A DNA stretch of 64,000 bases from positions 307,810 through 371,809 of the forward strand of contig DATKGN010000004.1 of NCBI GenBank assembly GCA_035510735.1. The letters run 5' to 3'. This DNA comes from Patescibacteria group bacterium. GTDB lineage: Bacteria > Patescibacteriota > Microgenomatia > UBA10105 > UBA927. Within the stretch, counting starts at the first letter, position 1. Each line of letters starts with the position of its first letter. The translations under genes were made by a program, and so were the position numbers. Shown piece after piece: positions 1 through 64,000 of the stretch. The notes under the pieces are model-generated. The model saw only the letters and a list, made by a program, of their open reading frames with translations. It ran no database searches and had not been told where the DNA came from.

Positions 1-32
1 ATAAGTAAAAGATCACGGTCATTGTCCATAAT

Positions 33-728
33 TTATTTCGTTAAATAATATGTTTTTAATTCAAGAGACGCCTGTAATAGTCTACTACTTGGCAGAGCGC
101 TTTGGCTACTCACATGTGTGGTATCGGTTGGAGAGATATTTATACTATCCACCGTTACGACGCGCCGTAGATTGTTGACATTCGTCAGAAATGATTTAAC
201 CCCGTCATACAGCCCCCGCACCTGAATCGTCACTATATAAGCCGGTTGGCTGGCAGGCGGACTTGTTGCCTGCCCCTTTTGCAAGCTATTTGATACTAAA
301 GGAATGGTTGGAGTTTGGATGGTGCTTAAAAGCACTCCACTCGCACTTGCGACATTCCGTAGCTGAATAAAAAAGGGTACGGCATCAGGCTGGGGTGGCA
401 GGGCCTGATCGACAACGGGAAGAAGCGGTTCTATCTGTTGATAATACGCCTGAGCTTCTATGAGAGCGGATATTTTGTCTTCCATCTCTTTGTTTAGTTC
501 GGTTTTATCTGCTATCTCGCGACGCAAATATAGTATCGTCTGAATGGTCGGCCGGATTGCATACCAGCCGAAGAGGGATACAGCGAGAAAAGAGAAAATA
601 ACGGTCGTATAACCACGGCTCGATGGTTTCGTAAATATGGGCTCGATTGATTGATAATATTTACGGTATTGTTTCAGTTCGGTTTTATAGTTAAATGGCA
701 TAGTATTATTTTGTCGTTGTTGGGACAA
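33..728 (-). CDS. Type IV pilus assembly protein, PilO-like (N-terminal TM, coiled coil, periplasmic domain)
   Basis: 231-aa ORF with a single N-terminal TM helix, a coiled-coil segment and a C-terminal globular part. Its start overlaps the stop of the upstream PilN-like ORF (typical pilN-pilO coupling). Confidence 0.4.
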   Translation of the reverse strand: MSQQRQNNTMPFNYKTELKQYRKYYQSIEPIFTKPSSRGYTTVIFSFLAVSLFGWYAIRPTIQTILYLRREIADKTELNKEMEDKISALIEAQAYYQQIEPLLPVVDQALPPQPDAVPFFIQLRNVASASGVLLSTIQTPTIPLVSNSLQKGQATSPPASQPAYIVTIQVRGLYDGVKSFLTNVNNLRRVVTVDSINISPTDTTHVSSQSALPSSRLLQASLELKTYYLTK

Positions 729-1257
729 CCTGTGTAGTAAAGGTAAATTGTATGCCTGTTAATGAGTCGCGCTTTATGTCGCCGATATCGAGAGCTGTCA
801 GATTTTTTGCCGCCTGCAAATTGGCAATAAACTGGGAAAATGCGGGAGTGGACCCTGCGTCAGCCTGGATGGTAATCTGATTTTTTGACAGATCCAATGA
901 TTGAAGATACACGCCAGCGGGCACTAATGATTGAAACTGGGCGACAGCGTCAACGGTATTTATCGGAACGGCGGTTAATGTTTTGATTTTCGCAAGTTTA
1001 TCCTGCAATGACCGAACATCCTGTTCAAAATCGAGGTTTGCCTGGATAATATCCTGTTTTTGCGATATTTCATCGTTGAGATCAGTAAGCCTGCGGTCAA
1101 GACTGAATCGGGAGATAAATGCAAGGAGCACCACGATTTCCGTACCGATCATGATGTATCTGCCGTAGGTAATCGCCCAACTTACGATACGCCCGACAGG
1201 CGTATGTTCCATATCAGAATCACCAAGAAGATTAACCGAGATATTTCCGGCAGGCAT
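706..1257 (-). CDS. Type IV pilus assembly protein PilN-like
   Basis: 183 aa with N-terminal ISVNLLG (PilN INLLP-like motif), a single TM helix, then a coiled coil. Confidence 0.5.
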   Translation of the reverse strand: MPAGNISVNLLGDSDMEHTPVGRIVSWAITYGRYIMIGTEIVVLLAFISRFSLDRRLTDLNDEISQKQDIIQANLDFEQDVRSLQDKLAKIKTLTAVPINTVDAVAQFQSLVPAGVYLQSLDLSKNQITIQADAGSTPAFSQFIANLQAAKNLTALDIGDIKRDSLTGIQFTFTTQVVPTTTK

Positions 1258-1309
1258 ACCATTATCATAGCGAAATTATACGGTTCGGTCTAGCCGGTGA
1301 AAGAGGAGA

Positions 1310-1546
1310 TTACTTTTTCAGGAGTTTTGATAAACGGGATTTAAGTCGCGCGGATTTATTTGCATGAATAACATTCAATTTGGCCGCTTTATCGAGAGAT
1401 TGAAAAACTTTTTGAAGGGATTTTTTTGACGGTGATTTCCGATACGCTTTCACGACATTACGCATGGATTGTCGCACACGCATTGTTGTGACCGTTCGTT
1501 TTCGATCGTGTCTCAGTTTTTTTGCTGCTCCGGGAATGATCGGCAT
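1310..1546 (-). CDS. rpsT: 30S ribosomal protein S20
   Basis: 78-aa basic protein whose N-terminus (KKLRHDRKR) and IHANKSARLKSRL motif match the S20 family. Confidence 0.85.
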   Translation of the reverse strand: MPIIPGAAKKLRHDRKRTVTTMRVRQSMRNVVKAYRKSPSKKSLQKVFQSLDKAAKLNVIHANKSARLKSRLSKLLKK

Positions 1547-1599
1547 AAGGCCATTAGTATATCATAACCTCTCATATATTCATAGATATGATACTACGC

Positions 1600-1605
1600 T
1601 ATAAT
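1600..1605 (+). promoter_or_regulatory. Candidate -10 element (TATAAT) 7 nt upstream of the murJ ATG; a near-leaderless transcript is possible
   Basis: TATAATACGG motif, also present at the promoter upstream of nusA (17611). Confidence 0.3.
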
Positions 1606-1612
1606 ACGGTCA

Positions 1613-3265
1613 ATGAAGCGCGTTTGGGAGATTATTGAGAGAAAGCAGACATCGGTAGGATCTGCTGCAACGATTCTTGTCATCATGGTCCTGACTTCCC
1701 GCATACTTGGATTGGTGCGGGACCGGTTATTGGCCGCCCGTTTTTCGCCCGACGTCCTTGGTGTGTACTTTGCTGCATTCCGCATCCCTAATTTCATCTT
1801 TGAACTACTTGTGACCGGTGCGCTCACGAGTGCATTTATTCCGGTTTTTACCAAATATGTGACCCAGGGTAAGGAAAAAGAGGGTTGGCATATGGCATCA
1901 ATCCTTATCAATCTCAGCATTATTATATTGGCAGTTGTATCTATTCCGATGATCATTTGGGCTCCGGCTTTTTCACGATTTTTAGCTCCGGGATTTTCCG
2001 ATAGTCAGATACAACAGATGGCTTCGTTTAGCCGGATTATGATTATTTTTCAGGTTGTGCCGCTTTTGGTCGGTAATTTTTTAACCGGCATTCTGCAGTC
2101 GTACAACATGTTTCTTATCTCGGCACTGGCTCCGGTTGTTTATAACATCGGCATTATTCTCGGTATCGTGGCGTTATCAGGCTCTCTTGGTCTCTATGCA
2201 CCGGTAGTCGGAGTCGGCATTGGGGCATTCTTATTTGTCATTATCCAATTACCGCTTTTGTTTCGGATCGGATACAAGCATTCAGCTGATCTTGATATTC
2301 ATCATGAGGGAGTAAAAGAAGTCGGACGTTTGATCGGCCCCCGAACGCTTGGGCTTGCTGTTTCACAAATTGATTCGACCGTTGATCTCATGATGTCGAG
2401 TCTTTTAGGCGCTCGGATGGTCACGATATTCAATTTTGCACAAAATTTACAACAGGTACCGGTCGGATTATTCGGCGCAACGGTTGCTCAAGCGGCTCTC
2501 CCGACTCTCTCTGCCGCAACCGTGAGAGAAGATAAAGATACATTTAAAAAGTCCGTTATCAGCGCAATCCATCAGATATTATTTTTCGTACTGCCCTCAT
2601 CGGTTTTTTTCATCGTGCTTCGGATTCCTGTTGTTCGTTTGATTTTCGGTGCGGCTCGGTTCGACTGGCAGGCGACATATCTGACCGGTATGACGCTTTT
2701 TATGTTTAGTCTTTCGTTATTCGCACAATCAAGCGTCCACGTGTTTGCTCGGGGATTTTATGCTCTATATGATACAAAAACACCGGTCATCATCAGCATC
2801 ATTTCGATAGTAACCAACAGCATCGCGAGCGTGCTGTTTATTCTAGTATTTCATCTTCCTGTTTGGTCGCTCGGTTTGTCCACGTCGATAGCAAGCATTC
2901 TTAACGCAACTGTATTATTTATCCTATTGGATAGAAAAGTGGGGTATTTTTCGAAAAAAGAATTTTTTATTCCGCCTTTAAAAATGTTCATTGCATCGGC
3001 GATTGCGGGACTCGCCGTGTATATTCCCATGAAAATATTCGATCAATTGATTTTCGATACCACGAGAACATTTGGGTTAATTCTTCTCACAGGTACAGCG
3101 GGAGGAGTAGGACTTATTGTTTATGTCGCTCTTTCATGGATGTTTAACGTCGGAGAAGTGCATTCATTTATCGCTCTTATGAAACGTGTGCGTAAATCTT
3201 CTCCTGTGTTATTAGAACCGGCTGACGAGGTTATCGGCGGTGGTGTTGAAGACAAGCTTTCTTAA
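1613..3265 (+). CDS. murJ: Lipid II flippase MurJ (MviN)
   Basis: 550 aa, ~14 TM segments, N-terminal GLVRDRLLAARFSP motif characteristic of MurJ. Confidence 0.9.
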   Translation: MKRVWEIIERKQTSVGSAATILVIMVLTSRILGLVRDRLLAARFSPDVLGVYFAAFRIPNFIFELLVTGALTSAFIPVFTKYVTQGKEKEGWHMASILINLSIIILAVVSIPMIIWAPAFSRFLAPGFSDSQIQQMASFSRIMIIFQVVPLLVGNFLTGILQSYNMFLISALAPVVYNIGIILGIVALSGSLGLYAPVVGVGIGAFLFVIIQLPLLFRIGYKHSADLDIHHEGVKEVGRLIGPRTLGLAVSQIDSTVDLMMSSLLGARMVTIFNFAQNLQQVPVGLFGATVAQAALPTLSAATVREDKDTFKKSVISAIHQILFFVLPSSVFFIVLRIPVVRLIFGAARFDWQATYLTGMTLFMFSLSLFAQSSVHVFARGFYALYDTKTPVIISIISIVTNSIASVLFILVFHLPVWSLGLSTSIASILNATVLFILLDRKVGYFSKKEFFIPPLKMFIASAIAGLAVYIPMKIFDQLIFDTTRTFGLILLTGTAGGVGLIVYVALSWMFNVGEVHSFIALMKRVRKSSPVLLEPADEVIGGGVEDKLS

Positions 3266-4716
3266 TGGGCATTGCTTACCGTATATAATGCAACGTCTCC
3301 GATTTTTTGTGAAAGATGAATATTCCCTGTTTTTTGCATGTTGGTAAGCGCCTGTGTGACATGGTCATTTGTTTCCAACAGCTGTGTTAACCATTCATTC
3401 TCATGGAGATCAATAAGGAGATACTGCGGGTGTCCGCCGAAATCAAGCCACCAGCAGCTTATTTGACCGCACGGTTTACTTTTAATATCGTGGACCCGCG
3501 GCCAGACAAGATAAATGTTTTTTCTATGACTTAGATGCGGGATGAGACTTTGTTGTGTAGCAATTGATGCCGCCTTCGGAATTATTGCGATCATTGATTC
3601 GTTGTCTTTCATCCATTGTTCCTGTTGCCAGAACGCGGATTTGGTGAGCTTATTGAGCGGATAGTGGAACATATATTGTTGAGCTATACAGGATAAAAGG
3701 AGCATGAGGGCGACGATTTCTACGTTGATGTGTTTCTTCTTAAGAAAAGACATGATTTCTATCACACCTAGTGCCAAAAAAACTGCGAGAATCGCCCGGT
3801 GGTGAAGGAACGGACTCCACATGCGGGCAAAATGCGGACCCGTGACAAAATATTGCGCGAGATCCAGTCCCACAGCGAGCATGGCTCCTATGGAAAAGAC
3901 GGGGATAAAAGAAAATGATGTCAACGTATAAAGCCATACCTGGCGTTTTTCATCGCTGTTTATAAAGTCTGCGGCAATCTGCATCGGGTTTGACGATATT
4001 GTGGGCGAGTACTGGAATCCTGCTTGTGAGAGCGACCCTATTATTTTTGCTGCAATAAATGTCCATACGATGCCGATAATGAAGAGGAAAACCGCACGAA
4101 CGCGATATTCTTTGCGGAATATATATAAGAAGCTGACACAAGATAGCGCAATACCCATATTTTCCTGCGTCAAAAGGAGGAGGAGTACAGTAATAATGAA
4201 TAATTTTTCATTTTTTGTTTCCCAAAAATAACAGAGCCATGCCAGAAGTCCGACACCAATGGCTACCGCATGAAAATCAAAAAAGATCATGTATTGGATG
4301 CCGTAAAAAAGACTATAAATAACAGCGATTGCAAGCGATACGGTCGGCGTTAATTTCCGTTTTTTTGCGATGCCGAAAATTGCCAGCGCCGATAGCGTAA
4401 CCCAGAATGACTGGAAAATAAGAAGCATGCGGACGTCATTCCATATCCAGAAAATCGGTGAGATAAGCGGGGTCGTAAGATTGAGATGGTCGGCGAGAAT
4501 AAGTTCATCTTTTACGGTGTTATAGGGAACAAGAAATCTGCTGTATTGCCACACCTCCTGGTCATACAGTCCTAAATCAAATCCTCCGGATTCAAAATGA
4601 TTATGACGGACGATGGCAAGCGTACTATAGAGGATTGTTAAAAGGAGGATCCACAATAGTAACAACTGCACTGCGTGGGATTTTATCGCTGAAACTATTC
4701 GATTTAACGGCTTCAT
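3262..4716 (-). CDS. Polytopic membrane protein, DUF2079-like
   Basis: 484 aa with many TM helices. N-terminal RHNHFESGGFDLGLYDQ resembles the DUF2079 signature. Convergent with murJ, with overlapping stops. Confidence 0.5.
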   Translation of the reverse strand: MKPLNRIVSAIKSHAVQLLLLWILLLTILYSTLAIVRHNHFESGGFDLGLYDQEVWQYSRFLVPYNTVKDELILADHLNLTTPLISPIFWIWNDVRMLLIFQSFWVTLSALAIFGIAKKRKLTPTVSLAIAVIYSLFYGIQYMIFFDFHAVAIGVGLLAWLCYFWETKNEKLFIITVLLLLLTQENMGIALSCVSFLYIFRKEYRVRAVFLFIIGIVWTFIAAKIIGSLSQAGFQYSPTISSNPMQIAADFINSDEKRQVWLYTLTSFSFIPVFSIGAMLAVGLDLAQYFVTGPHFARMWSPFLHHRAILAVFLALGVIEIMSFLKKKHINVEIVALMLLLSCIAQQYMFHYPLNKLTKSAFWQQEQWMKDNESMIAIIPKAASIATQQSLIPHLSHRKNIYLVWPRVHDIKSKPCGQISCWWLDFGGHPQYLLIDLHENEWLTQLLETNDHVTQALTNMQKTGNIHLSQKIGDVALYTVSNAH

Positions 4717-4721
4717 GCCTG

Positions 4722-6149
4722 TTACGGATTAGCGGCAGCGGTTTTGGATATTTTAAAGATTGCAACACTCGATGGGTGCATAAGAATTGTTTTTTGTATA
4801 ATACCGCTCGCTGATGCCGTTTCCGTCGTTGTTATGTTGGTTCCGGCTCCGATACAGTATTTTTGAGAATACGTATACGTTCCCGGATCCAGATTACCAA
4901 AGGTCAACGGCACAGCTTCCGTGTGCGTGCCGTTTTGGTCGTAGTTGACGAGCATGACGCTCGTCGTATTATTTTTCTGACTCGCAAAGCCCGTGACCCA
5001 TGTGCCTTCACCGGTGAGCAGCACTCGTTGTCCGGCCATTTGATCTAAACAGGAATAGACATAGTAACGAGGTTTTAACTTTTTCCCGTTATTTTCATTT
5101 GTTATTAGCCCCCATCCGTCGCCTGCTTCTTGTTTTGGTCCATCCTTCAGTTCAAATGAGAGTGCATACGTAATCCCGTTACTTAAGAGTTGCCGGATAG
5201 TTGCTGCAGTAAACGCAGCGGCATAATTTGCGCCGTATAATGATGATTTGTCTCCGGTAAAACCGAATTCCGTAATGATTTTCGGTAATAAAATATAATT
5301 CGGATACGGATTGAGCCATGTCGTAATATTTAATTGATCCTGGCTGAATTTTAAGGGGTCATTCGCGTATGTGTGCCATGCGAAAAAATCCAGCCGCGCA
5401 CCGCTTGTGACGATGGCCTGGATCCATGGTTGGTAAAGACCTGTGGTCACTGGCCCTCCGAGGTAAAATGCATTGACGCCCGTAGCATTCCTCGCTCCGT
5501 TTGAAGCGTATTGATATAACGTAATATAATTTTTTGCTCCGTAGTACTTCCAACCGCCAAATTGCGGCAGGTCGGGTTCATTCCAGACTTCGTAATAAAT
5601 TCCGTTCATATTTCGGTTACCTTTGCCGCTATAGTGTTCGATGGTTTTTTGGACAACATATGACCAGTCGTTCCAATTAGTGGGCGGATTTACAATATTG
5701 CCATTCTGTGCGATGGGTTGTGGCATGTAGGATAAGGACAAACAGGGTTTAGCGCCTGTCGCGATAATGCTGTCAACCGCGCCGTCGAGTTTAGACCAGT
5801 CAAAGTTTATTTGGTCACCCGATTTACCCACGACATTATAGGAATCATAAATATGATCAATACAAATAAGCTTCGGTTTAAGCGTTCGTACCTCGCTTAC
5901 CACCGGCTTAATCATGTCGGTTGACTCTTCACCGCCCTGTGCAAACGCGTGGTAGAAATCAAGACTGAGTACTTCACGAAGGGATTTTGTGTCCACAACG
6001 ATATTTGCCGGTGTTCCTGATGCTTTTGAGACGAGTGATACGAGTTCCTGAGCACCGATGAGGAGGATTGGTAAAAAGATTAAAAGCGCAATGATGGAAA
6101 CAATTTGTGTGAGTTTCGGTTTTGTCGGATCCGTCAGCATGTTACTCAT
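4722..6149 (-). CDS. Membrane-anchored glycoside hydrolase, clan GH-A (GH39-like)
   Basis: N-terminal TM, then a TIM-barrel-like region with a YYEVWNEPD motif (catalytic acid/base NEP of GH-A families such as GH39/GH5) and a later EFG nucleophile-like motif. Confidence 0.5.
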   Translation of the reverse strand: MSNMLTDPTKPKLTQIVSIIALLIFLPILLIGAQELVSLVSKASGTPANIVVDTKSLREVLSLDFYHAFAQGGEESTDMIKPVVSEVRTLKPKLICIDHIYDSYNVVGKSGDQINFDWSKLDGAVDSIIATGAKPCLSLSYMPQPIAQNGNIVNPPTNWNDWSYVVQKTIEHYSGKGNRNMNGIYYEVWNEPDLPQFGGWKYYGAKNYITLYQYASNGARNATGVNAFYLGGPVTTGLYQPWIQAIVTSGARLDFFAWHTYANDPLKFSQDQLNITTWLNPYPNYILLPKIITEFGFTGDKSSLYGANYAAAFTAATIRQLLSNGITYALSFELKDGPKQEAGDGWGLITNENNGKKLKPRYYVYSCLDQMAGQRVLLTGEGTWVTGFASQKNNTTSVMLVNYDQNGTHTEAVPLTFGNLDPGTYTYSQKYCIGAGTNITTTETASASGIIQKTILMHPSSVAIFKISKTAAANP

Positions 6150-6152
6150 AGG

Positions 6153-7271
6153 TTATTGAATAAACAGCGGCAGTGTTACACCAACTAATGAAAATATCAC
6201 ACCCGTGATGAGTAATATTACGGTCGTTTCAAAGTTTCCTGTTGCGGGTATTGCGCTGCCTGTTGAGACTTCCGGTGCTGAGTCGCCTGATGCGACAACG
6301 AAAGGTGTCGTCGCCGTTTGCGTCTGGCCGGTGGTGGGATCGGTGGCCATTGCTTCAACGGTATGTGATCCCGGATCAAGCGGTGTTGTCGGAGTGTAGA
6401 CCCAATTACCATTAGCGTCGACTGTGACGACAGCCGTCTGAGGATCCGAGTGGATGATAATCGTGATTGTCGAGCCAGGAGCCCCTTTCCCGCTTATGAC
6501 GGGTGTTCCAGTATTAACACTCTCATTGGGCGTTATCGATGTAATGGTTACGGCTGACGTGCTGGCGTTAGTCGTTGGAGCTATAGTGTCAGTGGGTTCG
6601 AGGGTCGGAGTAGGAGTCGTGGTAACTCCGGTGAGATTGGCAGAAGATGTAGCTTGGAATGTGGCCGAGGAGCTTGCGGCCTGATTGGCAGAGAGGGAAG
6701 TCGTGGTTGTATCAGTCGACTGAGTTCCGTCAGCATTAAGAATGGTGATATTTGCGGGGATCGTACCGGTAAGTACGTTTGTTCCGCTCTCCTGAAGTGC
6801 GCTTGCGTACGTGTCGGGATCAGGAGCGAACCGGACGGAAACGGGTGTCGCTGATCCCGCAAGGGCTTTCATATGAATGGTTGCGACCGTGCCGACGCCG
6901 ACGATAGGTTTGGTCGTGCTTTCTGCTCCTACTTTGATAGTGGCTTTGCCGATCGGATCAACAGTTCCGGAAATTAATATACTCGGTGTCAGTGGGCCAT
7001 TTTTTGGAGGCGATGCTTGCAGTTTTGTTGGGTCAAACAGAAGGACTATCTGAATAGCGACGACTTGGTTTGTTCCTGTATCAATTTTTACGTCGAGATC
7101 AAACCCGTTATCATCTCCTGCTTTTGTGGTTACGACAGATGGGCTCAGGGATAGTGTTGTTGCCGGCGCAGCACGTTTACGGACTTCCTGATTTTGACTG
7201 ACAAGCAGGATGGTGGCCGGGATTGCGAGTAATATAATTCCAATAGAAATATACAGGAACACTTTTTTCAT
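6153..7271 (-). CDS. Secreted/surface protein with cohesin-like domain, Thr/Ser-rich linker, Ig-like domain and C-terminal IPATG + hydrophobic anchor
   Basis: Signal/TM at N-terminus. VAIQIVLLFDPTKLQA cohesin-like segment. Long T/S-rich low-complexity region. C-terminal IPATGNFETT followed by a ~20-aa hydrophobic tail (LPXTG-like sorting signal, but lacking a basic tail). Confidence 0.5.
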   Translation of the reverse strand: MKKVFLYISIGIILLAIPATILLVSQNQEVRKRAAPATTLSLSPSVVTTKAGDDNGFDLDVKIDTGTNQVVAIQIVLLFDPTKLQASPPKNGPLTPSILISGTVDPIGKATIKVGAESTTKPIVGVGTVATIHMKALAGSATPVSVRFAPDPDTYASALQESGTNVLTGTIPANITILNADGTQSTDTTTTSLSANQAASSSATFQATSSANLTGVTTTPTPTLEPTDTIAPTTNASTSAVTITSITPNESVNTGTPVISGKGAPGSTITIIIHSDPQTAVVTVDANGNWVYTPTTPLDPGSHTVEAMATDPTTGQTQTATTPFVVASGDSAPEVSTGSAIPATGNFETTVILLITGVIFSLVGVTLPLFIQ

Positions 7272-7387
7272 CCGTGAGTCTTATTATGGATGAGTTTTGC
7301 CTCAATCGCAAGAGATATATACATATATTTTTACGTCTTTATGATAAAATGTGGTTTATATGATTCATACAGTCTAAATTACAATTT

Positions 7388-8770
7388 ATGACAGATATTG
7401 AACGATCAGAGGTTGTCGGCCCTTATAGCGATTTACAGACGCGCAATTTGGTTCTGCAGATAAAAAGTACGGATCCGATTGATGAGGATCAGGGGTATCA
7501 GTGGGAAGAAGTACAGCATCCGGGCAGGGTGGAAAATGATTTAGTCGAGAGAGAGGGGAGGTCGGTAGAGAAAAAAGGGGCGGCTGTTCCATATACCGCT
7601 GAGTATTTTACCGCGATTGCGGATGAAAAAGAACGTATGAGGGCGTATCGGGGTCTTGTGGTCGTCTCTATCGTTCCAGATGGAGAAGATACGGAAATTG
7701 AAACCGATCCGTTCAAATTTCTTTACGCTCCTCGTGATGCGAGTTTTGCCCAAGTACGTGACGCGTATATCAGACTCTCTAAAGCATGGTTTCCTGATTT
7801 GATGTATCCGGAGAATAAAGAACAATTTAATAGAATTTTTGGCTTCGATGAGTTTCCGATAAAGGAAAACGACCCCCAGAAATGGTTTAATGAAATGCAA
7901 TCTATTCTTCCGCCGGATACTCTTACTACCGAGGATTTCGAGAGTTTACGTTCCGATGAACAAGAAACGTATCAAAAGGCTCATGAGGCGCATGAGAAGA
8001 AAAAGAGTGAATACGAAGACGTAAAAGCAGAAATGAGACGCCGGGCAACCGAGAAGATGACAATCATCAATAAAGCTTTTGAGGCAGCAAAAAAGAGATT
8101 TTCGAAAGAAGAAATAGAATCGTTTGCCGGGTTTAACTGGAAAAAAGAAGCGCTTTATGGGCCGGCAAGAGGCGTTTTCGAACAGGTCGTATTACCTCTA
8201 GAGGGAAATGGTCAGCTAATAAAAAAAATTAATGAAGCTTATCAAGATGATCAAATATATCTTGAATTTGATTATGGTCATGCACTTCTTGAAAGAAGTC
8301 AGAAGGATTATAGACAACGTTTACCGCTTCGTGCCTTTTTTGCCTGGACAGAACTAAGAAGAGGGGTAGGGCTTTGCCCAACACTTCTTGACGACCTTGT
8401 TAAAACATATTCCTTTGAAGATGACCGGGCTGAACAGTTACGAATCATGATTATTAATCATGAAGCACCCGAGTTTATTGTAACGGCGCTGAACATTACG
8501 GATGAAGATTCCGGCGAACTATTGGGCTTTTTGGATGAAGTATATGAAGGCCCGATGTACTATCACATGTTGGCCATTCATTCAGACGAATTTTATCCAT
8601 TGGGAGTTGAGTTTACGTCCGATGGGCGGTTAATTCTTAAATATAAGGCGCAAAGCATACAAGGTGGTGGGTCTTCAAAGGGGACTTGGCAGGAAACACA
8701 ATTTAGTCAAACGGACGTACAAATCATGCAAGCTGTAGCATATGGTCCTTTGTTGCAAGAACCTCACTGA
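7388..8770 (+). CDS. Hypothetical acidic protein with a degenerate J-like segment (HPD replaced by FPD)
   Basis: 460 aa. RDASFAQVRDAYIRLSKAWFPDLMYPENKEQFNRIF aligns to the J-domain helix II-loop-helix III consensus with HPD changed to FPD. Sits immediately upstream of hrcA-grpE-dnaK. Confidence 0.55.
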   Translation: MTDIERSEVVGPYSDLQTRNLVLQIKSTDPIDEDQGYQWEEVQHPGRVENDLVEREGRSVEKKGAAVPYTAEYFTAIADEKERMRAYRGLVVVSIVPDGEDTEIETDPFKFLYAPRDASFAQVRDAYIRLSKAWFPDLMYPENKEQFNRIFGFDEFPIKENDPQKWFNEMQSILPPDTLTTEDFESLRSDEQETYQKAHEAHEKKKSEYEDVKAEMRRRATEKMTIINKAFEAAKKRFSKEEIESFAGFNWKKEALYGPARGVFEQVVLPLEGNGQLIKKINEAYQDDQIYLEFDYGHALLERSQKDYRQRLPLRAFFAWTELRRGVGLCPTLLDDLVKTYSFEDDRAEQLRIMIINHEAPEFIVTALNITDEDSGELLGFLDEVYEGPMYYHMLAIHSDEFYPLGVEFTSDGRLILKYKAQSIQGGGSSKGTWQETQFSQTDVQIMQAVAYGPLLQEPH

Positions 8771-8799
8771 TATCTCCACAAAACCTCAAAAATATGGTC

Positions 8800-8828
8800 T
8801 TGACATAAATTAGCACTCGATGTATAGT
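8800..8828 (+). promoter_or_regulatory. Sigma-70-type promoter of the hrcA operon (TTGACA-N17-TATAGT)
   Basis: TTGACA at 8800-8805, 17-nt spacer, TATAGT at 8823-8828. Overlaps the CIRCE-like element. Confidence 0.6.
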
Positions 8829-8836
8829 ATTGCTAA
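8810..8836 (+). promoter_or_regulatory. CIRCE-like HrcA operator with a degenerate right arm
   Basis: TTAGCACTC-N9-TATTGCTAA versus consensus TTAGCACTC-N9-GAGTGCTAA. The left arm is perfect; the right arm matches only TGCTAA. Confidence 0.6.
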
Positions 8837-8853
8837 ATCGTTTAAAATATCGT

Positions 8854-9588
8854 ATGGATCAACTGAAAGATTTAACTCCGCGCCAGATTCAAATCCTCAA
8901 GGCAATTATTGAGGAATATATCGCAACCGCCGAACCGGTCGGCTCTGAAACGCTGGATAAAAAATATAACTTAGGCGTGTCGCCGGCCACAATCAGAAAC
9001 GAGATGGTGCGGTTGACCGATATGAAACTCCTCAACCAGCCGCATACGTCAGCGGGTCGAAGTCCGACGCCCGCTGCTATGCAATATTACGTTTCCCAAC
9101 TCATGAAGACACATGATTTATCGGTCACTGATGAGGTGGCGGTCAAGGAGAAAATGTGGGATTACCGGCAGGAAGTTGATAAATTACTCCGGGAAGCTAC
9201 TAAAACGCTCGCAGAGAAGACGAAGACCTTGGCGATTACGGCGACGGCAGACGGGGATTTATATTACGCAGGCGCGGCAAATGTGCTTGATATGCCGGAG
9301 TTTTATGACTATGAATTAACACACGAATTATTTGAAACGCTCGACCGGTTTGATTTTTGGTGGGCGATTTTGAAACAGCATGACGTTGTATCTGATATTG
9401 TCCTAGGGAATGATATGGGTGAGCGCGGGTTATTGTCGCAGTGCGGGTTTATCTATACGAAATTTAATTCGCAGCATGTGTCAGGGGCAATCGGTGTCGT
9501 CGGGCCATCCAGGCTAAATTATCAGATTATTGTGCCGGTAGTCACCTACATGGGTGGTCTCATCGGAGAATTTGCAAGCAGTTGGTAA
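8854..9588 (+). CDS. hrcA: Heat-inducible transcription repressor HrcA (short form)
   Basis: N-terminal winged-helix LTPRQIQILKAIIEEYIATAEPVGSETL and ATIRNEM motifs. ATG at 8854 chosen over the upstream TTG because of the promoter position. Confidence 0.85.
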   Translation: MDQLKDLTPRQIQILKAIIEEYIATAEPVGSETLDKKYNLGVSPATIRNEMVRLTDMKLLNQPHTSAGRSPTPAAMQYYVSQLMKTHDLSVTDEVAVKEKMWDYRQEVDKLLREATKTLAEKTKTLAITATADGDLYYAGAANVLDMPEFYDYELTHELFETLDRFDFWWAILKQHDVVSDIVLGNDMGERGLLSQCGFIYTKFNSQHVSGAIGVVGPSRLNYQIIVPVVTYMGGLIGEFASSW

Positions 9589-9637
9589 ATCGTCTACATA
9601 AGTGACGGAATACTCCTAACTGCCAAAATCAAACGAA

Positions 9638-10135
9638 ATGAAGAAACCTGACGAAAAAAAAGTTACTAGTGTGCCGGTAAAACAACTCGATGAGCAGGTG
9701 CAGGAACTTGAACGCGTAAAGTTAGAGCGCGATGATTGGAAGGGAAAGTGCATGCGGGCGCTTGCCGATTATCAAAATCTTGAGCGCCGCGACAGGGAGG
9801 AGAAAGATGAGGTCCGGGTCTATGCGGCGGAGATAATTTTAGGGAGACTGTTGCCGTTTGTCGACACAATCTCACGGGTGGCAAAGCACATTGACGATAT
9901 GGGTCTACGGCTTGCACTTAAAGAACTGGGAGCTATATTACAGGAACAGGGAGTAACACAGATGAATGTAGTTGGAAAATCATTTAATCCGCACGAGATG
10001 GAATGTATAGAGGTCGTTGACGGGGAAGATAATAAGGTGGCAGGAGAGTTATTGCCGGGTTATCTTTTCCGGGGCAAGGTTCTGAGAATTGCGCAGGTAA
10101 AGGTCGGAAAAAAGAATAATCCAAAGAACGCATAA
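9638..10135 (+). CDS. grpE: Nucleotide exchange factor GrpE
   Basis: 165 aa with an N-terminal coiled coil and a C-terminal GrpE beta-domain (LPFVDTISR, LKELGAILQEQGV, FNPHEMECIEVV). Confidence 0.85.
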   Translation: MKKPDEKKVTSVPVKQLDEQVQELERVKLERDDWKGKCMRALADYQNLERRDREEKDEVRVYAAEIILGRLLPFVDTISRVAKHIDDMGLRLALKELGAILQEQGVTQMNVVGKSFNPHEMECIEVVDGEDNKVAGELLPGYLFRGKVLRIAQVKVGKKNNPKNA

Positions 10136-10156
10136 ACAAATAATCCAATAAACGAA

Positions 10157-10233
10157 TCAAAGAATAATTGAATAATATATTCGTTTATTAGCTTATTAGT
10201 TTATTTAAACTAATTCGTTTATTCTATAAAAGG
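10157..10233 (+). promoter_or_regulatory. Inverted repeat (AATAAACGAAT / ATTCGTTTATT, third copy AATTCGTTTATT) in the grpE-dnaK spacer, followed by an AAGGAGGA Shine-Dalgarno
   Basis: Arms at 10157-10166 and 10188-10197 with a further copy at 10222-10233. SD at 10229-10236, 4 nt before the dnaK ATG. Confidence 0.4.
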
Positions 10234-10240
10234 AGGATAT

Positions 10241-12163
10241 ATGGCAAAAATTATCGGTATCGATCTTGGAACTACCAATTCATGTGTGGCCGTCATGGAG
10301 GGCGGCGCGCCGAAAGTGATCTATTCGCTTGAAGGGCGAAACGTTTTTCCGTCGGTCGTTGACCCTATTAAAAACGTGGTCGGCGACGTGGCGAAGCGGC
10401 AGATGGTAATAAACCCCAAGTCCACTATTTATTCCGTGAAGCGTTTGATGGGGCGTAAATTCAGCGATCCGTCCGTACAACTGGATATGAAATTACTTCC
10501 CTATGCGATTAAATCAGGGAAAAATGACATGGCGGTTGTTGAAGTCGAGGGAAAGCAATTTACTCCGCAGGAAATTTCCGCCAAAATATTGGCAAAAATC
10601 AAATCGGATGCCGAGCATTATCTCGGCAGCCCTGTGACGCAAGCCGTTATTACGGTGCCGGCATATTTTGATGACAGCCAGCGTCAGGCGACCAAGCAGG
10701 CCGGTGAAATCGCGGGACTTGAGATCCTTCGTATTATCAATGAGCCGACGGCTGCAGCGCTTGCCTATGGTTTAGATAAGAAAAATGCCCACACGATCGC
10801 AGTCTACGATTTAGGCGGCGGTACGTTTGATATCTCCGTTCTTGAACTCGGTGAGGGCGTCTATGAGGTGAAGTCAACAAACGGGGATACGCATTTGGGC
10901 GGCGACGATTTTGATAAAAAGATTCTTGATTATCTTGCCGACGAATTTAAAAAAGAGCACGGTGTTGATCTCCGGAAAGACCCTCAGGCGCTTCAGCGCC
11001 TTCGGGATGCGGCTGAAAAGGCGAAAATCGAACTTTCAAGCTCGATGGAAGCGGAAATTAACCTTCCGTTTATTACCCAGGGTAAAGAAGGCCCGGTCCA
11101 TCTCGTGACCAAAATTACGCGGGCAAAGCTCGAATCGCTCGTCGGTGACTTGGTTGAGAAAACCATCGAACCGGTTAAAAAATGTCTTGCCGATGCTAAA
11201 TTATCGGTCAAAGATATTGATGAAATCGTCATGGTTGGAGGAATGACCAGGATGCCGAAAGTTGTCGAAACGGTGAAGAAGTTTTTCGGCAAAGATCCGA
11301 ATCAATCGGTTAATCCTGACGAAGTGGTTGCGGTTGGTGCAGCAGTACAGGGTGGCGTGCTTTCCGGTGATGTGAAAGACATCGTCCTTCTTGACGTGAC
11401 GCCATTAACCCTTGGGGTTGAGACATATGGAGCCGTATCGACGCCATTAATTACGCGAAATACGACGATTCCGACCAGTAAAACGGAAATATTTTCAACG
11501 GCTGCCGACAGCCAGACGTCGGTTGAAATCAATGTGCTCCAGGGTGAGCGTGCAATGGCCGCAGATAATAAATCGCTCGGGCGGTTTGTGCTCTCCGGTA
11601 CTCCGCCGGCGCCCCGTGGCGTGCCGCAGATCGAAGTCATGTTTGATATCGACGCGTCAGGAATCTTAAGCGTGTCGGCGAAGGACAAAGCGACCGGCAA
11701 AGTCGCTAATATCAAAATAACGGGCTCGACCGGACTTTCCAAAGATGAGATCGAGAAGATGAAGAAAGAGGCAGAGGCGCATGCCGCTGAGGATACGGAA
11801 AAGAAAGAGAAGGTCGAGTCGAAGAATAAAGCGGAAAACATGATGTACGTCGCCGATAAGACGCTCAAAGACATGGGCGATAAGGTGAAGCCGGAGGATA
11901 AGACAGTCGTTGAAGAGAAGAAAAAAGCGCTCAAAGATATTCTTGAGACGGGTTCCAAAGACGATCTTGAAGCCAAAACCAACGATCTTTCGGAAACGCT
12001 TCAGAAAATCGGAGCAGCTGCGTATCAGCAGGCCAGCGAAGCTGGTCAGGCGCAGGCCGCCGCAGGTGGAGCCGGCACAGCCGGTACACCGCCCGGTGAC
12101 GATACCAAAAAAGACGACAAGAAGGATGATAAGAAGGTTGAAGAAGGGGAAGTCGTTAGCTAA
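10241..12163 (+). CDS. dnaK: Molecular chaperone DnaK (Hsp70)
   Basis: [22 protein letters not shown] and VGGMTRMP motifs. 640 aa. Confidence 0.97.
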
Positions 12164-12194
12164 TAAGAGATTGGTAAATCAAGTTCGTTATTTT

Positions 12195-12218
12195 AAGCCC
12201 AGACGTTCGTCTGGGCTT
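12195..12218 (+). terminator. Hairpin downstream of dnaK (AAGCCCAGACG-TTCG-TCTGGGCTT); weak T-tract
   Basis: Near-perfect 9-10 bp palindrome 30 nt after the dnaK stop. Only a partial U-run follows, so it may be a processing or attenuator structure rather than a full terminator. Confidence 0.4.
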
Positions 12219-12234
12219 TGGCAATATTACAACT

Positions 12235-13152
12235 ATGAATGAAGTTCGTGTAGCAGAAGTTCCAGCTGCAGAAAGACATCTTGATATGCCGATTGAGGTG
12301 TATTTAATGAATGCTGCGACGAACGACGAACGAATAGTTATGGAAAATACATTCGCCTTCTGGCAGCCATTTAAGAATCCTTACACGGATGAGATAAAGG
12401 ATTCAGGATCAACAGTAGGATTGGAGAGTAGGGCCGGAGGTATGTGCGTGCATCTAATGGATGGGTATTTCGTTACCCCGAAACACGTGAGTGACGCGTA
12501 TTCTTTATCGGATGACTCTGAAGTAGAATTCAGAGATAGGATTCCAGATGTGATTTTTGATATTTATGGAACCAAACGGAATATCCAACCAGATTTAATA
12601 TTTTCTAATCCTCGATATGCATTGAGAACATTCGATGATTTCGTGATTTTTAGGGTTGATCCTATTAAATATCCGTGGATACAACAATTACCACGATACC
12701 CTATTATTTCGAATCACAAAGTTGCTGTGGGTCGTTCAATTTGCGTGGGAGTACCTGATCTTATATTTCCGTTGGGGTTTGATGAGAAAGGTGATCCATT
12801 AGTTGTTGATAACGTGGGACGTCAACTGACGGTTCGTTTGAAGGAAAACGACGTACCAATTTGGAAAAGAAAAGTTTCTATTGAAGAAGCACGTCTCCAT
12901 GCTCGAGCAGGAGAGGAGTATCCCTCTTGGTTTTTTGGTGTGCCAATGACAAGAGAAGCAAAAGGATATACAAAAGGACCCTTCATTAATAATGAGATGT
13001 TTATTAGTAAAGGATATAGCGGGGGACCTTTAATTCATAATGGTGTATTGCTTGGGATGGTTGTCGAACCTGATGTTGAATTTGGGAGCGGTGGGGGAGG
13101 ATATGCGGTTGATATTAAATTAGTGTTTAAGACGTTGCGCGGATTGATGTAG
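12235..13152 (+). CDS. Cytoplasmic trypsin-like (S1/chymotrypsin-fold) serine protease-like protein inserted between dnaK and dnaJ
   Basis: GYSGGPLIHNGVLLGMVV matches the GDSGGP catalytic-serine motif. TPKHV is His-box-like. DDFVIFRVD could supply the Asp. No signal peptide. Confidence 0.5.
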   Translation: MNEVRVAEVPAAERHLDMPIEVYLMNAATNDERIVMENTFAFWQPFKNPYTDEIKDSGSTVGLESRAGGMCVHLMDGYFVTPKHVSDAYSLSDDSEVEFRDRIPDVIFDIYGTKRNIQPDLIFSNPRYALRTFDDFVIFRVDPIKYPWIQQLPRYPIISNHKVAVGRSICVGVPDLIFPLGFDEKGDPLVVDNVGRQLTVRLKENDVPIWKRKVSIEEARLHARAGEEYPSWFFGVPMTREAKGYTKGPFINNEMFISKGYSGGPLIHNGVLLGMVVEPDVEFGSGGGGYAVDIKLVFKTLRGLM

Positions 13153-13166
13153 TATATTAATGTATT

Positions 13167-14093
13167 ATGGCAACGAAGAGAGATTTTTACGAGGTATTAG
13201 GAGTCAGTAAATCTGCGTCCGCCGATGAGATCAAGAAGGCGTACCGGAAGCTGGCTTTAGAGTGGCATCCCGACCGGAATAAAGCCGCAAACGCACACGA
13301 AAAATTCAAGGAAATAAACGAAGCCTACGAAGTGTTATCCGATCCCAAAAAGAAACAGACATTTGATCAGTTTGGCGCGAGCGCATTTGAACCCGGGATG
13401 GGCGGAGCGGGCGCGACAGCGGGTCAGGGACCGTTTGGCGGCGGAGGATTTCAGCAAGGGCCGTTTACGTATTATTACCAAACCAATGGCGGGGCCCAGC
13501 AGGGCAATCCGTTTGCAGGAGGCGGCGCCGAGGGATTTGATTTTTCCGATCCGTTTGATATTTTCGAACAATTTTTCGGCGGCGGGTTCGGCAGAGCCCA
13601 GACATCCCGCCGAGCGCATCCGGCATATGAAATCACCATTGATTTTATGGACGCCGTGAAGGGCGTTTCCAAAGAAGTTCACCTCCCAAAGGGCGCTGCA
13701 GGTGAGGGAAGCGTCAAAAAAACCATAAAAATTCCGGCAGGAGTCGACACGGGCTCGCGAATCCGGTTTGATGATTTTGATATTGTTGTTGAAGTCCGGC
13801 CGAGCCAGCAGTATCACCGCGAGGGCAATGACCTTGTCATCGAACAGGCCATCACGTTCACGCAGGCGGCCCTGGGCGCCGTCGTTGACGTGCCGACTAT
13901 TGACGGAACAGTGAAAATCCGCATCCAGCCCGGGACTCAGCCGGGCACATTAATCAGACTTCACGGTAAAGGCGTCCCATCGGTCCGCGGCGCAGACCGC
14001 GGCGACGAATACGTCAAAATCCAGCTTCAAATCCCGACGCACCTCAACCACAGGCAAAAAGAGCTATTGGAAGAGCTTGAGAAGGTATCTTAG
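13167..14093 (+). CDS. dnaJ: DnaJ-family co-chaperone, type II (J domain + G/F region + C-terminal domains; no zinc-finger CxxCxGxG repeats)
   Basis: [34 protein letters not shown] domain, a Gly/Phe-rich region and a CTD. The protein contains no cysteines at all. Confidence 0.9.
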
Positions 14094-14112
14094 GTGTTAG
14101 GATTGTATATCT

Positions 14113-14925
14113 ATGACTTCTGAAGATTTATTAGTAGAGGCACTTCCCCTTTATAGAATTTTACAATCTACAGAAATAGCTGAGCGGTACTTAACGCCAA
14201 CATTTGCAACACTGCATGAAATGGCGAATGAGGCCTCTTTTCGGAATCGGGAGTATGGATGCCAAGTCAGTAGGATTAGACCACCACAAGAGGATACTTC
14301 ATTCCTTTCGACGTATACTATCGGTGATACCCGTACTGTTTTTGAACCTGAACGTAAGCCTGAATCTGTTGACGGCGTGTTTTTTCATACCCATTTCCGA
14401 CATAATCCTAGTTTGATTGATTCCTTAAAAGGTAAAAAAATGAGATCTTGGTATATGTTACCGAGTGATCTTGGTGTGCCGAGATCAATGAAAGCTCTCG
14501 AAATTTCCTGTGATATGTATGCACAAAAAGGATCAAAACAATTAGGCGGGTATTTTAATATTGTCACACCATTTCACTGGGCACTGCATATTTGGCAGGA
14601 GCATCAGAGTGGAATTTCAGTACCGGATTCGCAGTGGGAAATTGTTGAGGGTACGCAAAAAGGCAGGATATTTACCTGGCAGGAATTACTCAGGGATACG
14701 AAGTCTAAACCGGATAATGTGATGGTTTGGAAGCATAATTGGCCCGGAGGGGTGCAAAATTATTTTTTAGTTAGAAGTTTTTTGTTAGCAGATCAACTGG
14801 AGAGAGAAATCGGATCAGTTAAGGGACTATGTTATGGTGATGGAGTAGTTGTCCTTATGGATCGATTGGGGCTTCAGCATATTCCACACGCACGAAACTT
14901 AAGTGAAATTACAAAACTGTCCTGA
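14113..14925 (+). CDS. Hypothetical protein (inserted cassette gene downstream of dnaJ)
   Basis: 270-aa ORF with no recognisable family. Flanked by the native dnaJ 3' end and a duplicated dnaJ 3'-end fragment. Confidence 0.6.
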   Translation: MTSEDLLVEALPLYRILQSTEIAERYLTPTFATLHEMANEASFRNREYGCQVSRIRPPQEDTSFLSTYTIGDTRTVFEPERKPESVDGVFFHTHFRHNPSLIDSLKGKKMRSWYMLPSDLGVPRSMKALEISCDMYAQKGSKQLGGYFNIVTPFHWALHIWQEHQSGISVPDSQWEIVEGTQKGRIFTWQELLRDTKSKPDNVMVWKHNWPGGVQNYFLVRSFLLADQLEREIGSVKGLCYGDGVVVLMDRLGLQHIPHARNLSEITKLS

Positions 14926-14934
14926 CGGCATTAA

Positions 14935-15012
14935 ATTGTCAAAAGCCAGCTTCAAATTCCGACACACCTCAATCACAGGCAAAAAGAATTACTTGAAGAA
15001 TTAGAGGTCTAA
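14935..15012 (+). repeat. Duplicated dnaJ 3'-end fragment ([25 protein letters not shown]-stop), a diverged copy of 14011-14093
   Basis: In-frame peptide nearly identical to the DnaJ C-terminus ([27 protein letters not shown]). The nucleotide differences are mostly synonymous, and an in-frame stop lies immediately upstream. Confidence 0.8.
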
Positions 15013-15999
15013 AACCCTGCCAATTCCAAGCTCGATGAGGGAGAGTGAATTAAGAAGAGTAGAAACGAATGTCGGATCATAAGAATTGAACGACGGGTCT
15101 GCATAGTATTTACGGCTTAATGCGTATACCTCTTCGATATTTACCACTGATTGCATCAATGAAGTATCAATTGTGCTATATCGGTGTTGGGCTAGTTCGC
15201 GATAGTACCGAAATTGTTGAGATACCCAATCGACGAGTATTTTCCTTTGTTCTTCAAAAGTTGCATGTACATGGTCTACAAAACTGCTCTGGTATTTTTG
15301 TTGTGCTTCAGATTCCCAATGACCCATTTCCCTTATCATGTCTCGTTCTTCTTGCCTGAAAACATCATTTAGTAGATTCGAGACCATAAAACTATAGTTC
15401 GGGTTATCAAGATAGCGGATGAGTTTGTTCGTGCTAATACCATGAAAAGTGAATGGAGCCACGGTGATATCATGTGTTGCGAATATCGGGACGGTATAGT
15501 GAATATGGGGAATAGGGCGTTGTTCCTCTGCTAACTGCATCAGGCGCATGGCTACAATTCCCGACGTAAAAAACTTATCACGACCTTCATCAATTGGAAA
15601 CGTATATTTGAGTGCAAATTCTTTTTTACCGTCGTTAGTGATTAAAAATATTGTGTACACTTTGCTTTCCATCCCTCCCAATGTATTGTTCCCCTGAATA
15701 ACGTGTCCGTCGTATATTTGAGAGAGTATTCCTGGATTGTTGGCTAAGAGATGTACGCCTTCCGGTGAAGCGATAAACGTAGCAGGAACCAAACCTGCAA
15801 GTGTTTGTTCATTGTGTTCTAACGAGGCGATTACAGTGTTTCCCATGAAATCATGAGAAACCATAACGCCGGGTAGTTCGGTGGGTTGCAGCCTGGTATC
15901 CAGGTATCGCTGTATAGCGTCTAGTGGTGGTTTATCAAATCTGGTTATATATTTAAGGCGTTCTGGCGGTCTATCCATAGATGGCGGCGATTGTATCAA
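15001..15999 (-). CDS. Hypothetical protein
   Basis: 332-aa ORF with no recognisable family. Its stop codon lies inside the duplicated dnaJ fragment. Confidence 0.55.
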   Translation of the reverse strand: MIQSPPSMDRPPERLKYITRFDKPPLDAIQRYLDTRLQPTELPGVMVSHDFMGNTVIASLEHNEQTLAGLVPATFIASPEGVHLLANNPGILSQIYDGHVIQGNNTLGGMESKVYTIFLITNDGKKEFALKYTFPIDEGRDKFFTSGIVAMRLMQLAEEQRPIPHIHYTVPIFATHDITVAPFTFHGISTNKLIRYLDNPNYSFMVSNLLNDVFRQEERDMIREMGHWESEAQQKYQSSFVDHVHATFEEQRKILVDWVSQQFRYYRELAQHRYSTIDTSLMQSVVNIEEVYALSRKYYADPSFNSYDPTFVSTLLNSLSLIELGIGRVLDL

Positions 16000-16209
16000 A
16001 CTGTGTATTATTTATCCATAATTTTGCATCGGGGATTGCAAACCAATGGGCAGAGTGACGCATACGAAATTCCCTTCGGGCATATTAAGTTGATTATCCC
16101 CAATATCGAAAAGGCAAGAGATGTACTATTGGGAGGGGAATTTAAAGAAGTAGCAGATAAACTAACGGTACTGTCTAAATTAGTTGAAGATGATATCGTT
16201 TCTAACGAT

Positions 16210-16324
16210 GGAGCGTTGGCAGAGCGGTAATGTCGGAGTTCTCGAGACTCTAGGAGGCTAAAATACATCATAATTAAGTGTGTTAGTAAGTGTTTCGTAG
16301 GTTCAAATCCTACACCCTCCGCCA
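16210..16324 (+). tRNA. tRNA-like gene (type II/Ser-like features) with a ~45-nt AT-rich insert between the anticodon arm and T arm; 3' CCA encoded
   Basis: Acceptor GGAGCGT/ACCCTCC (one mismatch). 3-bp D stem with GAGCGGTAA loop. Anticodon stem GGAGT/ACTCT with 7-nt loop TCTCGAG. Canonical T arm GTAGG-TTCAAAT-CCTAC. Discriminator G then CCA. Total 115 nt, too long for any standard tRNA. Confidence 0.45.
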
Positions 16325-16478
16325 GGACGGACAAAATATAAAACGAGTTATCTGGCAATCCAGAGCATACGAAAAACACATTCGAACTAAAGAATATGTT
16401 TAGCTTGAGAGGAGGCGGGATTTGAATCTAACTATTTATGATGTCAGAAGAAATATTATTTCTCGATTTAATTAAGGG

Positions 16479-17360
16479 TCAATAATTGGTAAACCCAACT
16501 TTTGGATTTTGACACATATCGAAATTAGAAAAGCTTGCTACTCCAATTCCAGAACCACTACCGGTAGCAGTAAGCCGTAAATTACTCAACGCACTTTGGA
16601 TGTTTGTAAATTCGGAAACAAGATGATAATCCACCTCATTGTGCAATTTGTATGAAAGTTTCACATCAGTGCCAATTTTCAGAATTTTGAATCTTAAAGG
16701 AACATTTGTTGGAGTTTTGATATTGGAAATCCCAGTATCGTTTGATTTTCCATTCGAAATATTATAAGCTCTTACTCCACCTAAGTTGTCTCTAAGCAAT
16801 ACAACCCCATTTTTCAGATCTTTATCCCTTAGTACAATTGTTCCAATCATTTGATCGGAAGAACTGTCTGTTTCTACGGGTAATACGTCAATCTCAATTG
16901 ATATGTTTTCAGTATTTAAATTCGTCATCTCTACTGCACGACCACGCCAACTTTTCTGTAAACCCACTTTTTCAATCAACTGTGAATTTGATACATTAAA
17001 ATTGTCGCGGGAATCTAAACTAGTCGGACTTGCTACGATATTCCAATTCTGTGAATTAAGTGTAATACCGGGGAAAGTGTCCTGTAATTCAGTCGAACAA
17101 GGTGCAATCACCGGACTACTTATTGGCGATGGAACGACAGGAGTTGGTGTTGGTTGAACTAAGGAGATTTGTTGTTTCAGTTGCATATTTTGATACGCAA
17201 AGAATCCCGCAGCTCCGAGAACAAGGAGCAGAATAATAATTATACATACCATTAATAGCGGGTTATTTGATTTTACAGGCATTGGCGTAACCGGTTGTAT
17301 TGGAAATGGCTGTGAAGGAGTCGGAGGTATCGGCGTTTGAGGAGGAATAATAGGTTCCAT
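16479..17360 (-). CDS. Proline-rich membrane-anchored protein with extracellular domain (hypothetical)
   Basis: N-terminal P-rich repeats (PIPPTPSQPFPIQPVTP), one TM helix and a ~200-aa exported domain. Confidence 0.55.
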   Translation of the reverse strand: MEPIIPPQTPIPPTPSQPFPIQPVTPMPVKSNNPLLMVCIIIILLLVLGAAGFFAYQNMQLKQQISLVQPTPTPVVPSPISSPVIAPCSTELQDTFPGITLNSQNWNIVASPTSLDSRDNFNVSNSQLIEKVGLQKSWRGRAVEMTNLNTENISIEIDVLPVETDSSSDQMIGTIVLRDKDLKNGVVLLRDNLGGVRAYNISNGKSNDTGISNIKTPTNVPLRFKILKIGTDVKLSYKLHNEVDYHLVSEFTNIQSALSNLRLTATGSGSGIGVASFSNFDMCQNPKVGFTNY

Positions 17361-17547
17361 AAATTTATCATAGCATGATTAAATTTATTAAACGATAAGA
17401 TTTACGCTACAATTCAATTGTCCTTGAGGTAAGATAGTGGTTTTGAAATAGGTTATAACACTGTAAATAGTTCTCCGCACAAATTTTTTTGTTCACCCGT
17501 ATATCTGTGATATTATATGTGTGTTTACTAACACACTTAACATAACA

Positions 17548-17568
17548 AGCCCTTTCGTGGGGCTTTTT
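17548..17568 (+). terminator. Rho-independent terminator-like hairpin (AGCCC-TTTCGTG-GGGCT + TTTT)
   Basis: 5-bp GC-rich stem plus U-tract, downstream of a possible weak promoter (TTGTTC ... TATTAT) at ~17490-17515. Confidence 0.45.
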
Positions 17569-17587
17569 ATGTGGCCGGCCGAGGAGA

Positions 17588-17616
17588 TTGACGGGTGATG
17601 TGTAAGTGAGTATAAT
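17588..17616 (+). promoter_or_regulatory. Consensus sigma-70 promoter TTGACG-N17-TATAAT
   Basis: TTGACG 17588-17593, 17-nt spacer, TATAAT 17611-17616. Transcript would start ~17623, i.e. ~140 nt upstream of the nusA ATG. Confidence 0.65.
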
Positions 17617-17640
17617 ACGGCTAAGATTTGTTCTCGATGA

Positions 17641-17666
17641 GGTGGGATGTTCCCACCTTTTTTATT
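17641..17666 (+). terminator. Strong intrinsic terminator/attenuator hairpin GGTGGGA-TGT-TCCCACC followed by TTTTTTATT
   Basis: Perfect 7-bp stem plus 6 U, located ~20 nt after the predicted transcription start and 100 nt before nusA. Confidence 0.6.
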
Positions 17667-17683
17667 AAAAAGTTAATTTTAGT

Positions 17684-17751
17684 ATCCTGTTTTTTAGGAA
17701 AAACAGGATGAAGAGACCACTAGTCTATTTTGTTAGGAAACAAAATAGACT
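17684..17751 (+). promoter_or_regulatory. Twin perfect palindromes (11-bp and 13-bp stems, loops TAGG / AGGA) immediately upstream of nusA
   Basis: ATCCTGTTTTT-TAGG-AAAAACAGGAT (17684-17709) and AGTCTATTTTGTT-AGGA-AACAAAATAGACT (17722-17751). The two share sequence similarity. Confidence 0.5.
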
Positions 17752-17763
17752 GTGGATACTAAC

Positions 17764-18915
17764 ATGCCGGCAACAGTACGAAGCGAATTTTCATTAGCAC
17801 TTAACCAGGTCGCAACCGAACGGGGAATTGATCCCGCGATCGTGTTGGATACGATCAAAGCCGCAATTTTGGCCGCCTACCGCAAAGATTACGGTGAGAA
17901 CGAACTTGAAACGTTGACGGTGGACCTCAATGCCGATAACGGTGAAGCAAAGATTTTCAGAGACGGAAAAGATATCACTCCTCCGGGATTCGGCCGGATT
18001 GCCGCTCAGACCGCAAAACAGGTCATATTACAGCGTATCCGCGAAGCCGAAAAACAGGCAGTTTTGGCTGATTATCAGACCAAAGTTGGCACGATTGCAC
18101 CCGGTATGGTACTCCGGTTTGACGGCCCGAATATCATTGTCGATATCGGCAGAACCCAGGCCGTTATGCCGCCTCAGGAGCAAAGTCAAGGCGAGCGTTA
18201 TCACCTTAACCAACGGCTTACGTTTTACATTGAGGGAATCAGGGAAACTGCACGAGGCAACGAAATCATCGTTTCCCGCGCGCACAAGGGGTTGGTCGAA
18301 GGACTTTTCCGGCGCGAGGTTCCTGAAGTTGCACAGGGTTCAGTTGAACTCAGGGTGGTCGCACGGGAAGCCGGTGGTCGCACCAAAGTGGCCGTATTCT
18401 CGACGCAATCAGGGGTTGATCCGGTCGGAAGCTGTGTCGGACAAAAAGGCGTCCGCGTGCAGGGAGTAATCGGCGAACTGGGTGGTAGTGAAAAAGTCGA
18501 CATCATTCAATGGAGCGAAGACGCCAAACAATTTATCACTGCGGCTTTGGCGCCAGCCAAAGACATTGAAGTAAGTCTTGATGAAAAGAAAAAAGCTGCA
18601 GTAGTTCTTATTCCTGAGGATCAATTATCTTTGGCGATCGGTCGCGACGGACAAAACGTGCGGCTCGCCGCGAAATTAACCGGCTGGAAAATTGATATAA
18701 AGGGCAAAGGAGTTCCTGTGGTAGAAGCACCAGTTGCACCAGCAACACCGGAAACAATAGAAACGCCAAAAGAAGAGGGGACAAAAGAAGCAAAAGAAGA
18801 GAAGGCGGCAGCGGAAACGCCCGTCGTTGTCGCTCCACCCGCAGCAGTACAACCCGTTACACCCACCGATACAAAACCAGCGGATACAAATTCAGCAGAT
18901 TCTAAAAAAGAATAG
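17764..18915 (+). CDS. nusA: Transcription termination/antitermination factor NusA
   Basis: N-terminal domain, S1 and KH domains (GPNIIVDIGRTQAVMPP, VGSCVGQKGVRVQ, LAIGRDGQNVRLA). Low-complexity acidic/Pro-Thr C-terminal tail. Confidence 0.9.
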   Translation: MPATVRSEFSLALNQVATERGIDPAIVLDTIKAAILAAYRKDYGENELETLTVDLNADNGEAKIFRDGKDITPPGFGRIAAQTAKQVILQRIREAEKQAVLADYQTKVGTIAPGMVLRFDGPNIIVDIGRTQAVMPPQEQSQGERYHLNQRLTFYIEGIRETARGNEIIVSRAHKGLVEGLFRREVPEVAQGSVELRVVAREAGGRTKVAVFSTQSGVDPVGSCVGQKGVRVQGVIGELGGSEKVDIIQWSEDAKQFITAALAPAKDIEVSLDEKKKAAVVLIPEDQLSLAIGRDGQNVRLAAKLTGWKIDIKGKGVPVVEAPVAPATPETIETPKEEGTKEAKEEKAAAETPVVVAPPAAVQPVTPTDTKPADTNSADSKKE

Positions 18916-18945
18916 GTATGAAACGCTGGGTTTTTTTGCATCAAC

Positions 18946-20427
18946 ATGACCAAAAAGCAAACGACAACAGAAAACACTTCGTTCAGGCCGCCGATCGTCG
19001 CGGTTCTGGGTCACGTTGACCACGGTAAAACCTCTCTTCTTGATGCCATCCGTAAAGAGAACGTCGCAGGCGGCGAATTCGGCGGAATCACCCAGCACAT
19101 CGGTGCATACCAGGTCGCTATTGAAGGCAGATTAATTACGTTCATTGATACCCCGGGTCACGAGGCATTCGCTAAAATGCGCTCGCGCGGAGCCAATGTC
19201 GCCGATATTGCCCTCCTCGTCGTTGCCGCTGATGACAGCGTAAAACCACAAACGAAAGAATCGATTGATCAAATTAAAGCCGCAGGCGTCAGCATGATTG
19301 TCGTTGTCAACAAAGTTGATTTGCCGACCGCAAATATTGATAGGGTGAAGCAGGATTTGGCAAAAGTCGGCGTCCAGGTCGAAGGATTCGGCGGCGATGT
19401 GCCGATTATCGGGGTTTCCGCGAAAGCCGGGACCGGACTCAAGGATTTACTTGAATTGGTTTCTCTCATGGCGCAGATGAAAGAACTGAAAAATGAAGCA
19501 GCAGCGCCGTTTGAAGCAGTGGTCATCGAAACCCGTTTGGACAAAGGAAAAGGAATGGTTGCCACGATTCTCGTTAAAAAAGGAACGCTCAAATACGGGA
19601 TGACCATTTATGAAGGCGCCAAAATCGTCGCGAAAGTACGCGCGATGTTTGACGAATACGGCAAAGTCGTTATGTCAGCCGGTCCATCAAAACCGGTTGA
19701 AGTATTGGGATTTACGACGCTTCCCCAGGTCGGTGCGCTTTTGACCAGTCTTCCCATAGTGATAGCCGCGGCGCCTCAGGTTAAAAAAGATATAACGGCA
19801 GCGCCGACAAATGATCTTCCGGACTGGCTTAAACCGGTTAACGAACAGGAGAAAGAAAAATTAAACATTATTTTACGCGGCGATACATCAGGATCACTTG
19901 AGGCCATCACTGCATCTTTGGGTGACCGCATCCGTTTAATCGGGAGCAATGTCGGAGACATCACCGAGGCAGACGTCCTTATGGCCCGTGGAACGAAAGC
20001 GTTTATCGTCGGATTTAACGTAAAATGTCCGCCGGCTGTTGCCAAACTCGCCCAGACGGAAAAAGTGATATTTCGGACATATAACATTATCTATGAGCTT
20101 CTTGATGAGATGACTGAAGTCGTTTCCGGCATGAAGGAAGTACTTTCCCAGGAACGCGAGCTCGGGAGTGGTGTCATCATTGCAGAATTCCCTTACGAAA
20201 AAACACGTATTGCAGGCACAAAAGTGACTACCGGCCGCCTCGCACGGGGTGATAGTGTCAAGATAATGCGGGCGGAAGAGGAAATCGGACGCGCAAAGAT
20301 TAAGTCAATTCGCAAAGGGAAGGAAGAGGTGACCAAAGTCGAGGAAGGCGTCCAATGCGGCATCCAATTAGACCGGACAGTTGCGTTTCAGGTAAATGAT
20401 GGTATAATCTCCGTTACTACAGGATAA
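18946..20427 (+). CDS. infB: Translation initiation factor IF-2 (short form lacking N-terminal domains)
   Basis: GTP-binding domain [27 protein letters not shown] and NKVD motifs. 493 aa. Confidence 0.92.
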
Positions 20428-20510
20428 TATAGAGTTTAGAGATCAGAGGTTAGAGTTTAGAACCTTATTACTAAGCTTAATACTCTAAACACTAAGCTCT
20501 ATTTTTATAT

Positions 20511-21485
20511 ATGGATTACACACATGACATAACAACAATCAAAGATTTGCTTGATAAAGCGAGTGACGTGCTTTTGGTAACTCACGAGCACCCGACCTTT
20601 GACAGCATGGGGAGTACGCTCGCACTTTATTTAGGATTAACCGGATTGGGCAAAAAAGTGACCGTGGCATGTCCCGACCCGATGACGGTCGAGCTCTCCG
20701 GTTTCGTTGGCGCTAATAAAATCGTCAATACGCTGGGACGGAAAAATTTTATCATTTCCCTTGATTATGTTGACGGGTCAATAGAAAAAGTCAGTTATAA
20801 CATCGAGGGTAATAAATTTAATCTCGTTATTGAGCCCCGGCCGGGATTTGATAATTTCAGCCAGGATAAAGTTCATTATTCTTATGCGGGAAGTAGCGCG
20901 AGCCTCATCATCACCGTCGATACGATTCACCTTGGGGGACTCAAGAAACTCTACGATGAAGATAAAGATCTCTATGCGAAGAAACCGATTGTTAATATTG
21001 ACCGCCATCCGAATAATGCGCACTATGGGAGTACGAATATGGTCAATCCTGATGCATCATCAACCGCTGAGGTTGTGATGCCGCTCCTTAATGGACTTGG
21101 GATTGCACTCACTGAAGATATCGCAACAAATCTGTTTAATGCGCTCCTTGGGGCGACCAACAGTTTCCAGAATCCGAACGTTACCTCGGAAGCGTATGAA
21201 GCTGCAGCTGCATTAGTTCGGGCAGGCGCAAAACGCTTTGCAAAACCGGTTGTGGGTCAGGAAGAGGCGCCGTCAGGATCAGGTGAATCAGTCGCAAGTG
21301 AACCCGCTAAAGTCGAAACGACGATCCCTGCGACTCCGGCAGTTACACCAGCCCCGGTAAATCCGCAGCCGACATCAACGACGACGCAACCGAGCGCACT
21401 ACCTCCCTCACCGTCGCCGAAAAAACAGGTGGCTCCGCCGGATTGGCTCAAGCCCAAAATTTTCAAAAGCACCAATATTGCGTAA
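20511..21485 (+). CDS. DHH-family phosphoesterase-like protein (NrnA-like position in the nusA-infB cluster) with substituted catalytic motifs and Pro/Thr-rich tail
   Basis: Fold-level similarity to NrnA/DHH proteins (LLVTHEHPTFDSMGS, IDRHPNNAHYG), but the canonical DxD and DHH residues are replaced (HEH / DRH). Confidence 0.5.
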   Translation: MDYTHDITTIKDLLDKASDVLLVTHEHPTFDSMGSTLALYLGLTGLGKKVTVACPDPMTVELSGFVGANKIVNTLGRKNFIISLDYVDGSIEKVSYNIEGNKFNLVIEPRPGFDNFSQDKVHYSYAGSSASLIITVDTIHLGGLKKLYDEDKDLYAKKPIVNIDRHPNNAHYGSTNMVNPDASSTAEVVMPLLNGLGIALTEDIATNLFNALLGATNSFQNPNVTSEAYEAAAALVRAGAKRFAKPVVGQEEAPSGSGESVASEPAKVETTIPATPAVTPAPVNPQPTSTTTQPSALPPSPSPKKQVAPPDWLKPKIFKSTNIA

Positions 21486-21537
21486 TTTCTTGACAGAACG
21501 CATTCGCTTATGGGCCTAATGGCTTTAAGAGGAAACT

Positions 21538-21975
21538 ATGACTAATGCAGATAACGCAGCTTCGATAAGGGACGATTTAGAATTAAGGAAACAAGATACT
21601 GTTAATAAAGCAGCTATATTGATTTCAGGTTGGGTTCGTCAGATATATCCGCCAGACCATCAGGGTCCAATAAGTTCACATTTGGCTGAATTATATATGA
21701 TAACGAGGCCTAAAGGAGCAATACAGATTGATGCAAAAAAAGTTGTTGATGAATTTGTGGATCATCCGAGTTCTTTCCTTTCAGAGGCGCGTGCTGCAGG
21801 ATTAACAGAACAGGAGGGTTTTATTGGTGGTTTAGATCAATTACAATCCCTATTTTCATCACTAGTGCCGCCGAGGTTTGCAACAGAAGCCCCTATAAAA
21901 AATATGTATGAGGACGCAGCCATAACACTTAAAGGAGCACTCGCTGTGTTACGTAAGCCAAACGCAACTTCTTAG
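21538..21975 (+). CDS. Hypothetical protein
   Basis: 145-aa ORF between the DHH protein and rpsO. No recognisable family. Confidence 0.45.
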   Translation: MTNADNAASIRDDLELRKQDTVNKAAILISGWVRQIYPPDHQGPISSHLAELYMITRPKGAIQIDAKKVVDEFVDHPSSFLSEARAAGLTEQEGFIGGLDQLQSLFSSLVPPRFATEAPIKNMYEDAAITLKGALAVLRKPNATS

Positions 21976-22048
21976 TCTTGTAAATGTTCCCGTGATGATG
22001 TAAAATACCATCTACTGGAGCGCACAATTGCTCCTTTTTCGATATCAT

Positions 22049-22465
22049 ATGCCGAAAGCAAAAATAGTGAAAAAGCAAGCGGAAAAGAAAGTAGCAAAAA
22101 AAGTGAGCCCGAAAGCAAAGCCGGCCGCAAAAGTTACAGCGGATAAAACCGTCAAAGCGGTAAAAGGTAAAAAAGAATCAAAAAAGCCGGAAGTGGTAGC
22201 CGAACCAGCCGAAGATAAAAAAGACGTCATTTCCCAATATCAGGTAAAAGAGGGAGATACCGGGAGTCCTGAAGTACAGGTCGCACTTCTCACGAAACGG
22301 ATCGAAAAATTAGTTCTCCATCTCAAGAGTAATCCGGCAGATAATCATTCACGTCGAGGACTTTTGGGAATCGTCAGCAAGCGCCGCAGGCTTATCAATT
22401 ATCTGGAAAAGAAGGACGTAAAGCGATACAAAGCTATTGCGACGAAATTGGGCCTCGGAAAATAA
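22049..22465 (+). CDS. rpsO: 30S ribosomal protein S15 with Lys/Ala-rich N-terminal extension
   Basis: C-terminal 85 aa match S15 ([34 protein letters not shown]). ~55-aa KKxxAKK-rich extension. Confidence 0.85.
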
Positions 22466-22589
22466 ATTAGGTATAAAGAATAATAATATTTTATAAGAAA
22501 GGACATGGGACGGGGGATAAGTGAGATGGTACTTTTTTTTACTTGTAAAGAAAGGTATGATCCCACTTCATTCCTCATAAATTCCCATC

Positions 22590-24779
22590 GTGTTATATAT
22601 GTCAAAAAAATCTATTGTTAAGAAATCCATTGATATTGGCGGTCGTACACTTTCGCTTGAAATCGGCAGGTTTGCGGAGCAGGCGAACGCCGCAGTGATC
22701 GCCCAATACGGTGATACGATGGTCCTCGCGACCGTTGTCGCATCACAAAAAGAGACGACTCTTGATTATTTTCCGCTGAGCGTCGAATATGTGGAGCGGC
22801 TTTACGCCGGTGGCCGCATTAAAGGCTCACGGTGGGTCAAACGCGAAGGCCGACCGACTGATGATGCCGTACTTGCCGGTCGTGTGATTGACCGTTCAAT
22901 CAGGCCGCTTTTTCCCAAAACGTATAAACACGATGTACAGGTTATCATTACCGTTTTGTCTGTTGATGGTGTCAACGATCCTGATGTATTAGGACTCGTT
23001 GCGACATCAGCCGCGATTTCGGCTTCCTCGATTCCGTGGAATGGGCCGGTTGCAGCTGTCCGTATGGGATATGTGCATTCGGAAAAAGATGACGGGACCT
23101 ATCTCGTCAACCCGACGATAACGGAACAGGGGACGAGCGAATTTGATTTTGTCGTTTCTTCCACACGCGAAAAAGTGCTCATGCTTGAAGGCGGATTCTG
23201 TGAAACGCCGGAGGATGTGACCTACGAAGCGGTTATTAAAGCCAAAGAAGCAAATGCAAAAATTATTAAACTCATTGATGAGTTGACGAGTGAGGTCGGG
23301 AAAACGAAAGAAAAGGCTCCCGTCGCATCAGAGGCTGATGAGCTGAAAAAGAAAATCGCCAAAGACTATAAAAAAGAGATGGAAGCGGCATTTGCCAAAA
23401 AAGCGGAAAAAGAATTCGGGGGCTCCGAAGTCGCCGAACTTGCCAAGATAATTGTTGAGGCATATGGAACAGAGTATACCCTGAAGGCTGTCGAAGAAGC
23501 GCTTGATGCGTTATTTAAGAAAAAAGTCCGTGAAGACATTCTTGAAAAAGGAAAACGGTTTGACGGGAGAAAAATAGATGAGATCCGGCCTTTGAGTTGC
23601 GAAGTCGGACTATTGCCCCGTACTCACGGGAGTGCGATATTTGCGCGTGGACAGACACAGGTTCTAACCGTTGCGACGCTTGGCACGCCGTCTCTTGAAC
23701 AGCTTATCGAAAGTCCTGCGGGCGAAGAATCCAAACGGTATATTCACCATTACAGCATGCCGCCGTATTCGGTCGGTGAAACGGGCCGCGTCGGAACGCC
23801 GAGCCGCCGTGAGATCGGTCACGGGGCGCTCGCAGAACGTGCTCTTTTGGCTGTCGTACCGCCCGATGATGTGTTTCCGTATACGATCCGCCTGGTAAGT
23901 GAAGTGATGTCCAGTAACGGTTCAACATCCATGGCATCAACCTGCGGTTCAACGCTCGCGCTTATGGATGCCGGAGTTCCTATCAAGGAACCGGTTGCCG
24001 GTATTTCGATCGGCCTTATGACCGGTCCGAAGAAAAACGTGTTACTTACCGACATCATGGGAATTGAGGATTTTGCCGGAGACATGGATTTTAAAGTTGC
24101 CGGTACGAAAAACGGCATTACGGCAATCCAATTGGACGTCAAAATAGACGGACTGACTAACGAGATAATTAAAGAAACATTCGTTCTGGCAAAAAAAGCG
24201 CGGATGAAGATTCTGGAGAAAATGCTCTCTGTTCTTAAGGAACCGAGAAAATCATTGTCTCTCTATGCGCCGAAAGTTCAGGTTGTAAAGATTCCGACGG
24301 AAAAAATCGGTGAGGTCATTGGTCCGGGCGGTAAGGTTATCCGTATGATCATGGCGGCCACAACGACAACGGTTGACGTCGATGACGACGGATCGGTGGT
24401 CATCTCCGGAACGGACAGCGATAATGTAAATAAAGCAATCGCATGGGTTCAGGGTCTTACCCGCGACGTCCAGGTCGGAGAAGAATTTGAAGGCGAAGTG
24501 AAGCGGATATTGCCCTTTGGCGCATTCGTCGAAATATTACCGGGTAAAGAGGGTATGGTCCACGTGTCGCAGATGTCAACCGGATTTGTAAACAGACCGG
24601 AAGATATCGTTGAACTTGGTAAAAAAGTAAAAGTACGCGTGATGGAAATTGATGATCAGCACCGTGTTAACCTCTCCATGTTGTTCGGTGAGGATGCCAA
24701 GAAGGCTCCGCCGCGACGTGAAGGTGGAGGCGGCGACAGACCACGCCGGCCGTTTAACCGCGGACCAAGAAGATATTAA
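22590..24779 (+). CDS. pnp: Polyribonucleotide nucleotidyltransferase (PNPase)
   Basis: Two RNase PH domains, KH and S1 domains, basic RG-rich C-terminal tail. Confidence 0.95.
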   Translation: MLYMSKKSIVKKSIDIGGRTLSLEIGRFAEQANAAVIAQYGDTMVLATVVASQKETTLDYFPLSVEYVERLYAGGRIKGSRWVKREGRPTDDAVLAGRVIDRSIRPLFPKTYKHDVQVIITVLSVDGVNDPDVLGLVATSAAISASSIPWNGPVAAVRMGYVHSEKDDGTYLVNPTITEQGTSEFDFVVSSTREKVLMLEGGFCETPEDVTYEAVIKAKEANAKIIKLIDELTSEVGKTKEKAPVASEADELKKKIAKDYKKEMEAAFAKKAEKEFGGSEVAELAKIIVEAYGTEYTLKAVEEALDALFKKKVREDILEKGKRFDGRKIDEIRPLSCEVGLLPRTHGSAIFARGQTQVLTVATLGTPSLEQLIESPAGEESKRYIHHYSMPPYSVGETGRVGTPSRREIGHGALAERALLAVVPPDDVFPYTIRLVSEVMSSNGSTSMASTCGSTLALMDAGVPIKEPVAGISIGLMTGPKKNVLLTDIMGIEDFAGDMDFKVAGTKNGITAIQLDVKIDGLTNEIIKETFVLAKKARMKILEKMLSVLKEPRKSLSLYAPKVQVVKIPTEKIGEVIGPGGKVIRMIMAATTTTVDVDDDGSVVISGTDSDNVNKAIAWVQGLTRDVQVGEEFEGEVKRILPFGAFVEILPGKEGMVHVSQMSTGFVNRPEDIVELGKKVKVRVMEIDDQHRVNLSMLFGEDAKKAPPRREGGGGDRPRRPFNRGPRRY

Positions 24780-25001
24780 AGAACGTCATGGGTCCTTTGA
24801 TGATTCTTTTCTCATACATTATCCTCGGGAAAACCGAAACGCTCTCGTTTTGAAGCGTAATCGAAAAATATACTCATTATTTTTTTATTCATATCTTTTG
24901 GCTTGGGTTTGTTTTCCCTGCGGTAATGTGTGAGCAAACTTCAATGACAATATATGTTCTTAGATATGTTCATCTTTTTCCTATTAGAGTAAGATAGAAG
25001 T

Positions 25002-26108
25002 ATGTCAAAACTGTCCGATGATATTTCGATGCTTCGCAAAAAGACTGCCGAAGCCAAGCTTCCCCCGGATTTGGAATCACGACTCCTAAGCGATCTTGAA
25101 GAAATCAGCCGTTTGGAAAATGATATCGCCGCGCGCGTCCACATAGAACAGATGCTTCGGTATATTGATTGGGTTGTAAATTTGCCCTGGAACATACGTA
25201 CGGAAGATATTCTCGACATCAATAGGGCAAAAGAGTTTTTGGAAAAACATCATTACGGGCTCCAACCGGTGAAAGACAGAATTTTGGAATACCTTTCGGT
25301 CCTCAAACTTAACCGCGACCGGTGGAAAAAAGAAGAAGAAGCGGCAAAATCAGATAACGAGCTTAAGGATGCACGACTCTCCCACGCTATGTTAGCCCGA
25401 AGAGCTCCGATTCTTTGTCTTGTTGGACTGGTCGGAACCGGGAAAACGACGCTTGCCAAATCGATTGCCGAGGCCATGGGCAGGCGGTTTGTCCGTATAC
25501 CGTTCGGAGGGATGAGCGACGCGTTGGATCTTCGCGGACAATCACGCGTGCGGCCGGACGCTGAGATCGGATTGGTCCTGAAGGGTCTGCGGTACGCTGG
25601 AAGTAAAAATCCGGTCATCCTCCTTGATGAGATTGACCGTGTGGCAGAGCATGCGCGGGGCGACATCATGGGTGTGTTGGTTGAATTACTTGACCCGGAA
25701 CAAAACGCCGCATTTACCGATCATTTTATCGATTACCCGTTTGATCTGTCGGAAGCCATGTTTATCGCGACCGCCAACAACACGACGCATATCGCCACAG
25801 CCGTTCTTGACCGCTTGGAACCGATCCAGATGCCTTCTTATACCGATGAAGAGAAGATAACGATCGCAAAAAATTACGTCCTACCGGCACTTATGCGCGA
25901 GTCAGGGCTTACCGAAGATAATCTGAAAATCGATGATGCTATTTGGACAAAAATCGCGCGACCCCTAGGGTATGATGCGGGTATCCGGAGTCTTGAGCGG
26001 ACCATCAACACGCTCTGCCGCAAGGTGGCGCGGATGATCGTTGAAGGCAAAGCAACCCAGGTGACGGTCAATGAAGGAAATATTAAGGAATATATAGAAA
26101 GTTATTGA
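25002..26108 (+). CDS. Lon-like AAA+ ATPase lacking both the N-terminal LON domain and the C-terminal S16 protease domain
   Basis: HHYGLQPVKDRILEYLSV then Walker A GLVGTGKTTLAKSIA and Walker B VILLDEIDRV, typical of the Lon ATPase module. ORF ends 95 bp before rnj with no protease domain in any frame. Confidence 0.7.
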   Translation: MSKLSDDISMLRKKTAEAKLPPDLESRLLSDLEEISRLENDIAARVHIEQMLRYIDWVVNLPWNIRTEDILDINRAKEFLEKHHYGLQPVKDRILEYLSVLKLNRDRWKKEEEAAKSDNELKDARLSHAMLARRAPILCLVGLVGTGKTTLAKSIAEAMGRRFVRIPFGGMSDALDLRGQSRVRPDAEIGLVLKGLRYAGSKNPVILLDEIDRVAEHARGDIMGVLVELLDPEQNAAFTDHFIDYPFDLSEAMFIATANNTTHIATAVLDRLEPIQMPSYTDEEKITIAKNYVLPALMRESGLTEDNLKIDDAIWTKIARPLGYDAGIRSLERTINTLCRKVARMIVEGKATQVTVNEGNIKEYIESY

Positions 26109-26120
26109 TACCTAAATGTC

Positions 26121-26156
26121 ATTCCGGGCTTGACCCGGAATCCATCTTATTTTTTC
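26121..26156 (+). terminator. Rho-independent terminator (ATTCCGGG-CTTGA-CCCGGAAT ... TTTTTT)
   Basis: Perfect 8-bp stem followed within 10 nt by a T-run, 13 nt after the Lon-like stop. Confidence 0.55.
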
Positions 26157-26165
26157 AAAAACTGG

Positions 26166-26187
26166 ATCCCGGCTCGTTGGCCGGGAT
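26166..26187 (+). promoter_or_regulatory. Second hairpin (ATCCCGGC-TCGTTG-GCCGGGAT) in the rnj leader
   Basis: Perfect 8-bp stem 15 nt upstream of the rnj start. Confidence 0.4.
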
Positions 26188-26202
26188 GACAAAAAAGAAA
26201 TT

Positions 26203-27972
26203 ATGAGATTTAATCCATTTGCCAGACGGCAAAATCAGGTTTTTACCGGTTCTTCACAGAGCCGCCTGCCTACGCAGGCAGGGCGGACGATGCAGTCAGG
26301 CAAAGAATCAATACGCCTTATACCGCTTGGAGGCACCGGCAACGTGACAAAAAACATGTTCGTGTATGAATACCGCTATGACGGGAAGCTCAAGGATATT
26401 CTGATTGTCGACTGCGGCATCGGGTTTCCGGATCCTGAAATGTTCGGCGTCGACTTGGTGTTACCGGATGTGCGGTACCTCGAAAATAAACGGAATCTCA
26501 TTCGGGGACTAGTCTTCACTCACGGACATGATGATCATATCGGCGGGATTCCGCATCTCTATCCGAAATTAGGTAAAGTTCCCATGTGGGGGACGACGCT
26601 GACCGCCGCTTTCACCAACATTAAGCTCAAAGAACGGAATATAAAGAACAGAGTTACTCCTGTCGATTTTTCCCAGACACTTCGCATCGGACCGTTTACC
26701 GTTTCCTTCGTTCGCGTGACGCACTCCGTGCCCGATGCCGCCAATCTTATCATCCAAACCCCTATTGGCACCTTTTATCACGGCAGCGATTTTAAATTTG
26801 ATTTTCACCCATTAGACGGGAAACTATCGGAATTGTATAAAATTAACGAAGCGGGTCGAAAAGGTGTGCTTTGTTTGTTAACCGATTCATTGGGGAGTGA
26901 GCGCCCGGGATTTACGCCGTCGGAGCAGATTGTAGGAGTCACGCTTGATAAAGAGATAACGCTCTGCAGCGGCAAATGTATTTTTACGACACAGTCCAGT
27001 AACATTTCCCGTATCCAGCTTGCTATCGAAATAGCGCTTAAACACGGCCGGAAGATTGCCATTTTTGGCCGGAGTATGGATCATAATATTGAAGAAGCGG
27101 TTAACTTGGGATACATGCGGTTTCCGAGGGAATCGATTATTCTTGACCGGGATTTGAAGCGTGTGCCGCCGACCAAACAGTTCCTTATTGTTGCGGGAGC
27201 TCAAGGCCAGGAAGGCTCTGCATTGTGGCGGATTGCCAACGATGATCATAAATTTGTAAGTATTGATGACGGTGATACGGTCGTATTTTCGGCGGACCCG
27301 ATCCCAGGAAGTGAAAACAATGTCAACGCGGTTATTGAACAGCTATACCGGAAGGGTGCGCGCGTTGCGTATTCGGACATCATGGAAGATCTTCATGTCT
27401 CGGGTCACGGAAGCCAGGGAGACCTTATGCTCATGCTCTCCGCAATCGGCCCCAAATACATTTTCCCGATGGGAGGCACCTACCGGCACATTATGCAGTA
27501 CCGGCGGCTTGCGATGGATCTCGGATATAATAAGCGCGATATTTTAACTCCCGAAGAGGGGCAGGTATTGGAATTCAAAAGAGATGCGCCGCCGCGGGTT
27601 GTCGAAACCATTAATTTGGAAAACGTCATGATTGACGGCTTGGGGATCGGCGATGTCGGGGACGTCGTCCTCCGGGACCGGCAGACGATCGCAACCGAAG
27701 GAATTGTTGTCGTTGTCGTACCGATTGAAAAGTCGAGCGGACGCGTGACTGCTGAACCCGATATTATCTCGCGCGGATTTGTCTATATTAAAGAATCCGG
27801 TGACTTGCTCAATAAAGCGAAACGGGTGGTGAATGAGTCCCTGCGGCTTAAAAAAGGCAGGATGGTTGACTGGCATTTTTTCCGGAAAAACGTCGAAGAA
27901 AACCTCGGGAGATTTCTCCTTAAGGAGACCGGCCGCACGCCACTCATAGTTCCTGTGATCGTGGAAGTATAA
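26203..27972 (+). CDS. rnj: Ribonuclease J (metallo-beta-lactamase/beta-CASP)
   Basis: IRLIPLGGTGNVTKNM, HTHGHDDHIGG and HVSGH motifs. The true start may be the internal ATG at 26290. Confidence 0.9.
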   Translation: MRFNPFARRQNQVFTGSSQSRLPTQAGRTMQSGKESIRLIPLGGTGNVTKNMFVYEYRYDGKLKDILIVDCGIGFPDPEMFGVDLVLPDVRYLENKRNLIRGLVFTHGHDDHIGGIPHLYPKLGKVPMWGTTLTAAFTNIKLKERNIKNRVTPVDFSQTLRIGPFTVSFVRVTHSVPDAANLIIQTPIGTFYHGSDFKFDFHPLDGKLSELYKINEAGRKGVLCLLTDSLGSERPGFTPSEQIVGVTLDKEITLCSGKCIFTTQSSNISRIQLAIEIALKHGRKIAIFGRSMDHNIEEAVNLGYMRFPRESIILDRDLKRVPPTKQFLIVAGAQGQEGSALWRIANDDHKFVSIDDGDTVVFSADPIPGSENNVNAVIEQLYRKGARVAYSDIMEDLHVSGHGSQGDLMLMLSAIGPKYIFPMGGTYRHIMQYRRLAMDLGYNKRDILTPEEGQVLEFKRDAPPRVVETINLENVMIDGLGIGDVGDVVLRDRQTIATEGIVVVVVPIEKSSGRVTAEPDIISRGFVYIKESGDLLNKAKRVVNESLRLKKGRMVDWHFFRKNVEENLGRFLLKETGRTPLIVPVIVEV

Positions 27973-28507
27973 TTGTATTTTCTGCCTCATCGGGAACTGC
28001 TCCACAATAAGGGTTGATAAGCATCCGATAAAGCAGTTCCCACTGTTGTTGTGACGGCTCCTGGCGCCTAACGTCAAAATCGCTATCAGGCATGTTCTGA
28101 AAATTGTTGAATGTTACACTGCTTTCTATATAAGGATCTCCGGGAGTTATTTTTATATTCAGCGAATACCCCGAAAATAAAATGCTTGTGGGATAATTGA
28201 AAAACAGATCGACAGAAGCCGCTTGCGGACTTATGTTGGTGTTCACTGATGGGCGGACGTTGACGCTGTCCGGATGCTTATAAGGAAACGGTAAAAGGTT
28301 GCGTGGTCCCCGATGAAACCAGATAAGTTTATCCACTCCCTGCCTTATAGGCTCGTCGATGTCGACAGCAAAATAAATACCCATGTCAGCCCCGTAGGTG
28401 CCGTCAGGTTGCAGTTTGCAGAGCTTGTCGACGAATCGATGAATTTTTTCCTGTATCGCAATATCTGCTTCTGGAGTTTTGGATTGATCAAGCTCCGCAA
28501 TGTTCAT
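27944..28507 (-). CDS. Hypothetical protein (cassette gene 1 at the rnj/typA junction)
   Basis: 187-aa ORF with no recognisable family. Its 3' end overlaps the last codons of rnj. Confidence 0.5.
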   Translation of the reverse strand: MNIAELDQSKTPEADIAIQEKIHRFVDKLCKLQPDGTYGADMGIYFAVDIDEPIRQGVDKLIWFHRGPRNLLPFPYKHPDSVNVRPSVNTNISPQAASVDLFFNYPTSILFSGYSLNIKITPGDPYIESSVTFNNFQNMPDSDFDVRRQEPSQQQWELLYRMLINPYCGAVPDEAENTIILPRSQEL

Positions 28508-28595
28508 ACAAGAGAATTACACTGCTTTGGGGCTTTATTGTCAACTATTTGATCGTGAGAACGTTTAATTTTCCGTCCGTTTGGCGGACTGCTCG

Positions 28596-28628
28596 CCGCT
28601 TATTGTCCCAGTAATCGTGGAAGTATAA
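28596..28628 (+). repeat. Duplicated rnj 3'-end fragment (PLIVPVIVEV-stop)
   Basis: 25/30 nt identical to 27943-27972. All 5 differences are synonymous third positions. Peptide identical to the RNase J C-terminus. Confidence 0.75.
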
Positions 28629-28645
28629 AGGATCCTACTTTGTTA

Positions 28646-29005
28646 TTATGGTGTAGTTGTAATGGTCGGACTAGGTGTTAGATACGCCCTGTTGGATTGC
28701 GGCATATAAACACTCTTTGCATTTTGTCGTTCGATTTGTTGATTTTTGATATCTTTTAGATAACTGGGCGGAGTAGGTTTTCTTTTAGGAGTCGAACTAG
28801 GGCTAGGGTTAGGCGTTACGCTTGTCAGACATTTTCCGTTACGACATGCGAAATTCGCGTTTCGCGACCTTGCAAATGACGTCAAACTGAAGTTTCCGTA
28901 CACAGTTGCCACGGCCAGAAGGATAAGAACGCCGAGTGTAACGACAGTGACCGCAAGAAGCTTGGCCTGCTTATGTGCTTTGCTATCAGCTGTTGATTTT
29001 ATCAT
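28646..29005 (-). CDS. Small membrane-anchored Pro/Thr-rich hypothetical protein (cassette gene 2)
   Basis: 119 aa with an N-terminal TM helix. Confidence 0.45.
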   Translation of the reverse strand: MIKSTADSKAHKQAKLLAVTVVTLGVLILLAVATVYGNFSLTSFARSRNANFACRNGKCLTSVTPNPSPSSTPKRKPTPPSYLKDIKNQQIERQNAKSVYMPQSNRAYLTPSPTITTTP

Positions 29006-29069
29006 ATAGATTTACTGTAAAGTGGGAAATAGTGCATGTCAAGAATGACGCGCCTGTAGCGTGAGGTAG

Positions 29070-29111
29070 TTAACAAATTTATTGAAAAATTAGTTATCCT
29101 TCCGTTGCGCC
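29070..29111 (-). repeat. Duplicated typA 3'-end fragment (MRIDRVRAQRKDN-stop on minus strand)
   Basis: Compare the native TypA C-terminus AKIDRVRAQRTNN-stop at 30127-30168. The nucleotide core GCGGTCGATT is shared. Confidence 0.65.
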
Positions 29112-29162
29112 CGTACGCGGTCGATTCTCATGGAGCGTTTCGTGGAATTCGGCTGCATGCTG

Positions 29163-29192
29163 TTTATGGTGCCGGTGATTGTGGAAGTCTAG
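29163..29192 (+). repeat. Third copy of rnj 3'-end fragment (FMVPVIVEV-stop)
   Basis: VPVIVEV-stop is identical to the RNase J terminus. It lies head-to-head with the typA fragment. Confidence 0.6.
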
Positions 29193-29255
29193 TTTAGACT
29201 GTCAATGTAATCTAAAATTGATTTTTTACCCCGGAAGTTGTAGGATCGATCAGCT

Positions 29256-30107
29256 ATGAGCATGGATGAATTTATTGATCAACGGATAGCAGCGCACGCC
29301 GCAGCGGCAGCTTCTCGAAAATCTGCAGTTGTGGAACCGCAAAATACACCCCCAAAACTAGAGGATTGGATGATAAAAGGAGCTCAAAAGTTTGATGATT
29401 ATTTAACCTCTGTTAATAATGTTCTTGAGCGATCTCAGATCGAGCCAATTATAAGAGGAATTTTTGATTATGCGGCTCGCCATAACGTGTATAGAGATCG
29501 GGAGATTAATTTTTATACTGAAGTAATGGTAACTTCCCGAGCGACGATCTCTGAGTTGGTAAATAAAGTTATATATAACGAAGGATTACCACAGCCTCGC
29601 ATAGAAAAAAAATATTCTCTACCACTTTACGGCGGGCAAGTTATTAGTCCAGCAAAACTAACTATTCACACGATCGAAGAAGCATTTCAAAGTGCTTACT
29701 TACTTGTTCAACTAAGTGAGCAAAAATCCAGTTATCATTCACCAATAGAAATGATAAAAACACAGTATATTCGCAAATCACAATCTAGTGATTATTATGA
29801 ACATGCATATCCGCCGGATTATTGGCTCGCTTCTGTATCCTGGACTTATTGGGGAACGAAAGGAGGATATCTTCCTGGTGATGGGAGTCGTCATCAGGGT
29901 GGTGGTAGTTCATATTATTACGAAGCGGAAGTGGAAGAAGGGTTTACGGTCTTTGTGAAGCCGACTGGCATGGGTATATTGGGGTCCCCAACGGAGAATT
30001 GCGAGAAAATCAGGTCTTCCCCAATATTAATTGGTGAGGCGGGAATTGATAATGTAACTTTAATTAAACAACGACTAACGGACGCATATCTAGGCCAACT
30101 CAAATAA
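29256..30107 (+). CDS. Hypothetical protein (cassette gene 3)
   Basis: 283-aa ORF with no recognisable family. Confidence 0.55.
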   Translation: MSMDEFIDQRIAAHAAAAASRKSAVVEPQNTPPKLEDWMIKGAQKFDDYLTSVNNVLERSQIEPIIRGIFDYAARHNVYRDREINFYTEVMVTSRATISELVNKVIYNEGLPQPRIEKKYSLPLYGGQVISPAKLTIHTIEEAFQSAYLLVQLSEQKSSYHSPIEMIKTQYIRKSQSSDYYEHAYPPDYWLASVSWTYWGTKGGYLPGDGSRHQGGGSSYYYEAEVEEGFTVFVKPTGMGILGSPTENCEKIRSSPILIGEAGIDNVTLIKQRLTDAYLGQLK

Positions 30108-30126
30108 AAGATTTGTAGAAATCTTT

Positions 30127-32010
30127 TTAATTATTTGTTCTTTGTGCCCGAACGCGGTCGATTTTCGCGAGGTGTTTTTTTCGGAGACGGAGATTCTTGG
30201 GCGTCACTTCCAATAGTTCATCATCCTCAATGAAATCCAGACATTGTTCAAGCGACAGAACCGTCGGCGGATCGAGTTGAATGGCGATATCGGCATTGGC
30301 TGAGTGAATGTTCGTCAATTTCTTAGTTTTACAAACGTTGATATCGATATCATTTTGCTTCGGATTGATTCCGATGATCATCCCTTCATATACCGGCACT
30401 CCGGGTCCGATAAACGCCTTGCCGCGGTCCTGGACGGTCGTGAGGGCATATGCAGAAGAGACGCCGGTTTCCCATGAGATAAGGACGCCATTCCTGAGTT
30501 TCGGTATGTGCGGCGTAAGCGGGAAATACCCGATGAACCGGGTGGCAAATATTCCTTTCCCTCGGGTTTTGGTCATGATATCGGTTCTGAATCCCAATAA
30601 ATTGCGGCTACTTACTTTGTAGACCATGCGCGTGATGTTCCGCTCATCAGTGTGGGTGTCAAGGAGCTCTGCGCGGCGTTTCCCGAGCTCCTCGGTGATG
30701 ATGCCGACCATATTCGTATCGATTTCTATCGTTATTTCCTCAAATGGTTCGCTCTTAACGCCGTCAATATCCTTCAAAATTACCTCTGGTTTACTGACCT
30801 GTAGTTCATAGTCCTCGCGCCTGAGATTTTCGATGAGTACCGCAAGATGAAGTTCTCCCCGGCCGCACACGATAAATCCCTGACCTGACGGATTTTCATC
30901 GATTTTGAGACCAATGTTCGTTTGTTTTTCCTTAAGGAGTCGTTGATGGATTTGGCGGGCATTACAGAATTTGCCGTCCCGGCCGGAGAGAGGTGAGGTA
31001 TTGGCGGCGACTAAAATTTTCAGCGTTGGTTCCTCAAGCTTGATCATCGGGTACCCAATCGGGTCGGCAGGATCGGCAATCGTGTGGCCGATACCGACAT
31101 CCGGAATGCCTGTGAGGGCGATAATGTCTCCGGGTTCGCTTTTGGCGACTTCCACACGGTGAAGTCCAACGCTGGTAAATACGCCCTCGACTTTACATTG
31201 CCCGAGTTTTTCATTCTCAAGAAGGTGCACGATTGATTGGCCGGGTGAAATCATCCCCTGGGTCACTTTTCCGATCGCAAATGTTCCCTTATAATTATCG
31301 AAATCAAGTGTAGAAACAAGCATTTTAAACGGCTTTTCGGCATCCATTTTCGGAGGAGGAATCTGCTCAATAATCGTTTTAAAAAGAGGCGTTAAGTCAC
31401 CTGCAAGGTTCATATTATTCGGATACGATTCCCACGCTTTGCCTTCACGTCCGATTGCATAGAGAACAGGAAAATTGAGATGGTGTTCGTGCTTCGCCAA
31501 TCGTAAAAAAAGCTCTTCGGTTTCTCTGAGGACTTCCGTAGCACGGGCGTCCTTGCGGTCAATTTTGTTAATGACCACGATTACCTTAAGATTGTATTCA
31601 AGTGCTTTTTGAAGAACGAACTGAGTCTGGGGAAGCGGGCCTTCGGCGGCGTCCACGATGAGAAGCACTCCGTCAGCCATATTGATCGTCCGTTCAACCT
31701 CGCCGCTGAAGTCGGAGTGACCTGGGGTGTCGATAATATTAATTTTTGTATCGTTATAGCGGACTGCGGTGTTTTTTGCGAGGATGGTGATCCCTTTTTC
31801 GCGCTCGAGGTCGTTACTGTCGAGAATCGTCGTTTGGGTCATTTCAGCCTCATTTTCGCGGAATGTATGGGTCTGTTTGAGCATCCCGTCAACGAGGGTT
31901 GTTTTTCCATGATCTACATGGGCGATGATTGCAATATTCCGTATATCCATATCAAAAAATAAATCCCTCCGCCCGCGTTCGATCCTGCCGCGATGAGTGG
32001 AGGGTGTCAA
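30127..32010 (-). CDS. typA: Ribosome-associated GTPase TypA/BipA
   Basis: IRNIAIIAHVDHGKTTLVD G-domain followed by EF-G-like domains. 627 aa. Confidence 0.93.
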   Translation of the reverse strand: MTPSTHRGRIERGRRDLFFDMDIRNIAIIAHVDHGKTTLVDGMLKQTHTFRENEAEMTQTTILDSNDLEREKGITILAKNTAVRYNDTKINIIDTPGHSDFSGEVERTINMADGVLLIVDAAEGPLPQTQFVLQKALEYNLKVIVVINKIDRKDARATEVLRETEELFLRLAKHEHHLNFPVLYAIGREGKAWESYPNNMNLAGDLTPLFKTIIEQIPPPKMDAEKPFKMLVSTLDFDNYKGTFAIGKVTQGMISPGQSIVHLLENEKLGQCKVEGVFTSVGLHRVEVAKSEPGDIIALTGIPDVGIGHTIADPADPIGYPMIKLEEPTLKILVAANTSPLSGRDGKFCNARQIHQRLLKEKQTNIGLKIDENPSGQGFIVCGRGELHLAVLIENLRREDYELQVSKPEVILKDIDGVKSEPFEEITIEIDTNMVGIITEELGKRRAELLDTHTDERNITRMVYKVSSRNLLGFRTDIMTKTRGKGIFATRFIGYFPLTPHIPKLRNGVLISWETGVSSAYALTTVQDRGKAFIGPGVPVYEGMIIGINPKQNDIDINVCKTKKLTNIHSANADIAIQLDPPTVLSLEQCLDFIEDDELLEVTPKNLRLRKKHLAKIDRVRAQRTNN

Positions 32011-32079
32011 GTGATACTTCTAGGTAAAATTATATCAAATACGGTTGCGGCTGTCGAATTTTGGGCCTATACTATCTGT

Positions 32080-34269
32080 ATGTCTAGGAAACGACGTTCT
32101 TTTTTGGGTGGGGGAAGACGGAAGTACCGCAAACGAAGTCCGTTTCAGATTAAGCTCAAACAGCAAACGGTTCTTACGGTGGGCGCGATCTGGCTTTGGT
32201 TATTCGCCGGTATTATTACAATTTCTTTTTTTGCAAACGGCGAGCTCCTGACCCGGCTTCGGGAAGAACTCATGCTTCACGTCGGATGGATTATGTACGG
32301 CCTGCCTCCTTTCCTCGTGACCTTAAGCTTCCTGTTTTTTAAGATAAAATCCGATATCGGCAAGCCCAATGTTCCGATGGGGATCGGTGTTATCCTTTTG
32401 TCCCTCATGGCGCTTACGCAGGCCGGAATTGCGGGTGACGCGATCTGGAATATGCTCATGGTCCATCTTTCAACGGAAGGCGCTCTCTTAACCTACCTGG
32501 CTTTATTTATCATCGGGATTATTCTCCTTTTCAATTCATCGCTTGATGCCGTTATGAATTTCGTTATCACGGGGGCTGAAACTGCAGCTCACGGGGTTGG
32601 TAATTTTTTCGGCTCACTCTTTACGAAAAAAGACGATTTGCCGTTTGCCCCCGGTAAAACGCAGTTGAAAATTAAAGGTATGGATGACGGAAAGCCCACC
32701 ATGATAAAAGCACCGATGGTGCCGCCGCCGGTTCCGGGTAAATCGCCGGTTCATTCAGTAAATACAGGAGTAAAGTCAGAAGTCAAAATAAAAGATACAA
32801 CGCTTGCGGCACCTCCCGAGAAAATATGGGAATATCCACCGGTTTCGCTCCTTTCTGACGGTCCGGGACAGAAGGCGGACCGCGGAGATGTGCGAAGGAA
32901 TGCTTCGACGATCGAAAAAACGCTTGAAAGTTTCGGGATTATGGCAAAAGTTGCCGAGGTTAACTCCGGTCCCGCTGTGACACAGTACGCAATTGAGATT
33001 GCTCTTGGCACGAAAGTATCGAAAATTACGTCACTATCAAGCGATTTGGCATTATCGCTTTCCGCTCCGACCGGGGCTGTACGTATAGAAGCTCCGATTC
33101 CCGGGAGAAATCTTGTGGGCATTGAAATCCCGAATCGCGGTCTTGAATTTGTAACACTGAAAAAGATGCTTCAATCCGATGTGATGCGTAAAGCTAAGAG
33201 TAAACTGGCGGTGGCCCTGGGCCTTGATGTCTCGGGAAATCCCGTTATTGCAGATATCGGGAAAATGCCGCATGCGCTGGTTGCAGGTACTACCGGTTCC
33301 GGAAAATCGGTTCTCATTAATTCATGGATAACGTCGCTTCTTTTCCGTACCAATCCTTCCGAAGTAAAACTTATTCTTGTTGATCCTAAACGTGTGGAAC
33401 TTACCGGTTACAACGGTATTCCTCATCTATTGACGCCGGTTATCGTGGAAACTGACAAAATTTTGTCGGCATTACGGTGGGCGACCGGTGAGATGGAGCA
33501 TCGGTATAAGCAGTTTGCGGAAGTAGGCGTTCGCAATATTGACGGGTTTAACGAGCTTTCCGGTTTTCAGGCGATGCCGTATATCGTCATCTTCATCGAT
33601 GAGTTGGCTGATCTTATGGCGTACGCTCCGGTTGAAGTTGAAGATACGATCTGCCGATTGGCTCAGATGGCCAGAGCTACCGGCATCCATTTGGTGCTTG
33701 CAACCCAGCGGCCGAGCGTCGATGTCATCACCGGTCTTATCAAGGCAAACGTACCGAGCAGAATTGCGTTTAACGTCTCTTCCATGATCGACTCCCGTGT
33801 TGTTTTGGACATGCCGGGCGCTGAAAAGTTACTTGGTCGGGGAGATATGTTATATATTCCCGCTGACCAGTCAAAGCCGAGTAGGATTCAGGGCACGTAT
33901 GTGTCAGAACATGAAGTATCGAAAGTTGTAGAATTCCTGAAAAGCAAAAATTCACCGGTTCAATACACCGAAGAAGTGACGAGCCATCCTGTTGCAATCG
34001 GTGGTAAAAAAGGGATGAGCATCGGGAATGTTGATGGAAAAGATCAGATGTTTGAACAGGCGCTGCGGCTCATCTGTCAGCACGATAAAGCGTCAGCTTC
34101 CCTCCTTCAGCGCCGCCTGTCCGTCGGATACGCACGGGCTGCACGGATTCTCGATCAACTGGAAGAAGCAGGAATAATAGGCCCTGCCGAAGGATCAAAA
34201 CCTCGGGATGTTCTTATGAAAAACCCCGACGAATATCTTGCCCAACAAGCACAACAACCAGCGGAATAA
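32080..34269 (+). CDS. ftsK: DNA translocase FtsK/SpoIIIE
   Basis: N-terminal TM segments and an ATPase motor (HALVAGTTGSGKSV, LVLATQRPSVDVITG). C-terminal gamma winged-helix. ATG at 32080 avoids overlap with the divergent typA. Confidence 0.9.
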   Translation: MSRKRRSFLGGGRRKYRKRSPFQIKLKQQTVLTVGAIWLWLFAGIITISFFANGELLTRLREELMLHVGWIMYGLPPFLVTLSFLFFKIKSDIGKPNVPMGIGVILLSLMALTQAGIAGDAIWNMLMVHLSTEGALLTYLALFIIGIILLFNSSLDAVMNFVITGAETAAHGVGNFFGSLFTKKDDLPFAPGKTQLKIKGMDDGKPTMIKAPMVPPPVPGKSPVHSVNTGVKSEVKIKDTTLAAPPEKIWEYPPVSLLSDGPGQKADRGDVRRNASTIEKTLESFGIMAKVAEVNSGPAVTQYAIEIALGTKVSKITSLSSDLALSLSAPTGAVRIEAPIPGRNLVGIEIPNRGLEFVTLKKMLQSDVMRKAKSKLAVALGLDVSGNPVIADIGKMPHALVAGTTGSGKSVLINSWITSLLFRTNPSEVKLILVDPKRVELTGYNGIPHLLTPVIVETDKILSALRWATGEMEHRYKQFAEVGVRNIDGFNELSGFQAMPYIVIFIDELADLMAYAPVEVEDTICRLAQMARATGIHLVLATQRPSVDVITGLIKANVPSRIAFNVSSMIDSRVVLDMPGAEKLLGRGDMLYIPADQSKPSRIQGTYVSEHEVSKVVEFLKSKNSPVQYTEEVTSHPVAIGGKKGMSIGNVDGKDQMFEQALRLICQHDKASASLLQRRLSVGYARAARILDQLEEAGIIGPAEGSKPRDVLMKNPDEYLAQQAQQPAE

Positions 34270-34277
34270 CGAGGAGT

Positions 34278-34928
34278 ATGAAAACTGTCGGAGAAATGCT
34301 TCAGGAAGCCCGTCAGAGCAAGCATCTTACGCTTGAGGATATTGAAGAGGGTACGAAAATCCGCTTAAAATTTTTACGTGCAATCGAAGCAAACGATTTT
34401 AGCACCATGCCGTCGCTTTCTTACGCCAAAGGATTCGTAAAAAATTACGGTGAATACTTAGGGATGGATAGCCGCGTCGTGTTGGCTTTTTTCAGAAGAC
34501 AGATCGCCGATGCTCCCAGGTCAAGCTTACTTCCGAAAGGCATGGAGAAGCCTCTTAACCGGTCCCTTATCCAATTGACGCCCGGTAGATTTATCGGGCT
34601 TATCGTGGTTGTTTGCGTTGTCCTATTTCTGGCGTATTTTGTCCTTCAATACCGGACACTGAACCAGCCGCCCATCCTGACCATCGACCAGCCGACGAAC
34701 CAGAAGGTGGTGAGCGACAGTCGTGTGGAAATATTTGGAAAAACTGATCCCGATGCTACGGTTACCATTAATGGAGTGAGTGTTCTGGTTCGCGGGGACG
34801 GTAAATTTTTTGATCAGGTAGGCTTGGATTCAGGTGTTAATACGATTGTGATCACTGCGACGAGCAGGTTCGGCAAATCGTCGACTGTCACGCGAGAAGT
34901 CGGGTATACAGCCCAAGAAAACCATTGA
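34278..34928 (+). CDS. RodZ-like cytoskeleton protein (XRE-type HTH + TM + C-terminal domain)
   Basis: N-terminal HTH (LTLEDIEEGTKIRLKFLRAIE), one TM helix and an extracytoplasmic DUF4115-like C-terminal domain. Confidence 0.55.
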   Translation: MKTVGEMLQEARQSKHLTLEDIEEGTKIRLKFLRAIEANDFSTMPSLSYAKGFVKNYGEYLGMDSRVVLAFFRRQIADAPRSSLLPKGMEKPLNRSLIQLTPGRFIGLIVVVCVVLFLAYFVLQYRTLNQPPILTIDQPTNQKVVSDSRVEIFGKTDPDATVTINGVSVLVRGDGKFFDQVGLDSGVNTIVITATSRFGKSSTVTREVGYTAQENH

Positions 34929-34985
34929 CATACGTGTGATTTTGCGTAATACTTAACGCACATTTAGTTAGCAATTTTTCTGCCC

Positions 34986-35246
34986 ATGGATCCTATTGCA
35001 CTGACCATTATCGGCGTTAGCATAACCCTTACGATCGTCCTCGTAATCATCGGTATTCAGATTGCCTTCATTCTGAAAGAATTCCGCCAAAGTGTGCAAA
35101 AAAGCAATAAAATGCTTGACGATGCGGGGAAGGTTACCGGTACCGTTAGTGAAGGTGTGACGAGCGCGGCAGGATTTGTCAACGGAATCAGGGCCGGACT
35201 TTCTATGATCACCTCGATTCAGAAAAAGGGAGATCATCATGAATAA
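34986..35246 (+). CDS. Small membrane protein (DUF948-like)
   Basis: 86 aa with an N-terminal TM helix. Paired with a YtxH-like gene. Confidence 0.4.
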   Translation: MDPIALTIIGVSITLTIVLVIIGIQIAFILKEFRQSVQKSNKMLDDAGKVTGTVSEGVTSAAGFVNGIRAGLSMITSIQKKGDHHE

Positions 35247-35634
35247 TAATGAACGCCACGGGATGGACATGCAGTTTTTATTCGGACTGTTCATCGGAGG
35301 ATTGGTGGGTGCACTCATTATATTCTTCCTCGGCACCAAAGAAGGCAAAAAAGTTGAAAAAGTCATCGAAGATAAGGGGAGAGGTCTCGCAGATGATCTC
35401 GGTGACCAGCTAAAACAACTGGAGAAAAAAGGACAGGAACTCGTGAAGCAGGGTGAGGAAATAAAAGAACAGGTGATGGAGACACTTGAAGATAAGAAAG
35501 AGGATATGACGGAATCAACGACGCAAAAATTAGATACAGCCTTGGCTCATATAGAGGAGCTTCAGACACAGGGCCTTGATACAACCGCCGCGCTTCGCAG
35601 AAGGATCTTCAAAAACGTCCCGAAGAAACGATAA
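35239..35634 (+). CDS. YtxH-like general stress protein (DUF948 family)
   Basis: FLFGLFIGGLVGALIIFFLGTKEGKK glycine-zipper TM, then a coiled-coil E/K-rich region. Confidence 0.5.
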   Translation: MNNNERHGMDMQFLFGLFIGGLVGALIIFFLGTKEGKKVEKVIEDKGRGLADDLGDQLKQLEKKGQELVKQGEEIKEQVMETLEDKKEDMTESTTQKLDTALAHIEELQTQGLDTTAALRRRIFKNVPKKR

Positions 35635-35694
35635 TTGGGTTTCCATTATATTACCTCAATAGAGTAACGTGAAATTCACGGGTCAGATGGTATA

Positions 35695-37557
35695 ATGCGC
35701 TATATGAAATCAGAGGATGTTCGATCAAAATATCTTTCGTTTTTCAAGAAACGCGGGCACAAAGAGATCCCTTCTGCTAATTTAGTGCCGGAGAACGATC
35801 CGACCACGCTTTTCACTTCCTCCGGCATGCAGCCGCTTATCCCGTATCTTCTCGGACAACCTCATCCGTTGGGTAAACGACTTGTTGACAGTCAGAAATC
35901 CTTTCGTTCGCAGGATATTGATGAGGTCGGGGACAACCGGCACACAACATTTTTTGAAATGCTCGGCAACTGGTCGCTCGGAGATTATTTCAAAAAAGAA
36001 CAACTGCCGTGGATTTTTGAATTCTTAACCCATGACTTAGGGCTTGATCCCGCGAGATTATATGTTTCCGTGTTTGAAGGCCTGCCTGCGCAGGCAGGAA
36101 ATGAATCTGTGCCGAAAGATACGGTGTCCATCGATATCTGGAAAGAGATTTTTAGAGGTGCGGGAGTTGACGCCAAAGTGGGAGAACGGATATTTACCTA
36201 CCCCGCAAAAAAGAACTGGTGGAGCAGGAGCGGCGAGCCGCAGAATATGCCGCCTGATGAACCGGGCGGCCCGGACAGCGAGGTATTTTTTGATTTCGGA
36301 GAAGAGCTCGAATTCCATGAAAAGTCACAATATAAAAATGAAAAGTGCCATCCGAACTGTGATTGCGGGCGGTTTATGGAGATTGCCAATTCGGTTTTCA
36401 TGCAGTACCAGAAACAAAAAGACGGGTCACTTGTAGAGCTTAAACAAAAAAATGTGGATTTTGGCGGCGGTCTTGAGCGCCAGGTGGCGGCAACCGATGA
36501 CAACCCGGACGTTTTCCGCACTGATTTTTTCCTTCCCGTTATCGAGATTTTGTCCTCGGTATCGGGAAAAACGTACGGTGAAAAATCCGATGAAACCCGC
36601 GCGATGCGGATCATCGCCGACCATATGCGTGCAAGTGTGATGATGATGGCGGACGGCGTCCTTCCTTCCAATAAAACACAGGGATATATTCTTCGCCGCC
36701 TGGTCAGGCGTTCGCTTCTTTACGGGAGAAAACTCGGTTTATCAAAAGACCTTACCTATATCGGAAGATTAGTAGAACCCATCGCCGTGGTTTATGAACA
36801 CGCATATCCGTCGGTCAGCGAAAAAGCCAAGGAAATTCAATTAATTTTGCAGGAAGAAGCATTGCGGTTCGGCAAAACACTTGAGCGGGGAATTTCAGAA
36901 ATCGAAAAAGTGGGTAAGCTCGACGGTAAAATTGCATTTAATCTCTATGAGACGTACGGCTTCCCCTGGGAGATGACGGTAGAGGTCGCGACGGAAAAAG
37001 GCCAAACGGTTAACCGACTTCAGTTTGAGGAAGAATTTCGGAAACACCAGGAGCTCTCCCGGACGGCAGCCAAGGGCATGTTTAAAGGCGGCCTTGCCGA
37101 CCACAGCGAACAAACGACCAGGCTTCACACCGCGCATCACCTTTTGTTAGCCGCACTACAAAAGATTGTTGATCCGTCGATTAAACAGCGGGGAAGTAAC
37201 ATTACCGCCGAACGCCTTCGGATTGATGTCAATTTTGCGCGCAAACTTACACCGGAAGAGATAACGCAAATTGAAGTTCTGGTAAACAAAAAAATTGGCG
37301 AAGACCTTCCCGTCACGCGTGTTGTGATGGATAAGGAAAAGGCGGAAAAAATCGGTGCACAGATGGAGTTCGGCCAAAAGTATCCTGAAAAAGTTAACGT
37401 CTATTTTATCGGCGACCCCAAGGAGTATTACTCCGCGGAATTCTGCGGCGGACCGCACGTTTCCCATACCGGAGAGCTCGGGAAATTTAAAATTCTCAAA
37501 GAAGAATCCTCAGGAGCGGGTATCCGACGGATTTATGGGGTTGTCGCAAAACCGTAA
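35695..37557 (+). CDS. alaS: Alanine--tRNA ligase (catalytic + editing domains; C-Ala domain absent)
   Basis: Class II motifs (FTSSGMQPL, FFEMLGNWSLGDYFK), editing-domain HxxxH (HTAHHLL) and CGGPHV. 620 aa versus ~870 typical. The start may be the ATG at 35704. Confidence 0.9.
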   Translation: MRYMKSEDVRSKYLSFFKKRGHKEIPSANLVPENDPTTLFTSSGMQPLIPYLLGQPHPLGKRLVDSQKSFRSQDIDEVGDNRHTTFFEMLGNWSLGDYFKKEQLPWIFEFLTHDLGLDPARLYVSVFEGLPAQAGNESVPKDTVSIDIWKEIFRGAGVDAKVGERIFTYPAKKNWWSRSGEPQNMPPDEPGGPDSEVFFDFGEELEFHEKSQYKNEKCHPNCDCGRFMEIANSVFMQYQKQKDGSLVELKQKNVDFGGGLERQVAATDDNPDVFRTDFFLPVIEILSSVSGKTYGEKSDETRAMRIIADHMRASVMMMADGVLPSNKTQGYILRRLVRRSLLYGRKLGLSKDLTYIGRLVEPIAVVYEHAYPSVSEKAKEIQLILQEEALRFGKTLERGISEIEKVGKLDGKIAFNLYETYGFPWEMTVEVATEKGQTVNRLQFEEEFRKHQELSRTAAKGMFKGGLADHSEQTTRLHTAHHLLLAALQKIVDPSIKQRGSNITAERLRIDVNFARKLTPEEITQIEVLVNKKIGEDLPVTRVVMDKEKAEKIGAQMEFGQKYPEKVNVYFIGDPKEYYSAEFCGGPHVSHTGELGKFKILKEESSGAGIRRIYGVVAKP

Positions 37558-37617
37558 CGTGGTGATATATCTATCCTATAGTTGTAATTTCCCAACCGTT
37601 TTGCTAAAATCCGTTTA

Positions 37618-38376
37618 ATGAAAAATGGAGTCGAATACGGTCCTAAGGACCTGGGGTATCAAAAAAAATCTCAGTTTATTTCTGATATTGCATCGGTGCC
37701 TGATCCTAATGTTGTTGAAAGGATATTGGTTTTGTTTGGCGCAGAGCTTGCCGGCGATGACCGGTTCTCGCGTAAACAACAGGAAGATCTTATTGAGGCG
37801 CTTCAAACAAAGGAAATCCTGACCTATTGTAATGCCTTTGTAGCCAGTGAGGCTGATCCAAATACGGTAGATGCAGTACGGTGGGACATGGAAAGCGATG
37901 GATTTCTGCAGGCGAAAGCAATTTCGACTCTGTGGGGCGTGACACATGAATCTACTGATACAAACGCATCGTTGAATTTTTTAGCGACGCTATTTAACCA
38001 TGCGCATAAACGCGGTTTTATAAATATGGAAAAAGGTGCTTTTTTTGATGGGAGGTATGCCTCTTCAGTTAATCATCTCATGCAAGCTGAGAACAAACTA
38101 TTCGCAGCCCGTCAGAAAACTGCTGAATCACTTCTCTATGCCGGTGTCATTAATGAAGACAATGTTGCAACGATTGTTGAGACGGCAGATGTAGAGAGTT
38201 TGCAAAATTGTGAAGAGTTTGATGAGATGCTGCTTGCCCGCAACCTTCAGGATTTTCAGGATGCGCATACTGTCGTTGACCGACTGAAATCCCTGCAGGA
38301 AGTATTGTATTTAGGATTTACCATGGGTGTTCGTGATTGGCAGGACGCAAGCATAAGAGCTTCAGTTAATAGTTAA
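37618..38376 (+). CDS. Hypothetical protein
   Basis: 252-aa ORF with no recognisable family. Confidence 0.45.
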   Translation: MKNGVEYGPKDLGYQKKSQFISDIASVPDPNVVERILVLFGAELAGDDRFSRKQQEDLIEALQTKEILTYCNAFVASEADPNTVDAVRWDMESDGFLQAKAISTLWGVTHESTDTNASLNFLATLFNHAHKRGFINMEKGAFFDGRYASSVNHLMQAENKLFAARQKTAESLLYAGVINEDNVATIVETADVESLQNCEEFDEMLLARNLQDFQDAHTVVDRLKSLQEVLYLGFTMGVRDWQDASIRASVNS

Positions 38377-38377
38377 G

Positions 38378-38974
38378 TTGGACTTCTTTCCCGTGTTTGT
38401 GGTTCAATATGTAATACAACATACAATTCATATGGGTAAAAAGGTTTTGGTAGTCTCGCTATTCGTCCTCGCCATATTGCTTTTTATATTTTATAAGCGG
38501 CCCCACGAAACTCGATCCTATTCAACCCAGCCCTCGGCAGTCGGGAGTGGAAAAATTATATCAGGATCATTTGACCCCACCAAATTCAAATCGGATGCAC
38601 AGTGGCACAAAATCCTTACCTCAGCGCAGTATACTATTCTCCGTCAGCAGGGGACTGAGATTCCCTTCACAGGAGCGCTTGAGTATGAAAATAGAAAGGG
38701 GATATATTACAGCGCCGGATGTGATGAACCCGTCTTCCGGTCGGAGACTAAGTACGATTCCGGCACGGGTTGGCCGAGTTTTTGGGCTCCGATAAACCCG
38801 GATTCATTAGTACTTCGCGAGGATGACAGTGTGCCTGGGGAGCCCCGGATTGAAGTCTTAGACAAGTGCGGAAGTCATTTGGGCCACGTGTTTGACGATG
38901 GGCCCCAGCCGACCGGCAAGCGATATTGCATGAATTCAGCGGCGCTATACTTTGTCCCCGACAAAAAACAGTAA
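38378..38974 (+). CDS. msrB: Peptide-methionine (R)-S-oxide reductase MsrB with N-terminal membrane anchor
   Basis: GTGWPSF, HLGHVFDDGP and RYCMNSA (catalytic Cys) motifs. N-terminal TM helix. Confidence 0.8.
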   Translation: MDFFPVFVVQYVIQHTIHMGKKVLVVSLFVLAILLFIFYKRPHETRSYSTQPSAVGSGKIISGSFDPTKFKSDAQWHKILTSAQYTILRQQGTEIPFTGALEYENRKGIYYSAGCDEPVFRSETKYDSGTGWPSFWAPINPDSLVLREDDSVPGEPRIEVLDKCGSHLGHVFDDGPQPTGKRYCMNSAALYFVPDKKQ

Positions 38975-39141
38975 ATTGCCGGATTTGTATATCCATCTTA
39001 CGCTGGTTTGTCCAGCTATGCTGGATCAAAACAGTTTAGATGGATTTATACCCGTAATAATTTTCATTATGGAGGATATATTGCTTCTTTAGGCTCCGAT
39101 TGTTAGTATGGAAGTACGGATGTTCCACCCGTTACAATTAA

Positions 39142-41517
39142 ATGAATATCGTTAATTCACTTACATCACTTTTTCATTCGAAAAAAGACGGAACGAACGC
39201 GTATGTATCGCTGTATCTCGATTCCCACGTTGTCGGCGCTTCGTTTTGGTCATTTGATCCAAACGGAGAAGTCCACATATTAGCATCAGAGAATGAGGAG
39301 TTTAACGAAGATTCGTGGAAAGTGCGGGCCGATGCGATTGACCGGCTTTTGGGGACGCTTGAGGAGCGGACCAAACTGATGGATGTAACGAAAGTTATTT
39401 TGGGACTTCCGAATATCTATCTCACGGACTCGGGCGAGATTCAAAAAGAGATCCGGCTGGAGATTAAACAGCTCATGGAATTACTGGACCTGCAGGCGAT
39501 GGGATTTGTACCGATTCATCAGGCGCTTATGTTCCGTATGAAAAAAGAAGAGGGGGTTCCACCGAGTGTTATATTACTCGGTATACAGAGTGATTCCATC
39601 GCAATATTAATATACAAAATCGGTGCACAAGCAGGTCTTCGTGAAGTGAAGAAACAGCAGGATGTAGCGGCGTGTGTCGAAGACGGTCTCGCAAGTTTCA
39701 CCGATGTCGAGGTGTTGCCGGCGCGTATTGTGCTTCACGGTTCAGATCCCGGTGAACTTGAAGAAATAAAGAACCAGCTTCTCCGTCACACGTGGACCCC
39801 TAAAATAAATTTTTTACATTTTCCCAAAATTGAAATTGCATCGTCACAACTCATCGTTGATGCGGTTTCTCTCGCTGGCGCGAGTGAGCTTGGGAATGTC
39901 GTGGCGCTTGGGGATAAGGAAAATACCGCACAAGAATCGGTTGAACAAAACCAGGATGAAACCAAAACACCGGTTCCCGAACAGAGTGCGGAGTATGCCG
40001 TAGACACAAAAGGCGAGGAAGAAACGGGAGAACCCGGTGAAACCCAGATGGCTGTTGCCGACGGAACAGTTAACACGGATGTCGACGAAGAGAAGGTAGA
40101 TGAGGAGGTTGCTGTTGCACAAAAAGATGTAGCGGAAGATTTTGCCGTCGATGAGACAACAACCGCGGATGCAAACGTCGTGATGGTTGACGCAGAATCG
40201 TTGGGATTTAAACCGGACGTTGACGTCCTCGAGGAGAAACAGCAAATGCGACACGATTCTGCCATTCCGGCTGCGATTGATGAAGAAGAGGAAGTGGGCA
40301 CACATCAACTGTTACCGAAACTGCCGCATGTGGATTTTTCCGGAGTTTTTGCAGGTTTGGGTGGTTTGAATTTAGGATCGGGTGGCGGAAGGACGAAGTT
40401 ACTCGCAGTCGCAGGAGGTGTTATCCTGTTACTTGTTATTGCACTACTATTCTGGACTTTACCTCACGCAACTATCCTTATCCGCGAAATACCAAAGCCC
40501 GTCGATGCATCAGATACCATTACTATCGATCCGAGCGCGACAACAGTTGATGCGCAGAATAAAATAATTCCCGGTAAAAAAGAAGAGCAGTCAGTGAGTG
40601 GAGAGAAAACCATTCCGGTTAACGGAAAAAAGAATATCGGTGATCCTGCAAAAGGGGTGGTGACTATTTACAATAAGTCGCTCGACGAGCTGACGCTCAA
40701 AAAAGGAGTAATCCTATCGACCGGCGGATTACAGTTCACCCTGGACGCTGACAGCGATATTGCCTCTGCCAGTGAAAATATCGGATCTTTAACATTCGGA
40801 AAAACAACAGCAAATGTTACGGCAGTGGTAATCGGGACTCAAGGTAATCTTCCTGCGGGAAATGACTTTACCATCGCAGATACGTCGACCAGTGTCGCGC
40901 AGGCGCATAATGATGAGTCCTTCGCCGGAGGGACGAGTAAGCAGATTACGGTTGTTGCCAAATCCGATTATGATGCGCTCGTTAAGGCGGAATCGGCTGA
41001 CCTTGTGGGTCAGGCGCAACAGCAATTGTCCGCATCTATCGGCGGAAACGAAAAACTTATAGACGGCACGGTCACTACGAATGTTACGCAAAAAACATTC
41101 AATCAGCAGATCGATCAGCAGGCCACCCAACTTACAGGCAAACTTACAATTACTGTAAGTGGCATTGCGTATAATGAAGCCGATATTCAGGCGTATCTGA
41201 CGAGCGGACTTGGAGATAAAGTACCCAGCGGTTATGTCATAGATGAACATAAAACTGGTATAACGGTGAGCGACGTCGTGGTGAAAAAAAATGGAACCAT
41301 CACTGCGAAAGTTGCGATGCATGCTGTTGCGCTCCCCACCATAGATACGGCGGCGGTAAAAAATGCAGTAGCGGGCAAAAGTCTCACGAGCGCACAGGCG
41401 TATGTTCATACGCTTACCGGAGTTGCAGCTCTTGAAGTGCAATTCCGTTTGAGCCCGACTAAGCAGTGGCTTCCCTTAAATAAAAATAATATTACCGTTT
41501 CTCTCGCTATTCAATAA
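39142..41517 (+). CDS. Large bitopic membrane protein: cytoplasmic N-domain (possible actin-like/FtsA-PilM-like fold), acidic linker, TM, ~340-aa extracytoplasmic domain
   Basis: 791 aa with a TM helix near residue 425. N-terminal YVSLYLDSHVVGASFW weakly resembles phosphate-1 motifs of FtsA/PilM-type ATPases (low confidence). Translationally adjacent to the sortase gene. Confidence 0.5.
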   Translation: MNIVNSLTSLFHSKKDGTNAYVSLYLDSHVVGASFWSFDPNGEVHILASENEEFNEDSWKVRADAIDRLLGTLEERTKLMDVTKVILGLPNIYLTDSGEIQKEIRLEIKQLMELLDLQAMGFVPIHQALMFRMKKEEGVPPSVILLGIQSDSIAILIYKIGAQAGLREVKKQQDVAACVEDGLASFTDVEVLPARIVLHGSDPGELEEIKNQLLRHTWTPKINFLHFPKIEIASSQLIVDAVSLAGASELGNVVALGDKENTAQESVEQNQDETKTPVPEQSAEYAVDTKGEEETGEPGETQMAVADGTVNTDVDEEKVDEEVAVAQKDVAEDFAVDETTTADANVVMVDAESLGFKPDVDVLEEKQQMRHDSAIPAAIDEEEEVGTHQLLPKLPHVDFSGVFAGLGGLNLGSGGGRTKLLAVAGGVILLLVIALLFWTLPHATILIREIPKPVDASDTITIDPSATTVDAQNKIIPGKKEEQSVSGEKTIPVNGKKNIGDPAKGVVTIYNKSLDELTLKKGVILSTGGLQFTLDADSDIASASENIGSLTFGKTTANVTAVVIGTQGNLPAGNDFTIADTSTSVAQAHNDESFAGGTSKQITVVAKSDYDALVKAESADLVGQAQQQLSASIGGNEKLIDGTVTTNVTQKTFNQQIDQQATQLTGKLTITVSGIAYNEADIQAYLTSGLGDKVPSGYVIDEHKTGITVSDVVVKKNGTITAKVAMHAVALPTIDTAAVKNAVAGKSLTSAQAYVHTLTGVAALEVQFRLSPTKQWLPLNKNNITVSLAIQ

Positions 41518-41520
41518 GAT

Positions 41521-42261
41521 ATGGCTCTGTATCGCTATGTTAAGGCTCCGCCTGTTAGACGGCGTGTGCACAAAAAACCAATGTGGTTGTCGTTTGTTTT
41601 CATGGGGCTCGGGGGAGCAATACTTCTCTGGGTTCTCTGGCCAATTGTTTCTTTCTCGTTGGTAGGGGATCAATTGTTTTCAAAAACCATAACCCCGGTG
41701 AATGATGCCTCCGACATGGTCAGGACGACCTCGCTTTCGACGGTAGCGTATGCCGCGGGGACTGACGGGTTTAATTCAGGCACCGATATATCCGTGAATG
41801 CAAACACATGGTATCCGACCGTGCCGCAGAAACATGTGACGTCACAGGTAAATACGTACACACTTTCCATTCCGAAACTGAAGATCAATAATGCGCTCGT
41901 AACCATCGGCGGGGATAATCTGGATGAGAGCTTGGTCCATTACGGTGGCACGGGAGTACCCGGCCAATACGGAACCGCGGTCGTGTTCGGCCACTCGAAT
42001 CTCCCACAATTTTATTCACCGACGGATTATAAAACGATATTTTCAATGTTGCCCACGCTTAAAATCGGCGACGATATAGTGGTGACGTATGACGGCGTCA
42101 CCTACAAATATGTCGTCTACGATATGGTCGTTCTCGACCCTACCGATTTATCAACCCTGGAGCAGCAGTTCGATGATTCATACTTAACACTCGTCACTTG
42201 TGTTCCTCCGGGAACACTTTGGAAACGGCTTGATGTAAAGGCAAAATTATCAACAATCTAA
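41521..42261 (+). CDS. Sortase family transpeptidase
   Basis: N-terminal TM anchor, VVFGHSN (catalytic His) and LTLVTCVPPG (TLxTC catalytic Cys) motifs. Confidence 0.75.
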   Translation: MALYRYVKAPPVRRRVHKKPMWLSFVFMGLGGAILLWVLWPIVSFSLVGDQLFSKTITPVNDASDMVRTTSLSTVAYAAGTDGFNSGTDISVNANTWYPTVPQKHVTSQVNTYTLSIPKLKINNALVTIGGDNLDESLVHYGGTGVPGQYGTAVVFGHSNLPQFYSPTDYKTIFSMLPTLKIGDDIVVTYDGVTYKYVVYDMVVLDPTDLSTLEQQFDDSYLTLVTCVPPGTLWKRLDVKAKLSTI

Positions 42262-43521
42262 ATGGCTGACGATGAAAAACAGGTCGCGATTGACGCGATA
42301 AAAAAGAAATTAACCGGCAAGACGCTTTCGTATAATGAAATTTTTGCGATTATGGACGAAATCGCAAAACAGCGTCTGGGACCGGTCCTCACTACATATT
42401 TTGCTGCAGCCGGATTCACCCAGGGGTTTAATGATGAGGAATTGTACTATCTAACAAAAGCGATGGTTGCAACCGGCCCGATACTGCACTTTAAGGGTGT
42501 TGTTGCGGACAAACATTCAACCGGCGGGGTTGCCGGTACCCGAACGACGATGATTATCGTCCCGATTATCGCAGCCGCAGGATTCCAGATTCCAAAAACC
42601 TCTTCGCGCGCCATTACTTCTCCTTCAGGAACAGCTGATACCATGGAGGTGCTTTCGCCGGTGACATTTACGCCGGAACAGATTGAGAAATTAGTTGCCA
42701 AATCCGGCGGCTGTATCGTATGGGGTGGCCATCTGGGGCTGGCGCCTGCGGACGATATTCTCATCCGCGTTGAGGAGCCGCTTGCATTTGAATCGTTTGA
42801 TAAAATTATTGTTTCCATTATGGCGAAAAAAATTGCATCGGGAGCGACACATCTTGTTTTGGATATCCCGGTTGGTCCTACCATGAAAATACAGCACTTA
42901 CGGGATGCGGAACTCATTTCTAAAAAATTTACATATCTCGCGAAGCGGTTCGGCGTACATGTAACGGTAGACATAAATGAAATCCGTGAGAATGCGGGCC
43001 GGGGAATCGGTCCAGTACTGGAGACCCGCGATGTCTTACAGGTACTGGAACAGCACAAAGACAGGCCGCTCGCGCTTGAAGCGAAGGCCCTGCGGCTCGC
43101 GTCAAAACTCTTGGATATCTGCTTTGCGGGATCTCCTGATAAAAAGAAATTAAGCGGGGAGACTGTGGCCCGCGAAATGCTCCTATCCGGCAAGGCGCTT
43201 GTTAAGATGAAAGAGATCGTCGCAAATCAGGGCGGCAATCCTGATATCGCAAGTGACAGCCTCATCTGGGCCACAAACAAGCATGAAGTCCGGGCTGTGG
43301 GTCGCGGGCGCGTGCACGGTATTAACAACCAGGAGATTACGGTAATCTGCCGGATATTGGGGTCGCCGCAGGATAAGACGGCGGGTATGTATCTCAACAC
43401 GAAACTTGATGAGCGAGTGGACAAAAATGATATACTATGTACGCTCTATAGTTCTGATAAGTGGAGGCTCAAAGAAGCAGTCGAGACACTGAAGAACGTA
43501 CAGATTTATACGATAAAATAG
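42262..43521 (+). CDS. Thymidine phosphorylase family protein (pyrimidine-nucleoside / AMP phosphorylase-like)
   Basis: DKHSTGGVAGT (the DKHSTGGVGD phosphate-binding signature). 419 aa. Start codon abuts the sortase stop. Confidence 0.85.
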   Translation: MADDEKQVAIDAIKKKLTGKTLSYNEIFAIMDEIAKQRLGPVLTTYFAAAGFTQGFNDEELYYLTKAMVATGPILHFKGVVADKHSTGGVAGTRTTMIIVPIIAAAGFQIPKTSSRAITSPSGTADTMEVLSPVTFTPEQIEKLVAKSGGCIVWGGHLGLAPADDILIRVEEPLAFESFDKIIVSIMAKKIASGATHLVLDIPVGPTMKIQHLRDAELISKKFTYLAKRFGVHVTVDINEIRENAGRGIGPVLETRDVLQVLEQHKDRPLALEAKALRLASKLLDICFAGSPDKKKLSGETVAREMLLSGKALVKMKEIVANQGGNPDIASDSLIWATNKHEVRAVGRGRVHGINNQEITVICRILGSPQDKTAGMYLNTKLDERVDKNDILCTLYSSDKWRLKEAVETLKNVQIYTIK

Positions 43522-43582
43522 TATGCGAGGTAGTGAAAGGCTATGCCAGGTAGTGAAGGAATATGCCAGGTTGTGAAGCTTC
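43522..43582 (+). repeat. Three tandem ~20-bp direct repeats (TATGCcAGGTaGTGAAgg)
   Basis: TATGCGAGGTAGTGAAAGGC / TATGCCAGGTAGTGAAGGAA / TATGCCAGGTTGTGAAGCTT at 20-21 bp periodicity, immediately after the phosphorylase stop and 20 nt upstream of the small Zn-ribbon ORF. Confidence 0.7.
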
Positions 43583-43599
43583 AGTAGAAAAGAGAGACT

Positions 43600-43794
43600 A
43601 TGTTTAAAAATGTAATCGCACCGATGCAGGCATGGCTCCTATCACAGGGGAAATGTGTCGGATGCGGGAAACCGTTACCGAAGCCGAATGCAAGCGGATC
43701 ATCCGCTCAGGTGACGTGCGCGTGCGGGCGGATGTATATATTTGATCTGCAGTCGGGGAGATATAGAAGGGCAACAATCAATGAAATCAAATAA
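43600..43794 (+). CDS. Small zinc-ribbon protein (CxxC...CxC), hypothetical
   Basis: 64 aa with CVGCGK ... CACGRMY. May be a real small protein, or an upstream reading of the mltG leader. Confidence 0.35.
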   Translation: MFKNVIAPMQAWLLSQGKCVGCGKPLPKPNASGSSAQVTCACGRMYIFDLQSGRYRRATINEIK

Positions 43795-44767
43795 ATCCTA
43801 TTCATTTTTATCGCGACTGGTCATTATATTCTTTGGACTCGTCCTTTGTGCGTGGTTGGGCTGGATTTGGTGGAATAACAGTATCTCCCCGGTTGATCCT
43901 GCCAATACAATACCCGTTGTTTTTACAGTCCATAGCGGTGACGGAGTGAAAATTATCGCCTCAAACCTGGCAGCACAAAATATCATACGGAGTCCGACCG
44001 GATTTTATCTTCTCGTTAAAATATTGGGAATTGAACGTCAACTGCAGGCCGGGGAATTCCGTCTCTCGCCCTCTATGAATGCAAAAGATGTGGCGGTGGA
44101 ACTCACGCACGGAATGCTTGACCAGTGGGTGACGACGCTTGAAGGATGGCGGGATGAGGAGATGGCAACGACGCTCGCCAAGGATCTCGATATTCCTGAA
44201 GAGGAGATCCTCAAGTATTCAAAAGAGGGATACATGTTCCCTGACACGTATCTCATCCCCAAAGATGCGACAGCGGCGGCGATTGCGCAGATCTTCTTAG
44301 ATAATTTCGATAAGAAAATAACGCCGCAGATGCGGGCAGACGCGACGAAAAGCGGTTTGACATTAGATAAGATAATGGTTCTGGCGTCAATCGTTGAGCG
44401 AGAGGGGAGAACCGCACAGGACCGGCCGGTGATCGCGGGCATCATTCTCAAACGCCTGAAAGCGGACTGGCCTTTGGAAGTTGACGCGACACTCCAATAT
44501 GCACTCGGATATCAGGCTGCTGATAAAACATGGTGGAAAAAGTCGCTCACCGACGATGATAAAAAAATAAATTCACCGTTTAACACCTATCTCAATACTG
44601 GCCTCCCCCCAGCGCCGATCTGTAATCCCGGTCTTGAGTCCATCAATGCCGCGATCTATCCCAAGGATTCAGACTACTGGTACTACATCCACGACCAGTC
44701 AGGCGATGTTCACTATGCCAAAACCATAGATGAACATAACGCTAATATTGCAAAGTATCTACAGTAA
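43742..44767 (+). CDS. mltG: Endolytic murein transglycosylase MltG (YceG-like)
   Basis: N-terminal TM helix, LASIVEREGRT and LQYALGY motifs of the YceG family. The start may be the ATG at 43781. Confidence 0.8.
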   Translation: MICSRGDIEGQQSMKSNKSYSFLSRLVIIFFGLVLCAWLGWIWWNNSISPVDPANTIPVVFTVHSGDGVKIIASNLAAQNIIRSPTGFYLLVKILGIERQLQAGEFRLSPSMNAKDVAVELTHGMLDQWVTTLEGWRDEEMATTLAKDLDIPEEEILKYSKEGYMFPDTYLIPKDATAAAIAQIFLDNFDKKITPQMRADATKSGLTLDKIMVLASIVEREGRTAQDRPVIAGIILKRLKADWPLEVDATLQYALGYQAADKTWWKKSLTDDDKKINSPFNTYLNTGLPPAPICNPGLESINAAIYPKDSDYWYYIHDQSGDVHYAKTIDEHNANIAKYLQ

Positions 44768-44811
44768 TTTAATTTGCCTGTATCGTTAGTCCGAAATGAT
44801 ATAATTGCTTT

Positions 44812-45474
44812 ATGAGTGAGGATGCGATTGAGCAACTTTCTTCTCAACTATCAGAGATTCAAGATCCCGTTGAACGAAATATTATTTTGGAACTCGTTCG
44901 CACCCGTGCCGCGGCGGGATTTGAGATGCAACAAGACGAAAGATCAGATATATATTGGAAAGGGGTTGGTAACATTATAGAAGAAATGATGAAAAGACCA
45001 GAAGAAGCATTGAACTCCGCGATTGATATTCTTAAGCTCCCTGAGAGGAGCAATGATCCTGATCAGTTTCGATCATGGCTTAAAGGAAATGTATTAATCA
45101 TTCTTTCTGACCCGAGGATGCAATCCCTGGTAACTCATGAACTTAATAAACCTGGCGAAACTGTTATCCATTCTTCGCTTGCAGAATTCTTGAGTTATCA
45201 AATTCCCAAAACGATCACAACAAAAGAAGATTTATCACATCACCCCCAGTGTTTTGAATTAGTGATGAGTATGGTCATGGTCAGCAGTCTTACAGAGCAA
45301 CACATTCCGTCGCTTTCTCCCTTAGCGGAGAGAACGGGTGAGCTTCTTCAGGATGAAATGGCAAGACGCGTTATTGATCTGTATTATGACGTTCCGGGTG
45401 ACAAACAATACGTGGAGCCTGTCTATAACCTTATTCATCCAGAGGCACAATCAGAGGGAGATGTTGGGGTATAA
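44812..45474 (+). CDS. Hypothetical protein
   Basis: 220-aa ORF with no recognisable family. Confidence 0.5.
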   Translation: MSEDAIEQLSSQLSEIQDPVERNIILELVRTRAAAGFEMQQDERSDIYWKGVGNIIEEMMKRPEEALNSAIDILKLPERSNDPDQFRSWLKGNVLIILSDPRMQSLVTHELNKPGETVIHSSLAEFLSYQIPKTITTKEDLSHHPQCFELVMSMVMVSSLTEQHIPSLSPLAERTGELLQDEMARRVIDLYYDVPGDKQYVEPVYNLIHPEAQSEGDVGV

Positions 45475-45559
45475 GAAAAATAAATTCTATCTCCGAGGTA
45501 GAAGAGTTGCGGTGCACGAAGCCAATATTTCGAAATATTTTCAATAAAATCCTTTTCAT

Positions 45560-45645
45560 ACATTTTTCTTTCTCTTTTCCTTGTTATACTCTAGCCCTCT
45601 GAAGCGGGGGATTTTTGGGGCAATTTGCGTTCCGATTTCATCCCA
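45560..45645 (+). repeat. ~80-bp intergenic repeat, copy 1 (complete)
   Basis: ACATTTTTCTTTCTCTTTTCCTTGTTATACTCTAGCCcTCTGAAGCGGGGGATTTTTGGGGCAATTTGCGTTCCgATTTC. Confidence 0.85.
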
Positions 45646-45682
45646 GGTATTAAGTTATACACTTCGAACTTATTTAGAGCGA

Positions 45683-46033
45683 TTAAGCTTGTGCTTGGGG
45701 CGGCGGAAAAATGGGCTTCCATTCCTGTTTAATAGATTCGGAAAGTGTGGCGGCATATTGATCAATTCGTGGTAAATCCCAGGTTTCTCTTTGATTAAGT
45801 GGAATGTATTTCATTTGATCTTCTGGTCGTGTAGCATTCAATTGGTCACCAAGATCAATACCAACCACATGTTTTGGTAAGCCTTTCCAAATCAATGCCG
45901 CTAATCTTTGCTTCATCTCATTCTGCGTAGCATGGGAATATTCTTTAGAAGAAGATTCGGCAATACTCGTTAGTACTTGTTGGAAAAGCATAATTGACTT
46001 TCGAACCTCTACAACACTCGTCAATTCTGTCAT
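45683..46033 (-). CDS. Hypothetical protein
   Basis: 116-aa ORF between repeat copies 1 and 2. Confidence 0.45.
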   Translation of the reverse strand: MTELTSVVEVRKSIMLFQQVLTSIAESSSKEYSHATQNEMKQRLAALIWKGLPKHVVGIDLGDQLNATRPEDQMKYIPLNQRETWDLPRIDQYAATLSESIKQEWKPIFPPPQAQA

Positions 46034-46146
46034 AGTTAAATACTATAACACAGTTTGATGAGTTACAATGTCATAATAGATTTCAAACTGTTATATGGTT
46101 AAACTTAAACATCTTCTGCCAGGTGTACTAATAAATGTATTCCTTT

Positions 46147-46230
46147 CTCTTTTCCTTGTTATACTCTAGCCATCTGAAGCGGGGATTTTTGGGGCAAGTT
46201 GCGTTCCAATTTCGTCCGGACCAGTGTGAT
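46147..46230 (+). repeat. ~80-bp intergenic repeat, copy 2 (complete)
   Basis: ~90% identical to copy 1 over ~80 bp. Confidence 0.85.
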
Positions 46231-46317
46231 TAATTTATCCTATAATATTGACACACTTTCCCCCTGACTGTATAATCCCATTCAATACTCATTCTTGCCG
46301 TAGATTAAATTACGCAT

Positions 46318-47010
46318 ATGCATGCCGAAATGTTACGGGACCCTTCATTTGAAATTAAGTTACCTACCGTTGGGGAGTCCTTAGGGAACAGAACAGCCAC
46401 TTTGATTTTAGATGAAGAAGGGCGATGGTGTGATATCCCTTGTGTGAGTGATACGTCAACGTTACTCAACTTGGTGAATGGCTACTTTAAACCACGAATT
46501 GGAGCGGAAATTCAGCGGCTCGAGCAACTTAGGATGATAGTAAATAATTCATCCGAAGTAGATAAAAAAATCGTCTTGGGAGTAGGATTGTTCTATTATG
46601 AACCGCCTGATTCGGGAATGATTGAAGAAGAGGAATGGCGAGGGGCAGTAGTTCAATTGATGCGGTCAGCAGGTGTGCCAGCCGAAAATATTCCATCTCA
46701 TTTAGCTCCGTCGATAAATCCTTTGGAACGCAATTTCTTTGACTCTGAAGTCGACCCTTTGGATTATAAGGAAGTGCCCGATTTAATGGTGAAAACGTTT
46801 ATACTTTGCGCGGCTCTTAGTCGTTTCGCGCCCAATCGTCTTTCAGGAGAGAGTTTGGCGATAGGGTATAAAGCGGCAATAGCAATTGATGGAGCTGCAC
46901 TTCTTGGTCTTCTAAAAGACGAGATCCACGAAGACGAAGATCATCCTGAGCATTCACGAGTATTCACGAAGACAGTTCATAACGTTGTTAAGGGACTACT
47001 TGAGCAGTAG
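46318..47010 (+). CDS. Hypothetical protein
   Basis: 230-aa ORF between repeat copies 2 and 3. Confidence 0.5.
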   Translation: MHAEMLRDPSFEIKLPTVGESLGNRTATLILDEEGRWCDIPCVSDTSTLLNLVNGYFKPRIGAEIQRLEQLRMIVNNSSEVDKKIVLGVGLFYYEPPDSGMIEEEEWRGAVVQLMRSAGVPAENIPSHLAPSINPLERNFFDSEVDPLDYKEVPDLMVKTFILCAALSRFAPNRLSGESLAIGYKAAIAIDGAALLGLLKDEIHEDEDHPEHSRVFTKTVHNVVKGLLEQ

Positions 47011-47026
47011 TGGCGGCACAGAGTAA

Positions 47027-47079
47027 TACATTTTTCTTTCTCTTTCCCTTGTCGGACTCTAGCCATCTGAAGCGGGGGA
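47027..47079 (+). repeat. Intergenic repeat, copy 3 (5' half ending in core CATCTGAAGCGGGGGA)
   Basis: Matches the 5' ~50 bp of copies 1 and 2, then diverges abruptly into promoter-like TTGACG sequence. Confidence 0.8.
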
Positions 47080-47117
47080 TAATGTTGACGTGTGGATTTG
47101 ACTTGTATGTGAGTTAG

Positions 47118-47597
47118 ATGGAGAATCAGGGCTATCTACGAAAGAAGGCGAGTATTATGCAGGTTAGGGGTGAACGAAATGACGGGAGGAGCGGCGAGAT
47201 TCCGGAAGAACTCCAACATCAAGTCGGAGGTTCCATATTTTATGGAGAGAACTGTTTGTTTTTAATAAACGGCGCGGAAGTTGCAATCCTCCACGACACT
47301 GTTGCGGTATTCGAGAGCGAAGCCCGTTTGACACCAGCAGATAAATCGATTGAGCCCTCGAGGGTGCGCACGGATAGCGGCGCGCATAAAGGAATTAACG
47401 TTCTCATGCTGACTATGTCAACGCAGGGGGAATCAGTGAACGTTACACCTATTGGTACGGAGGTTGTAAAACCTGATGGATATAAGAGCGTTACTGTATA
47501 TCAAAATGAAGACCATTATGTAGAGCCTAAACCCCCGCCGCAACAAGAAAGCGTTGCAGAGTATTATGGCCGCGGCGGGAGACACTATCAAGGCTGA
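47118..47597 (+). CDS. Hypothetical protein (inserted between the two halves of a split repeat)
   Basis: 159-aa ORF. Confidence 0.5.
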   Translation: MENQGYLRKKASIMQVRGERNDGRSGEIPEELQHQVGGSIFYGENCLFLINGAEVAILHDTVAVFESEARLTPADKSIEPSRVRTDSGAHKGINVLMLTMSTQGESVNVTPIGTEVVKPDGYKSVTVYQNEDHYVEPKPPPQQESVAEYYGRGGRHYQG

Positions 47598-47605
47598 TTG
47601 ATAAT

Positions 47606-47660
47606 AGTCATCTGAAGCGGGGAATTTTGGGGCAATTTGCGTTCCAATTTCGTCCCGACG
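47606..47660 (+). repeat. Intergenic repeat, copy 4 (3' half beginning with core TCATCTGAAGCGGGGAA)
   Basis: Matches the 3' ~50 bp of copies 1 and 2. Shares the ~15-bp core with copy 3. Confidence 0.8.
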
Positions 47661-47675
47661 GGTGCCCATTATATA

Positions 47676-48935
47676 CTAATAATATCCTTCGTCCGCTAAA
47701 AAATTCTTGAGATTCAACATTGCCATCCTATTCTTGGTTCGCATTCCCGTACACGCATTATCATAAATGTTCTGCGCTCTCTTTTCCGGTACACCCAAGT
47801 GTCTCGCCAGTTCTTTTATCGTTCTACGTTCTCCGAGCAGCATAAAACGGACTGACCGCTGTTGACGTTCACTGAGTCCTACCAATCCTTTTTCAACCAG
47901 CTCTTCAAATCGTAGATGTTTTTCTACAGCAAGATGGCTTCGATCCATTTCAACGCCCTGCTGATCCATCAACGTCGTGTCATCATCCTCACTATCAAGA
48001 GGTTGATCTCCATCGACTGTCTGCGACAGGTTTTCCATTGATTCAAATGCATCCAGTCTTGCAAGGCTCCGTTCCATTAAATCCTCATCGGAGGATTGGT
48101 GTTTATCATGAGAAAATATTCCAAGTGTATTTGCCATTTCTAAAACTGATTCGCGCAAATTTGCTTCCTGGGAGGTTAATTTTTGATCGGGTTGTAAATG
48201 GTAGATAACGATTGCCTGAGCTAAAATCCTATTATTCGGCGATTCTCCCTTCACGCTCTCCCACATGTTTTTTGCCTCACGAATTGCCTGAATCCGCTCA
48301 TCAGTATATTCAGTTTTTCCCCGGTCCTCCGATACTGCGCGTGACAGAGCGGAGTAAATACCGCTATGCAGATATGTCGATAAGGCTCCTAATTTCCAAT
48401 CCCACCATGGAAAGGCGCTCACGAGCTTTTCACAACCGACCTGATACAGATCATTTATCGACATGCTGCCCGATGTTAAGCTGCTATAGCTCCTTGCAAT
48501 AACACTGATCCATCGCAATTTATTGCCTATCAGATATTCCGTTGCTTGTTCTGTCAAGTATCTTTTACCCTTCATTCCTTTGGATTCCTCGATGATTCTC
48601 CCGAGAGAAGCCTCTTTGAAAAGGGACATACGGGGGTATCGGCTCATTTCAGCTACAGTATACGAATCCAGTTCGTGAGCATCTGGTAGAGTTTTAGCTC
48701 TTCGCATAGCTTCCTCGCTTTGTTCTTTCTCTATCTCTGAGACTTTTGTACCGTACTCCTTTAACACATCGCATAGTTGAGGCCATGATAATGCGGAGAC
48801 CTCTTGTACTAACGATGCTCTCGCATCAATGCCGTTTGACTGATCGCTATGAGTTTCGTCGAGAATTTCAACCATATTTGTATGTAGATAACCTACGTGA
48901 GCACAGAGTATACCAATTTTGCCTGGAAAATTCAA
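47676..48935 (-). CDS. RNA polymerase sigma factor, sigma-70 family (divergent, RpoD-like regions 2 and 4)
   Basis: Region 2 (LNDLYQVGCEKLVSAF, LSTYLHSGIYSALSRAV) and region 4 HTH (TIKELARHLGVPEKRAQNIYDNACTGMR). 419 aa. Confidence 0.6.
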   Translation of the reverse strand: MNFPGKIGILCAHVGYLHTNMVEILDETHSDQSNGIDARASLVQEVSALSWPQLCDVLKEYGTKVSEIEKEQSEEAMRRAKTLPDAHELDSYTVAEMSRYPRMSLFKEASLGRIIEESKGMKGKRYLTEQATEYLIGNKLRWISVIARSYSSLTSGSMSINDLYQVGCEKLVSAFPWWDWKLGALSTYLHSGIYSALSRAVSEDRGKTEYTDERIQAIREAKNMWESVKGESPNNRILAQAIVIYHLQPDQKLTSQEANLRESVLEMANTLGIFSHDKHQSSDEDLMERSLARLDAFESMENLSQTVDGDQPLDSEDDDTTLMDQQGVEMDRSHLAVEKHLRFEELVEKGLVGLSERQQRSVRFMLLGERRTIKELARHLGVPEKRAQNIYDNACTGMRTKNRMAMLNLKNFLADEGYY

Positions 48936-49006
48936 ACTATAGGATTATATGTAACGAATTTACGGGGGTATTTTTATTTCTATTCACCTTGTTGTACTAT
49001 AACCAG

Positions 49007-49576
49007 ATGAAACGGCAGATTGTGCTCGGAGGGAAAACGATTTCGTATAATGTGCGGTACAGTAACCGGGCGCGGTATATGCGGTTGACCGTCGGGGTTA
49101 CCGAAGGCCTTATTGTAACCATTCCGTCGAGGTGGCATGAACGGTTTATCGAGGGGTTTATTAAACAAAAATCTTCCTGGATTTTACGACAGCTCGAAAA
49201 AGTTGCAAAGATGGAAGGCAAAATTATTATTAAACACTCCAAGCGCGAATACGAAGCGAATAAACAGAACGTGTTGAACCTTATCACGACGCGTTTACAA
49301 TTTTTTAACTCCCTGTATAAATATACGTATCACCGCGTCAGCATCCGGAACCAGACGTCTCTCTGGGGAAGCTGCACGCGGGTAGGGAATTTACAGTTTA
49401 ACTATAAACTTATGTATCTGCCGCCGCGGTCGATTGATTACGTCATCGTTCACGAGTTGTGTCACCTTAAGGAGCATAATCATTCCGAACGGTTCTGGAG
49501 GCTCGTGGCCCGGATGATTCCGGATTACAAAGAAATCAGAAAATCACTCCATCAGTACGTCATGCAGGAAGGGTAG
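49007..49576 (+). CDS. YgjP-like (DUF45/M48-superfamily) metal-dependent hydrolase
   Basis: HELCHLKEHNHS (HExxH...H) zinc motif near the C-terminus. Start placed at MKRQIVLGG to avoid antisense overlap with the sigma-factor gene. Confidence 0.7.
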   Translation: MKRQIVLGGKTISYNVRYSNRARYMRLTVGVTEGLIVTIPSRWHERFIEGFIKQKSSWILRQLEKVAKMEGKIIIKHSKREYEANKQNVLNLITTRLQFFNSLYKYTYHRVSIRNQTSLWGSCTRVGNLQFNYKLMYLPPRSIDYVIVHELCHLKEHNHSERFWRLVARMIPDYKEIRKSLHQYVMQEG

Positions 49577-49577
49577 T

Positions 49578-50450
49578 ATGAATCCGTATATAGAAATATT
49601 ATTTGTATCTTTTATCTGGGGAACAGCAGGGACGTTTGTAAAAATCCTCCACTTACCGTCGACAACGCTGACATTTTTCCGCGTTGCAATCCCGACTGTT
49701 ATTCTGTTTATTTATTTATCAATTAAACGGGTACGGCTTTTCCGAGGAAATAATACACTACTTCTTATCGCCTCGGCCATTAATGCCGTACGTCTGCTTA
49801 TTTATTACATGGCATATAATCTGGCGAGCATCGGGAATGTATCCATAGCCGGATCCACGACGTCCATGTTCATATTTTTATTCAGTTTCCTGTTTTTGAA
49901 AGAAAAGGTGACCGTAAAAAAACTCGTACTGCTTGCGAGTGCATTTATCGGGTTATGTGTTTTATACAGTAATAAACCCTTAACGTTTGTAAACAAAGAT
50001 TTTCTGGGCATGAGCTTCATGTTGCTTTCGACGGCGTTATACGCGATTACCGTTATCATATTTAAGAAAGAATTAAGCCGGTATTCGAAGACCGAAACAA
50101 TTTTTTACCAGAATGTTGTGGGGACGCTTATATTTTTGCCGTTTCTCTTCATAAATAAACCGTTTCCCGCGGTTTGGCAGGTTTCTCTTGCGTCTACATC
50201 AGGATTTTTTATCGGACTTGTCGCATTCGTATTATATTTTTCGGCACTCAAAAGAGTCAGTGCAACGGTATCATCGCTTGCAATGATTGATACGGTGATT
50301 TCGGTCATATTAAGTGCGGTCATTTTTCATGAGCATCTGTATATAAATATGATTATCGGAGGCCTTATTATTTTATGCACGTCATTTTATATCAGTCGGG
50401 AATTGAGCGGGCCGAAAATAAAGGACGTGGTACAGGAAGCTATTACGTAG
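49578..50450 (+). CDS. EamA/DMT-family transporter
   Basis: 290 aa, ~10 TM helices in two EamA-like halves. Confidence 0.75.
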   Translation: MNPYIEILFVSFIWGTAGTFVKILHLPSTTLTFFRVAIPTVILFIYLSIKRVRLFRGNNTLLLIASAINAVRLLIYYMAYNLASIGNVSIAGSTTSMFIFLFSFLFLKEKVTVKKLVLLASAFIGLCVLYSNKPLTFVNKDFLGMSFMLLSTALYAITVIIFKKELSRYSKTETIFYQNVVGTLIFLPFLFINKPFPAVWQVSLASTSGFFIGLVAFVLYFSALKRVSATVSSLAMIDTVISVILSAVIFHEHLYINMIIGGLIILCTSFYISRELSGPKIKDVVQEAIT

Positions 50451-50469
50451 TATTATAATAGCCCAACAT

Positions 50470-51525
50470 ATGCAAACTACGATCACATGTCCATACTGCA
50501 AAAAAACGATTGAACTGTCGGACGCCCTCACGCATCAGATTAAAGATAAGAAATTAGAGGAGATGAATGAAAAACATGCCGAAGAGCTCGAAGAGATGAA
50601 GATGAAGTTGGAGGCCGCCCAGAATACCGAGCTCGAACTCCGGAAACAAAAAAATAAACTCGATGAGGAGAAACGGACATTTGAACTGGATAAACAGCGC
50701 CAGCTCGACAGTGAGCGGGAGAAAATCCGGCAGAAAACACTGGAGGAGGCAGCAGAATCCCAACGATTGAAGGAAAAGGAAAAAGACAAAGTCATTGAAG
50801 ATCTCAAAAAATCCCTGGAGGATGCACAGCGGAAAGCCACGCAGGGGTCGCAGCAACTGCAGGGAGAAGTGCAGGAATTGGATCTGGAGCAGACATTTAA
50901 ACGCGAATTCCCAGGCGATACGATTGAGCCGATCGGTAAGGGAGTACTCGGCGCTGACATCCGACAGACCGTCAGGAGCCCGCGAGGGATGGATTGCGGG
51001 CGAATTTTGTGGGAATCGAAACGGACAAAAGCATGGAGCGACGGGTGGGTGAGCAAACTCAAAGAGGATCTTCGGAATGACAAATCCAACATCCCTGCAA
51101 TTATTTCTGATGTCCTCCCCGATGAAATTAAAACCGGAATCGGGTTAAAAGATGGTGTGTGGGTCGCAAGGACGCAATTAGCTGTGCCCTTGGCCATGCT
51201 TCTCCGTAAGACGCTTCTGGATGCGGCCCGCCAGCGGATGATCAGCGAAAACAAGCAGTCAAAAGCGGAGGAATTATATGGATATATCACGAGTCACGAA
51301 TTCGCCCAGCAGGTGGAATCGATGATCGAGACGTATAACGAGATGCAGGTACAAATTACAAAAGAACGGACGGCTTATGAACGGAATTGGAAACAGCGGG
51401 AAGCACAGGTGACCCGATTATTAAACGGCGTCGCCGGAATCTATGGAAGTATGCAGGGGATAGCAGGAACCGCTCTTCCGACAATCCACAACTTAGAGTT
51501 ACCTGATGAAAATAGAAACGAATAA
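50470..51525 (+). CDS. Zinc-ribbon / long coiled-coil protein with conserved C-terminal domain (DUF2130-like), hypothetical
   Basis: N-terminal CPYCKK zinc-ribbon half, ~120 aa of E/K/Q-rich coiled coil and a globular C-terminal domain. Confidence 0.45.
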   Translation: MQTTITCPYCKKTIELSDALTHQIKDKKLEEMNEKHAEELEEMKMKLEAAQNTELELRKQKNKLDEEKRTFELDKQRQLDSEREKIRQKTLEEAAESQRLKEKEKDKVIEDLKKSLEDAQRKATQGSQQLQGEVQELDLEQTFKREFPGDTIEPIGKGVLGADIRQTVRSPRGMDCGRILWESKRTKAWSDGWVSKLKEDLRNDKSNIPAIISDVLPDEIKTGIGLKDGVWVARTQLAVPLAMLLRKTLLDAARQRMISENKQSKAEELYGYITSHEFAQQVESMIETYNEMQVQITKERTAYERNWKQREAQVTRLLNGVAGIYGSMQGIAGTALPTIHNLELPDENRNE

Positions 51526-51575
51526 GCTAATAATATTAGTTTGTTAATATATTAACATGTTAGCATGTAAATATT

Positions 51576-52481
51576 TTATGTCTTTGGTACGAGGCTCCAG
51601 TTATTGTTATATTCCGTGATGAGTGCAATAAGGTTTGAGACAAACGGCTGTTGGGCAAGCATCGTGTCATAGAGCGTCGTTAAAATTTCCTGCTGGCGGA
51701 TGAGAATTTTTTGCCAACCCTCGTTATACTGGGCGTCGCCCACATGATTCGTAAGCCGTTCCTTCGTCAGGGCAATTTGATTATGGACATCCGTTAATAA
51801 CGCTTTATATTGCTGTACATCCTCCTGTTTGTAACCCAAGTATTGCGCGGGTGTCGCTGGAATTGCGAAAATCTGAACGACCACCGTGACGTAATATCCG
51901 TTAAATCTGTCTGTCCCCAATGCGACGCCGGTTTCCTGGAGATCGGGGTTAAGGAGGTTGACCCTATGATACGTGCTGCTCATAAACCCGTTCACAAAAG
52001 CAGCCGCCGAACTTTCTCCCATGCCGATATTTTCCGAAGCATAGGTGAACGGATAATGGAGCATCGGAAGAACCGTATCAAGCTGGATATGTTCATACGG
52101 ATCCCGGTGGGCGAAATTGTTATATTTAAAAATGACATTGACCCGCATCTGTGCGGCTTTCGTCAACACCGTATTTTCCCGAAGTGGCGGACTGCCTCGT
52201 TTCATCCGCTCGTTGTTGACGTAGGTGATGATATCAGTAGGATCAATCGTTTCGGCTCCCAAAACCGGTGACTCAATGTGCTCTGCGATAAAAGGCGTTG
52301 GAGGGAAGTAAACGACCGGTGCTTTCGGAACCGATAGCTTACCTAAAACGTGAAGCGATACGGGCGGAGGAAAAAAGAGACGCGATCCTAATGCCGTGAC
52401 AACAAAACAAAAGACCGCAAGAATAATAAACCTTTTAAAAAACTTATTCTTTTGCGTTGGTTTCCGGTTCCGCCGTGCCAT
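51576..52481 (-). CDS. Membrane-anchored CAP/SCP (PR-1-like) domain protein
   Basis: N-terminal TM helix. CAP-domain motifs (AQMRVNVIF..FAH, ENIGMG, HRVNLLNP). Confidence 0.7.
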   Translation of the reverse strand: MARRNRKPTQKNKFFKRFIILAVFCFVVTALGSRLFFPPPVSLHVLGKLSVPKAPVVYFPPTPFIAEHIESPVLGAETIDPTDIITYVNNERMKRGSPPLRENTVLTKAAQMRVNVIFKYNNFAHRDPYEHIQLDTVLPMLHYPFTYASENIGMGESSAAAFVNGFMSSTYHRVNLLNPDLQETGVALGTDRFNGYYVTVVVQIFAIPATPAQYLGYKQEDVQQYKALLTDVHNQIALTKERLTNHVGDAQYNEGWQKILIRQQEILTTLYDTMLAQQPFVSNLIALITEYNNNWSLVPKT

Positions 52482-52482
52482 A

Positions 52483-55155
52483 TTAAAAAAGTTTGAGTTC
52501 CGCGATCATATTATCTTCCGATTTCCGTATCGTAAAATTCCGTTTCTTCATCATCGCGAGCATTTTTTCATTATCCGGGAGTACATACGCGTAGATTTTT
52601 TGAATCCTCCGGTCTTTCGCAATTTCCAGAATATAATCCATAAGCAAGCTTCCCAAACCCTCATGCTGCCACGGGTCGGCGATCACGATGGCAAATTCCG
52701 CGTCCTGCCCATACGGGTCGGCGATAAGCCTCGTAACCCCCAACATTTGTTTTTTTCCTAGATGGTTCTCCTCGGCGATAATTGCAATTTCCCGGTCATA
52801 ATCGATCTGCGTATACCGGATAAGGAGTTGGTGCGTGATATCTTTAATCCGCGTGAAGAACCGGAAACGCTGGGTTTCTTCGGAAAAATGGGTGAACATT
52901 TCGGCTTCCATTGGTTCATCCTCGGGCCGTATGGGTCGGAGTGTGATGTCACCACCGGATTTCAGCGTCACCTGTTTAATATATTTAGAAGGATAGGGAG
53001 AGATAACCAGATGGCTGTACGGGCGGATAGGCGAGTGGACAATCGCTTCGTCCAAAATGATTTTCGCATCAAGAACCATGCCGCCTTTCTCATCTATGCC
53101 GAAGGGATTGATATCGATTTCCTTGATTTCAGGAAAATCCATGACAAGGTAGGAAAATTTATATAACAAAAACTGAATTTCGCTTATGTCAACGCCGGGT
53201 GCGCCACGGAAACCAGAGAGGAGTTTATAGATTTTTGTTTTGGTGATCATCCGCATGGCAAGGGCCATATTGAGCGGCGGAAGTCCCACCGTGACATCGT
53301 TATATAGTTCGACGGCAATCCCCCCCATACCAAACACAATTGCCGGTCCGAAGATTCTGTCTTTCTTGCAACCGATAAACAGTTCATATTTTTTCGCGTA
53401 CATGGGCTCGACTAGTACGCCGGTAATTTCGGCGCTGGGCGTATGGGTTTTTGCAGAATTGATAATGGTGTCATAGGCGGTTTTTGCTTCGTCTTTTGAC
53501 CGAATATTGAGAATGACGCCGCCGACATCAATTTTATGGAGAATGTTCGGCGATATGATTTTCATGGCGACAGAAAATCCGAGAGATGCGGCTTTTTCTG
53601 CTGCATCATCCCGGGATGTAGATAAAAACGAGAGGGGGATCGGCATGTCGTAATTTGCAAGCATTTGTTTGGCTTCCAGTTCCGTCAGGACATACCGTTC
53701 CTCGGAAACGGCGTGTTTAATAATTTCGCGATTTAGTTCCGTTTTCGGTGTAAATGCGTGGGGCGTTGTTGCGGGCGTCTCATAGAGAAGCTCGACGTTT
53801 TTTGCATAGGTGTAAAGGTTGATAAAGCTCTGAATGGCTTTTTCCGGAGTTTCATAGGTCGGGATGTGCGCTTTCATTAACAGGTTTTTTCCTTCCAGAA
53901 CATCGTCTTCGCCCAAAAATGACGTCAATATGGTTTTCTGATTTCCTGCCGCTATATCAATAATTTCTTTTGCGACCGATGTCGGGTGGGTCATGGCCTG
54001 CGGGGTCAGAAGAGTAAGTACTGCATCAACTGACGGATCGTGAAGAACCGTTTCAATCGTCTGTTTATACCGGAGTGCATCTGCGTCTCCCAAGACGTCG
54101 ACCGGATTTCCGTGGCTCCAGGCTGAGGGCAGTTTGGCATCAAGCGCACTCATCGTATCTTTTGAAAGTTGTGCAAGTTCGCCGCTATTCTCCATTAAAA
54201 AGTCCGTGGCGATTACCCCCGGTCCGCCGGCATTGGTAACAATTGCCAGTTTATTGCCGGTCGGCCGGCGCTGAGTGGCCAAAACCTCTGCACAGTCAAA
54301 TAGCTCACCAATCGTATTCACCCGGAGCATGCCGGCTCTGGCAAACGCTGCGTTAAATATTTCATCATTGCCCGCAAGACTTCCGGTGTGTGAATGTGCG
54401 GCCCGTGCGCCTTCCTGACTTTTTCCTGCTTTGAGTGCAATGATCGGTTTCGTCCGTGCATACGCCCGTGTGGCGCTTAAAAATTTTCGTGCATTATCCA
54501 ACGATTCCATGTAAAGAAGAATGCTGCTGGTCTCCGGATCGCTTCCGAAATAATCGATGAGGTCATGAAAACCGACGTTAAGCATCTCTCCGACTGACAC
54601 AAAGTAGCTGAATCCGACATGTTGTTTGACTGACCAGTCAAGAACCGCCGTCCCCAGAGCCCCGCTTTGGGAGATGAATGCGATGCCGCCGGGTCTTGCG
54701 GTTTTATTGGCGAAGGTTATGTTCAGGGACTTCGTCGGTCTGATGAATCCCAAACAATTCGGCCCCAGGACCGTGATGTCATGGGTTTTTGCAATTTGTC
54801 CGATTTTATCAAACAGTGTTTCACCATTGGTCCCTGATTCCTTGAAACCGGAAGAGATGATAATCGCACTGTGTATATTTTTTTTGCCGCAAGACTCAAG
54901 AACATCAGGAACCATAGCGGCGGGGAGTGCGATAACGGCAAGGTCCACTTGTTCCGGCACGTCATCGATACTTTTATATGATTTACTTCCGAAGACGCTT
55001 TCCGCGTTGGGGTTCACGGGATATATGCGTCCCTGAAAGCCGTCATAAATAAGATTTTTCATGATGGCATAGCCGGTGTGCTCCTTTTTATTGGACGCGC
55101 CGATAACGGCGATCGTTGTCGGATTAAAAAGTCTTTTCAGTCCGTTTCTTATCAT
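52483..55155 (-). CDS. Pat-like protein acetyltransferase: NDP-forming acyl-CoA synthetase (CoA-binding + ATP-grasp) fused to C-terminal GNAT domain
   Basis: N-terminal CoA-binding IAVIGAS fold, succinyl-CoA-synthetase-like and ATP-grasp domains and a C-terminal GNAT (LMDYILEIAKDRRIQKIYAYVLPDNEKML). 890 aa. Confidence 0.85.
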   Translation of the reverse strand: MIRNGLKRLFNPTTIAVIGASNKKEHTGYAIMKNLIYDGFQGRIYPVNPNAESVFGSKSYKSIDDVPEQVDLAVIALPAAMVPDVLESCGKKNIHSAIIISSGFKESGTNGETLFDKIGQIAKTHDITVLGPNCLGFIRPTKSLNITFANKTARPGGIAFISQSGALGTAVLDWSVKQHVGFSYFVSVGEMLNVGFHDLIDYFGSDPETSSILLYMESLDNARKFLSATRAYARTKPIIALKAGKSQEGARAAHSHTGSLAGNDEIFNAAFARAGMLRVNTIGELFDCAEVLATQRRPTGNKLAIVTNAGGPGVIATDFLMENSGELAQLSKDTMSALDAKLPSAWSHGNPVDVLGDADALRYKQTIETVLHDPSVDAVLTLLTPQAMTHPTSVAKEIIDIAAGNQKTILTSFLGEDDVLEGKNLLMKAHIPTYETPEKAIQSFINLYTYAKNVELLYETPATTPHAFTPKTELNREIIKHAVSEERYVLTELEAKQMLANYDMPIPLSFLSTSRDDAAEKAASLGFSVAMKIISPNILHKIDVGGVILNIRSKDEAKTAYDTIINSAKTHTPSAEITGVLVEPMYAKKYELFIGCKKDRIFGPAIVFGMGGIAVELYNDVTVGLPPLNMALAMRMITKTKIYKLLSGFRGAPGVDISEIQFLLYKFSYLVMDFPEIKEIDINPFGIDEKGGMVLDAKIILDEAIVHSPIRPYSHLVISPYPSKYIKQVTLKSGGDITLRPIRPEDEPMEAEMFTHFSEETQRFRFFTRIKDITHQLLIRYTQIDYDREIAIIAEENHLGKKQMLGVTRLIADPYGQDAEFAIVIADPWQHEGLGSLLMDYILEIAKDRRIQKIYAYVLPDNEKMLAMMKKRNFTIRKSEDNMIAELKLF

Positions 55156-55161
55156 ACTGTT

Positions 55162-56118
55162 TTAGATATGCCAATAGGGCTTGAGGTTTGCGATGAGCGC
55201 TGCAAGATCGGTTTCAAACGCTTCTATGGTCAAAATAGTCGACTCCGTTGCATCTTCAGAAAAACGTTTCGGAGCCCCGTTTATTCCGTCGAGAAAATTA
55301 TAGAAACATTTCGGTAAAAAGTCTGTATTGTATCCGCCTTCAAGTGTTGCATATACATGACTGAATTTCGCATGAAGGAGCGACCCAAGTTCATAATAAC
55401 AATTGACGCTTAGTTCCAAATCCAACAACGGGTCAGATTTGTGGCCGTCAAATCCGGCAGAGACGCCAACCACATCAGGCGCAAATTGCACTGCGACCGG
55501 CATGAGTTCCTTTACCGCGCGAAGGTATATGTCGTCACCCGATTTCGGGGGAAGCGGCACATTAACCGTGAACCCCAACCCTTTACCAACGCCGATTTCA
55601 TTGACGTTTCCTTTTTGGGGAAATGCGGGGAATTGATGGAGGGACCAATAAAGGACGCGGTCGGTATTATAAAAAATTTCCTCGGTCCCGTCTCCCAGGT
55701 GTCCGTCGAAATCAAAAATCAATACTTTTTTCCCGGCATTCACTAATTTCTGTGTTGAGATGGCGATATTATTAAACAAACAGAATCCGTGGCCGAAATC
55801 GCGATGAGCGTGATGTCCCGGCGGCCTCACGACCGCAAAACCATCAATCTCAGAAGCCTTGATTGTTGCAGTAACGGCATAGAGAGCAGCGTTCCAGCTC
55901 CCCGGCGAAGTTTGCGTATCGGCATCTAGGGGCATTCCGTTTTGGCAGAATTGTTTTACCTTTTCGATATATTCCGTCGTGTGGATGAGGGTGAGCGGTT
56001 CTTCAGTTAACGGCAGGTCAGTGATAGGGAGATTTCCTAAAGAGAGGATACGGTTTTTGTTTTCCGGATGATTACCGGTTTCGTGTTCTAATACGATCGG
56101 ATGATAAATGATATCCAT
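55162..56118 (-). CDS. Histone deacetylase-family (AcuC/HDAC-like) deacetylase
   Basis: VRPPGHHA and GGYN signature motifs. 318 aa. Confidence 0.85.
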   Translation of the reverse strand: MDIIYHPIVLEHETGNHPENKNRILSLGNLPITDLPLTEEPLTLIHTTEYIEKVKQFCQNGMPLDADTQTSPGSWNAALYAVTATIKASEIDGFAVVRPPGHHAHRDFGHGFCLFNNIAISTQKLVNAGKKVLIFDFDGHLGDGTEEIFYNTDRVLYWSLHQFPAFPQKGNVNEIGVGKGLGFTVNVPLPPKSGDDIYLRAVKELMPVAVQFAPDVVGVSAGFDGHKSDPLLDLELSVNCYYELGSLLHAKFSHVYATLEGGYNTDFLPKCFYNFLDGINGAPKRFSEDATESTILTIEAFETDLAALIANLKPYWHI

Positions 56119-56183
56119 AGCGTCCCTACTTCCATCATACAGTAGTGCGGGTAATTTAGGGAGGTAAACGGGTGAATCAGTAT

Positions 56184-57107
56184 CTAGAGATCGAGTGTGA
56201 TCTTATACACAAAAAAATCTTTGCCGCCAAGTTCATATTTATACCGTTCATGGCCCTGGAGGAAGTTATACTCCCTTCGGCCCTCCTCAATGGCGTGGCG
56301 AACGCTCATCGCTTTTGTGTAAAATCCTGCATTCGGACAACAGTCTTTATCGAAGCCGGAATTATATAAATAGTATGCCCCTCGCTCTTTAAAAGCGAGG
56401 GTTGCTGCGGCGTGTTTGTCGCCCATATTCACCGTCAGGATTGAAATAGTATCCGAGAGAGTTTCGGCAATACGTCTAAAAAATTCCTTCATCGGGGGCC
56501 TTAGGAATTGTTTCTTATCCTCATCCTTTTCCATCAAATCAAGAAGGATTTCGATGTCGTGTGCGGGGTCCGTGCTTTCTGTCAGGACGGCGTCAACGTG
56601 TTCCCGCTCAAATTTTCTTATCTTCCGTTCTAATTCGTGCCGGTCTTTGCGGTCGAGGGACTCAATATACGTTTCCCATGAACCGGGAAGCGGCATTTTC
56701 GGCGTCGTATCTTCTTTTTCAATAACTGCAGAAGGGATCGTTTGGAAAAATTGAAGCGTTGGAGAATTTTCAGGGACATTCCGGAGAGCTAACCGGTCGA
56801 CGTGTTGATTTTTACAATAGGGGATAAGCTCAGTCCACGCTGACTTTTTTTTATCGTCCGGTCCGATTAGGTCAAGATAGTCTGAGCCCTCTTCGCCGCC
56901 TGAAAAGAACGCGGTTCCTTGGTCTCTAACCAATGGTGCGATCACATCCCCGTTAATCTCCAAATAGAGCGGTTGAGTCGCAACTCCCAATATTTCCTTC
57001 CAATTCACGTGCCATTGGTGCGTCAAAAATGGAACATGGAGCGAGTTTGCGCTGTATGCGTGATCCCAAGCCTCCTTACTTCCGTTGAGGTCAACTTGAT
57101 TAATCAT
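56184..57107 (-). CDS. GNAT-fold acyltransferase, CelD/FemAB-like
   Basis: 307 aa. Domain organisation resembles the BioF2/CelD-like acetyltransferase family. Co-directional with the HDAC and Pat genes. Confidence 0.5.
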   Translation of the reverse strand: MINQVDLNGSKEAWDHAYSANSLHVPFLTHQWHVNWKEILGVATQPLYLEINGDVIAPLVRDQGTAFFSGGEEGSDYLDLIGPDDKKKSAWTELIPYCKNQHVDRLALRNVPENSPTLQFFQTIPSAVIEKEDTTPKMPLPGSWETYIESLDRKDRHELERKIRKFEREHVDAVLTESTDPAHDIEILLDLMEKDEDKKQFLRPPMKEFFRRIAETLSDTISILTVNMGDKHAAATLAFKERGAYYLYNSGFDKDCCPNAGFYTKAMSVRHAIEEGRREYNFLQGHERYKYELGGKDFFVYKITLDL

Positions 57108-57114
57108 TGAGATA

Positions 57115-57984
57115 TTGTACTATACGTTAGCATCCTATTCCTACTTATATATGATGAAAGATAAATATTCAGCCGTATGGGTATCCCACTCTTCAATCGG
57201 AGATTATCTCAAGTGTCCGCGGGCGTATTACCTCAAAAATGTGTACCGCGACAAGAAGACGAATCATAAGGTGATGCTCATGCAGCCGCCTTTAGCGCTC
57301 GGTCAGGCAGTGCATGAAGTCGTTGAATCGCTCTCGGCTCTTCCCGCGGAAAAACGGTTTGAAGGATCACTTATGGACCGGTATGAAAAAGTCTGGAAGA
57401 CTGTGTCCGGTGATATGGGCGGATTTGCCGACGAGCAGGAAGAGCTGCAATTTAAGTCCAGGGGAGCGACTATGATCCAACGAATCGTTGACCACCCGGG
57501 GCCCTTACGGAACAAAGCGATTAAGATACGGCAGGATTTGCCGTATTTTTGGTTATCGGAGGAGGATAACATCATCCTTTGCGGAAAAATTGACTGGCTG
57601 GAATATCTTGAGCCCACGGAGTCTGTTCACATCATCGATTTTAAAACCGGAAAATTTGATGAGGACCCTGATTCGCTTCAGCTACCCATCTATTTACTTC
57701 TCGTCAAAAACTGTCAGAAGTTTCCCGTCACGAAAGCAAGCTATTGGTATCTGGACCGCGACGAAGAACCGTCAGAAATTCCGCTGCCGGGCTTCGACGA
57801 ATCGTATGCACGGATTTTAGAGATCGCAAAAAAGATTCAATTGGCGCGGAAACTTGAGCATTTCAAATGCCCGCAAAAAGACGGATGCCGTGTCTGCAGA
57901 CCCTACGAAGCAATCGTTGCAGGTGGCGCGGTTTTCGTGGGAGTAGGCGGGTACTCACAGGATATATACGTTCTTAAGAGATAA
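57115..57984 (+). CDS. PD-(D/E)xK nuclease with four-Cys Fe-S cluster (Cas4/RecB-like, DUF83-type)
   Basis: N-terminal YLKCPRAYYL Cys, GKIDWLEY and HIIDFKTGK nuclease motifs, QLPIY motif and a C-terminal CPQKDGCRVCRP three-Cys cluster. Confidence 0.7.
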   Translation: MYYTLASYSYLYMMKDKYSAVWVSHSSIGDYLKCPRAYYLKNVYRDKKTNHKVMLMQPPLALGQAVHEVVESLSALPAEKRFEGSLMDRYEKVWKTVSGDMGGFADEQEELQFKSRGATMIQRIVDHPGPLRNKAIKIRQDLPYFWLSEEDNIILCGKIDWLEYLEPTESVHIIDFKTGKFDEDPDSLQLPIYLLLVKNCQKFPVTKASYWYLDRDEEPSEIPLPGFDESYARILEIAKKIQLARKLEHFKCPQKDGCRVCRPYEAIVAGGAVFVGVGGYSQDIYVLKR

Positions 57985-58100
57985 ATAGTCCTTATCTTCT
58001 GTTTTTGACTTCATATATATTATAGGATATAATCCTACTCATTCCCGCCACATTGTATTGATAGTATTACTATCTAACCTGACGGTTATATCGGAAATTT

Positions 58101-59759
58101 ATGAGTATTGAAATATTGGGTGATTCACATCAAAGTGAGACTACAAGATTGCAATTGGGAGAATATTTTACTCCGCAAACACTTCACATTCCTGAGGGTG
58201 ATATTCCTTTAACGAAGGAATCCATAGTTCCCACATTCGAAGGATTGTTAGCTCAAAATCAACGCGTGCTGTTACTCGGAGAGCCGGGTTCGGGAAAATC
58301 CACGCTTCTTCGCGAGATGTTGCACGCATATCACACCACCGTGAGTAACTCCTATGATACGGTCGTCTATTTGCCACTTCGGGCGTTTGAAGAAAATAAC
58401 GAATCGTTCATAGATTTTTTCCAGCAAAAAAAGACTACTCAACACGGCAGCGAACCGGAACATGTATTGTGGATACTCGATGGCATGGATGAGGTCAAAG
58501 ACCCCGCCCATATGGCCTCTCTTATGGAAGAAATAACCATTTCGCGTCCGGAGGATCATGTGATGGTTGCAGCACGGCCGATCGTGTCTGAAGAGGGATT
58601 TTTTAGAGAATATATTCCTGTCACGATACGTCCTTTTGATATCGAACAGATCTTATCATTCGCGCAGTTGTATAGCAGGCGGGTGTATGGAGACAATTAT
58701 ATTGTCCCTTTGCCGGGTACTACAAAAGATGGGCGGCCACTTACAGTCCCTTTGTTCGTAGAGACGGTTGCGAAGGACGCATTCGATAACAACAAGTCCA
58801 TTAAATATCTTTTATCATCTCCGATAAGTCTTCCCTATATTATCGATATACTTGCGGATGGTTATTTATTCCTTCCGTACAGGCGATCAGAATTATTTAG
58901 AGATATTATCGATAATTGTGATGAACATAGATGGGCAAAGAAAGATCCGCAATCGTTCGTCTCAGTTTTTGGGGATCCGGATCGGGAGTCCTATAGGGAC
59001 CTGTATGAATCAGATAAAGAATTTCTGGAATCTGAGTCACAGGAACTTTCGGTTCGCCTGAGAATGATACGGTTTTATAAATATATTGCCATCCACATGA
59101 TGACTGATTTCGGCCAGTCGGTAGTGACGAGAGATCAAATGAAAGAGGTTTTAGCAGGCTATTTTTCGGAACTATTCCCCCAAGACGTTATGGCCGAAGA
59201 GTCGGCTTCTTCTGATTTCTCTCTGGATCGCGCGGAAAAGTTTTTACAGGCAGCCGACAGCGGTCTGCCGCTGATCATAAAACTTGAAGAGAACGGTTAT
59301 GGGTTTGCGCACAGGTCTCTGTTTGAATTTTTAATAGCACAAGACTTGCTTACCCGGAGTGGCGACCCCGAAGAGGCAGTTTCTTTTTGTAAAGAGCATG
59401 ATTTATTATTCTCTCTTCACTGGCGCGAAACGATGCGGATGTTTATGGAGTTACAAAATCAAGCCATGTATGACAAAGAGCTGAAAGAGTTTTTTCATTT
59501 GATTTTACTAAATTCCTCTGAAGCGCCTTACGAATCCGTACTTGCAGCTGCAAGTTTTGTTACACACGATATATGCATTGGGTCGTTTAGTCCGTTAATT
59601 AAAGAAATATATACTGCACTTGCGGATGCGATTTCCGACCTAAAAGATAATAGTGATACAGAGAGTCAAATTATCCTTTATCGGCTTCGGAAACAAGAAC
59701 AGAGGTTGTTTATCATGATCGCGGACAAGGGACTTCAAAAAGATATATTTAGGAGATGA
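58101..59759 (+). CDS. STAND-class P-loop NTPase (NACHT-like)
   Basis: Walker A LLLGEPGSGKSTLL, Walker B VLWILDGMDEV (DGxDE, typical of NACHT) and a helical C-terminal region. 552 aa. Confidence 0.6.
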   Translation: MSIEILGDSHQSETTRLQLGEYFTPQTLHIPEGDIPLTKESIVPTFEGLLAQNQRVLLLGEPGSGKSTLLREMLHAYHTTVSNSYDTVVYLPLRAFEENNESFIDFFQQKKTTQHGSEPEHVLWILDGMDEVKDPAHMASLMEEITISRPEDHVMVAARPIVSEEGFFREYIPVTIRPFDIEQILSFAQLYSRRVYGDNYIVPLPGTTKDGRPLTVPLFVETVAKDAFDNNKSIKYLLSSPISLPYIIDILADGYLFLPYRRSELFRDIIDNCDEHRWAKKDPQSFVSVFGDPDRESYRDLYESDKEFLESESQELSVRLRMIRFYKYIAIHMMTDFGQSVVTRDQMKEVLAGYFSELFPQDVMAEESASSDFSLDRAEKFLQAADSGLPLIIKLEENGYGFAHRSLFEFLIAQDLLTRSGDPEEAVSFCKEHDLLFSLHWRETMRMFMELQNQAMYDKELKEFFHLILLNSSEAPYESVLAAASFVTHDICIGSFSPLIKEIYTALADAISDLKDNSDTESQIILYRLRKQEQRLFIMIADKGLQKDIFRR

Positions 59760-59781
59760 TTGGTTCAAATCATATTAGGCC

Positions 59782-59809
59782 TTGACAATACGCGCAAAAT
59801 TCGTATAAT
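59782..59809 (+). promoter_or_regulatory. Sigma-70-type promoter upstream of rpoB (TTGACA-N16-TATAAT)
   Basis: TTGACA 59782-59787 and TATAAT 59804-59809, ~90 nt upstream of the rpoB ATG. Confidence 0.55.
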
Positions 59810-59899
59810 AGATAAGTAAGTCCAGAAGATTTTGAGGCGAACGTTCATTGTTCGCTTCTTTTCGTCGTTCAATTGAGAGTAATTTGAGAAATTATTTCA

Positions 59900-62800
59900 A
59901 TGGCTAAAGATACACACTCATCAGCTCGACAGTATTGGGGAAAACACTATACTGATCTTCCCATACTTGATTTAACTTTAGTCCAACGCGAATCCTACCA
60001 GTGGTTTTTGGAACATGGGATTAAAGATCTCATTGCAGAAGTTTCCCCGATCAGCGATTTCACCGGAAAAAATTGGGAATTATCATTTGGTGATTATATT
60101 TTTGGACGTCCGCGGCTTACCCCCGCAATTGCACTTGAAAAAGGTTTGACCTTCGATATGCCGCTTAAAGTAACGGCAACCCTTGTCAATAAGCAGACCG
60201 GACATCATGTTACCCAGGAAGTATTTTTGGGAGACATCCCCGCGATGACCGAAAACGGCACATTCATTATTAACGGCATTGAGCGGTGCGTTGTGAACCA
60301 ACTTGTACGGTCACCAGGAATTTATTTTACCGGCAGTGTGGATGCAACAACCGGAAAAACCCTTCATAGCGCGGAAATCCGCCCGATGCACGGAAGCTGG
60401 CTTGAATTTATCATGACGAGAAACGATGTCATCATGGTCCGAATCGACCGAAGGCGTAAATTTGTGGCATCCACGTTCCTTAGGGCAATCGGTCTTGACA
60501 CCAACGAGGAAATTATGGCAGCCTTCGCTGACGTAGACACCAACCCGGATCATAAACACATTGAAGCCACACTTGCAAAAGATCCGACAAAAAATCATGT
60601 CGAAGCTGTTTTGGAACTGTACCGGAAGCTTCGGCCGGGTGAACCAATCGTCCTTGATAACGCAAATGAGCTTCTTAGGACGATGTTCTTTGATTTCCGT
60701 AGATACTCCTTAGAGCGCGTCGGCCGGTATAAGATGAACAAAAAGCTTGGTATCGATGTGCCGAATCAGCGTGAGCATTGGGTGTTGACCAAAGAAGATA
60801 TTATCGGCAGCATCAAGAAGCTGATCGGACTAGCCAACGGGAAAGATGATGCTGACGATATTGATCATTTGGGTAACCGGAGGGTACGACGTGTTGGAGA
60901 ATTGGTTGCGACCAATGCATTCCGGGTCGGCTTACTTCGTCTTGAGCGTTCAGTCCGTGAGAAAATGAGCCTTGCGGGACCTGCTGCCGAAGACTTAACC
61001 CCGATGCAGCTCGTGAACGCACGGCCGATCATCGCCTCCATCAACGACTTTTTCAGAACCAGCCAGCTTTCAACTATTCTTGATCAGACTAACCCGCTTG
61101 CCGAAGTTGATAACCTGCGTCGTCTCACCGTTATGGGAACCGGCGGAATTTCCCGCGAACGCGCATCATTCTCTATCCGTGATATTAATGCATCACAATA
61201 CGGCCGTATTTGTCCGGTCCGGAGCCCCGAAGGACCGAATATCGGACTTGTCACCTACATGTCGCTCTACGCCCGCGTCAATGAATACGGATTTTTAGAG
61301 ACGCCGTACCGGAAAGTTGAAAAAATCCACAAGAACGGCAAAGACATGATGCACGTGACCAACGACGTCATCTATATCGATGCCAGTGACGAACAATATA
61401 AACATATTACGCACGCGGGTATCGCGATTGATGAAAATGGATTTATCGTTGATGACCGAATCCCGGTCCGGTATAAGGGAGAATTCCTTGAAGCGGATGC
61501 AAACGTAGTTGAACTTATCGATGTCGTTCCGCGACAGGTCGTCGGAGCGCCAGCTTCACTTATTCCGTTTATTGCCCATGATGAAGCTAACCGGGCGCTT
61601 ATGGGCACGCACATGCAGTGTCAGGCAGTGCCACTTTTGACCCCGCAGGCCCCCGTTATCGGAACCGGCATGGAAGCCGCAATTTCCCAGACGATGGGCC
61701 GTGTTATACGGGCGAAAGATGACGGTGTTGTCATCTACGCAGACGGATCCAAAGTGACTCTTGAAACAAAAGACGGTCAGACAGATACCTATTCCGTCGC
61801 AAAATACTCGCGATCCGCTCAGTCAACGTGTTACAACCAACGGGTTTTAACTAATACCGGTGATAAAGTGAAAAAAGGCGATGTCCTTATCGATGCACCG
61901 GCAAGCGAAGAGGGTGAATTGGCCCTCGGGGCGAACGTCACTATTGCCTACATGAGTTTTGACGGATTGGGTTATGAGGATGCTATCGTTATCTCCGACC
62001 GGTTGGTAAAAGAAGATGTATTAACCTCGGTCCATATTGAAGAATACGAAGCAAGCGTCGTTGATACGAAACTCGGTCCTGAAGAGACGACCCGAGATAT
62101 TCCAAACGTCGGTGAAGAAGCGCTCCGGAATCTTGACGAAAACGGCATCGTCGTCGTCGGGGCTGAAGTGAGTCCGAATGATATTTTAGTCGGTAAGATC
62201 GCTCCAAAAGGGGAAACCGAATTAACGGCAGAAGAGCGATTACTCCGTGCAATTTTCGGAGAAAAAGCCCGCGAAGTTAGGGACACCAGCCTTCGGGTGC
62301 CGCATGGCGAGCGTGGAACGGTCATTGAAGTTAAAATTCTTGATAAAGAAAAGGGTGACGAACTTGAACCCGGCACCAACCGTAAGATCGTTATCAAAGT
62401 AGCTCAGATGCGGAAAGTCGTGGTCGGAGACAAACTTGCAGGCCGCCACGGAAACAAAGGGGTCATTTCAAAAGTCGTTACTCAGGGTGATATGCCGTAT
62501 TTGGCCGACGGAACCGTTATTGACGTTATCATCTCACCACTTTCCGTCTTATCCCGTATGAATTTGGGTCAACTTCTTGAGGCGCATTTGGGTCTTGCTG
62601 CATCAAAACTCAATATTAAACTGGCTTTACCTGTATTTGAGAGCGTCAAAGAAGACAGGATTATCGATAAATTAAAGGAAGCACAGGTTCCTGTGTCCGG
62701 TAAAAGCATTCTCTTTGACGGACGGACAGGAGAGCCGTTCAAGGAACAGATTGTTGTCGGTATTGCCTACATCCTGAAGCTTATTCACATGGTCGAGGAT

Positions 62801-63280
62801 AAGACGCATGCACGGTCAACCGGACCGTACTCGCTCGTAACACAGCAACCGCTCGGCGGAAAAGCCCAAATGGGCGGACAACGACTGGGAGAGATGGAAG
62901 TCTGGGCACTTGAATCGCATCGTGCGGCTCACGTCCTCCAGGAGATGCTCACGATTAAATCAGATGATGTTATCGGCCGCGCAAAAGCGTTTGAAGCCAT
63001 CGTTAAAGGCACGGACATTCCCGAATCCACCATTCCTGAGTCGTTTAAAGTATTGGTGAAAGAATTACAGGCGCTGGGCCTTAGCGTTATGCCGACAGGC
63101 ACAGTGACTGCAAAACCGGTTCCAGCTCCAACAACGCAAACAATTACCGATGATGTCGTAAAGAAAGAAGCGGAAGAGATTGCAAAAGCAAGCGGGCAAG
63201 AGACCGTTGATGAGGCGGCGCCGCCGGTGTCACCCGTTTCTGTGGTTCCTGAGGATGAGTCAGTGAAAGCGAAGGAGTAA
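59900..63280 (+). CDS. rpoB: DNA-directed RNA polymerase subunit beta
   Basis: 1126 aa with conserved RpoB regions throughout. Acidic C-terminal tail. Confidence 0.97.
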
Positions 63281-63284
63281 TTTT

Positions 63285-64000
63285 ATGGATAAAAAATCTA
63301 CATTTGCCAATATCGTTGATTTTACAGGGCTCAAGATCATGCTCGCGTCGCCCGACGATATCAAGGGATGGTCGCATGGCGAAGTGACAAAACCTGAAAC
63401 AATCAATTACCGGACGCTCAAACCTGAAAAAGACGGATTATTTGATGAGCGGATATTCGGTCCTACGAAAGATTGGGAATGTTACTGCGGAAAATACAAG
63501 AGAATCCGGTATCGCGGCATCGTCTGTGATAAATGCGGTGTTGAAGTGACGCAAAGCAAAGTCCGCCGCGAACGGATGGGTCATATTGCGCTTGTGGCTC
63601 CGGTTGCTCACGTCTGGTTTTTCAAAGGTGCACCGAGCAAACTTTCATTACTTTTAGATATTAGCCCACGGGCTCTTGAAGAGGTTATCTATTTTGCCCA
63701 GTATCTCGTAACCTCTGTTGATGAGGAGAAGAAGAAAAAGGTATTGGAGCGGCTTGCTGATTCCGGTAAAACACGTGTGGATGAAACAGAAGTTCGGTTT
63801 AAGGGAGAGAAAAATGTAAAACATGAACAATTTGTGACGGAAAAAGAAACGGTGAAAGAGCGTGTGAGTGGAGCCGAGGCAAAAGATCTCGCCGTTTCCG
63901 AGCTAACTCTCAAAGAGCGTCAGGAATTAGCGGGACTTGATGAACAGGCGGAGAAAGAAAAAGAGAAGATAAAGGAAATTGTTGATTCTCTTATCTCCAT
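63285..64000 (+). CDS. rpoC: DNA-directed RNA polymerase subunit beta-prime (5' partial; continues beyond the window)
   Basis: N-terminal zinc-binding [23 protein letters not shown] and [13 protein letters not shown] motifs. Starts 5 nt after the rpoB stop. Confidence 0.9.

Follow-up and report, generated by a model that had tools for sequence, protein, structure and literature searches.

A stand-alone Lon-type ATPase gene between pnp and rnj

The window (the whole 64-kb stretch of DNA analysed here) carries on its forward strand a gene for a predicted AAA+ ATPase, located between the genes for polynucleotide phosphorylase and RNase J. The gene, its parts and its immediate surroundings are as follows:

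22590..24779, + strand: pnp (polynucleotide phosphorylase), conserved upstream neighbour (Pfam, synteny)
25002..26108, + strand: stand-alone Lon-type AAA+ ATPase gene, 368 aa, ATG start, stop codon included (ORF list, Pfam, TIGR00763, AlphaFold2/Foldseek)
25002..25181, + strand: N-terminal three-helix bundle, residues 1-60 (alignment to E. coli and B. subtilis Lon)
25251..25298, + strand: pre-Walker segment HYGLQPVKDRILEYLS, residues 84-99, common to LonA
25314..25400, + strand: insert or linker before the nucleotide-binding domain, residues 105-133
25425..25448, + strand: Walker A GLVGTGKT (GPPGVGKT in LonA), residues 142-149
25533..25571, + strand: remodelled pore loop 1, RGQSRVRPDAEIG, residues 178-190 (alignment to LonA)
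25614..25631, + strand: Walker B VILLDE, residues 205-210, with D209 and E210 invariant
25692..25751, + strand: pre-sensor-1 beta-hairpin region DPEQN...DHFIDYPFDLS, residues 231-250
25776..25814, + strand: sensor-1 N259 (25776-25778) to Arg finger R271 (25812-25814) (alignments)
25899..26054, + strand: Lon-type lid, the small AAA+ subdomain, residues 300-351 (Pfam Lon_lid)
25986..25988, + strand: sensor-2 R329, invariant in the family
26088..26105, + strand: conserved C-terminal tail EYIESY-COOH, residues 363-368, with an aromatic end
26109..26202, no strand: spacer of 94 nt between the ATPase gene and rnj, with terminator-like matches on both strands
26203..27972, + strand: rnj (RNase J), conserved downstream neighbour (Pfam, synteny)

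Pfam places an AAA domain at residues 138-275 of the 368-residue product and Lon_lid at residues 300-351, and matches neither LON_substr_bdg nor Lon_C in it. The NCBIfam model for lon, TIGR00763, is covered only at positions 252-575 of 795, with 323 bits against a cut-off of 608, and NF008053 scores 257 bits against 891, below its curated whole-protein threshold. The top PDB match is B. subtilis LonA (3m6a, 1e-79). These results bear out the earlier note's description of a Lon-like AAA+ protein lacking both the LON N-domain and the S16 domain. Membership of another AAA+ clade was rejected, as the 323 bits of the lon model compare with no more than 28 bits for every other family (27 bits for the best non-Lon NCBIfam model, 17 bits for ClpX) and Foldseek searches with the AlphaFold2 model returned Lon AAA+ modules exclusively.

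The AlphaFold2 monomer model (pLDDT 88, pTM 0.80) matches the E. coli Lon 235-584 fragment (6n2i) with a target-normalised TM-score of 0.89, and contains no transmembrane-type AAA+ insertion of the kind found in LonB. The match to LonA covers the AAA+ core with the three-helix bundle before it and the Lon lid after it. The protein has 17 further residues beyond the lid match, in agreement with the earlier claim that it stops just after the lid. LonA N- and P-domain queries gave no tblastn match in the whole window or beside any family member, while the same queries do recover both domains flanking genuine LonA loci. A protease domain frameshifted nearby, which the note had likewise discounted, is therefore absent from the window, and the next open reading frame encodes RNase J by Pfam. 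The open reading frame at 25002..26108 is a Lon-clade AAA+ module, trimmed cleanly at both domain boundaries.

The three-helix bundle, whose helices span residues 2-17, 22-38 and 42-59 in the model, corresponds to NTD-3H of LonA, the C-terminal portion of HI(CC). Its Y54 and W57 align with Lon Y294 and W297 (residue roles from PMC7239648 and PMC6722904). H84 and K91 of the pre-Walker segment are invariant across the family. The stretch HYGLQPVKDRILEYL aligns opposite LonA HHGLEKVKERILEYL / HYGLERVKDRILEYL. Residues 105-133 have no LonA alignment, vary in length in the family and show the lowest pLDDT of the model (59-79). Further along, the hairpin pattern DPEQN...DH[FY]xDxPxDLS is kept in the family, as are the coupling residues E233, F242 and D244, equivalent to Lon E447, Y456 and E458 (mapped via PMC7239648). 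N259 and R271, the counterparts of Lon N473 and R484 (PMC7239648), are invariant in both the family and LonA. Together with these two, K148/T149, D209/E210 and R329 are all invariant in the family. The catalytic motifs of an HCLR-clade AAA+ ATPase are thus all present in the predicted ATPase, and the coupling residues Y54/W57 and E233/F242/D244 are retained alongside them.

A conserved family under purifying selection

The ortholog comparison for domain loss that the earlier note had proposed covered 226 relatives of 342-444 aa, none of which has Lon_C in precomputed Pfam annotation; the 120 closest relatives listed are all 358-380 aa long. Hundreds of relatives among the matches listed, from independent assemblies, have the same domain boundaries. 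In a neighbour-joining analysis the family forms a single clade apart from 50 LonA AAA+ modules (bootstrap 30/30). The family is monophyletic and widespread in Patescibacteria, including Gottesman-, Shapiro-, Roizman- and Levybacteria and other 'Microgenomates'.

Against a 94%-identical relative, the dN/dS of the ATPase gene is 0.033 (pnp 0.057, rnj 0.049), and it is 0.01 between two closer relatives. Amino-acid identity of the ATPase across genomes parallels that of PNPase, FtsK and NusA. The ATPase gene is under strong purifying selection and is a real gene. The absence of two of the three LonA regions is the sole observation that speaks for a decaying remnant of full-length lon, whether as a pseudogene, by recent truncation or through faulty assembly. 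Against it stand the shared boundaries in hundreds of relatives from independent assemblies, a dN/dS of 0.01-0.03, the monophyly of the family, and flanks in which tblastn finds no remnant of a LonA N-domain or protease domain; we regard such decay as extremely improbable. A pseudogene or frameshift is out on uniform length, dN/dS and the lack of those remnants nearby. Recent truncation, which the note had envisaged as the observation that could overturn its reading, was not found, the relatives being all intact and of the same length.

A remodelled pore loop and a conserved aromatic end

In Lon, Y398 and I399 of pore loop 1 (E. coli and Y. pestis numbering) grip the substrate as a 'pincer' (PMC7239648). 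R184 and P185 take their positions in the ATPase. The loop reads HRRTY[VI]GAMPG in LonA, with H, R, T and Y each 100% conserved (n = 58 LonA sequences), whereas that of the family reads QSRxxPDAE[IP]G, with variable residues followed by a conserved P-D-A-E motif. Among 47 diverse members, the commonest residue reaches 30% at the Tyr position and 23% at the Thr position, and P185, D186 and E188 are conserved at 72%, 79% and 94%. The loss of the pore-loop Thr-Tyr speaks against the classical mode of action, in which polypeptide is threaded into a protease. A minority of members have Phe or Tyr at or beside the old Tyr position, so some gripping ability may persist.

The last residue is Y, W or F in 215 of the 226 relatives (95%), and in 191 of them the end lies 42 residues past the sensor-2 motif. 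A second subfamily has its own conserved C-terminal end, G-x-[LVF]-S. Since the terminal aromatic resembles the partner-ring docking tails of other AAA+ unfoldases, a partner acting in trans, possibly a peptidase, is conceivable.

Gene neighbourhood and search for a partner

In Microgenomates-type genomes the ATPase gene (X) lies in a conserved block, rpsO-pnp-X-[udg]-rnj-ftsK. More than 30 loci share the arrangement pnp-X-rnj or X-(udg)-rnj, which persists even where X is only about 40-50% identical, and in several lineages the distance from the X stop to the rnj start is 5-12 nt or the two overlap. A DHH (NrnA-like) gene is part of the same block, which also holds udg, ftsK, an HTH gene, alaS, nusA and infB. 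Often udg or other genes separate X from rnj, and one locus (L122) has no rnj. Neither pnp nor rnj lies near X in the second subfamily (L094-L112) or at loci L005, L010, L016, L020 and L090; the neighbours at these loci are groESL, thyX/glyA or a VirB4-like gene. A search for conserved neighbours in the second subfamily offered no lead, yielding glyA, thyX, dcd, a VirB4-like ATPase and PrgI and nothing else.

The terminator-containing spacer before rnj that the earlier note had pointed out is real, with a hairpin followed by a T-run (its two hairpins, 26118-26141 and 26166-26190, are mutually inverted), but it does not extend to the closest relatives (L088, L089 and L001), in which rnj starts 5-12 nt past the ATPase stop and the hairpins are absent. 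The spacer is thus a lineage-specific insertion of about 89 nt. No Rfam match reached the gathering threshold anywhere in the window. Heat-shock control by HrcA/CIRCE was rejected, since a CIRCE-like site is found only before hrcA (8810-8836) and none lies upstream of the ATPase gene; the groES-X intergenic regions of L010 and L016 also lack CIRCE. A defence system, with Lon-like or AAA+ proteins such as BrxL, was rejected as well, as PADLOC gave weak generic P-loop matches only (best TRIP13, 28 bits) and the context is a housekeeping one.

No window ORF of at least 150 aa contains an S16, ClpP, HslV or proteasome domain. Around the family loci examined, tblastn found no Lon protease domain to a distance of about 8-10 kb, and no peptidase gene was a conserved neighbour. 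The earlier note had put forward a trypsin-like gene of the dnaK operon as a candidate partner. This ORF (12235-13152) has motifs in His, Asp, Ser order (TPKHV, DDFVIFRVD, GYSGGPL). It has no Pfam or PDB match, its single database match among 5.8 billion clusters (word-index search) is identical to itself, and relatives that encode the ATPase lack it at their dnaK-dnaJ junction. We therefore rejected it: an ORFan missing from ATPase-bearing relatives cannot be the conserved partner of so large a family.

Discussion

Our preferred reading, which we hold tentatively and at just short of an even chance, is that the predicted ATPase is a functional stand-alone descendant of the LonA module, most likely a non-proteolytic remodelling, chaperone-like or regulatory ATPase. 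The loss of the recognition domain and of the S16 chamber, together with the replacement of the pincer, points to ATP-driven remodelling without proteolysis. The protein would assemble into a ring without a protease domain, as the invariance of the trans-acting Arg finger suggests, and would hydrolyse ATP, given that the catalytic and allosteric motifs are all intact. In crystals, EcLon 235-584, whose boundaries equal those of the ATPase, forms an open hexameric ring by packing (PMC6722904). Threading of unfolded polypeptide into a protease would have been abandoned, with the Tyr/Ile pincer replaced by a variable residue and Pro-Asp-Ala-Glu, which may give a polar, acidic pore. Expression would probably come from a core housekeeping block along with pnp and rnj.

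The conserved tail could instead mark the ATPase as one half of a two-component protease, in which the C-terminal aromatic would dock onto a separately encoded peptidase ring (stand-alone S16, HslV-like, ClpP-like or other) that is activated or fed as by HslU and ClpX. Lon belongs to the same HCLR clade as these two proteins, the family retains the NTD-3H entry bundle as well as the ATPase engine, and the aromatic end lies at a fixed distance from sensor-2, while the second subfamily has a conserved end of its own. However, the translocation aromatic of pore loop 1 is lost and its position unconstrained, no peptidase gene is present in the window or in the 8-10 kb around the family loci examined, the sole proposed candidate is an ORFan, and the terminal aromatic may simply pack on the lid. 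We consider a proteolytic partnership unlikely, and the earlier suggestion of an unfoldase for a separate protease is weakened by the lost pore-loop aromatic and the lack of a conserved peptidase neighbour. The gene order, with its junctions of 5-12 nt or less between X and rnj in several lineages and its nearby DHH gene, would also fit an accessory ATPase of RNA decay, co-transcribed with PNPase and RNase J and remodelling them or their RNP substrates. Yet the functionally unrelated genes in the block make it look like the general synteny of small genomes, X is often split from rnj, the second subfamily and the individual loci named above lack pnp and rnj nearby, and an acidic pore (D186, E188) suits RNA poorly; a role in RNA decay thus seems distinctly improbable to us. 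Taken more broadly, re-use of the protease-less Lon motor in CPR for a new two-part machine, either tail-docked on an unrelated partner ring or as the energy component of a minimal RNase J/PNPase complex, also strikes us as rather doubtful. Docking onto an unrelated ring, if true, would be the first natural 'split' Lon system.

The gene encodes a predicted Lon motor alone and belongs to a large, strongly conserved family in tiny-genome Patescibacteria (CPR). Full-text searches of the literature turned up no account of Lon in CPR or of a Lon family without a protease. Reviews (PMC9569914) describe every Lon as one polypeptide that unites ATPase and protease domains, a rule to which the family is a natural counter-example. 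Its Lon motor is under housekeeping-level selection although protease, recognition domain and substrate-gripping tyrosine have all been lost, and the family may serve as an experiment of nature on the capabilities of a Lon-type ring that feeds no substrate into a chamber. As a conserved, near-universal gene of Microgenomates-type genomes, it is relevant to protein or RNA quality control in ultra-small cells. IMG labels the family genes 'ATP-dependent Lon protease', and reconstructions based on KO will therefore ascribe Lon proteolysis in error to the CPR genomes that carry them.

Comparison with known systems

The AAA+ module of LonA (endopeptidase La, MEROPS S16, TIGR00763) has the same fold as the ATPase and 36-45% identity with it, and the boundaries of the proteolytic fragment E. 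coli Lon 235-584 (PDB 6N2I) equal those of the ATPase. Both proteins have the three-helix bundle, Walker A and B, sensor-1, the Arg finger, sensor-2, the pre-sensor-1 hairpin and a Lon-type lid. Unlike LonA, the ATPase has no N-terminal substrate-binding (PUA-like) domain, no long coiled-coil helix and no S16 Ser-Lys protease domain. The Walker A motif of the family begins with GL(V/Q)G where that of LonA begins with GPPG, and the family has a variable insert before the nucleotide-binding domain and a conserved aromatic C-terminus.

HslU and ClpX are likewise stand-alone HCLR-clade AAA+ proteins with a pre-sensor-1 hairpin, and for the ATPase a similar ring is probable. They dock onto the separate peptidases HslV and ClpP, and the conserved extreme C-terminus of the ATPase family recalls the tail with which HslU activates HslV. 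Unlike the family, both keep an aromatic GYVG pore loop, and by sequence the ATPase is clearly Lon-type rather than Hsl- or Clp-type (lon 323 bits, ClpX 17 bits). Tandem Lon proteases with two to three Lon-type AAA+ modules (database matches P0122-P0145) also have degenerate pore loops in their extra modules, but, unlike the family, they keep Lon_C and carry all modules in one chain.

Among the other Lon types, LonB, LonC and LonBA all contain a protease domain; LonB additionally has a transmembrane insertion in its AAA+ domain, and the ATPase of LonC is degenerate. The ATPase described here, unlike all three, has no protease domain, and its ATPase motifs are intact. LonC of Meiothermus taiwanensis is described as a Lon-like protease without ATP-powered unfolding activity (PMC3391209). 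On that account, LonC and the ATPase family would each be a degenerate Lon offshoot that has given up one of two coupled activities, and mirror images of one another: LonC keeps the protease with a dead ATPase-like domain, whereas the family has a seemingly live ATPase and no protease.

Identity and architecture of ATPase X

ATPase X, the protease-less Lon-type AAA+ ATPase of the window, has the following features.

Features of ATPase X
25002-26108, + strand: ORF, 368 aa, ATG start
Residues 138-275: AAA domain (Pfam)
Residues 300-351: Lon-specific lid (Pfam)

Beyond the AAA domain and lid, the Pfam scan revealed no other Lon-related domain. Against the NCBIfam lon equivalog TIGR00763, residues 6-357 aligned to model positions 252-575 of 795 with 323 bits, far under the 608-bit cut-off, since two thirds of the model has no counterpart in ATPase X. 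The best non-Lon NCBIfam family reached only ~27 bits, and NCBIfam holds no curated model specific to the ATPase X family. Among solved structures, the top matches were all LonA or LONP1, the best being B. subtilis LonA (3m6a, 1e-79). The pre-Walker segment, HYGLQPVKDRILEYL, aligns residue for residue with HHGLEKVKERILEYL and HYGLERVKDRILEYL of solved Lon structures.

An AlphaFold2 model built from 36 family sequences was confident (pLDDT 88.3, pTM 0.80), and Foldseek searches with it returned Lon AAA+ modules only. The match nearest in extent was 6n2i, a fragment of E. coli Lon (residues 235-584; target-normalised TM 0.89), whose boundaries are the natural boundaries of ATPase X. LonA N- and P-domain queries do mark both flanks at genuine LonA loci; tblastn with these domains against the whole 64-kb window gave no match. 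These results bear out an earlier, sequence-only note, which had described a Lon-like ATPase with a Lon-type pre-Walker segment, no LON N-domain or S16 domain, and no frameshifted protease domain nearby.

Residues retained and lost

Residues were mapped to Y. pestis / E. coli Lon numbering (PMC7239648) via alignment to solved Lon structures. The family shows little or no variation at those listed below.

Lon residues kept in ATPase X (Lon equivalents in brackets)
Walker A: K148/T149 (K362)
Walker B: D209/E210
Sensor-1: N259 (N473)
Trans Arg finger: R271 (R484)
Sensor-2: R329 (R542)
Bridging Glu: E233 (E447)
Pre-sensor-1 hairpin: F242, D244 (Y456, E458)
Three-helix-bundle docking partners of the pre-sensor-1 hairpin: Y54, W57 (Y294, W297)

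The substrate 'pincer' of Lon pore loop 1, in contrast, is gone. The Lon loop reads RGHRRTY[VI]GAMPG, with H, R, T and Y 100% conserved in 58 LonA representatives, whereas that of ATPase X reads RGQSRVRPDAEIG. Across 47 diverse family members, no residue exceeds 30% at the Tyr position or 23% at the Thr position; conserved instead, after the Tyr position, are P185 (72%), D186 (79%) and E188 (94%). Judged from these alignments, motif retention together with the variable Tyr and Thr positions indicates that the nucleotide engine and allosteric wiring are under selection and the aromatic polypeptide-pulling paddle is not. The predicted pore of the family is now polar and acidic.

The C-terminus is also conserved. 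Among the matches listed, 215 of 226 family members end in Tyr, Trp or Phe (for example EF[VI]ESY or [EDQ]FLP[TS]W), and in 191 of those 215 this residue lies exactly 42 residues past the sensor-2 motif. A second subfamily (loci L094-L112) ends in G-x-[LVF]-S. Taken together, the data show that ATPase X is a LonA-derived AAA+ module with intact catalytic and inter-subunit motifs, lacking the protease domain, the recognition domain and the aromatic pore loop.

A large family under purifying selection

Homologue listings comprised the best 120 to 150 matches per search. Among the matches listed, the 120 closest database clusters are all 358-380 aa long and 74-100% identical to ATPase X, and a profile search added at least ~100 further relatives at 52-63% identity, with names among those listed including Gottesman-, Shapiro- and Roizmanbacteria and 'Microgenomates/Patescibacteria group'. 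None of the listed relatives carries a Lon_C annotation. A 50%-identity clustered library yielded ~19 more short clusters (343-669 aa) with the same diagnostic features; in distant members, low-complexity Gln/Pro-rich tails and a variable pre-Walker A insert account for the extra length, with no added domains.

Against a 94%-identical relative, dN/dS of ATPase X was 0.033 (pnp 0.057 and rnj 0.049 in the same genome pair) at a dS of ~1.5, near saturation; two still closer relatives agree, with 0.01. Across genomes, its amino-acid identity varies in step with that of PNPase, FtsK and NusA; it is higher than that of IF-2 and RNase J. A simple neighbour-joining tree (Kimura distances) combined 47 diverse members with 50 LonA AAA+ modules and recovered the family as monophyletic in 30/30 bootstrap replicates. 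ATPase X is thus shown to be under strong purifying selection, and it is a member of a large conserved family, not a remnant.

Neither circumstance that the earlier note held against its own reading applies: uniform lengths, low dN/dS and monophyly speak against a recent truncation and make a pseudogene virtually inconceivable, while the gap between the lon and non-Lon scores speaks against a different AAA+ clade.

Genomic neighborhood

The window reads nusA-infB-DHH-rpsO-pnp-X-rnj; after rnj come typA on the opposite strand, ftsK, an HTH gene and alaS, and an hrcA-grpE-dnaK-(ORF)-dnaJ cluster lies upstream. PNPase thus lies upstream of ATPase X, and RNase J begins 94 nt after its stop codon. 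The core arrangement rpsO-pnp-X-rnj-ftsK is found again in both complete and draft genomes, including some in which X is only ~40-50% identical. The closest relatives have the rnj start 5-12 nt past the X stop codon or overlapping it; other genes intervene at L015 and L093, and L122 has no rnj. Many relatives carry a family-4 UDG-like gene (~200 aa) directly downstream of X and before rnj, which the window lineage lacks at this position; at L020, a distant member, this pairing occurs without pnp or rnj nearby.

Loci of relatives with distinct neighborhoods
L004, L015, L017, L020, L113-L118, L120, L127, L128: UDG-like gene present
L010 (9476-11017), L016 (9566-11020): groES-groEL divergent to X, intergenic ~90-150 bp, X ~48-53% identical
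L094-L105: glyA/thyX/dcd and a convergent VirB4-like/PrgI cluster
L005, L090: other, different neighbors

The earlier note had placed a terminator-containing spacer before rnj. The spacer does score terminator-like, on both strands, but it is a ~89-nt insertion missing from close relatives. Its two hairpins are similar and mutually inverted, flanking a T/A-rich center, and the first has no second copy elsewhere in the window; one possibility is that the spacer is a small palindromic element, mobile or REP-like.

Spacer between X and rnj
26109-26202: spacer, 94 nt
26118-26141: hairpin 1, GTCATTCCGGGCTTGACCCGGAAT
26166-26190: hairpin 2, ATCCCGGCTCGTTGGCCGGGATGAC

The conserved block also holds functionally unrelated housekeeping genes, and the second subfamily and several other loci have wholly different neighbors. 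For this reason we read the linkage to pnp and rnj as co-expression inside a conserved synteny block, which at most hints at a functional link.

Several further observations concern the window and the loci of relatives. The S15 ORF (22028-22465, + strand; 145 aa with a putative start) has a Lys/Ala-rich N-terminal extension of ~60 residues before the S15 domain (Pfam residues 64-143); S15 measures 120-137 aa in relatives and the usual 89 aa in the distant lineage L091. A CIRCE-like inverted repeat at the hrcA start (8810-8836; TTAGCACTC-N9-tatTGCTAA, 2 mismatches) has no counterpart elsewhere in the window and is consistent with putative HrcA autoregulation of the hrcA-grpE-dnaK operon; no CIRCE operator was found before X in the window or in the groES-X intergenic regions of L010 and L016. 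The segments 52483-56118 (- strand) and 58101-59759 (+ strand) hold an 890-aa ADP-forming acyl-CoA synthetase fused to a GNAT acetyltransferase, an adjoining histone-deacetylase-family gene, the two being a possible protein acetylation/deacetylation pair, and a NACHT-type STAND NTPase gene immediately ahead of rpoB. Rfam over 1-64000 gave no family at gathering score and thus turned up no tRNA, rRNA, riboswitch or leader. Loci L008, L009, L011, L012, L014 and L016 come from GTDB-representative MAGs titled 'uncultured Gammaproteobacteria', yet carry the typical CPR block; these records look like mislabelled submissions.

Candidate partners and proposed function

The trypsin-like gene of the dnaK operon, proposed earlier as a partner, was rejected. 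This ORF (12235-13152, + strand; 305 aa), inserted between dnaK and dnaJ, has motifs in serine-protease His, Asp, Ser order (TPKHV ... DDFVIFRVD ... GYSGGPL) and no Pfam or PDB match. A word-indexed search of 5.8 billion clusters returned only one match, an identical 'hypothetical protein [Patescibacteria group bacterium]'. In relatives, dnaJ directly follows dnaK and the ORF is missing; since the family occurs in hundreds of genomes, the ORF cannot be its partner.

The retained motifs lead us to favor, tentatively, a model in which ATPase X would form a ring and hydrolyse ATP, its cycle driving non-degradative work, for example remodelling, holding or release in the manner of a chaperone, or regulation of a partner; threading of substrates into a proteolytic chamber is unlikely. 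The conserved tail could instead mean that X docks by its C-terminal aromatic onto another ring, such as a peptidase, encoded by a separate gene. We consider this unlikely, given the pore loop and the want of a linked peptidase: no recurrent peptidase neighbor appeared among the loci examined, and no window ORF of at least 150 aa contains a ClpP, HslV, proteasome or S16 domain. Synteny likewise favors dedicated work with RNase J and PNPase, but the mixed gene content of the block, the existence of a second subfamily and the acidity of the pore make such a role distinctly improbable.

Comparison with known systems

A literature search found no description of this clean, abundant and evidently important family. 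IMG/JGI names its proteins 'ATP-dependent Lon protease' and NCBI 'AAA family ATPase'; surveys based on function or KO would consequently overcount Lon proteolysis in Patescibacteria, a systematic CPR misannotation. Separately, many of the database proteins P0122-P0145, from outside the window, are 900-1400 aa long. They string together 2-3 tandem Lon-type AAA+ modules, all bearing a Lon lid, ahead of one Lon_C protease domain; the pore loop is degenerate in some of the modules, and RGHNRTW is often seen in one of them. We know of no description of such multi-AAA+ Lon proteases.

The LonA ATPase module is both the ancestor of ATPase X and its nearest counterpart in working. Of the five LonA-defining features tested, X fails four: the N-domain, the S16 domain, the pore-loop Tyr and the curated score. 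It should therefore not be classed among the Lon proteases. In organisation it resembles HslU and ClpX, likewise stand-alone HCLR ATPases, although these have an aromatic pore loop and a known partner and X has neither. LonC keeps its protease and has a dead ATPase; ATPase X is its mirror image.

Follow-up and report, generated by a model that had tools for sequence, protein, structure and literature searches.

Introduction

Elements that enter the 3′ end of a protein gene and bring a substitute end are well known, such as phage 21 and e14 in icd and ICESt1 and ICESt3 at fda, where integrase-less derivatives of the latter two are found as cis-mobilizable elements (CIMEs). Cargo arrays flanked by partial tRNA genes are found in the tycheposon islands of Prochlorococcus and as integration relics in Sulfolobus. 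In the minimal mobile elements of Neisseria and in replacement-type flexible islands, alternative cassettes are exchanged by transformation and homologous recombination. An island of V. cholerae in recA provides a further comparison case (PMC4405046). A pattern named 'insertion with long target duplication' (Nobusato et al. 2000, ref. 37 of Furuta et al. 2010, Nucleic Acids Res 38:2428; PMC2853133) has been described for restriction-modification genes that lack mobility genes, chiefly in species with natural competence. Homology-facilitated illegitimate recombination in transformation has been described for Acinetobacter, Pseudomonas stutzeri and Streptococcus pneumoniae (PMC3240628).

The array described here lies in the genome of Candidatus Gottesmanbacteria, a tiny-genome groundwater bacterium, and its closest published pattern is the insertion with long target duplication. 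In both, a short insert is missing in a related genome and is bounded by direct repeats of more than 30 bp, of which the empty site has one copy only, and no transposase or integrase is present. The repeats are variable in length (46–423 bp there, 36–99 nt here) and some of them overlap a gene 3′ end. That pattern is found mostly in naturally competent species; competence of the present host is an assumption. The two also differ. The cargo is restriction-modification there, whereas it consists of ORFans, toxin-antitoxins, an ATPase and an IS200-like element here. Furthermore, every repeat here is a gene 3′ end, confined to two or three fixed junctions, the two copies are often different alleles or mosaics, successive events have built an array that contains relics of both flanking genes, and the host belongs to the Candidate Phyla Radiation (CPR).

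Organization of the rnj–typA array

In the window, i.e. the whole 64-kb stretch of DNA analysed, rnj and typA are convergent, and three AT-rich ORFan genes lie between them. These are set apart by relics, namely two additional rnj 3′ ends and one additional typA 3′ end:

26203–27972, plus strand: rnj (RNase J), with Pfam domains RNase_J_b_CASP and RNase_J_C
27930–27972, plus strand: working 'proximal' rnj 3′ end, last ~33–45 nt, first repeat copy (repeat family D1)
27944–28507, minus strand: cassette c1, 187-aa ORFan convergent with rnj (ORF list)
28586–28630, plus strand: rnj′ relic, copy 2 (SPLIVPVIVEV-stop), collinear with the native rnj end of the closest relative, L001
28646–29005, minus strand: cassette c2, 119-aa predicted membrane protein (ORF list)
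29090–29140, minus strand: typA′ relic (…RIDRVRAQRKDN-stop), from the repeat search and local alignment against 30127–30177
29141–29149, no strand: joint between typA′ and rnj″, from sequence comparison of the native genes
29150–29194, plus strand: rnj″ relic, copy 3 (GCMLFMVPVIVEV-stop), from the repeat search and alignments
29256–30107, plus strand: cassette c3, 283-aa ORFan convergent with typA (ORF list; GC3 0.30)
30127–30177, minus strand: working typA 3′ end, last ~50 nt, and repeat copy (repeat search)
30127–32010, minus strand: typA/BipA, with BipA domains

The three ORFs and the recurrence of the rnj terminal codons at two further sites are found as the initial annotation had given them. 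The repeat search places the three rnj-end copies at 27930–27974, 28586–28630 and 29150–29194, each 73% identical to the reference copy, with the terminal peptides PLIVPVIVEV, PLIVPVIVEV and FMVPVIVEV before the stop. The reported recurrence of the typA end is also real and its peptide is present, but the coding end lies at 29090–29131, not at 29070–29111, with homology running to 29140. The two typA-end copies (30127–30177 and 29090–29140) are 73% identical and read KIDRVRAQRTNN and RIDRVRAQRKDN before the stop; typA′ is the 3′ end of another typA allele, truncated on its inner side. Within the window relics the homology covers 36–45 nt at 73–82% identity, and the longest perfect run is 15 nt.

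All three cassettes are AT-rich (GC3 0.30–0.44 versus 0.46–0.58 in core genes; 0.44 in c1 versus 0.55 in rnj). The final nine codons of c1 overlap the rnj end. No homolog of c1 but itself is found among 5.8 billion proteins, it has no Pfam, NCBIfam or PADLOC match, and it is missing from L001. The c2 ortholog of L001 (L001:11776–12216; 50% aa identity with indels) directly adjoins rnj. The c3 ORF is retained in another relative, L089, at 41–44% identity, so c3 is a real gene.

A scan of 1.46 Mb of related DNA in six frames for LIVPVIVEV plus stop (BLOSUM score at least 22) finds only native rnj ends and copies 0.65–1.3 kb downstream of rnj, with one exception, a borderline match of score 23 (maximum 40). 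In 2.2 Mb, IDRVRAQR-like peptides are found only at native typA ends and in the copies of the window and L014. In contigs from eight different samples and assemblers, c1 adjoins rnj. The complete typA–c3–c2–c1–rnj order is covered by five of them, the remaining three being shorter, and all five contigs that reach typA have both typA-end copies. The repeats are short (33–51 nt) and reach only 73% nucleotide identity. Even so, a chance likeness or a faulty assembly has virtually no probability and is refuted by the uniqueness of the peptides with their stop at these positions (six frames, 1.5–2.2 Mb), by the orthologous relics in L001 and L089, and by the array, or its c1–rnj part, in eight independent assemblies, at least five of which hold all of it. 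The array is neither chance nor mis-assembly.

The junction in related genomes

In about 160 related loci, rnj is followed by an empty junction (gap −4 to +41 nt) or by one filled with diverse cargo. Between rnj and typA, 11 loci have a gap of −4 to +41 nt and 12 have one of 527–3605 nt; in many genomes ftsK directly follows rnj. The cargo comprises toxin-antitoxins, an ATPase, an IS200-like element, enzymes and ORFans (matches to Gp49/HTH toxin-antitoxin, AAA/DUF4143, Y1_Tnp, PAS, PNPOx and Peptidase_S51), with 0.35–1.1 kb per gene and mixed orientations; one cargo type is HAD-like, judged by its N-terminal sequence. Thus the rnj–typA junction is a multi-event insertion hotspot, and the empty and alternative sites in relatives bear out the repeated insertion at one site that had been proposed. 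As in the minimal mobile elements of Neisseria, a fixed conserved flanking gene pair holds alternative small cassettes; there, however, cassettes are replaced and leave no relics, whereas here they are added with lasting scars. Most occupied sites have no relic (e.g. L006–L008, L036, L037, L048, L051, L054, L067 and L069), so scars are not an obligatory product.

L001, whose rnj is 95% identical to that of the window at the aa level, has the order rnj–c2–(decayed typA′/rnj″)–c3, without c1 and without one rnj copy. Copy 2 of the window aligns with the native rnj end of L001. The units [rnj′–c2–typA′] and [rnj″–c3–typA] each resemble a complete single-cassette junction of relatives. In L089, an rnj-relic–c3–typA unit sits behind a different cassette.

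Relics resembling ends of other alleles

Gene-end relics are also found elsewhere, of rnj in L021, L024 and L089, of typA in L014, and of dnaJ in the window, L001, L015 and L068. They are 36–99 nt long and their start points vary: about −36/−45, −43 or more, −84 and −95 for rnj, and −75/−81, −88 and −99 for dnaJ. The starts are concentrated in the last 100 nt or so before the stop, those of the same gene lying within 10–25 nt of one another.

The relics differ from the working ends mostly at synonymous positions, and some are mosaic. Copy 2 differs from the native rnj end at 6 of 33 nt (5 in the last 30, as first noted), all third-position and synonymous. It matches the native end of L001 at 30/33 nt and that of the window at 27/33. 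As it lines up with the native end of L001 rnj, it probably represents the older rnj end, now displaced. Copy 3 is nearest to native ends of other lineages (L012, 29/33; L009, 28/33; the window's own, 23/33). Its counterpart in L001 has decayed independently, and in L089 the c3 homolog is preceded by a similar relic. When six native/copy pairs are pooled, codon position 3 accounts for 35 of 50 nt differences (p = 1e-7 versus 1/3; p = 3e-4 versus the 45% expected for 'duplicate then decay'). These differences, together with the affinity of copy 3 to other lineages, agree with the earlier view that the relics are not duplicates of the resident end in decay; they resemble the ends of other functional alleles.

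A second junction with the same signature (unit 13167–15012) was found by repeat search and alignments:

13167–14093, plus strand: dnaJ
14113–14925, plus strand: cassette c270
14938–15012, plus strand: dnaJ′ relic with its own stop

The stop of a convergent ORF (15001–15999) overlaps the dnaJ′ relic. The window's working dnaJ end has its ortholog in the distal dnaJ′ of L001 (6 differences in 63 nt). From position −66 on, the working end of L001 has the sequence of a divergent allele, and the two L001 ends have only 9 nt in common. The dnaJ relic of L068 is mosaic, with 66 identical nt followed by 33 nt at about 61% identity. In both L001 and L068, the ancestral end lies beyond the cassette and the dnaJ allele that supplies the end in use is visibly foreign or mosaic.

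Search for a recombinase

No recombinase is found in the 64-kb window, as had been stated. Pfam matches were obtained for 20 of the 67 gap ORFs, the largest included, and no recombinase is among them. A tyrosine-recombinase motif search of 2.2 Mb found nothing, no integrase is found at the rnj-downstream junction of about 160 loci, and the repeat search found no common core sequence or inverted repeat at the copies.

Proposed mechanism and alternatives

We give about an even chance to the reading that one-sided recombination, homologous at one end and illegitimate at the other, added alternative single-cassette versions of the junction. The rnj-downstream junction would be a permissive operon boundary of a very compact genome, and the population would hold many versions of it, empty or with one small accessory gene. 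The window array would be three such versions joined, (rnj–c1…), (rnj–c2–typA) and (rnj–c3–typA); we infer this concatenation rather than observe it, since neither a donor haplotype rnj–c1–typA nor a relic-free rnj–c3–typA was found among related loci. DNA from related Gottesmanbacteria, probably taken up via transformation, would undergo a single homologous crossover within the flanking housekeeping gene, presumably with RecA-type anchoring, and its other end would be joined illegitimately, perhaps at microhomology, a few tens of bases inside the resident 3′ end. If both sides recombined normally, one cassette would be exchanged for another without any trace. In a one-sided event, the incoming cassette would be added, the tail of the incoming allele would complete the housekeeping gene, and the resident tail would be stranded past the cassette as a 36–99-nt relic. 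Only short and diverged relics would persist, escaping deletion by inter-repeat recombination.

This reading is favoured by the empty and occupied sites and the unit structure in L001 and L089, by the allele-like differences, the displaced ancestral dnaJ end and the mosaic L068 relic, and by the variable relic starts, the several target genes and the failure to find a recombinase. The AT-rich cassettes and a possible microhomology also point to it. In particular, typA′|rnj″ is the only joint with both partners known, and it may be a microhomology joint because GGAGAC occurs at the matching place in native typA (30183–30188) and native rnj (27924–27929); this is the case of one decayed joint, compared with present-day native sequences and not with the true partners. 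PilN/PilO in the window and the literature are consistent with uptake: Saccharibacteria, a CPR lineage, are naturally competent (PMC10187176), and gene exchange is frequent among Patescibacteria (PMC12455944).

The mechanism would be most like homology-facilitated illegitimate recombination, with a homology anchor on one side, an illegitimate join on the other, and no need of site specificity or a dedicated recombinase. Such a process would explain why working ends are allele mosaics and why joints vary. Its known cases come from laboratory selections and not from scars found in nature, whereas here it is read from sequence only. Several points count against one-sided addition, among them the missing donor haplotypes and the many occupied sites with no relic. 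In the laboratory, resident DNA is usually deleted rather than duplicated, and the clustering of same-gene starts is also expected from a site-specific enzyme.

An in-place duplication from inside the rnj end to inside the typA end, by illegitimate or unequal exchange in one lineage, is unlikely. Similar exchanges would have made the other repeats, and later homologous recombination would have replaced cassettes and working ends, giving the synonymous differences. The initial annotation had held the back-to-back typA′|rnj″ against a tandem duplication, but a tandem duplication gives exactly such a novel joint, and adding a second 'rnj-end…typA-end' segment by insertion would yield the same one. 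The copy pairs of L024 (90/95) and L021 (82/95) are much closer to each other than to any relative (about 72–81/95), as in a true target duplication, and transformation-driven merodiploids are documented in pneumococcus (PMC3784515). However, the cassettes of the two halves are dissimilar, the intact rnj-like frames with 5–6 synonymous differences are incompatible with neutral decay of equal age, c1 forms a co-evolved, overlapping unit with the proximal rnj end, and several additional replacement steps would be required.

It is also unlikely that the cassettes are integrase-less satellites on which a tyrosine or serine recombinase encoded elsewhere acts in trans, at att sites inside the rnj, typA and dnaJ 3′ ends, with an element-borne replacement end and tandem accretion. 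The topology would suit attL/attR sites, in that the repeats are direct, the element would supply a replacement end and the resident end would be displaced. As in the integrative elements that target 3′ ends, incoming DNA would bring a working replacement end with mostly synonymous differences, the resident end would move to the far side, and arrays would form by tandem accretion. In the tycheposon and Sulfolobus arrays too, serial insertions at one site leave partial target-gene copies between the cargo. The closeness of same-gene starts, within 10–25 nt of one another (dnaJ −75/−81, −88, −99; rnj −84, −95), the L068 pattern (a 66-nt identity block and a diverged tail, resembling a core and substitute end) and the repeated use of the same junctions in different genomes are also in its favour. 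However, those integrative elements encode, or descend from encoders of, a site-specific recombinase with a fixed core, and the tycheposon and Sulfolobus arrays involve tRNA targets and tyrosine recombinases. Here the targets are protein-gene ends, no recombinase is seen, boundaries vary and the units are single genes of 0.35–1.1 kb in mixed orientation. Several specificities would be required to serve three target genes, and an att model does not provide for the typA′|rnj″ joint. Thus, the site-specific integration at a fixed attB proposed in the initial annotation is not upheld, given the variable starts, the three genes, about 160 loci without an integrase, and no core or inverted repeat. 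Its other option, 'homology-guided cassette capture', is the one favoured by the evidence, and the interpretation as a whole is partly supported.

A third possibility, rather improbable, is that a cassette with its flanking end(s) loops out via repeats or microhomology and that another cell takes up the circle, which integrates Campbell-style by one homologous crossover in the gene end and duplicates it. RecA-type crossover needs far more than the 36–45 nt at 73–82% identity available here, where the longest perfect run is 15 nt. Furthermore, the L001 dnaJ ends share only 9 nt, and the circles are hypothetical. Such integration would account for the stop-ending direct repeats and for typA′|rnj″ as the circle junction, and the L068 pattern fits a crossover inside the identical 66 nt. 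It would be like the 'virus-like cycle' proposed for repeat-flanked restriction-modification units (PMC2853133).

Other sequence features

PilN and PilO genes are present in the window. A terminator-like hairpin for plus-strand transcripts (30153–30169) is embedded in the typA end, and a promoter-like site on the minus strand (29014–29042) belongs to c2.

Gene-end copies at the rnj–typA junction

All close relatives of the window RNase J come from metagenome-assembled genomes (MAGs) of Candidatus Gottesmanbacteria (CPR/Patescibacteria). In the window, three ORFs (c1, c2 and c3) lie between the convergent genes rnj and typA together with extra copies of both gene ends. The 3' end that is still part of the full gene is referred to as the native or working end, and a stranded extra copy as a relic.

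Features of the rnj–typA junction (window positions)
26203–27972, plus strand: rnj, convergent with typA, full domain set
27930–27974: native rnj 3' end
27944–28507, minus strand: c1
28586–28630: rnj', copy 2 of the rnj 3' end
28646–29005, minus strand: c2
29090–29140: typA', second copy of the typA 3' end
29150–29194: rnj'', copy 3 of the rnj 3' end
29256–30107, plus strand: c3
30127–30177: native typA 3' end
30127–32010, minus strand: typA/BipA, convergent with rnj, full domain set

The repeat peptides described in the initial annotation are correct, and its position for the typA copy is 20 nt too low. Copy 2 departs from the native rnj end at six third-codon positions and at one boundary codon. 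The last nine codons of copy 3 differ from the native end at third positions only, besides the boundary codons (L to F and I to M), and the sequence upstream of them is decayed. An overlap of 29 nt is observed between c1 and the proximal rnj end. The c2 stop lies 18 nt after rnj', and a promoter-like site of c2 is located just inside typA'. The overlap of c1 with rnj and the spacing and promoter-like site of c2 point to co-evolved units from genomes in which those genes are convergent.

The copies are specific to these junctions. In a six-frame search of 1.46 Mb of related loci, LIVPVIVEV followed by a stop is found at native rnj ends, in the two window copies and once each downstream of rnj in the related loci L021 and L024, with no other match above a borderline score of 23 of 40. 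Matches to LLTPVIVEP were rejected as rnj relics, being an internal FtsK motif. Peptides similar to IDRVRAQR are restricted to native typA ends and to extra copies in the window and in one related locus, L014. When the last 90 nt of 968 long ORFs were systematically searched for in the downstream DNA, strong copies turned up only at the rnj, typA and dnaJ junctions, and matched internal control segments gave zero downstream copies. Mis-assembly, a concern raised earlier, is excluded because the array recurs across independent samples and assemblers: c1 lies beside rnj in contigs from 8/8 of them, the whole order typA-c3-c2-c1-rnj is spanned by five of the eight contigs, and both typA-end copies are present in all five contigs that reach typA. 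Samples with this strain include SRR8695230, SRR8676594, SRR8693975, SRR8676592 and ERZ27248486.

The only notable regulatory element among relics and ends is a terminator-like hairpin in the typA end. This hairpin with its T-run (CGCGGTCGATTTTCGCG AGGTGTTTTT; 30153–30179) would serve plus-strand transcripts and is antisense to the final 50 nt of typA; on the minus strand, a similar site is located inside the rnj end (27894–27907). In this compact genome, each gene of a convergent pair appears to have its terminator within the coding end of the other. Conservation of typA' is highest in the left half of the typA-end hairpin. The c3 promoter-like site is downstream of rnj'' (read by eye, not among the promoter-scan matches), and in L024 an ftsK promoter-like site is downstream of the relic. 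Relics were also considered as promoters or terminators, and this was rejected as no consistent role was found.

Comparison with related loci resolves separate events

The closest relative, L001, shares 95% RNase J identity and ~88% nucleotide identity with the window. Its order is rnj, a c2 ortholog 12 nt past the rnj stop, a decayed typA'/rnj'' remnant and the start of a c3-like gene. L001 carries neither c1 nor one of the rnj copies, and both flanks align to the window. Copy 2 of the window and everything to its right align with the L001 native rnj end and downstream DNA. Thus c1 and one rnj end represent a separate insertion, or alternatively a repeat-mediated loss in L001. The typA'/rnj'' joint is older than the split between window and L001. 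In another related locus, L089, a c3 homolog (41–44% identity) adjoins typA and is preceded by an rnj-end relic (MPVIVEV followed by a stop), with a different cassette further upstream. Mismatches between the rnj genes of window and L001 cluster at 27924–27954, with 8 mismatches over 31 nt where the background is 11.7%.

Both empty and alternatively occupied sites, for which the initial annotation proposed a comparison of related genomes, are found. In the first 80 related loci, the rnj and typA stops are −4 to +41 nt apart (empty) in 11 genomes and 527–3605 nt apart in 12. Many other genomes have no typA at this junction, with rnj followed by ftsK within 1–140 nt. Empty rnj/typA, rnj/ftsK and dnaJ/nusA junctions are observed in many loci. 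Occupied gaps contain a Gp49/HTH toxin–antitoxin pair, an AAA/DUF4143 ATPase, an IS200-like Y1 transposase (three genomes), PAS, PNPOx, Peptidase_S51 and Wzy-like proteins, a HAD-like protein (by N-terminal sequence only) and many ORFans. The same junction variability was seen in a second set of 80 metagenomic loci obtained by RNase J scan, none with more than 84% identity; no new rnj-end copy was found in this set. Since most occupied sites carry no relic, scars either form only now and then as a by-product or soon disappear.

Downstream of rnj, typA is itself a presence/absence polymorphism across L001–L080. Its adjacency to rnj changes at least seven times on the RNase J tree, and therefore a housekeeping gene of 1.9 kb acts as a cassette would at the rnj junction; another reading is frequent exchange of the region between lineages.

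The same signature at dnaJ and other junctions

Gene-end relics beyond inserted cargo are also found at the dnaJ–nusA junction and, in relatives, downstream of rnj and typA.

Relics at further junctions
dnaJ/nusA, window: 270-aa ORFan (c270), 14113–14925; dnaJ-end relic 14938–15012 with its own stop
dnaJ/nusA, L001: ortholog of c270; dnaJ-end relic
dnaJ/nusA, L015: HEPN/MNT-like pair (by sequence); dnaJ-end relic
dnaJ/nusA, L068: weakly HD-like protein; dnaJ-end relic
Downstream of rnj, L021: ATPase cassette; relic of 84 nt
Downstream of rnj, L024: toxin–antitoxin cassette; relic of 95 nt
Downstream of typA, L014: IS200-like element; typA relic of ~84 nt

The window dnaJ' relic (75 nt) is overlapped by the stop of a convergent ORF (15001–15999), and the whole hotspot extends over 13167–15999. 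The dnaJ–nusA gap is 62–273 nt in ~32 of 44 loci (below 130 nt in ~25) and 0.87–3.7 kb in the other 12, four of which show a dnaJ-end relic beyond the cassette. Inside the chaperone operon, a 305-aa AT-rich ORFan with no family match (12235–13152, GC3 0.33) lies between dnaK and dnaJ. It is probably another inserted accessory gene; a relic was not detected.

Allele-like differences between relics and working ends

Differences between native ends and copies are concentrated at codon position 3 (35 of 50, six pairs pooled; p=1e-7 if one third is expected, p=3e-4 if 45% is, as for a working copy with synonymous changes only and a drifting relic). This pattern is far from the neutral decay of an identical duplicate. 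Window copy 2 is nearest to the L001 native rnj end (30/33). Copy 3 matches the native end of another related locus, L012, at 29 of 33 positions, compared with 23 of 33 for the window's own end. The dnaJ relic at the distal position in L001 is orthologous to the working end in the window (6 differences in 63 nt). From −66 on, the working end of L001 itself is a highly diverged allele, with 24 differences in 69 nt, six of which change an amino acid. The two dnaJ copies of L068 are identical over 66 nt and then show ~61% identity over the last 33 nt. The pattern in both loci, like the cluster of rnj mismatches in the window, may reflect a switch from resident to foreign allele inside the flanking gene, as a homologous crossover on one side would leave. 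The copies of L024 and L021 are near-identical to each other within each locus and equally far from relatives. The spectrum of relics thus reaches from duplicates of the same allele to alleles that are foreign or mosaic, and the process evidently includes homologous recombination with other alleles. Between the window and L001, the dnaJ' relics show 7 synonymous and 2 non-synonymous differences. Selection on the relic peptides was rejected: rnj'' is decayed at all codon positions in both, and allele swapping is the simpler explanation.

Distal copies end at the stop codon or within ~9 nt after it, and their starts vary. The rnj relics start at about −36/−45, −43 or more, −84 and −95, the dnaJ relics at −75/−81, −88 and −99, and the typA relics at about −50 and −84. 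Repeat lengths are 36–45 nt for the c1 event of the window, 84 nt in L021, 95 nt in L024, 75–99 nt for the dnaJ events and ~84 nt for typA of L014. The typA'/rnj'' boundary is the only joint with both partners recognisable. GGAGAC is present in both native genes at the matching place (30183–30188 in typA, 27924–27929 in rnj), and the joint itself now reads GGAATT. This may point to a microhomology joint whose own sequence has since decayed.

Possible formation of the array

Since both rnj'-c2-typA' and rnj''-c3-typA are built like a full junction with a single cassette as seen in relatives, the array may best be read as a series in which three alternative versions of the same junction follow one another. 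One-sided homologous recombination combined with illegitimate joining would be the simplest process. DNA from a related lineage would pair homologously in one flanking gene, and its other end would be attached by illegitimate joining within the tail of the resident gene, some tens of bases inward. The incoming cassette would then be added and not swapped for the resident one, with one gene tail stranded as a scar. For such a concatenation the donor haplotypes would be rnj-c1-typA and rnj-c3-typA free of relics, and for the dnaJ event a dnaJ allele ending in ...LSRRQRELLEEFEKSL that adjoins c270; no donor haplotype was found. Evidence that the host takes up DNA by natural transformation is indirect: PilN and PilO are encoded in the window, and competence has been shown in Saccharibacteria, another CPR lineage (PMC10187176). 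Exchange among Patescibacteria is reported to be frequent (PMC12455944).

Tandem duplication in place followed by allelic turnover would also produce the back-to-back typA'/rnj'' joint and the near-identical copies of L021 and L024. For the window, further steps would have to be assumed, and we regard this explanation as unlikely.

A site-specific recombinase acting in trans on gene 3' ends would account for the clustering of relic starts within 100 nt of the stop. No integrase or resolvase is present in the 20 Pfam-scanned gap proteins (of 67 gap ORFs), and no recombinase is found among the ORFs of the 64-kb window, as stated in the initial annotation, or by motif search in the second set of 80 metagenomic loci. 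Nothing credible emerged when all loci (2.2 Mb) were searched twice with tyrosine-recombinase motifs, a crude test. Such an enzyme, encoded beyond the 64-kb window, is rather unlikely. The initial annotation had proposed site-specific integration at an attB-type site or homology-guided capture. Its multi-event hotspot with allele-derived relics is borne out, and the attB part is not supported, with neither a linked recombinase nor a constant core found. If a trans-acting recombinase were nevertheless at work, the array would represent a new kind of cassette platform.

Integration of circles by a Campbell-type crossover fits L068 and is implausible for relics that share only 9–15 identical nt with the working end. 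We consider it improbable. A dedicated cassette-capture system of Gottesmanbacteria, and perhaps other CPR, in which a trans recombinase uses the terminal ~40–100 nt of housekeeping genes as attachment sites and adds single-gene cassettes that carry their own substitute ends, would be an integron-like platform with no attC sites or linked integrase, and is very improbable.

Inserts measure 0.56–1.3 kb. By Pfam, NCBIfam and PADLOC the window cassettes hold no mobility gene; the exception among the inserts is that of L014, itself an IS200-like element. The latter (L014:12269–13094) directly follows the typA stop and is flanked by typA and the 84-nt relic of another typA allele. Related elements are present in the rnj–typA gap of two further loci (L048:11784–12563 and L067:1144–1864). 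All three have a Y1_Tnp gene of 227–241 aa and subterminal hairpins GGGTGAYCCCTTAAAGG. To our knowledge, the IS200-like family itself does not make a long target-end duplication like that at L014. Neither Y1_Tnp nor the GGGTGAYCCCTTAAAGG hairpins are present in the window, and with the hairpin absent, the window cassettes are not non-autonomous derivatives of this element. The window contains no Rfam families, tRNA or tmRNA genes, so tRNA-type targeting is not involved.

Relation to known insertion systems

Among published patterns, insertion with long target duplication comes closest. It was described, for the most part in bacteria with natural competence, for restriction–modification genes flanked by 46–423-bp direct repeats and lacking mobility genes; some repeats overlap gene 3' ends, and the mechanism was left unexplained (PMC2853133). 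The structural features of that pattern are all found here. The insert is absent in a relative with both flanks aligning (L001, which has no c1), a direct repeat of more than 30 bp flanks the insert and is single-copy at the empty site, and the window inserts are below 20 kb with no other mobility gene. The difference is the cargo, as there are no restriction or modification genes here. The window array is thus a new example of a known insertion pattern with an unexplained mechanism, in an uncultured phylum and with non-restriction cargo. Homology-facilitated illegitimate recombination would be the best mechanistic analogue.

Prophages that target icd and streptococcal elements that target fda, including integrase-less derivatives, bring a substitute gene end. 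The topology with an incoming gene end is similar: a substitute 3' end with displacement of the resident end is seen in L001 dnaJ, in the mosaic L068 and in window copy 2. Those elements differ in having a linked recombinase and a constant core, and neither is found here; independent insertions in one gene share no core or crossover position. Integrons differ on all features. An assignment to integron cassettes was rejected, as there is no integrase and no shared inverted repeat at the cassette bounds, the orientation is mixed, and the cassettes have their own promoter-like sites.

CPR bacteria have genomes of roughly 1 Mb, and their gain of accessory genes is largely inferred. Hardly any classical mobile elements are known from this group, and routine genetics is lacking. 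The relics represent a natural, readable record of the entry of small genes into CPR genomes, at a few permissive operon boundaries (rnj with typA or ftsK, and dnaJ with nusA), from related lineages and apparently by host recombination rather than integrases. Gene tails with synonymous-only differences are a marker that can be scanned for in any metagenome-assembled genome, and such scans would date and count additive insertion events. Long target duplication, so far tied to restriction–modification genes, would extend to ordinary cargo and to an uncultured phylum.

Cassette content and other window features

The cassettes c1, c2, c3 and c270 have zero matches in Pfam, NCBIfam and PADLOC. A homolog search returned only c1 itself for c1 and one distant homolog for c3, and AlphaFold2 models of these two have a mean pLDDT of 32–33. 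Cargo overall comprises ORFans, Gp49/HTH and HEPN/MNT-like (by sequence) toxin–antitoxin pairs, an AAA ATPase and a weakly HD-like protein. Cassette GC3 is 0.30–0.44, compared with 0.46–0.58 for core genes; AT-richness of this kind would be as expected for accessory DNA.

Another array is located at 45558–49108, where five copies of a 55–95-nt unit (four mutually 85–91% identical, one ~69%) separate four ORFs, namely three ORFans and a sigma-70-like gene (47676–48935, minus strand). The unit contains the promoter-like TTGTTATACT, and its last copy also holds the start-codon region of a YgjP-like gene (about 49004–49576). This array looks like a mirror image, with duplications of gene starts and not gene ends between stacked cassettes.

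Elsewhere in the window, a PD-(D/E)XK nuclease gene (57115–57984) adjoins a NACHT/STAND NTPase gene (58101–59759), a pairing reminiscent of defence systems. PilO and PilN genes are found at the window start (33–1257); they belong to the machinery of type IV pili and thereby bear on DNA uptake. A 791-aa protein with a Baseplate_J-like stretch adjoins a sortase gene (39142–42261), and a Lon-like AAA+ ATPase of 368 aa (25002–26108) has a Lon lid domain and no protease domain match.
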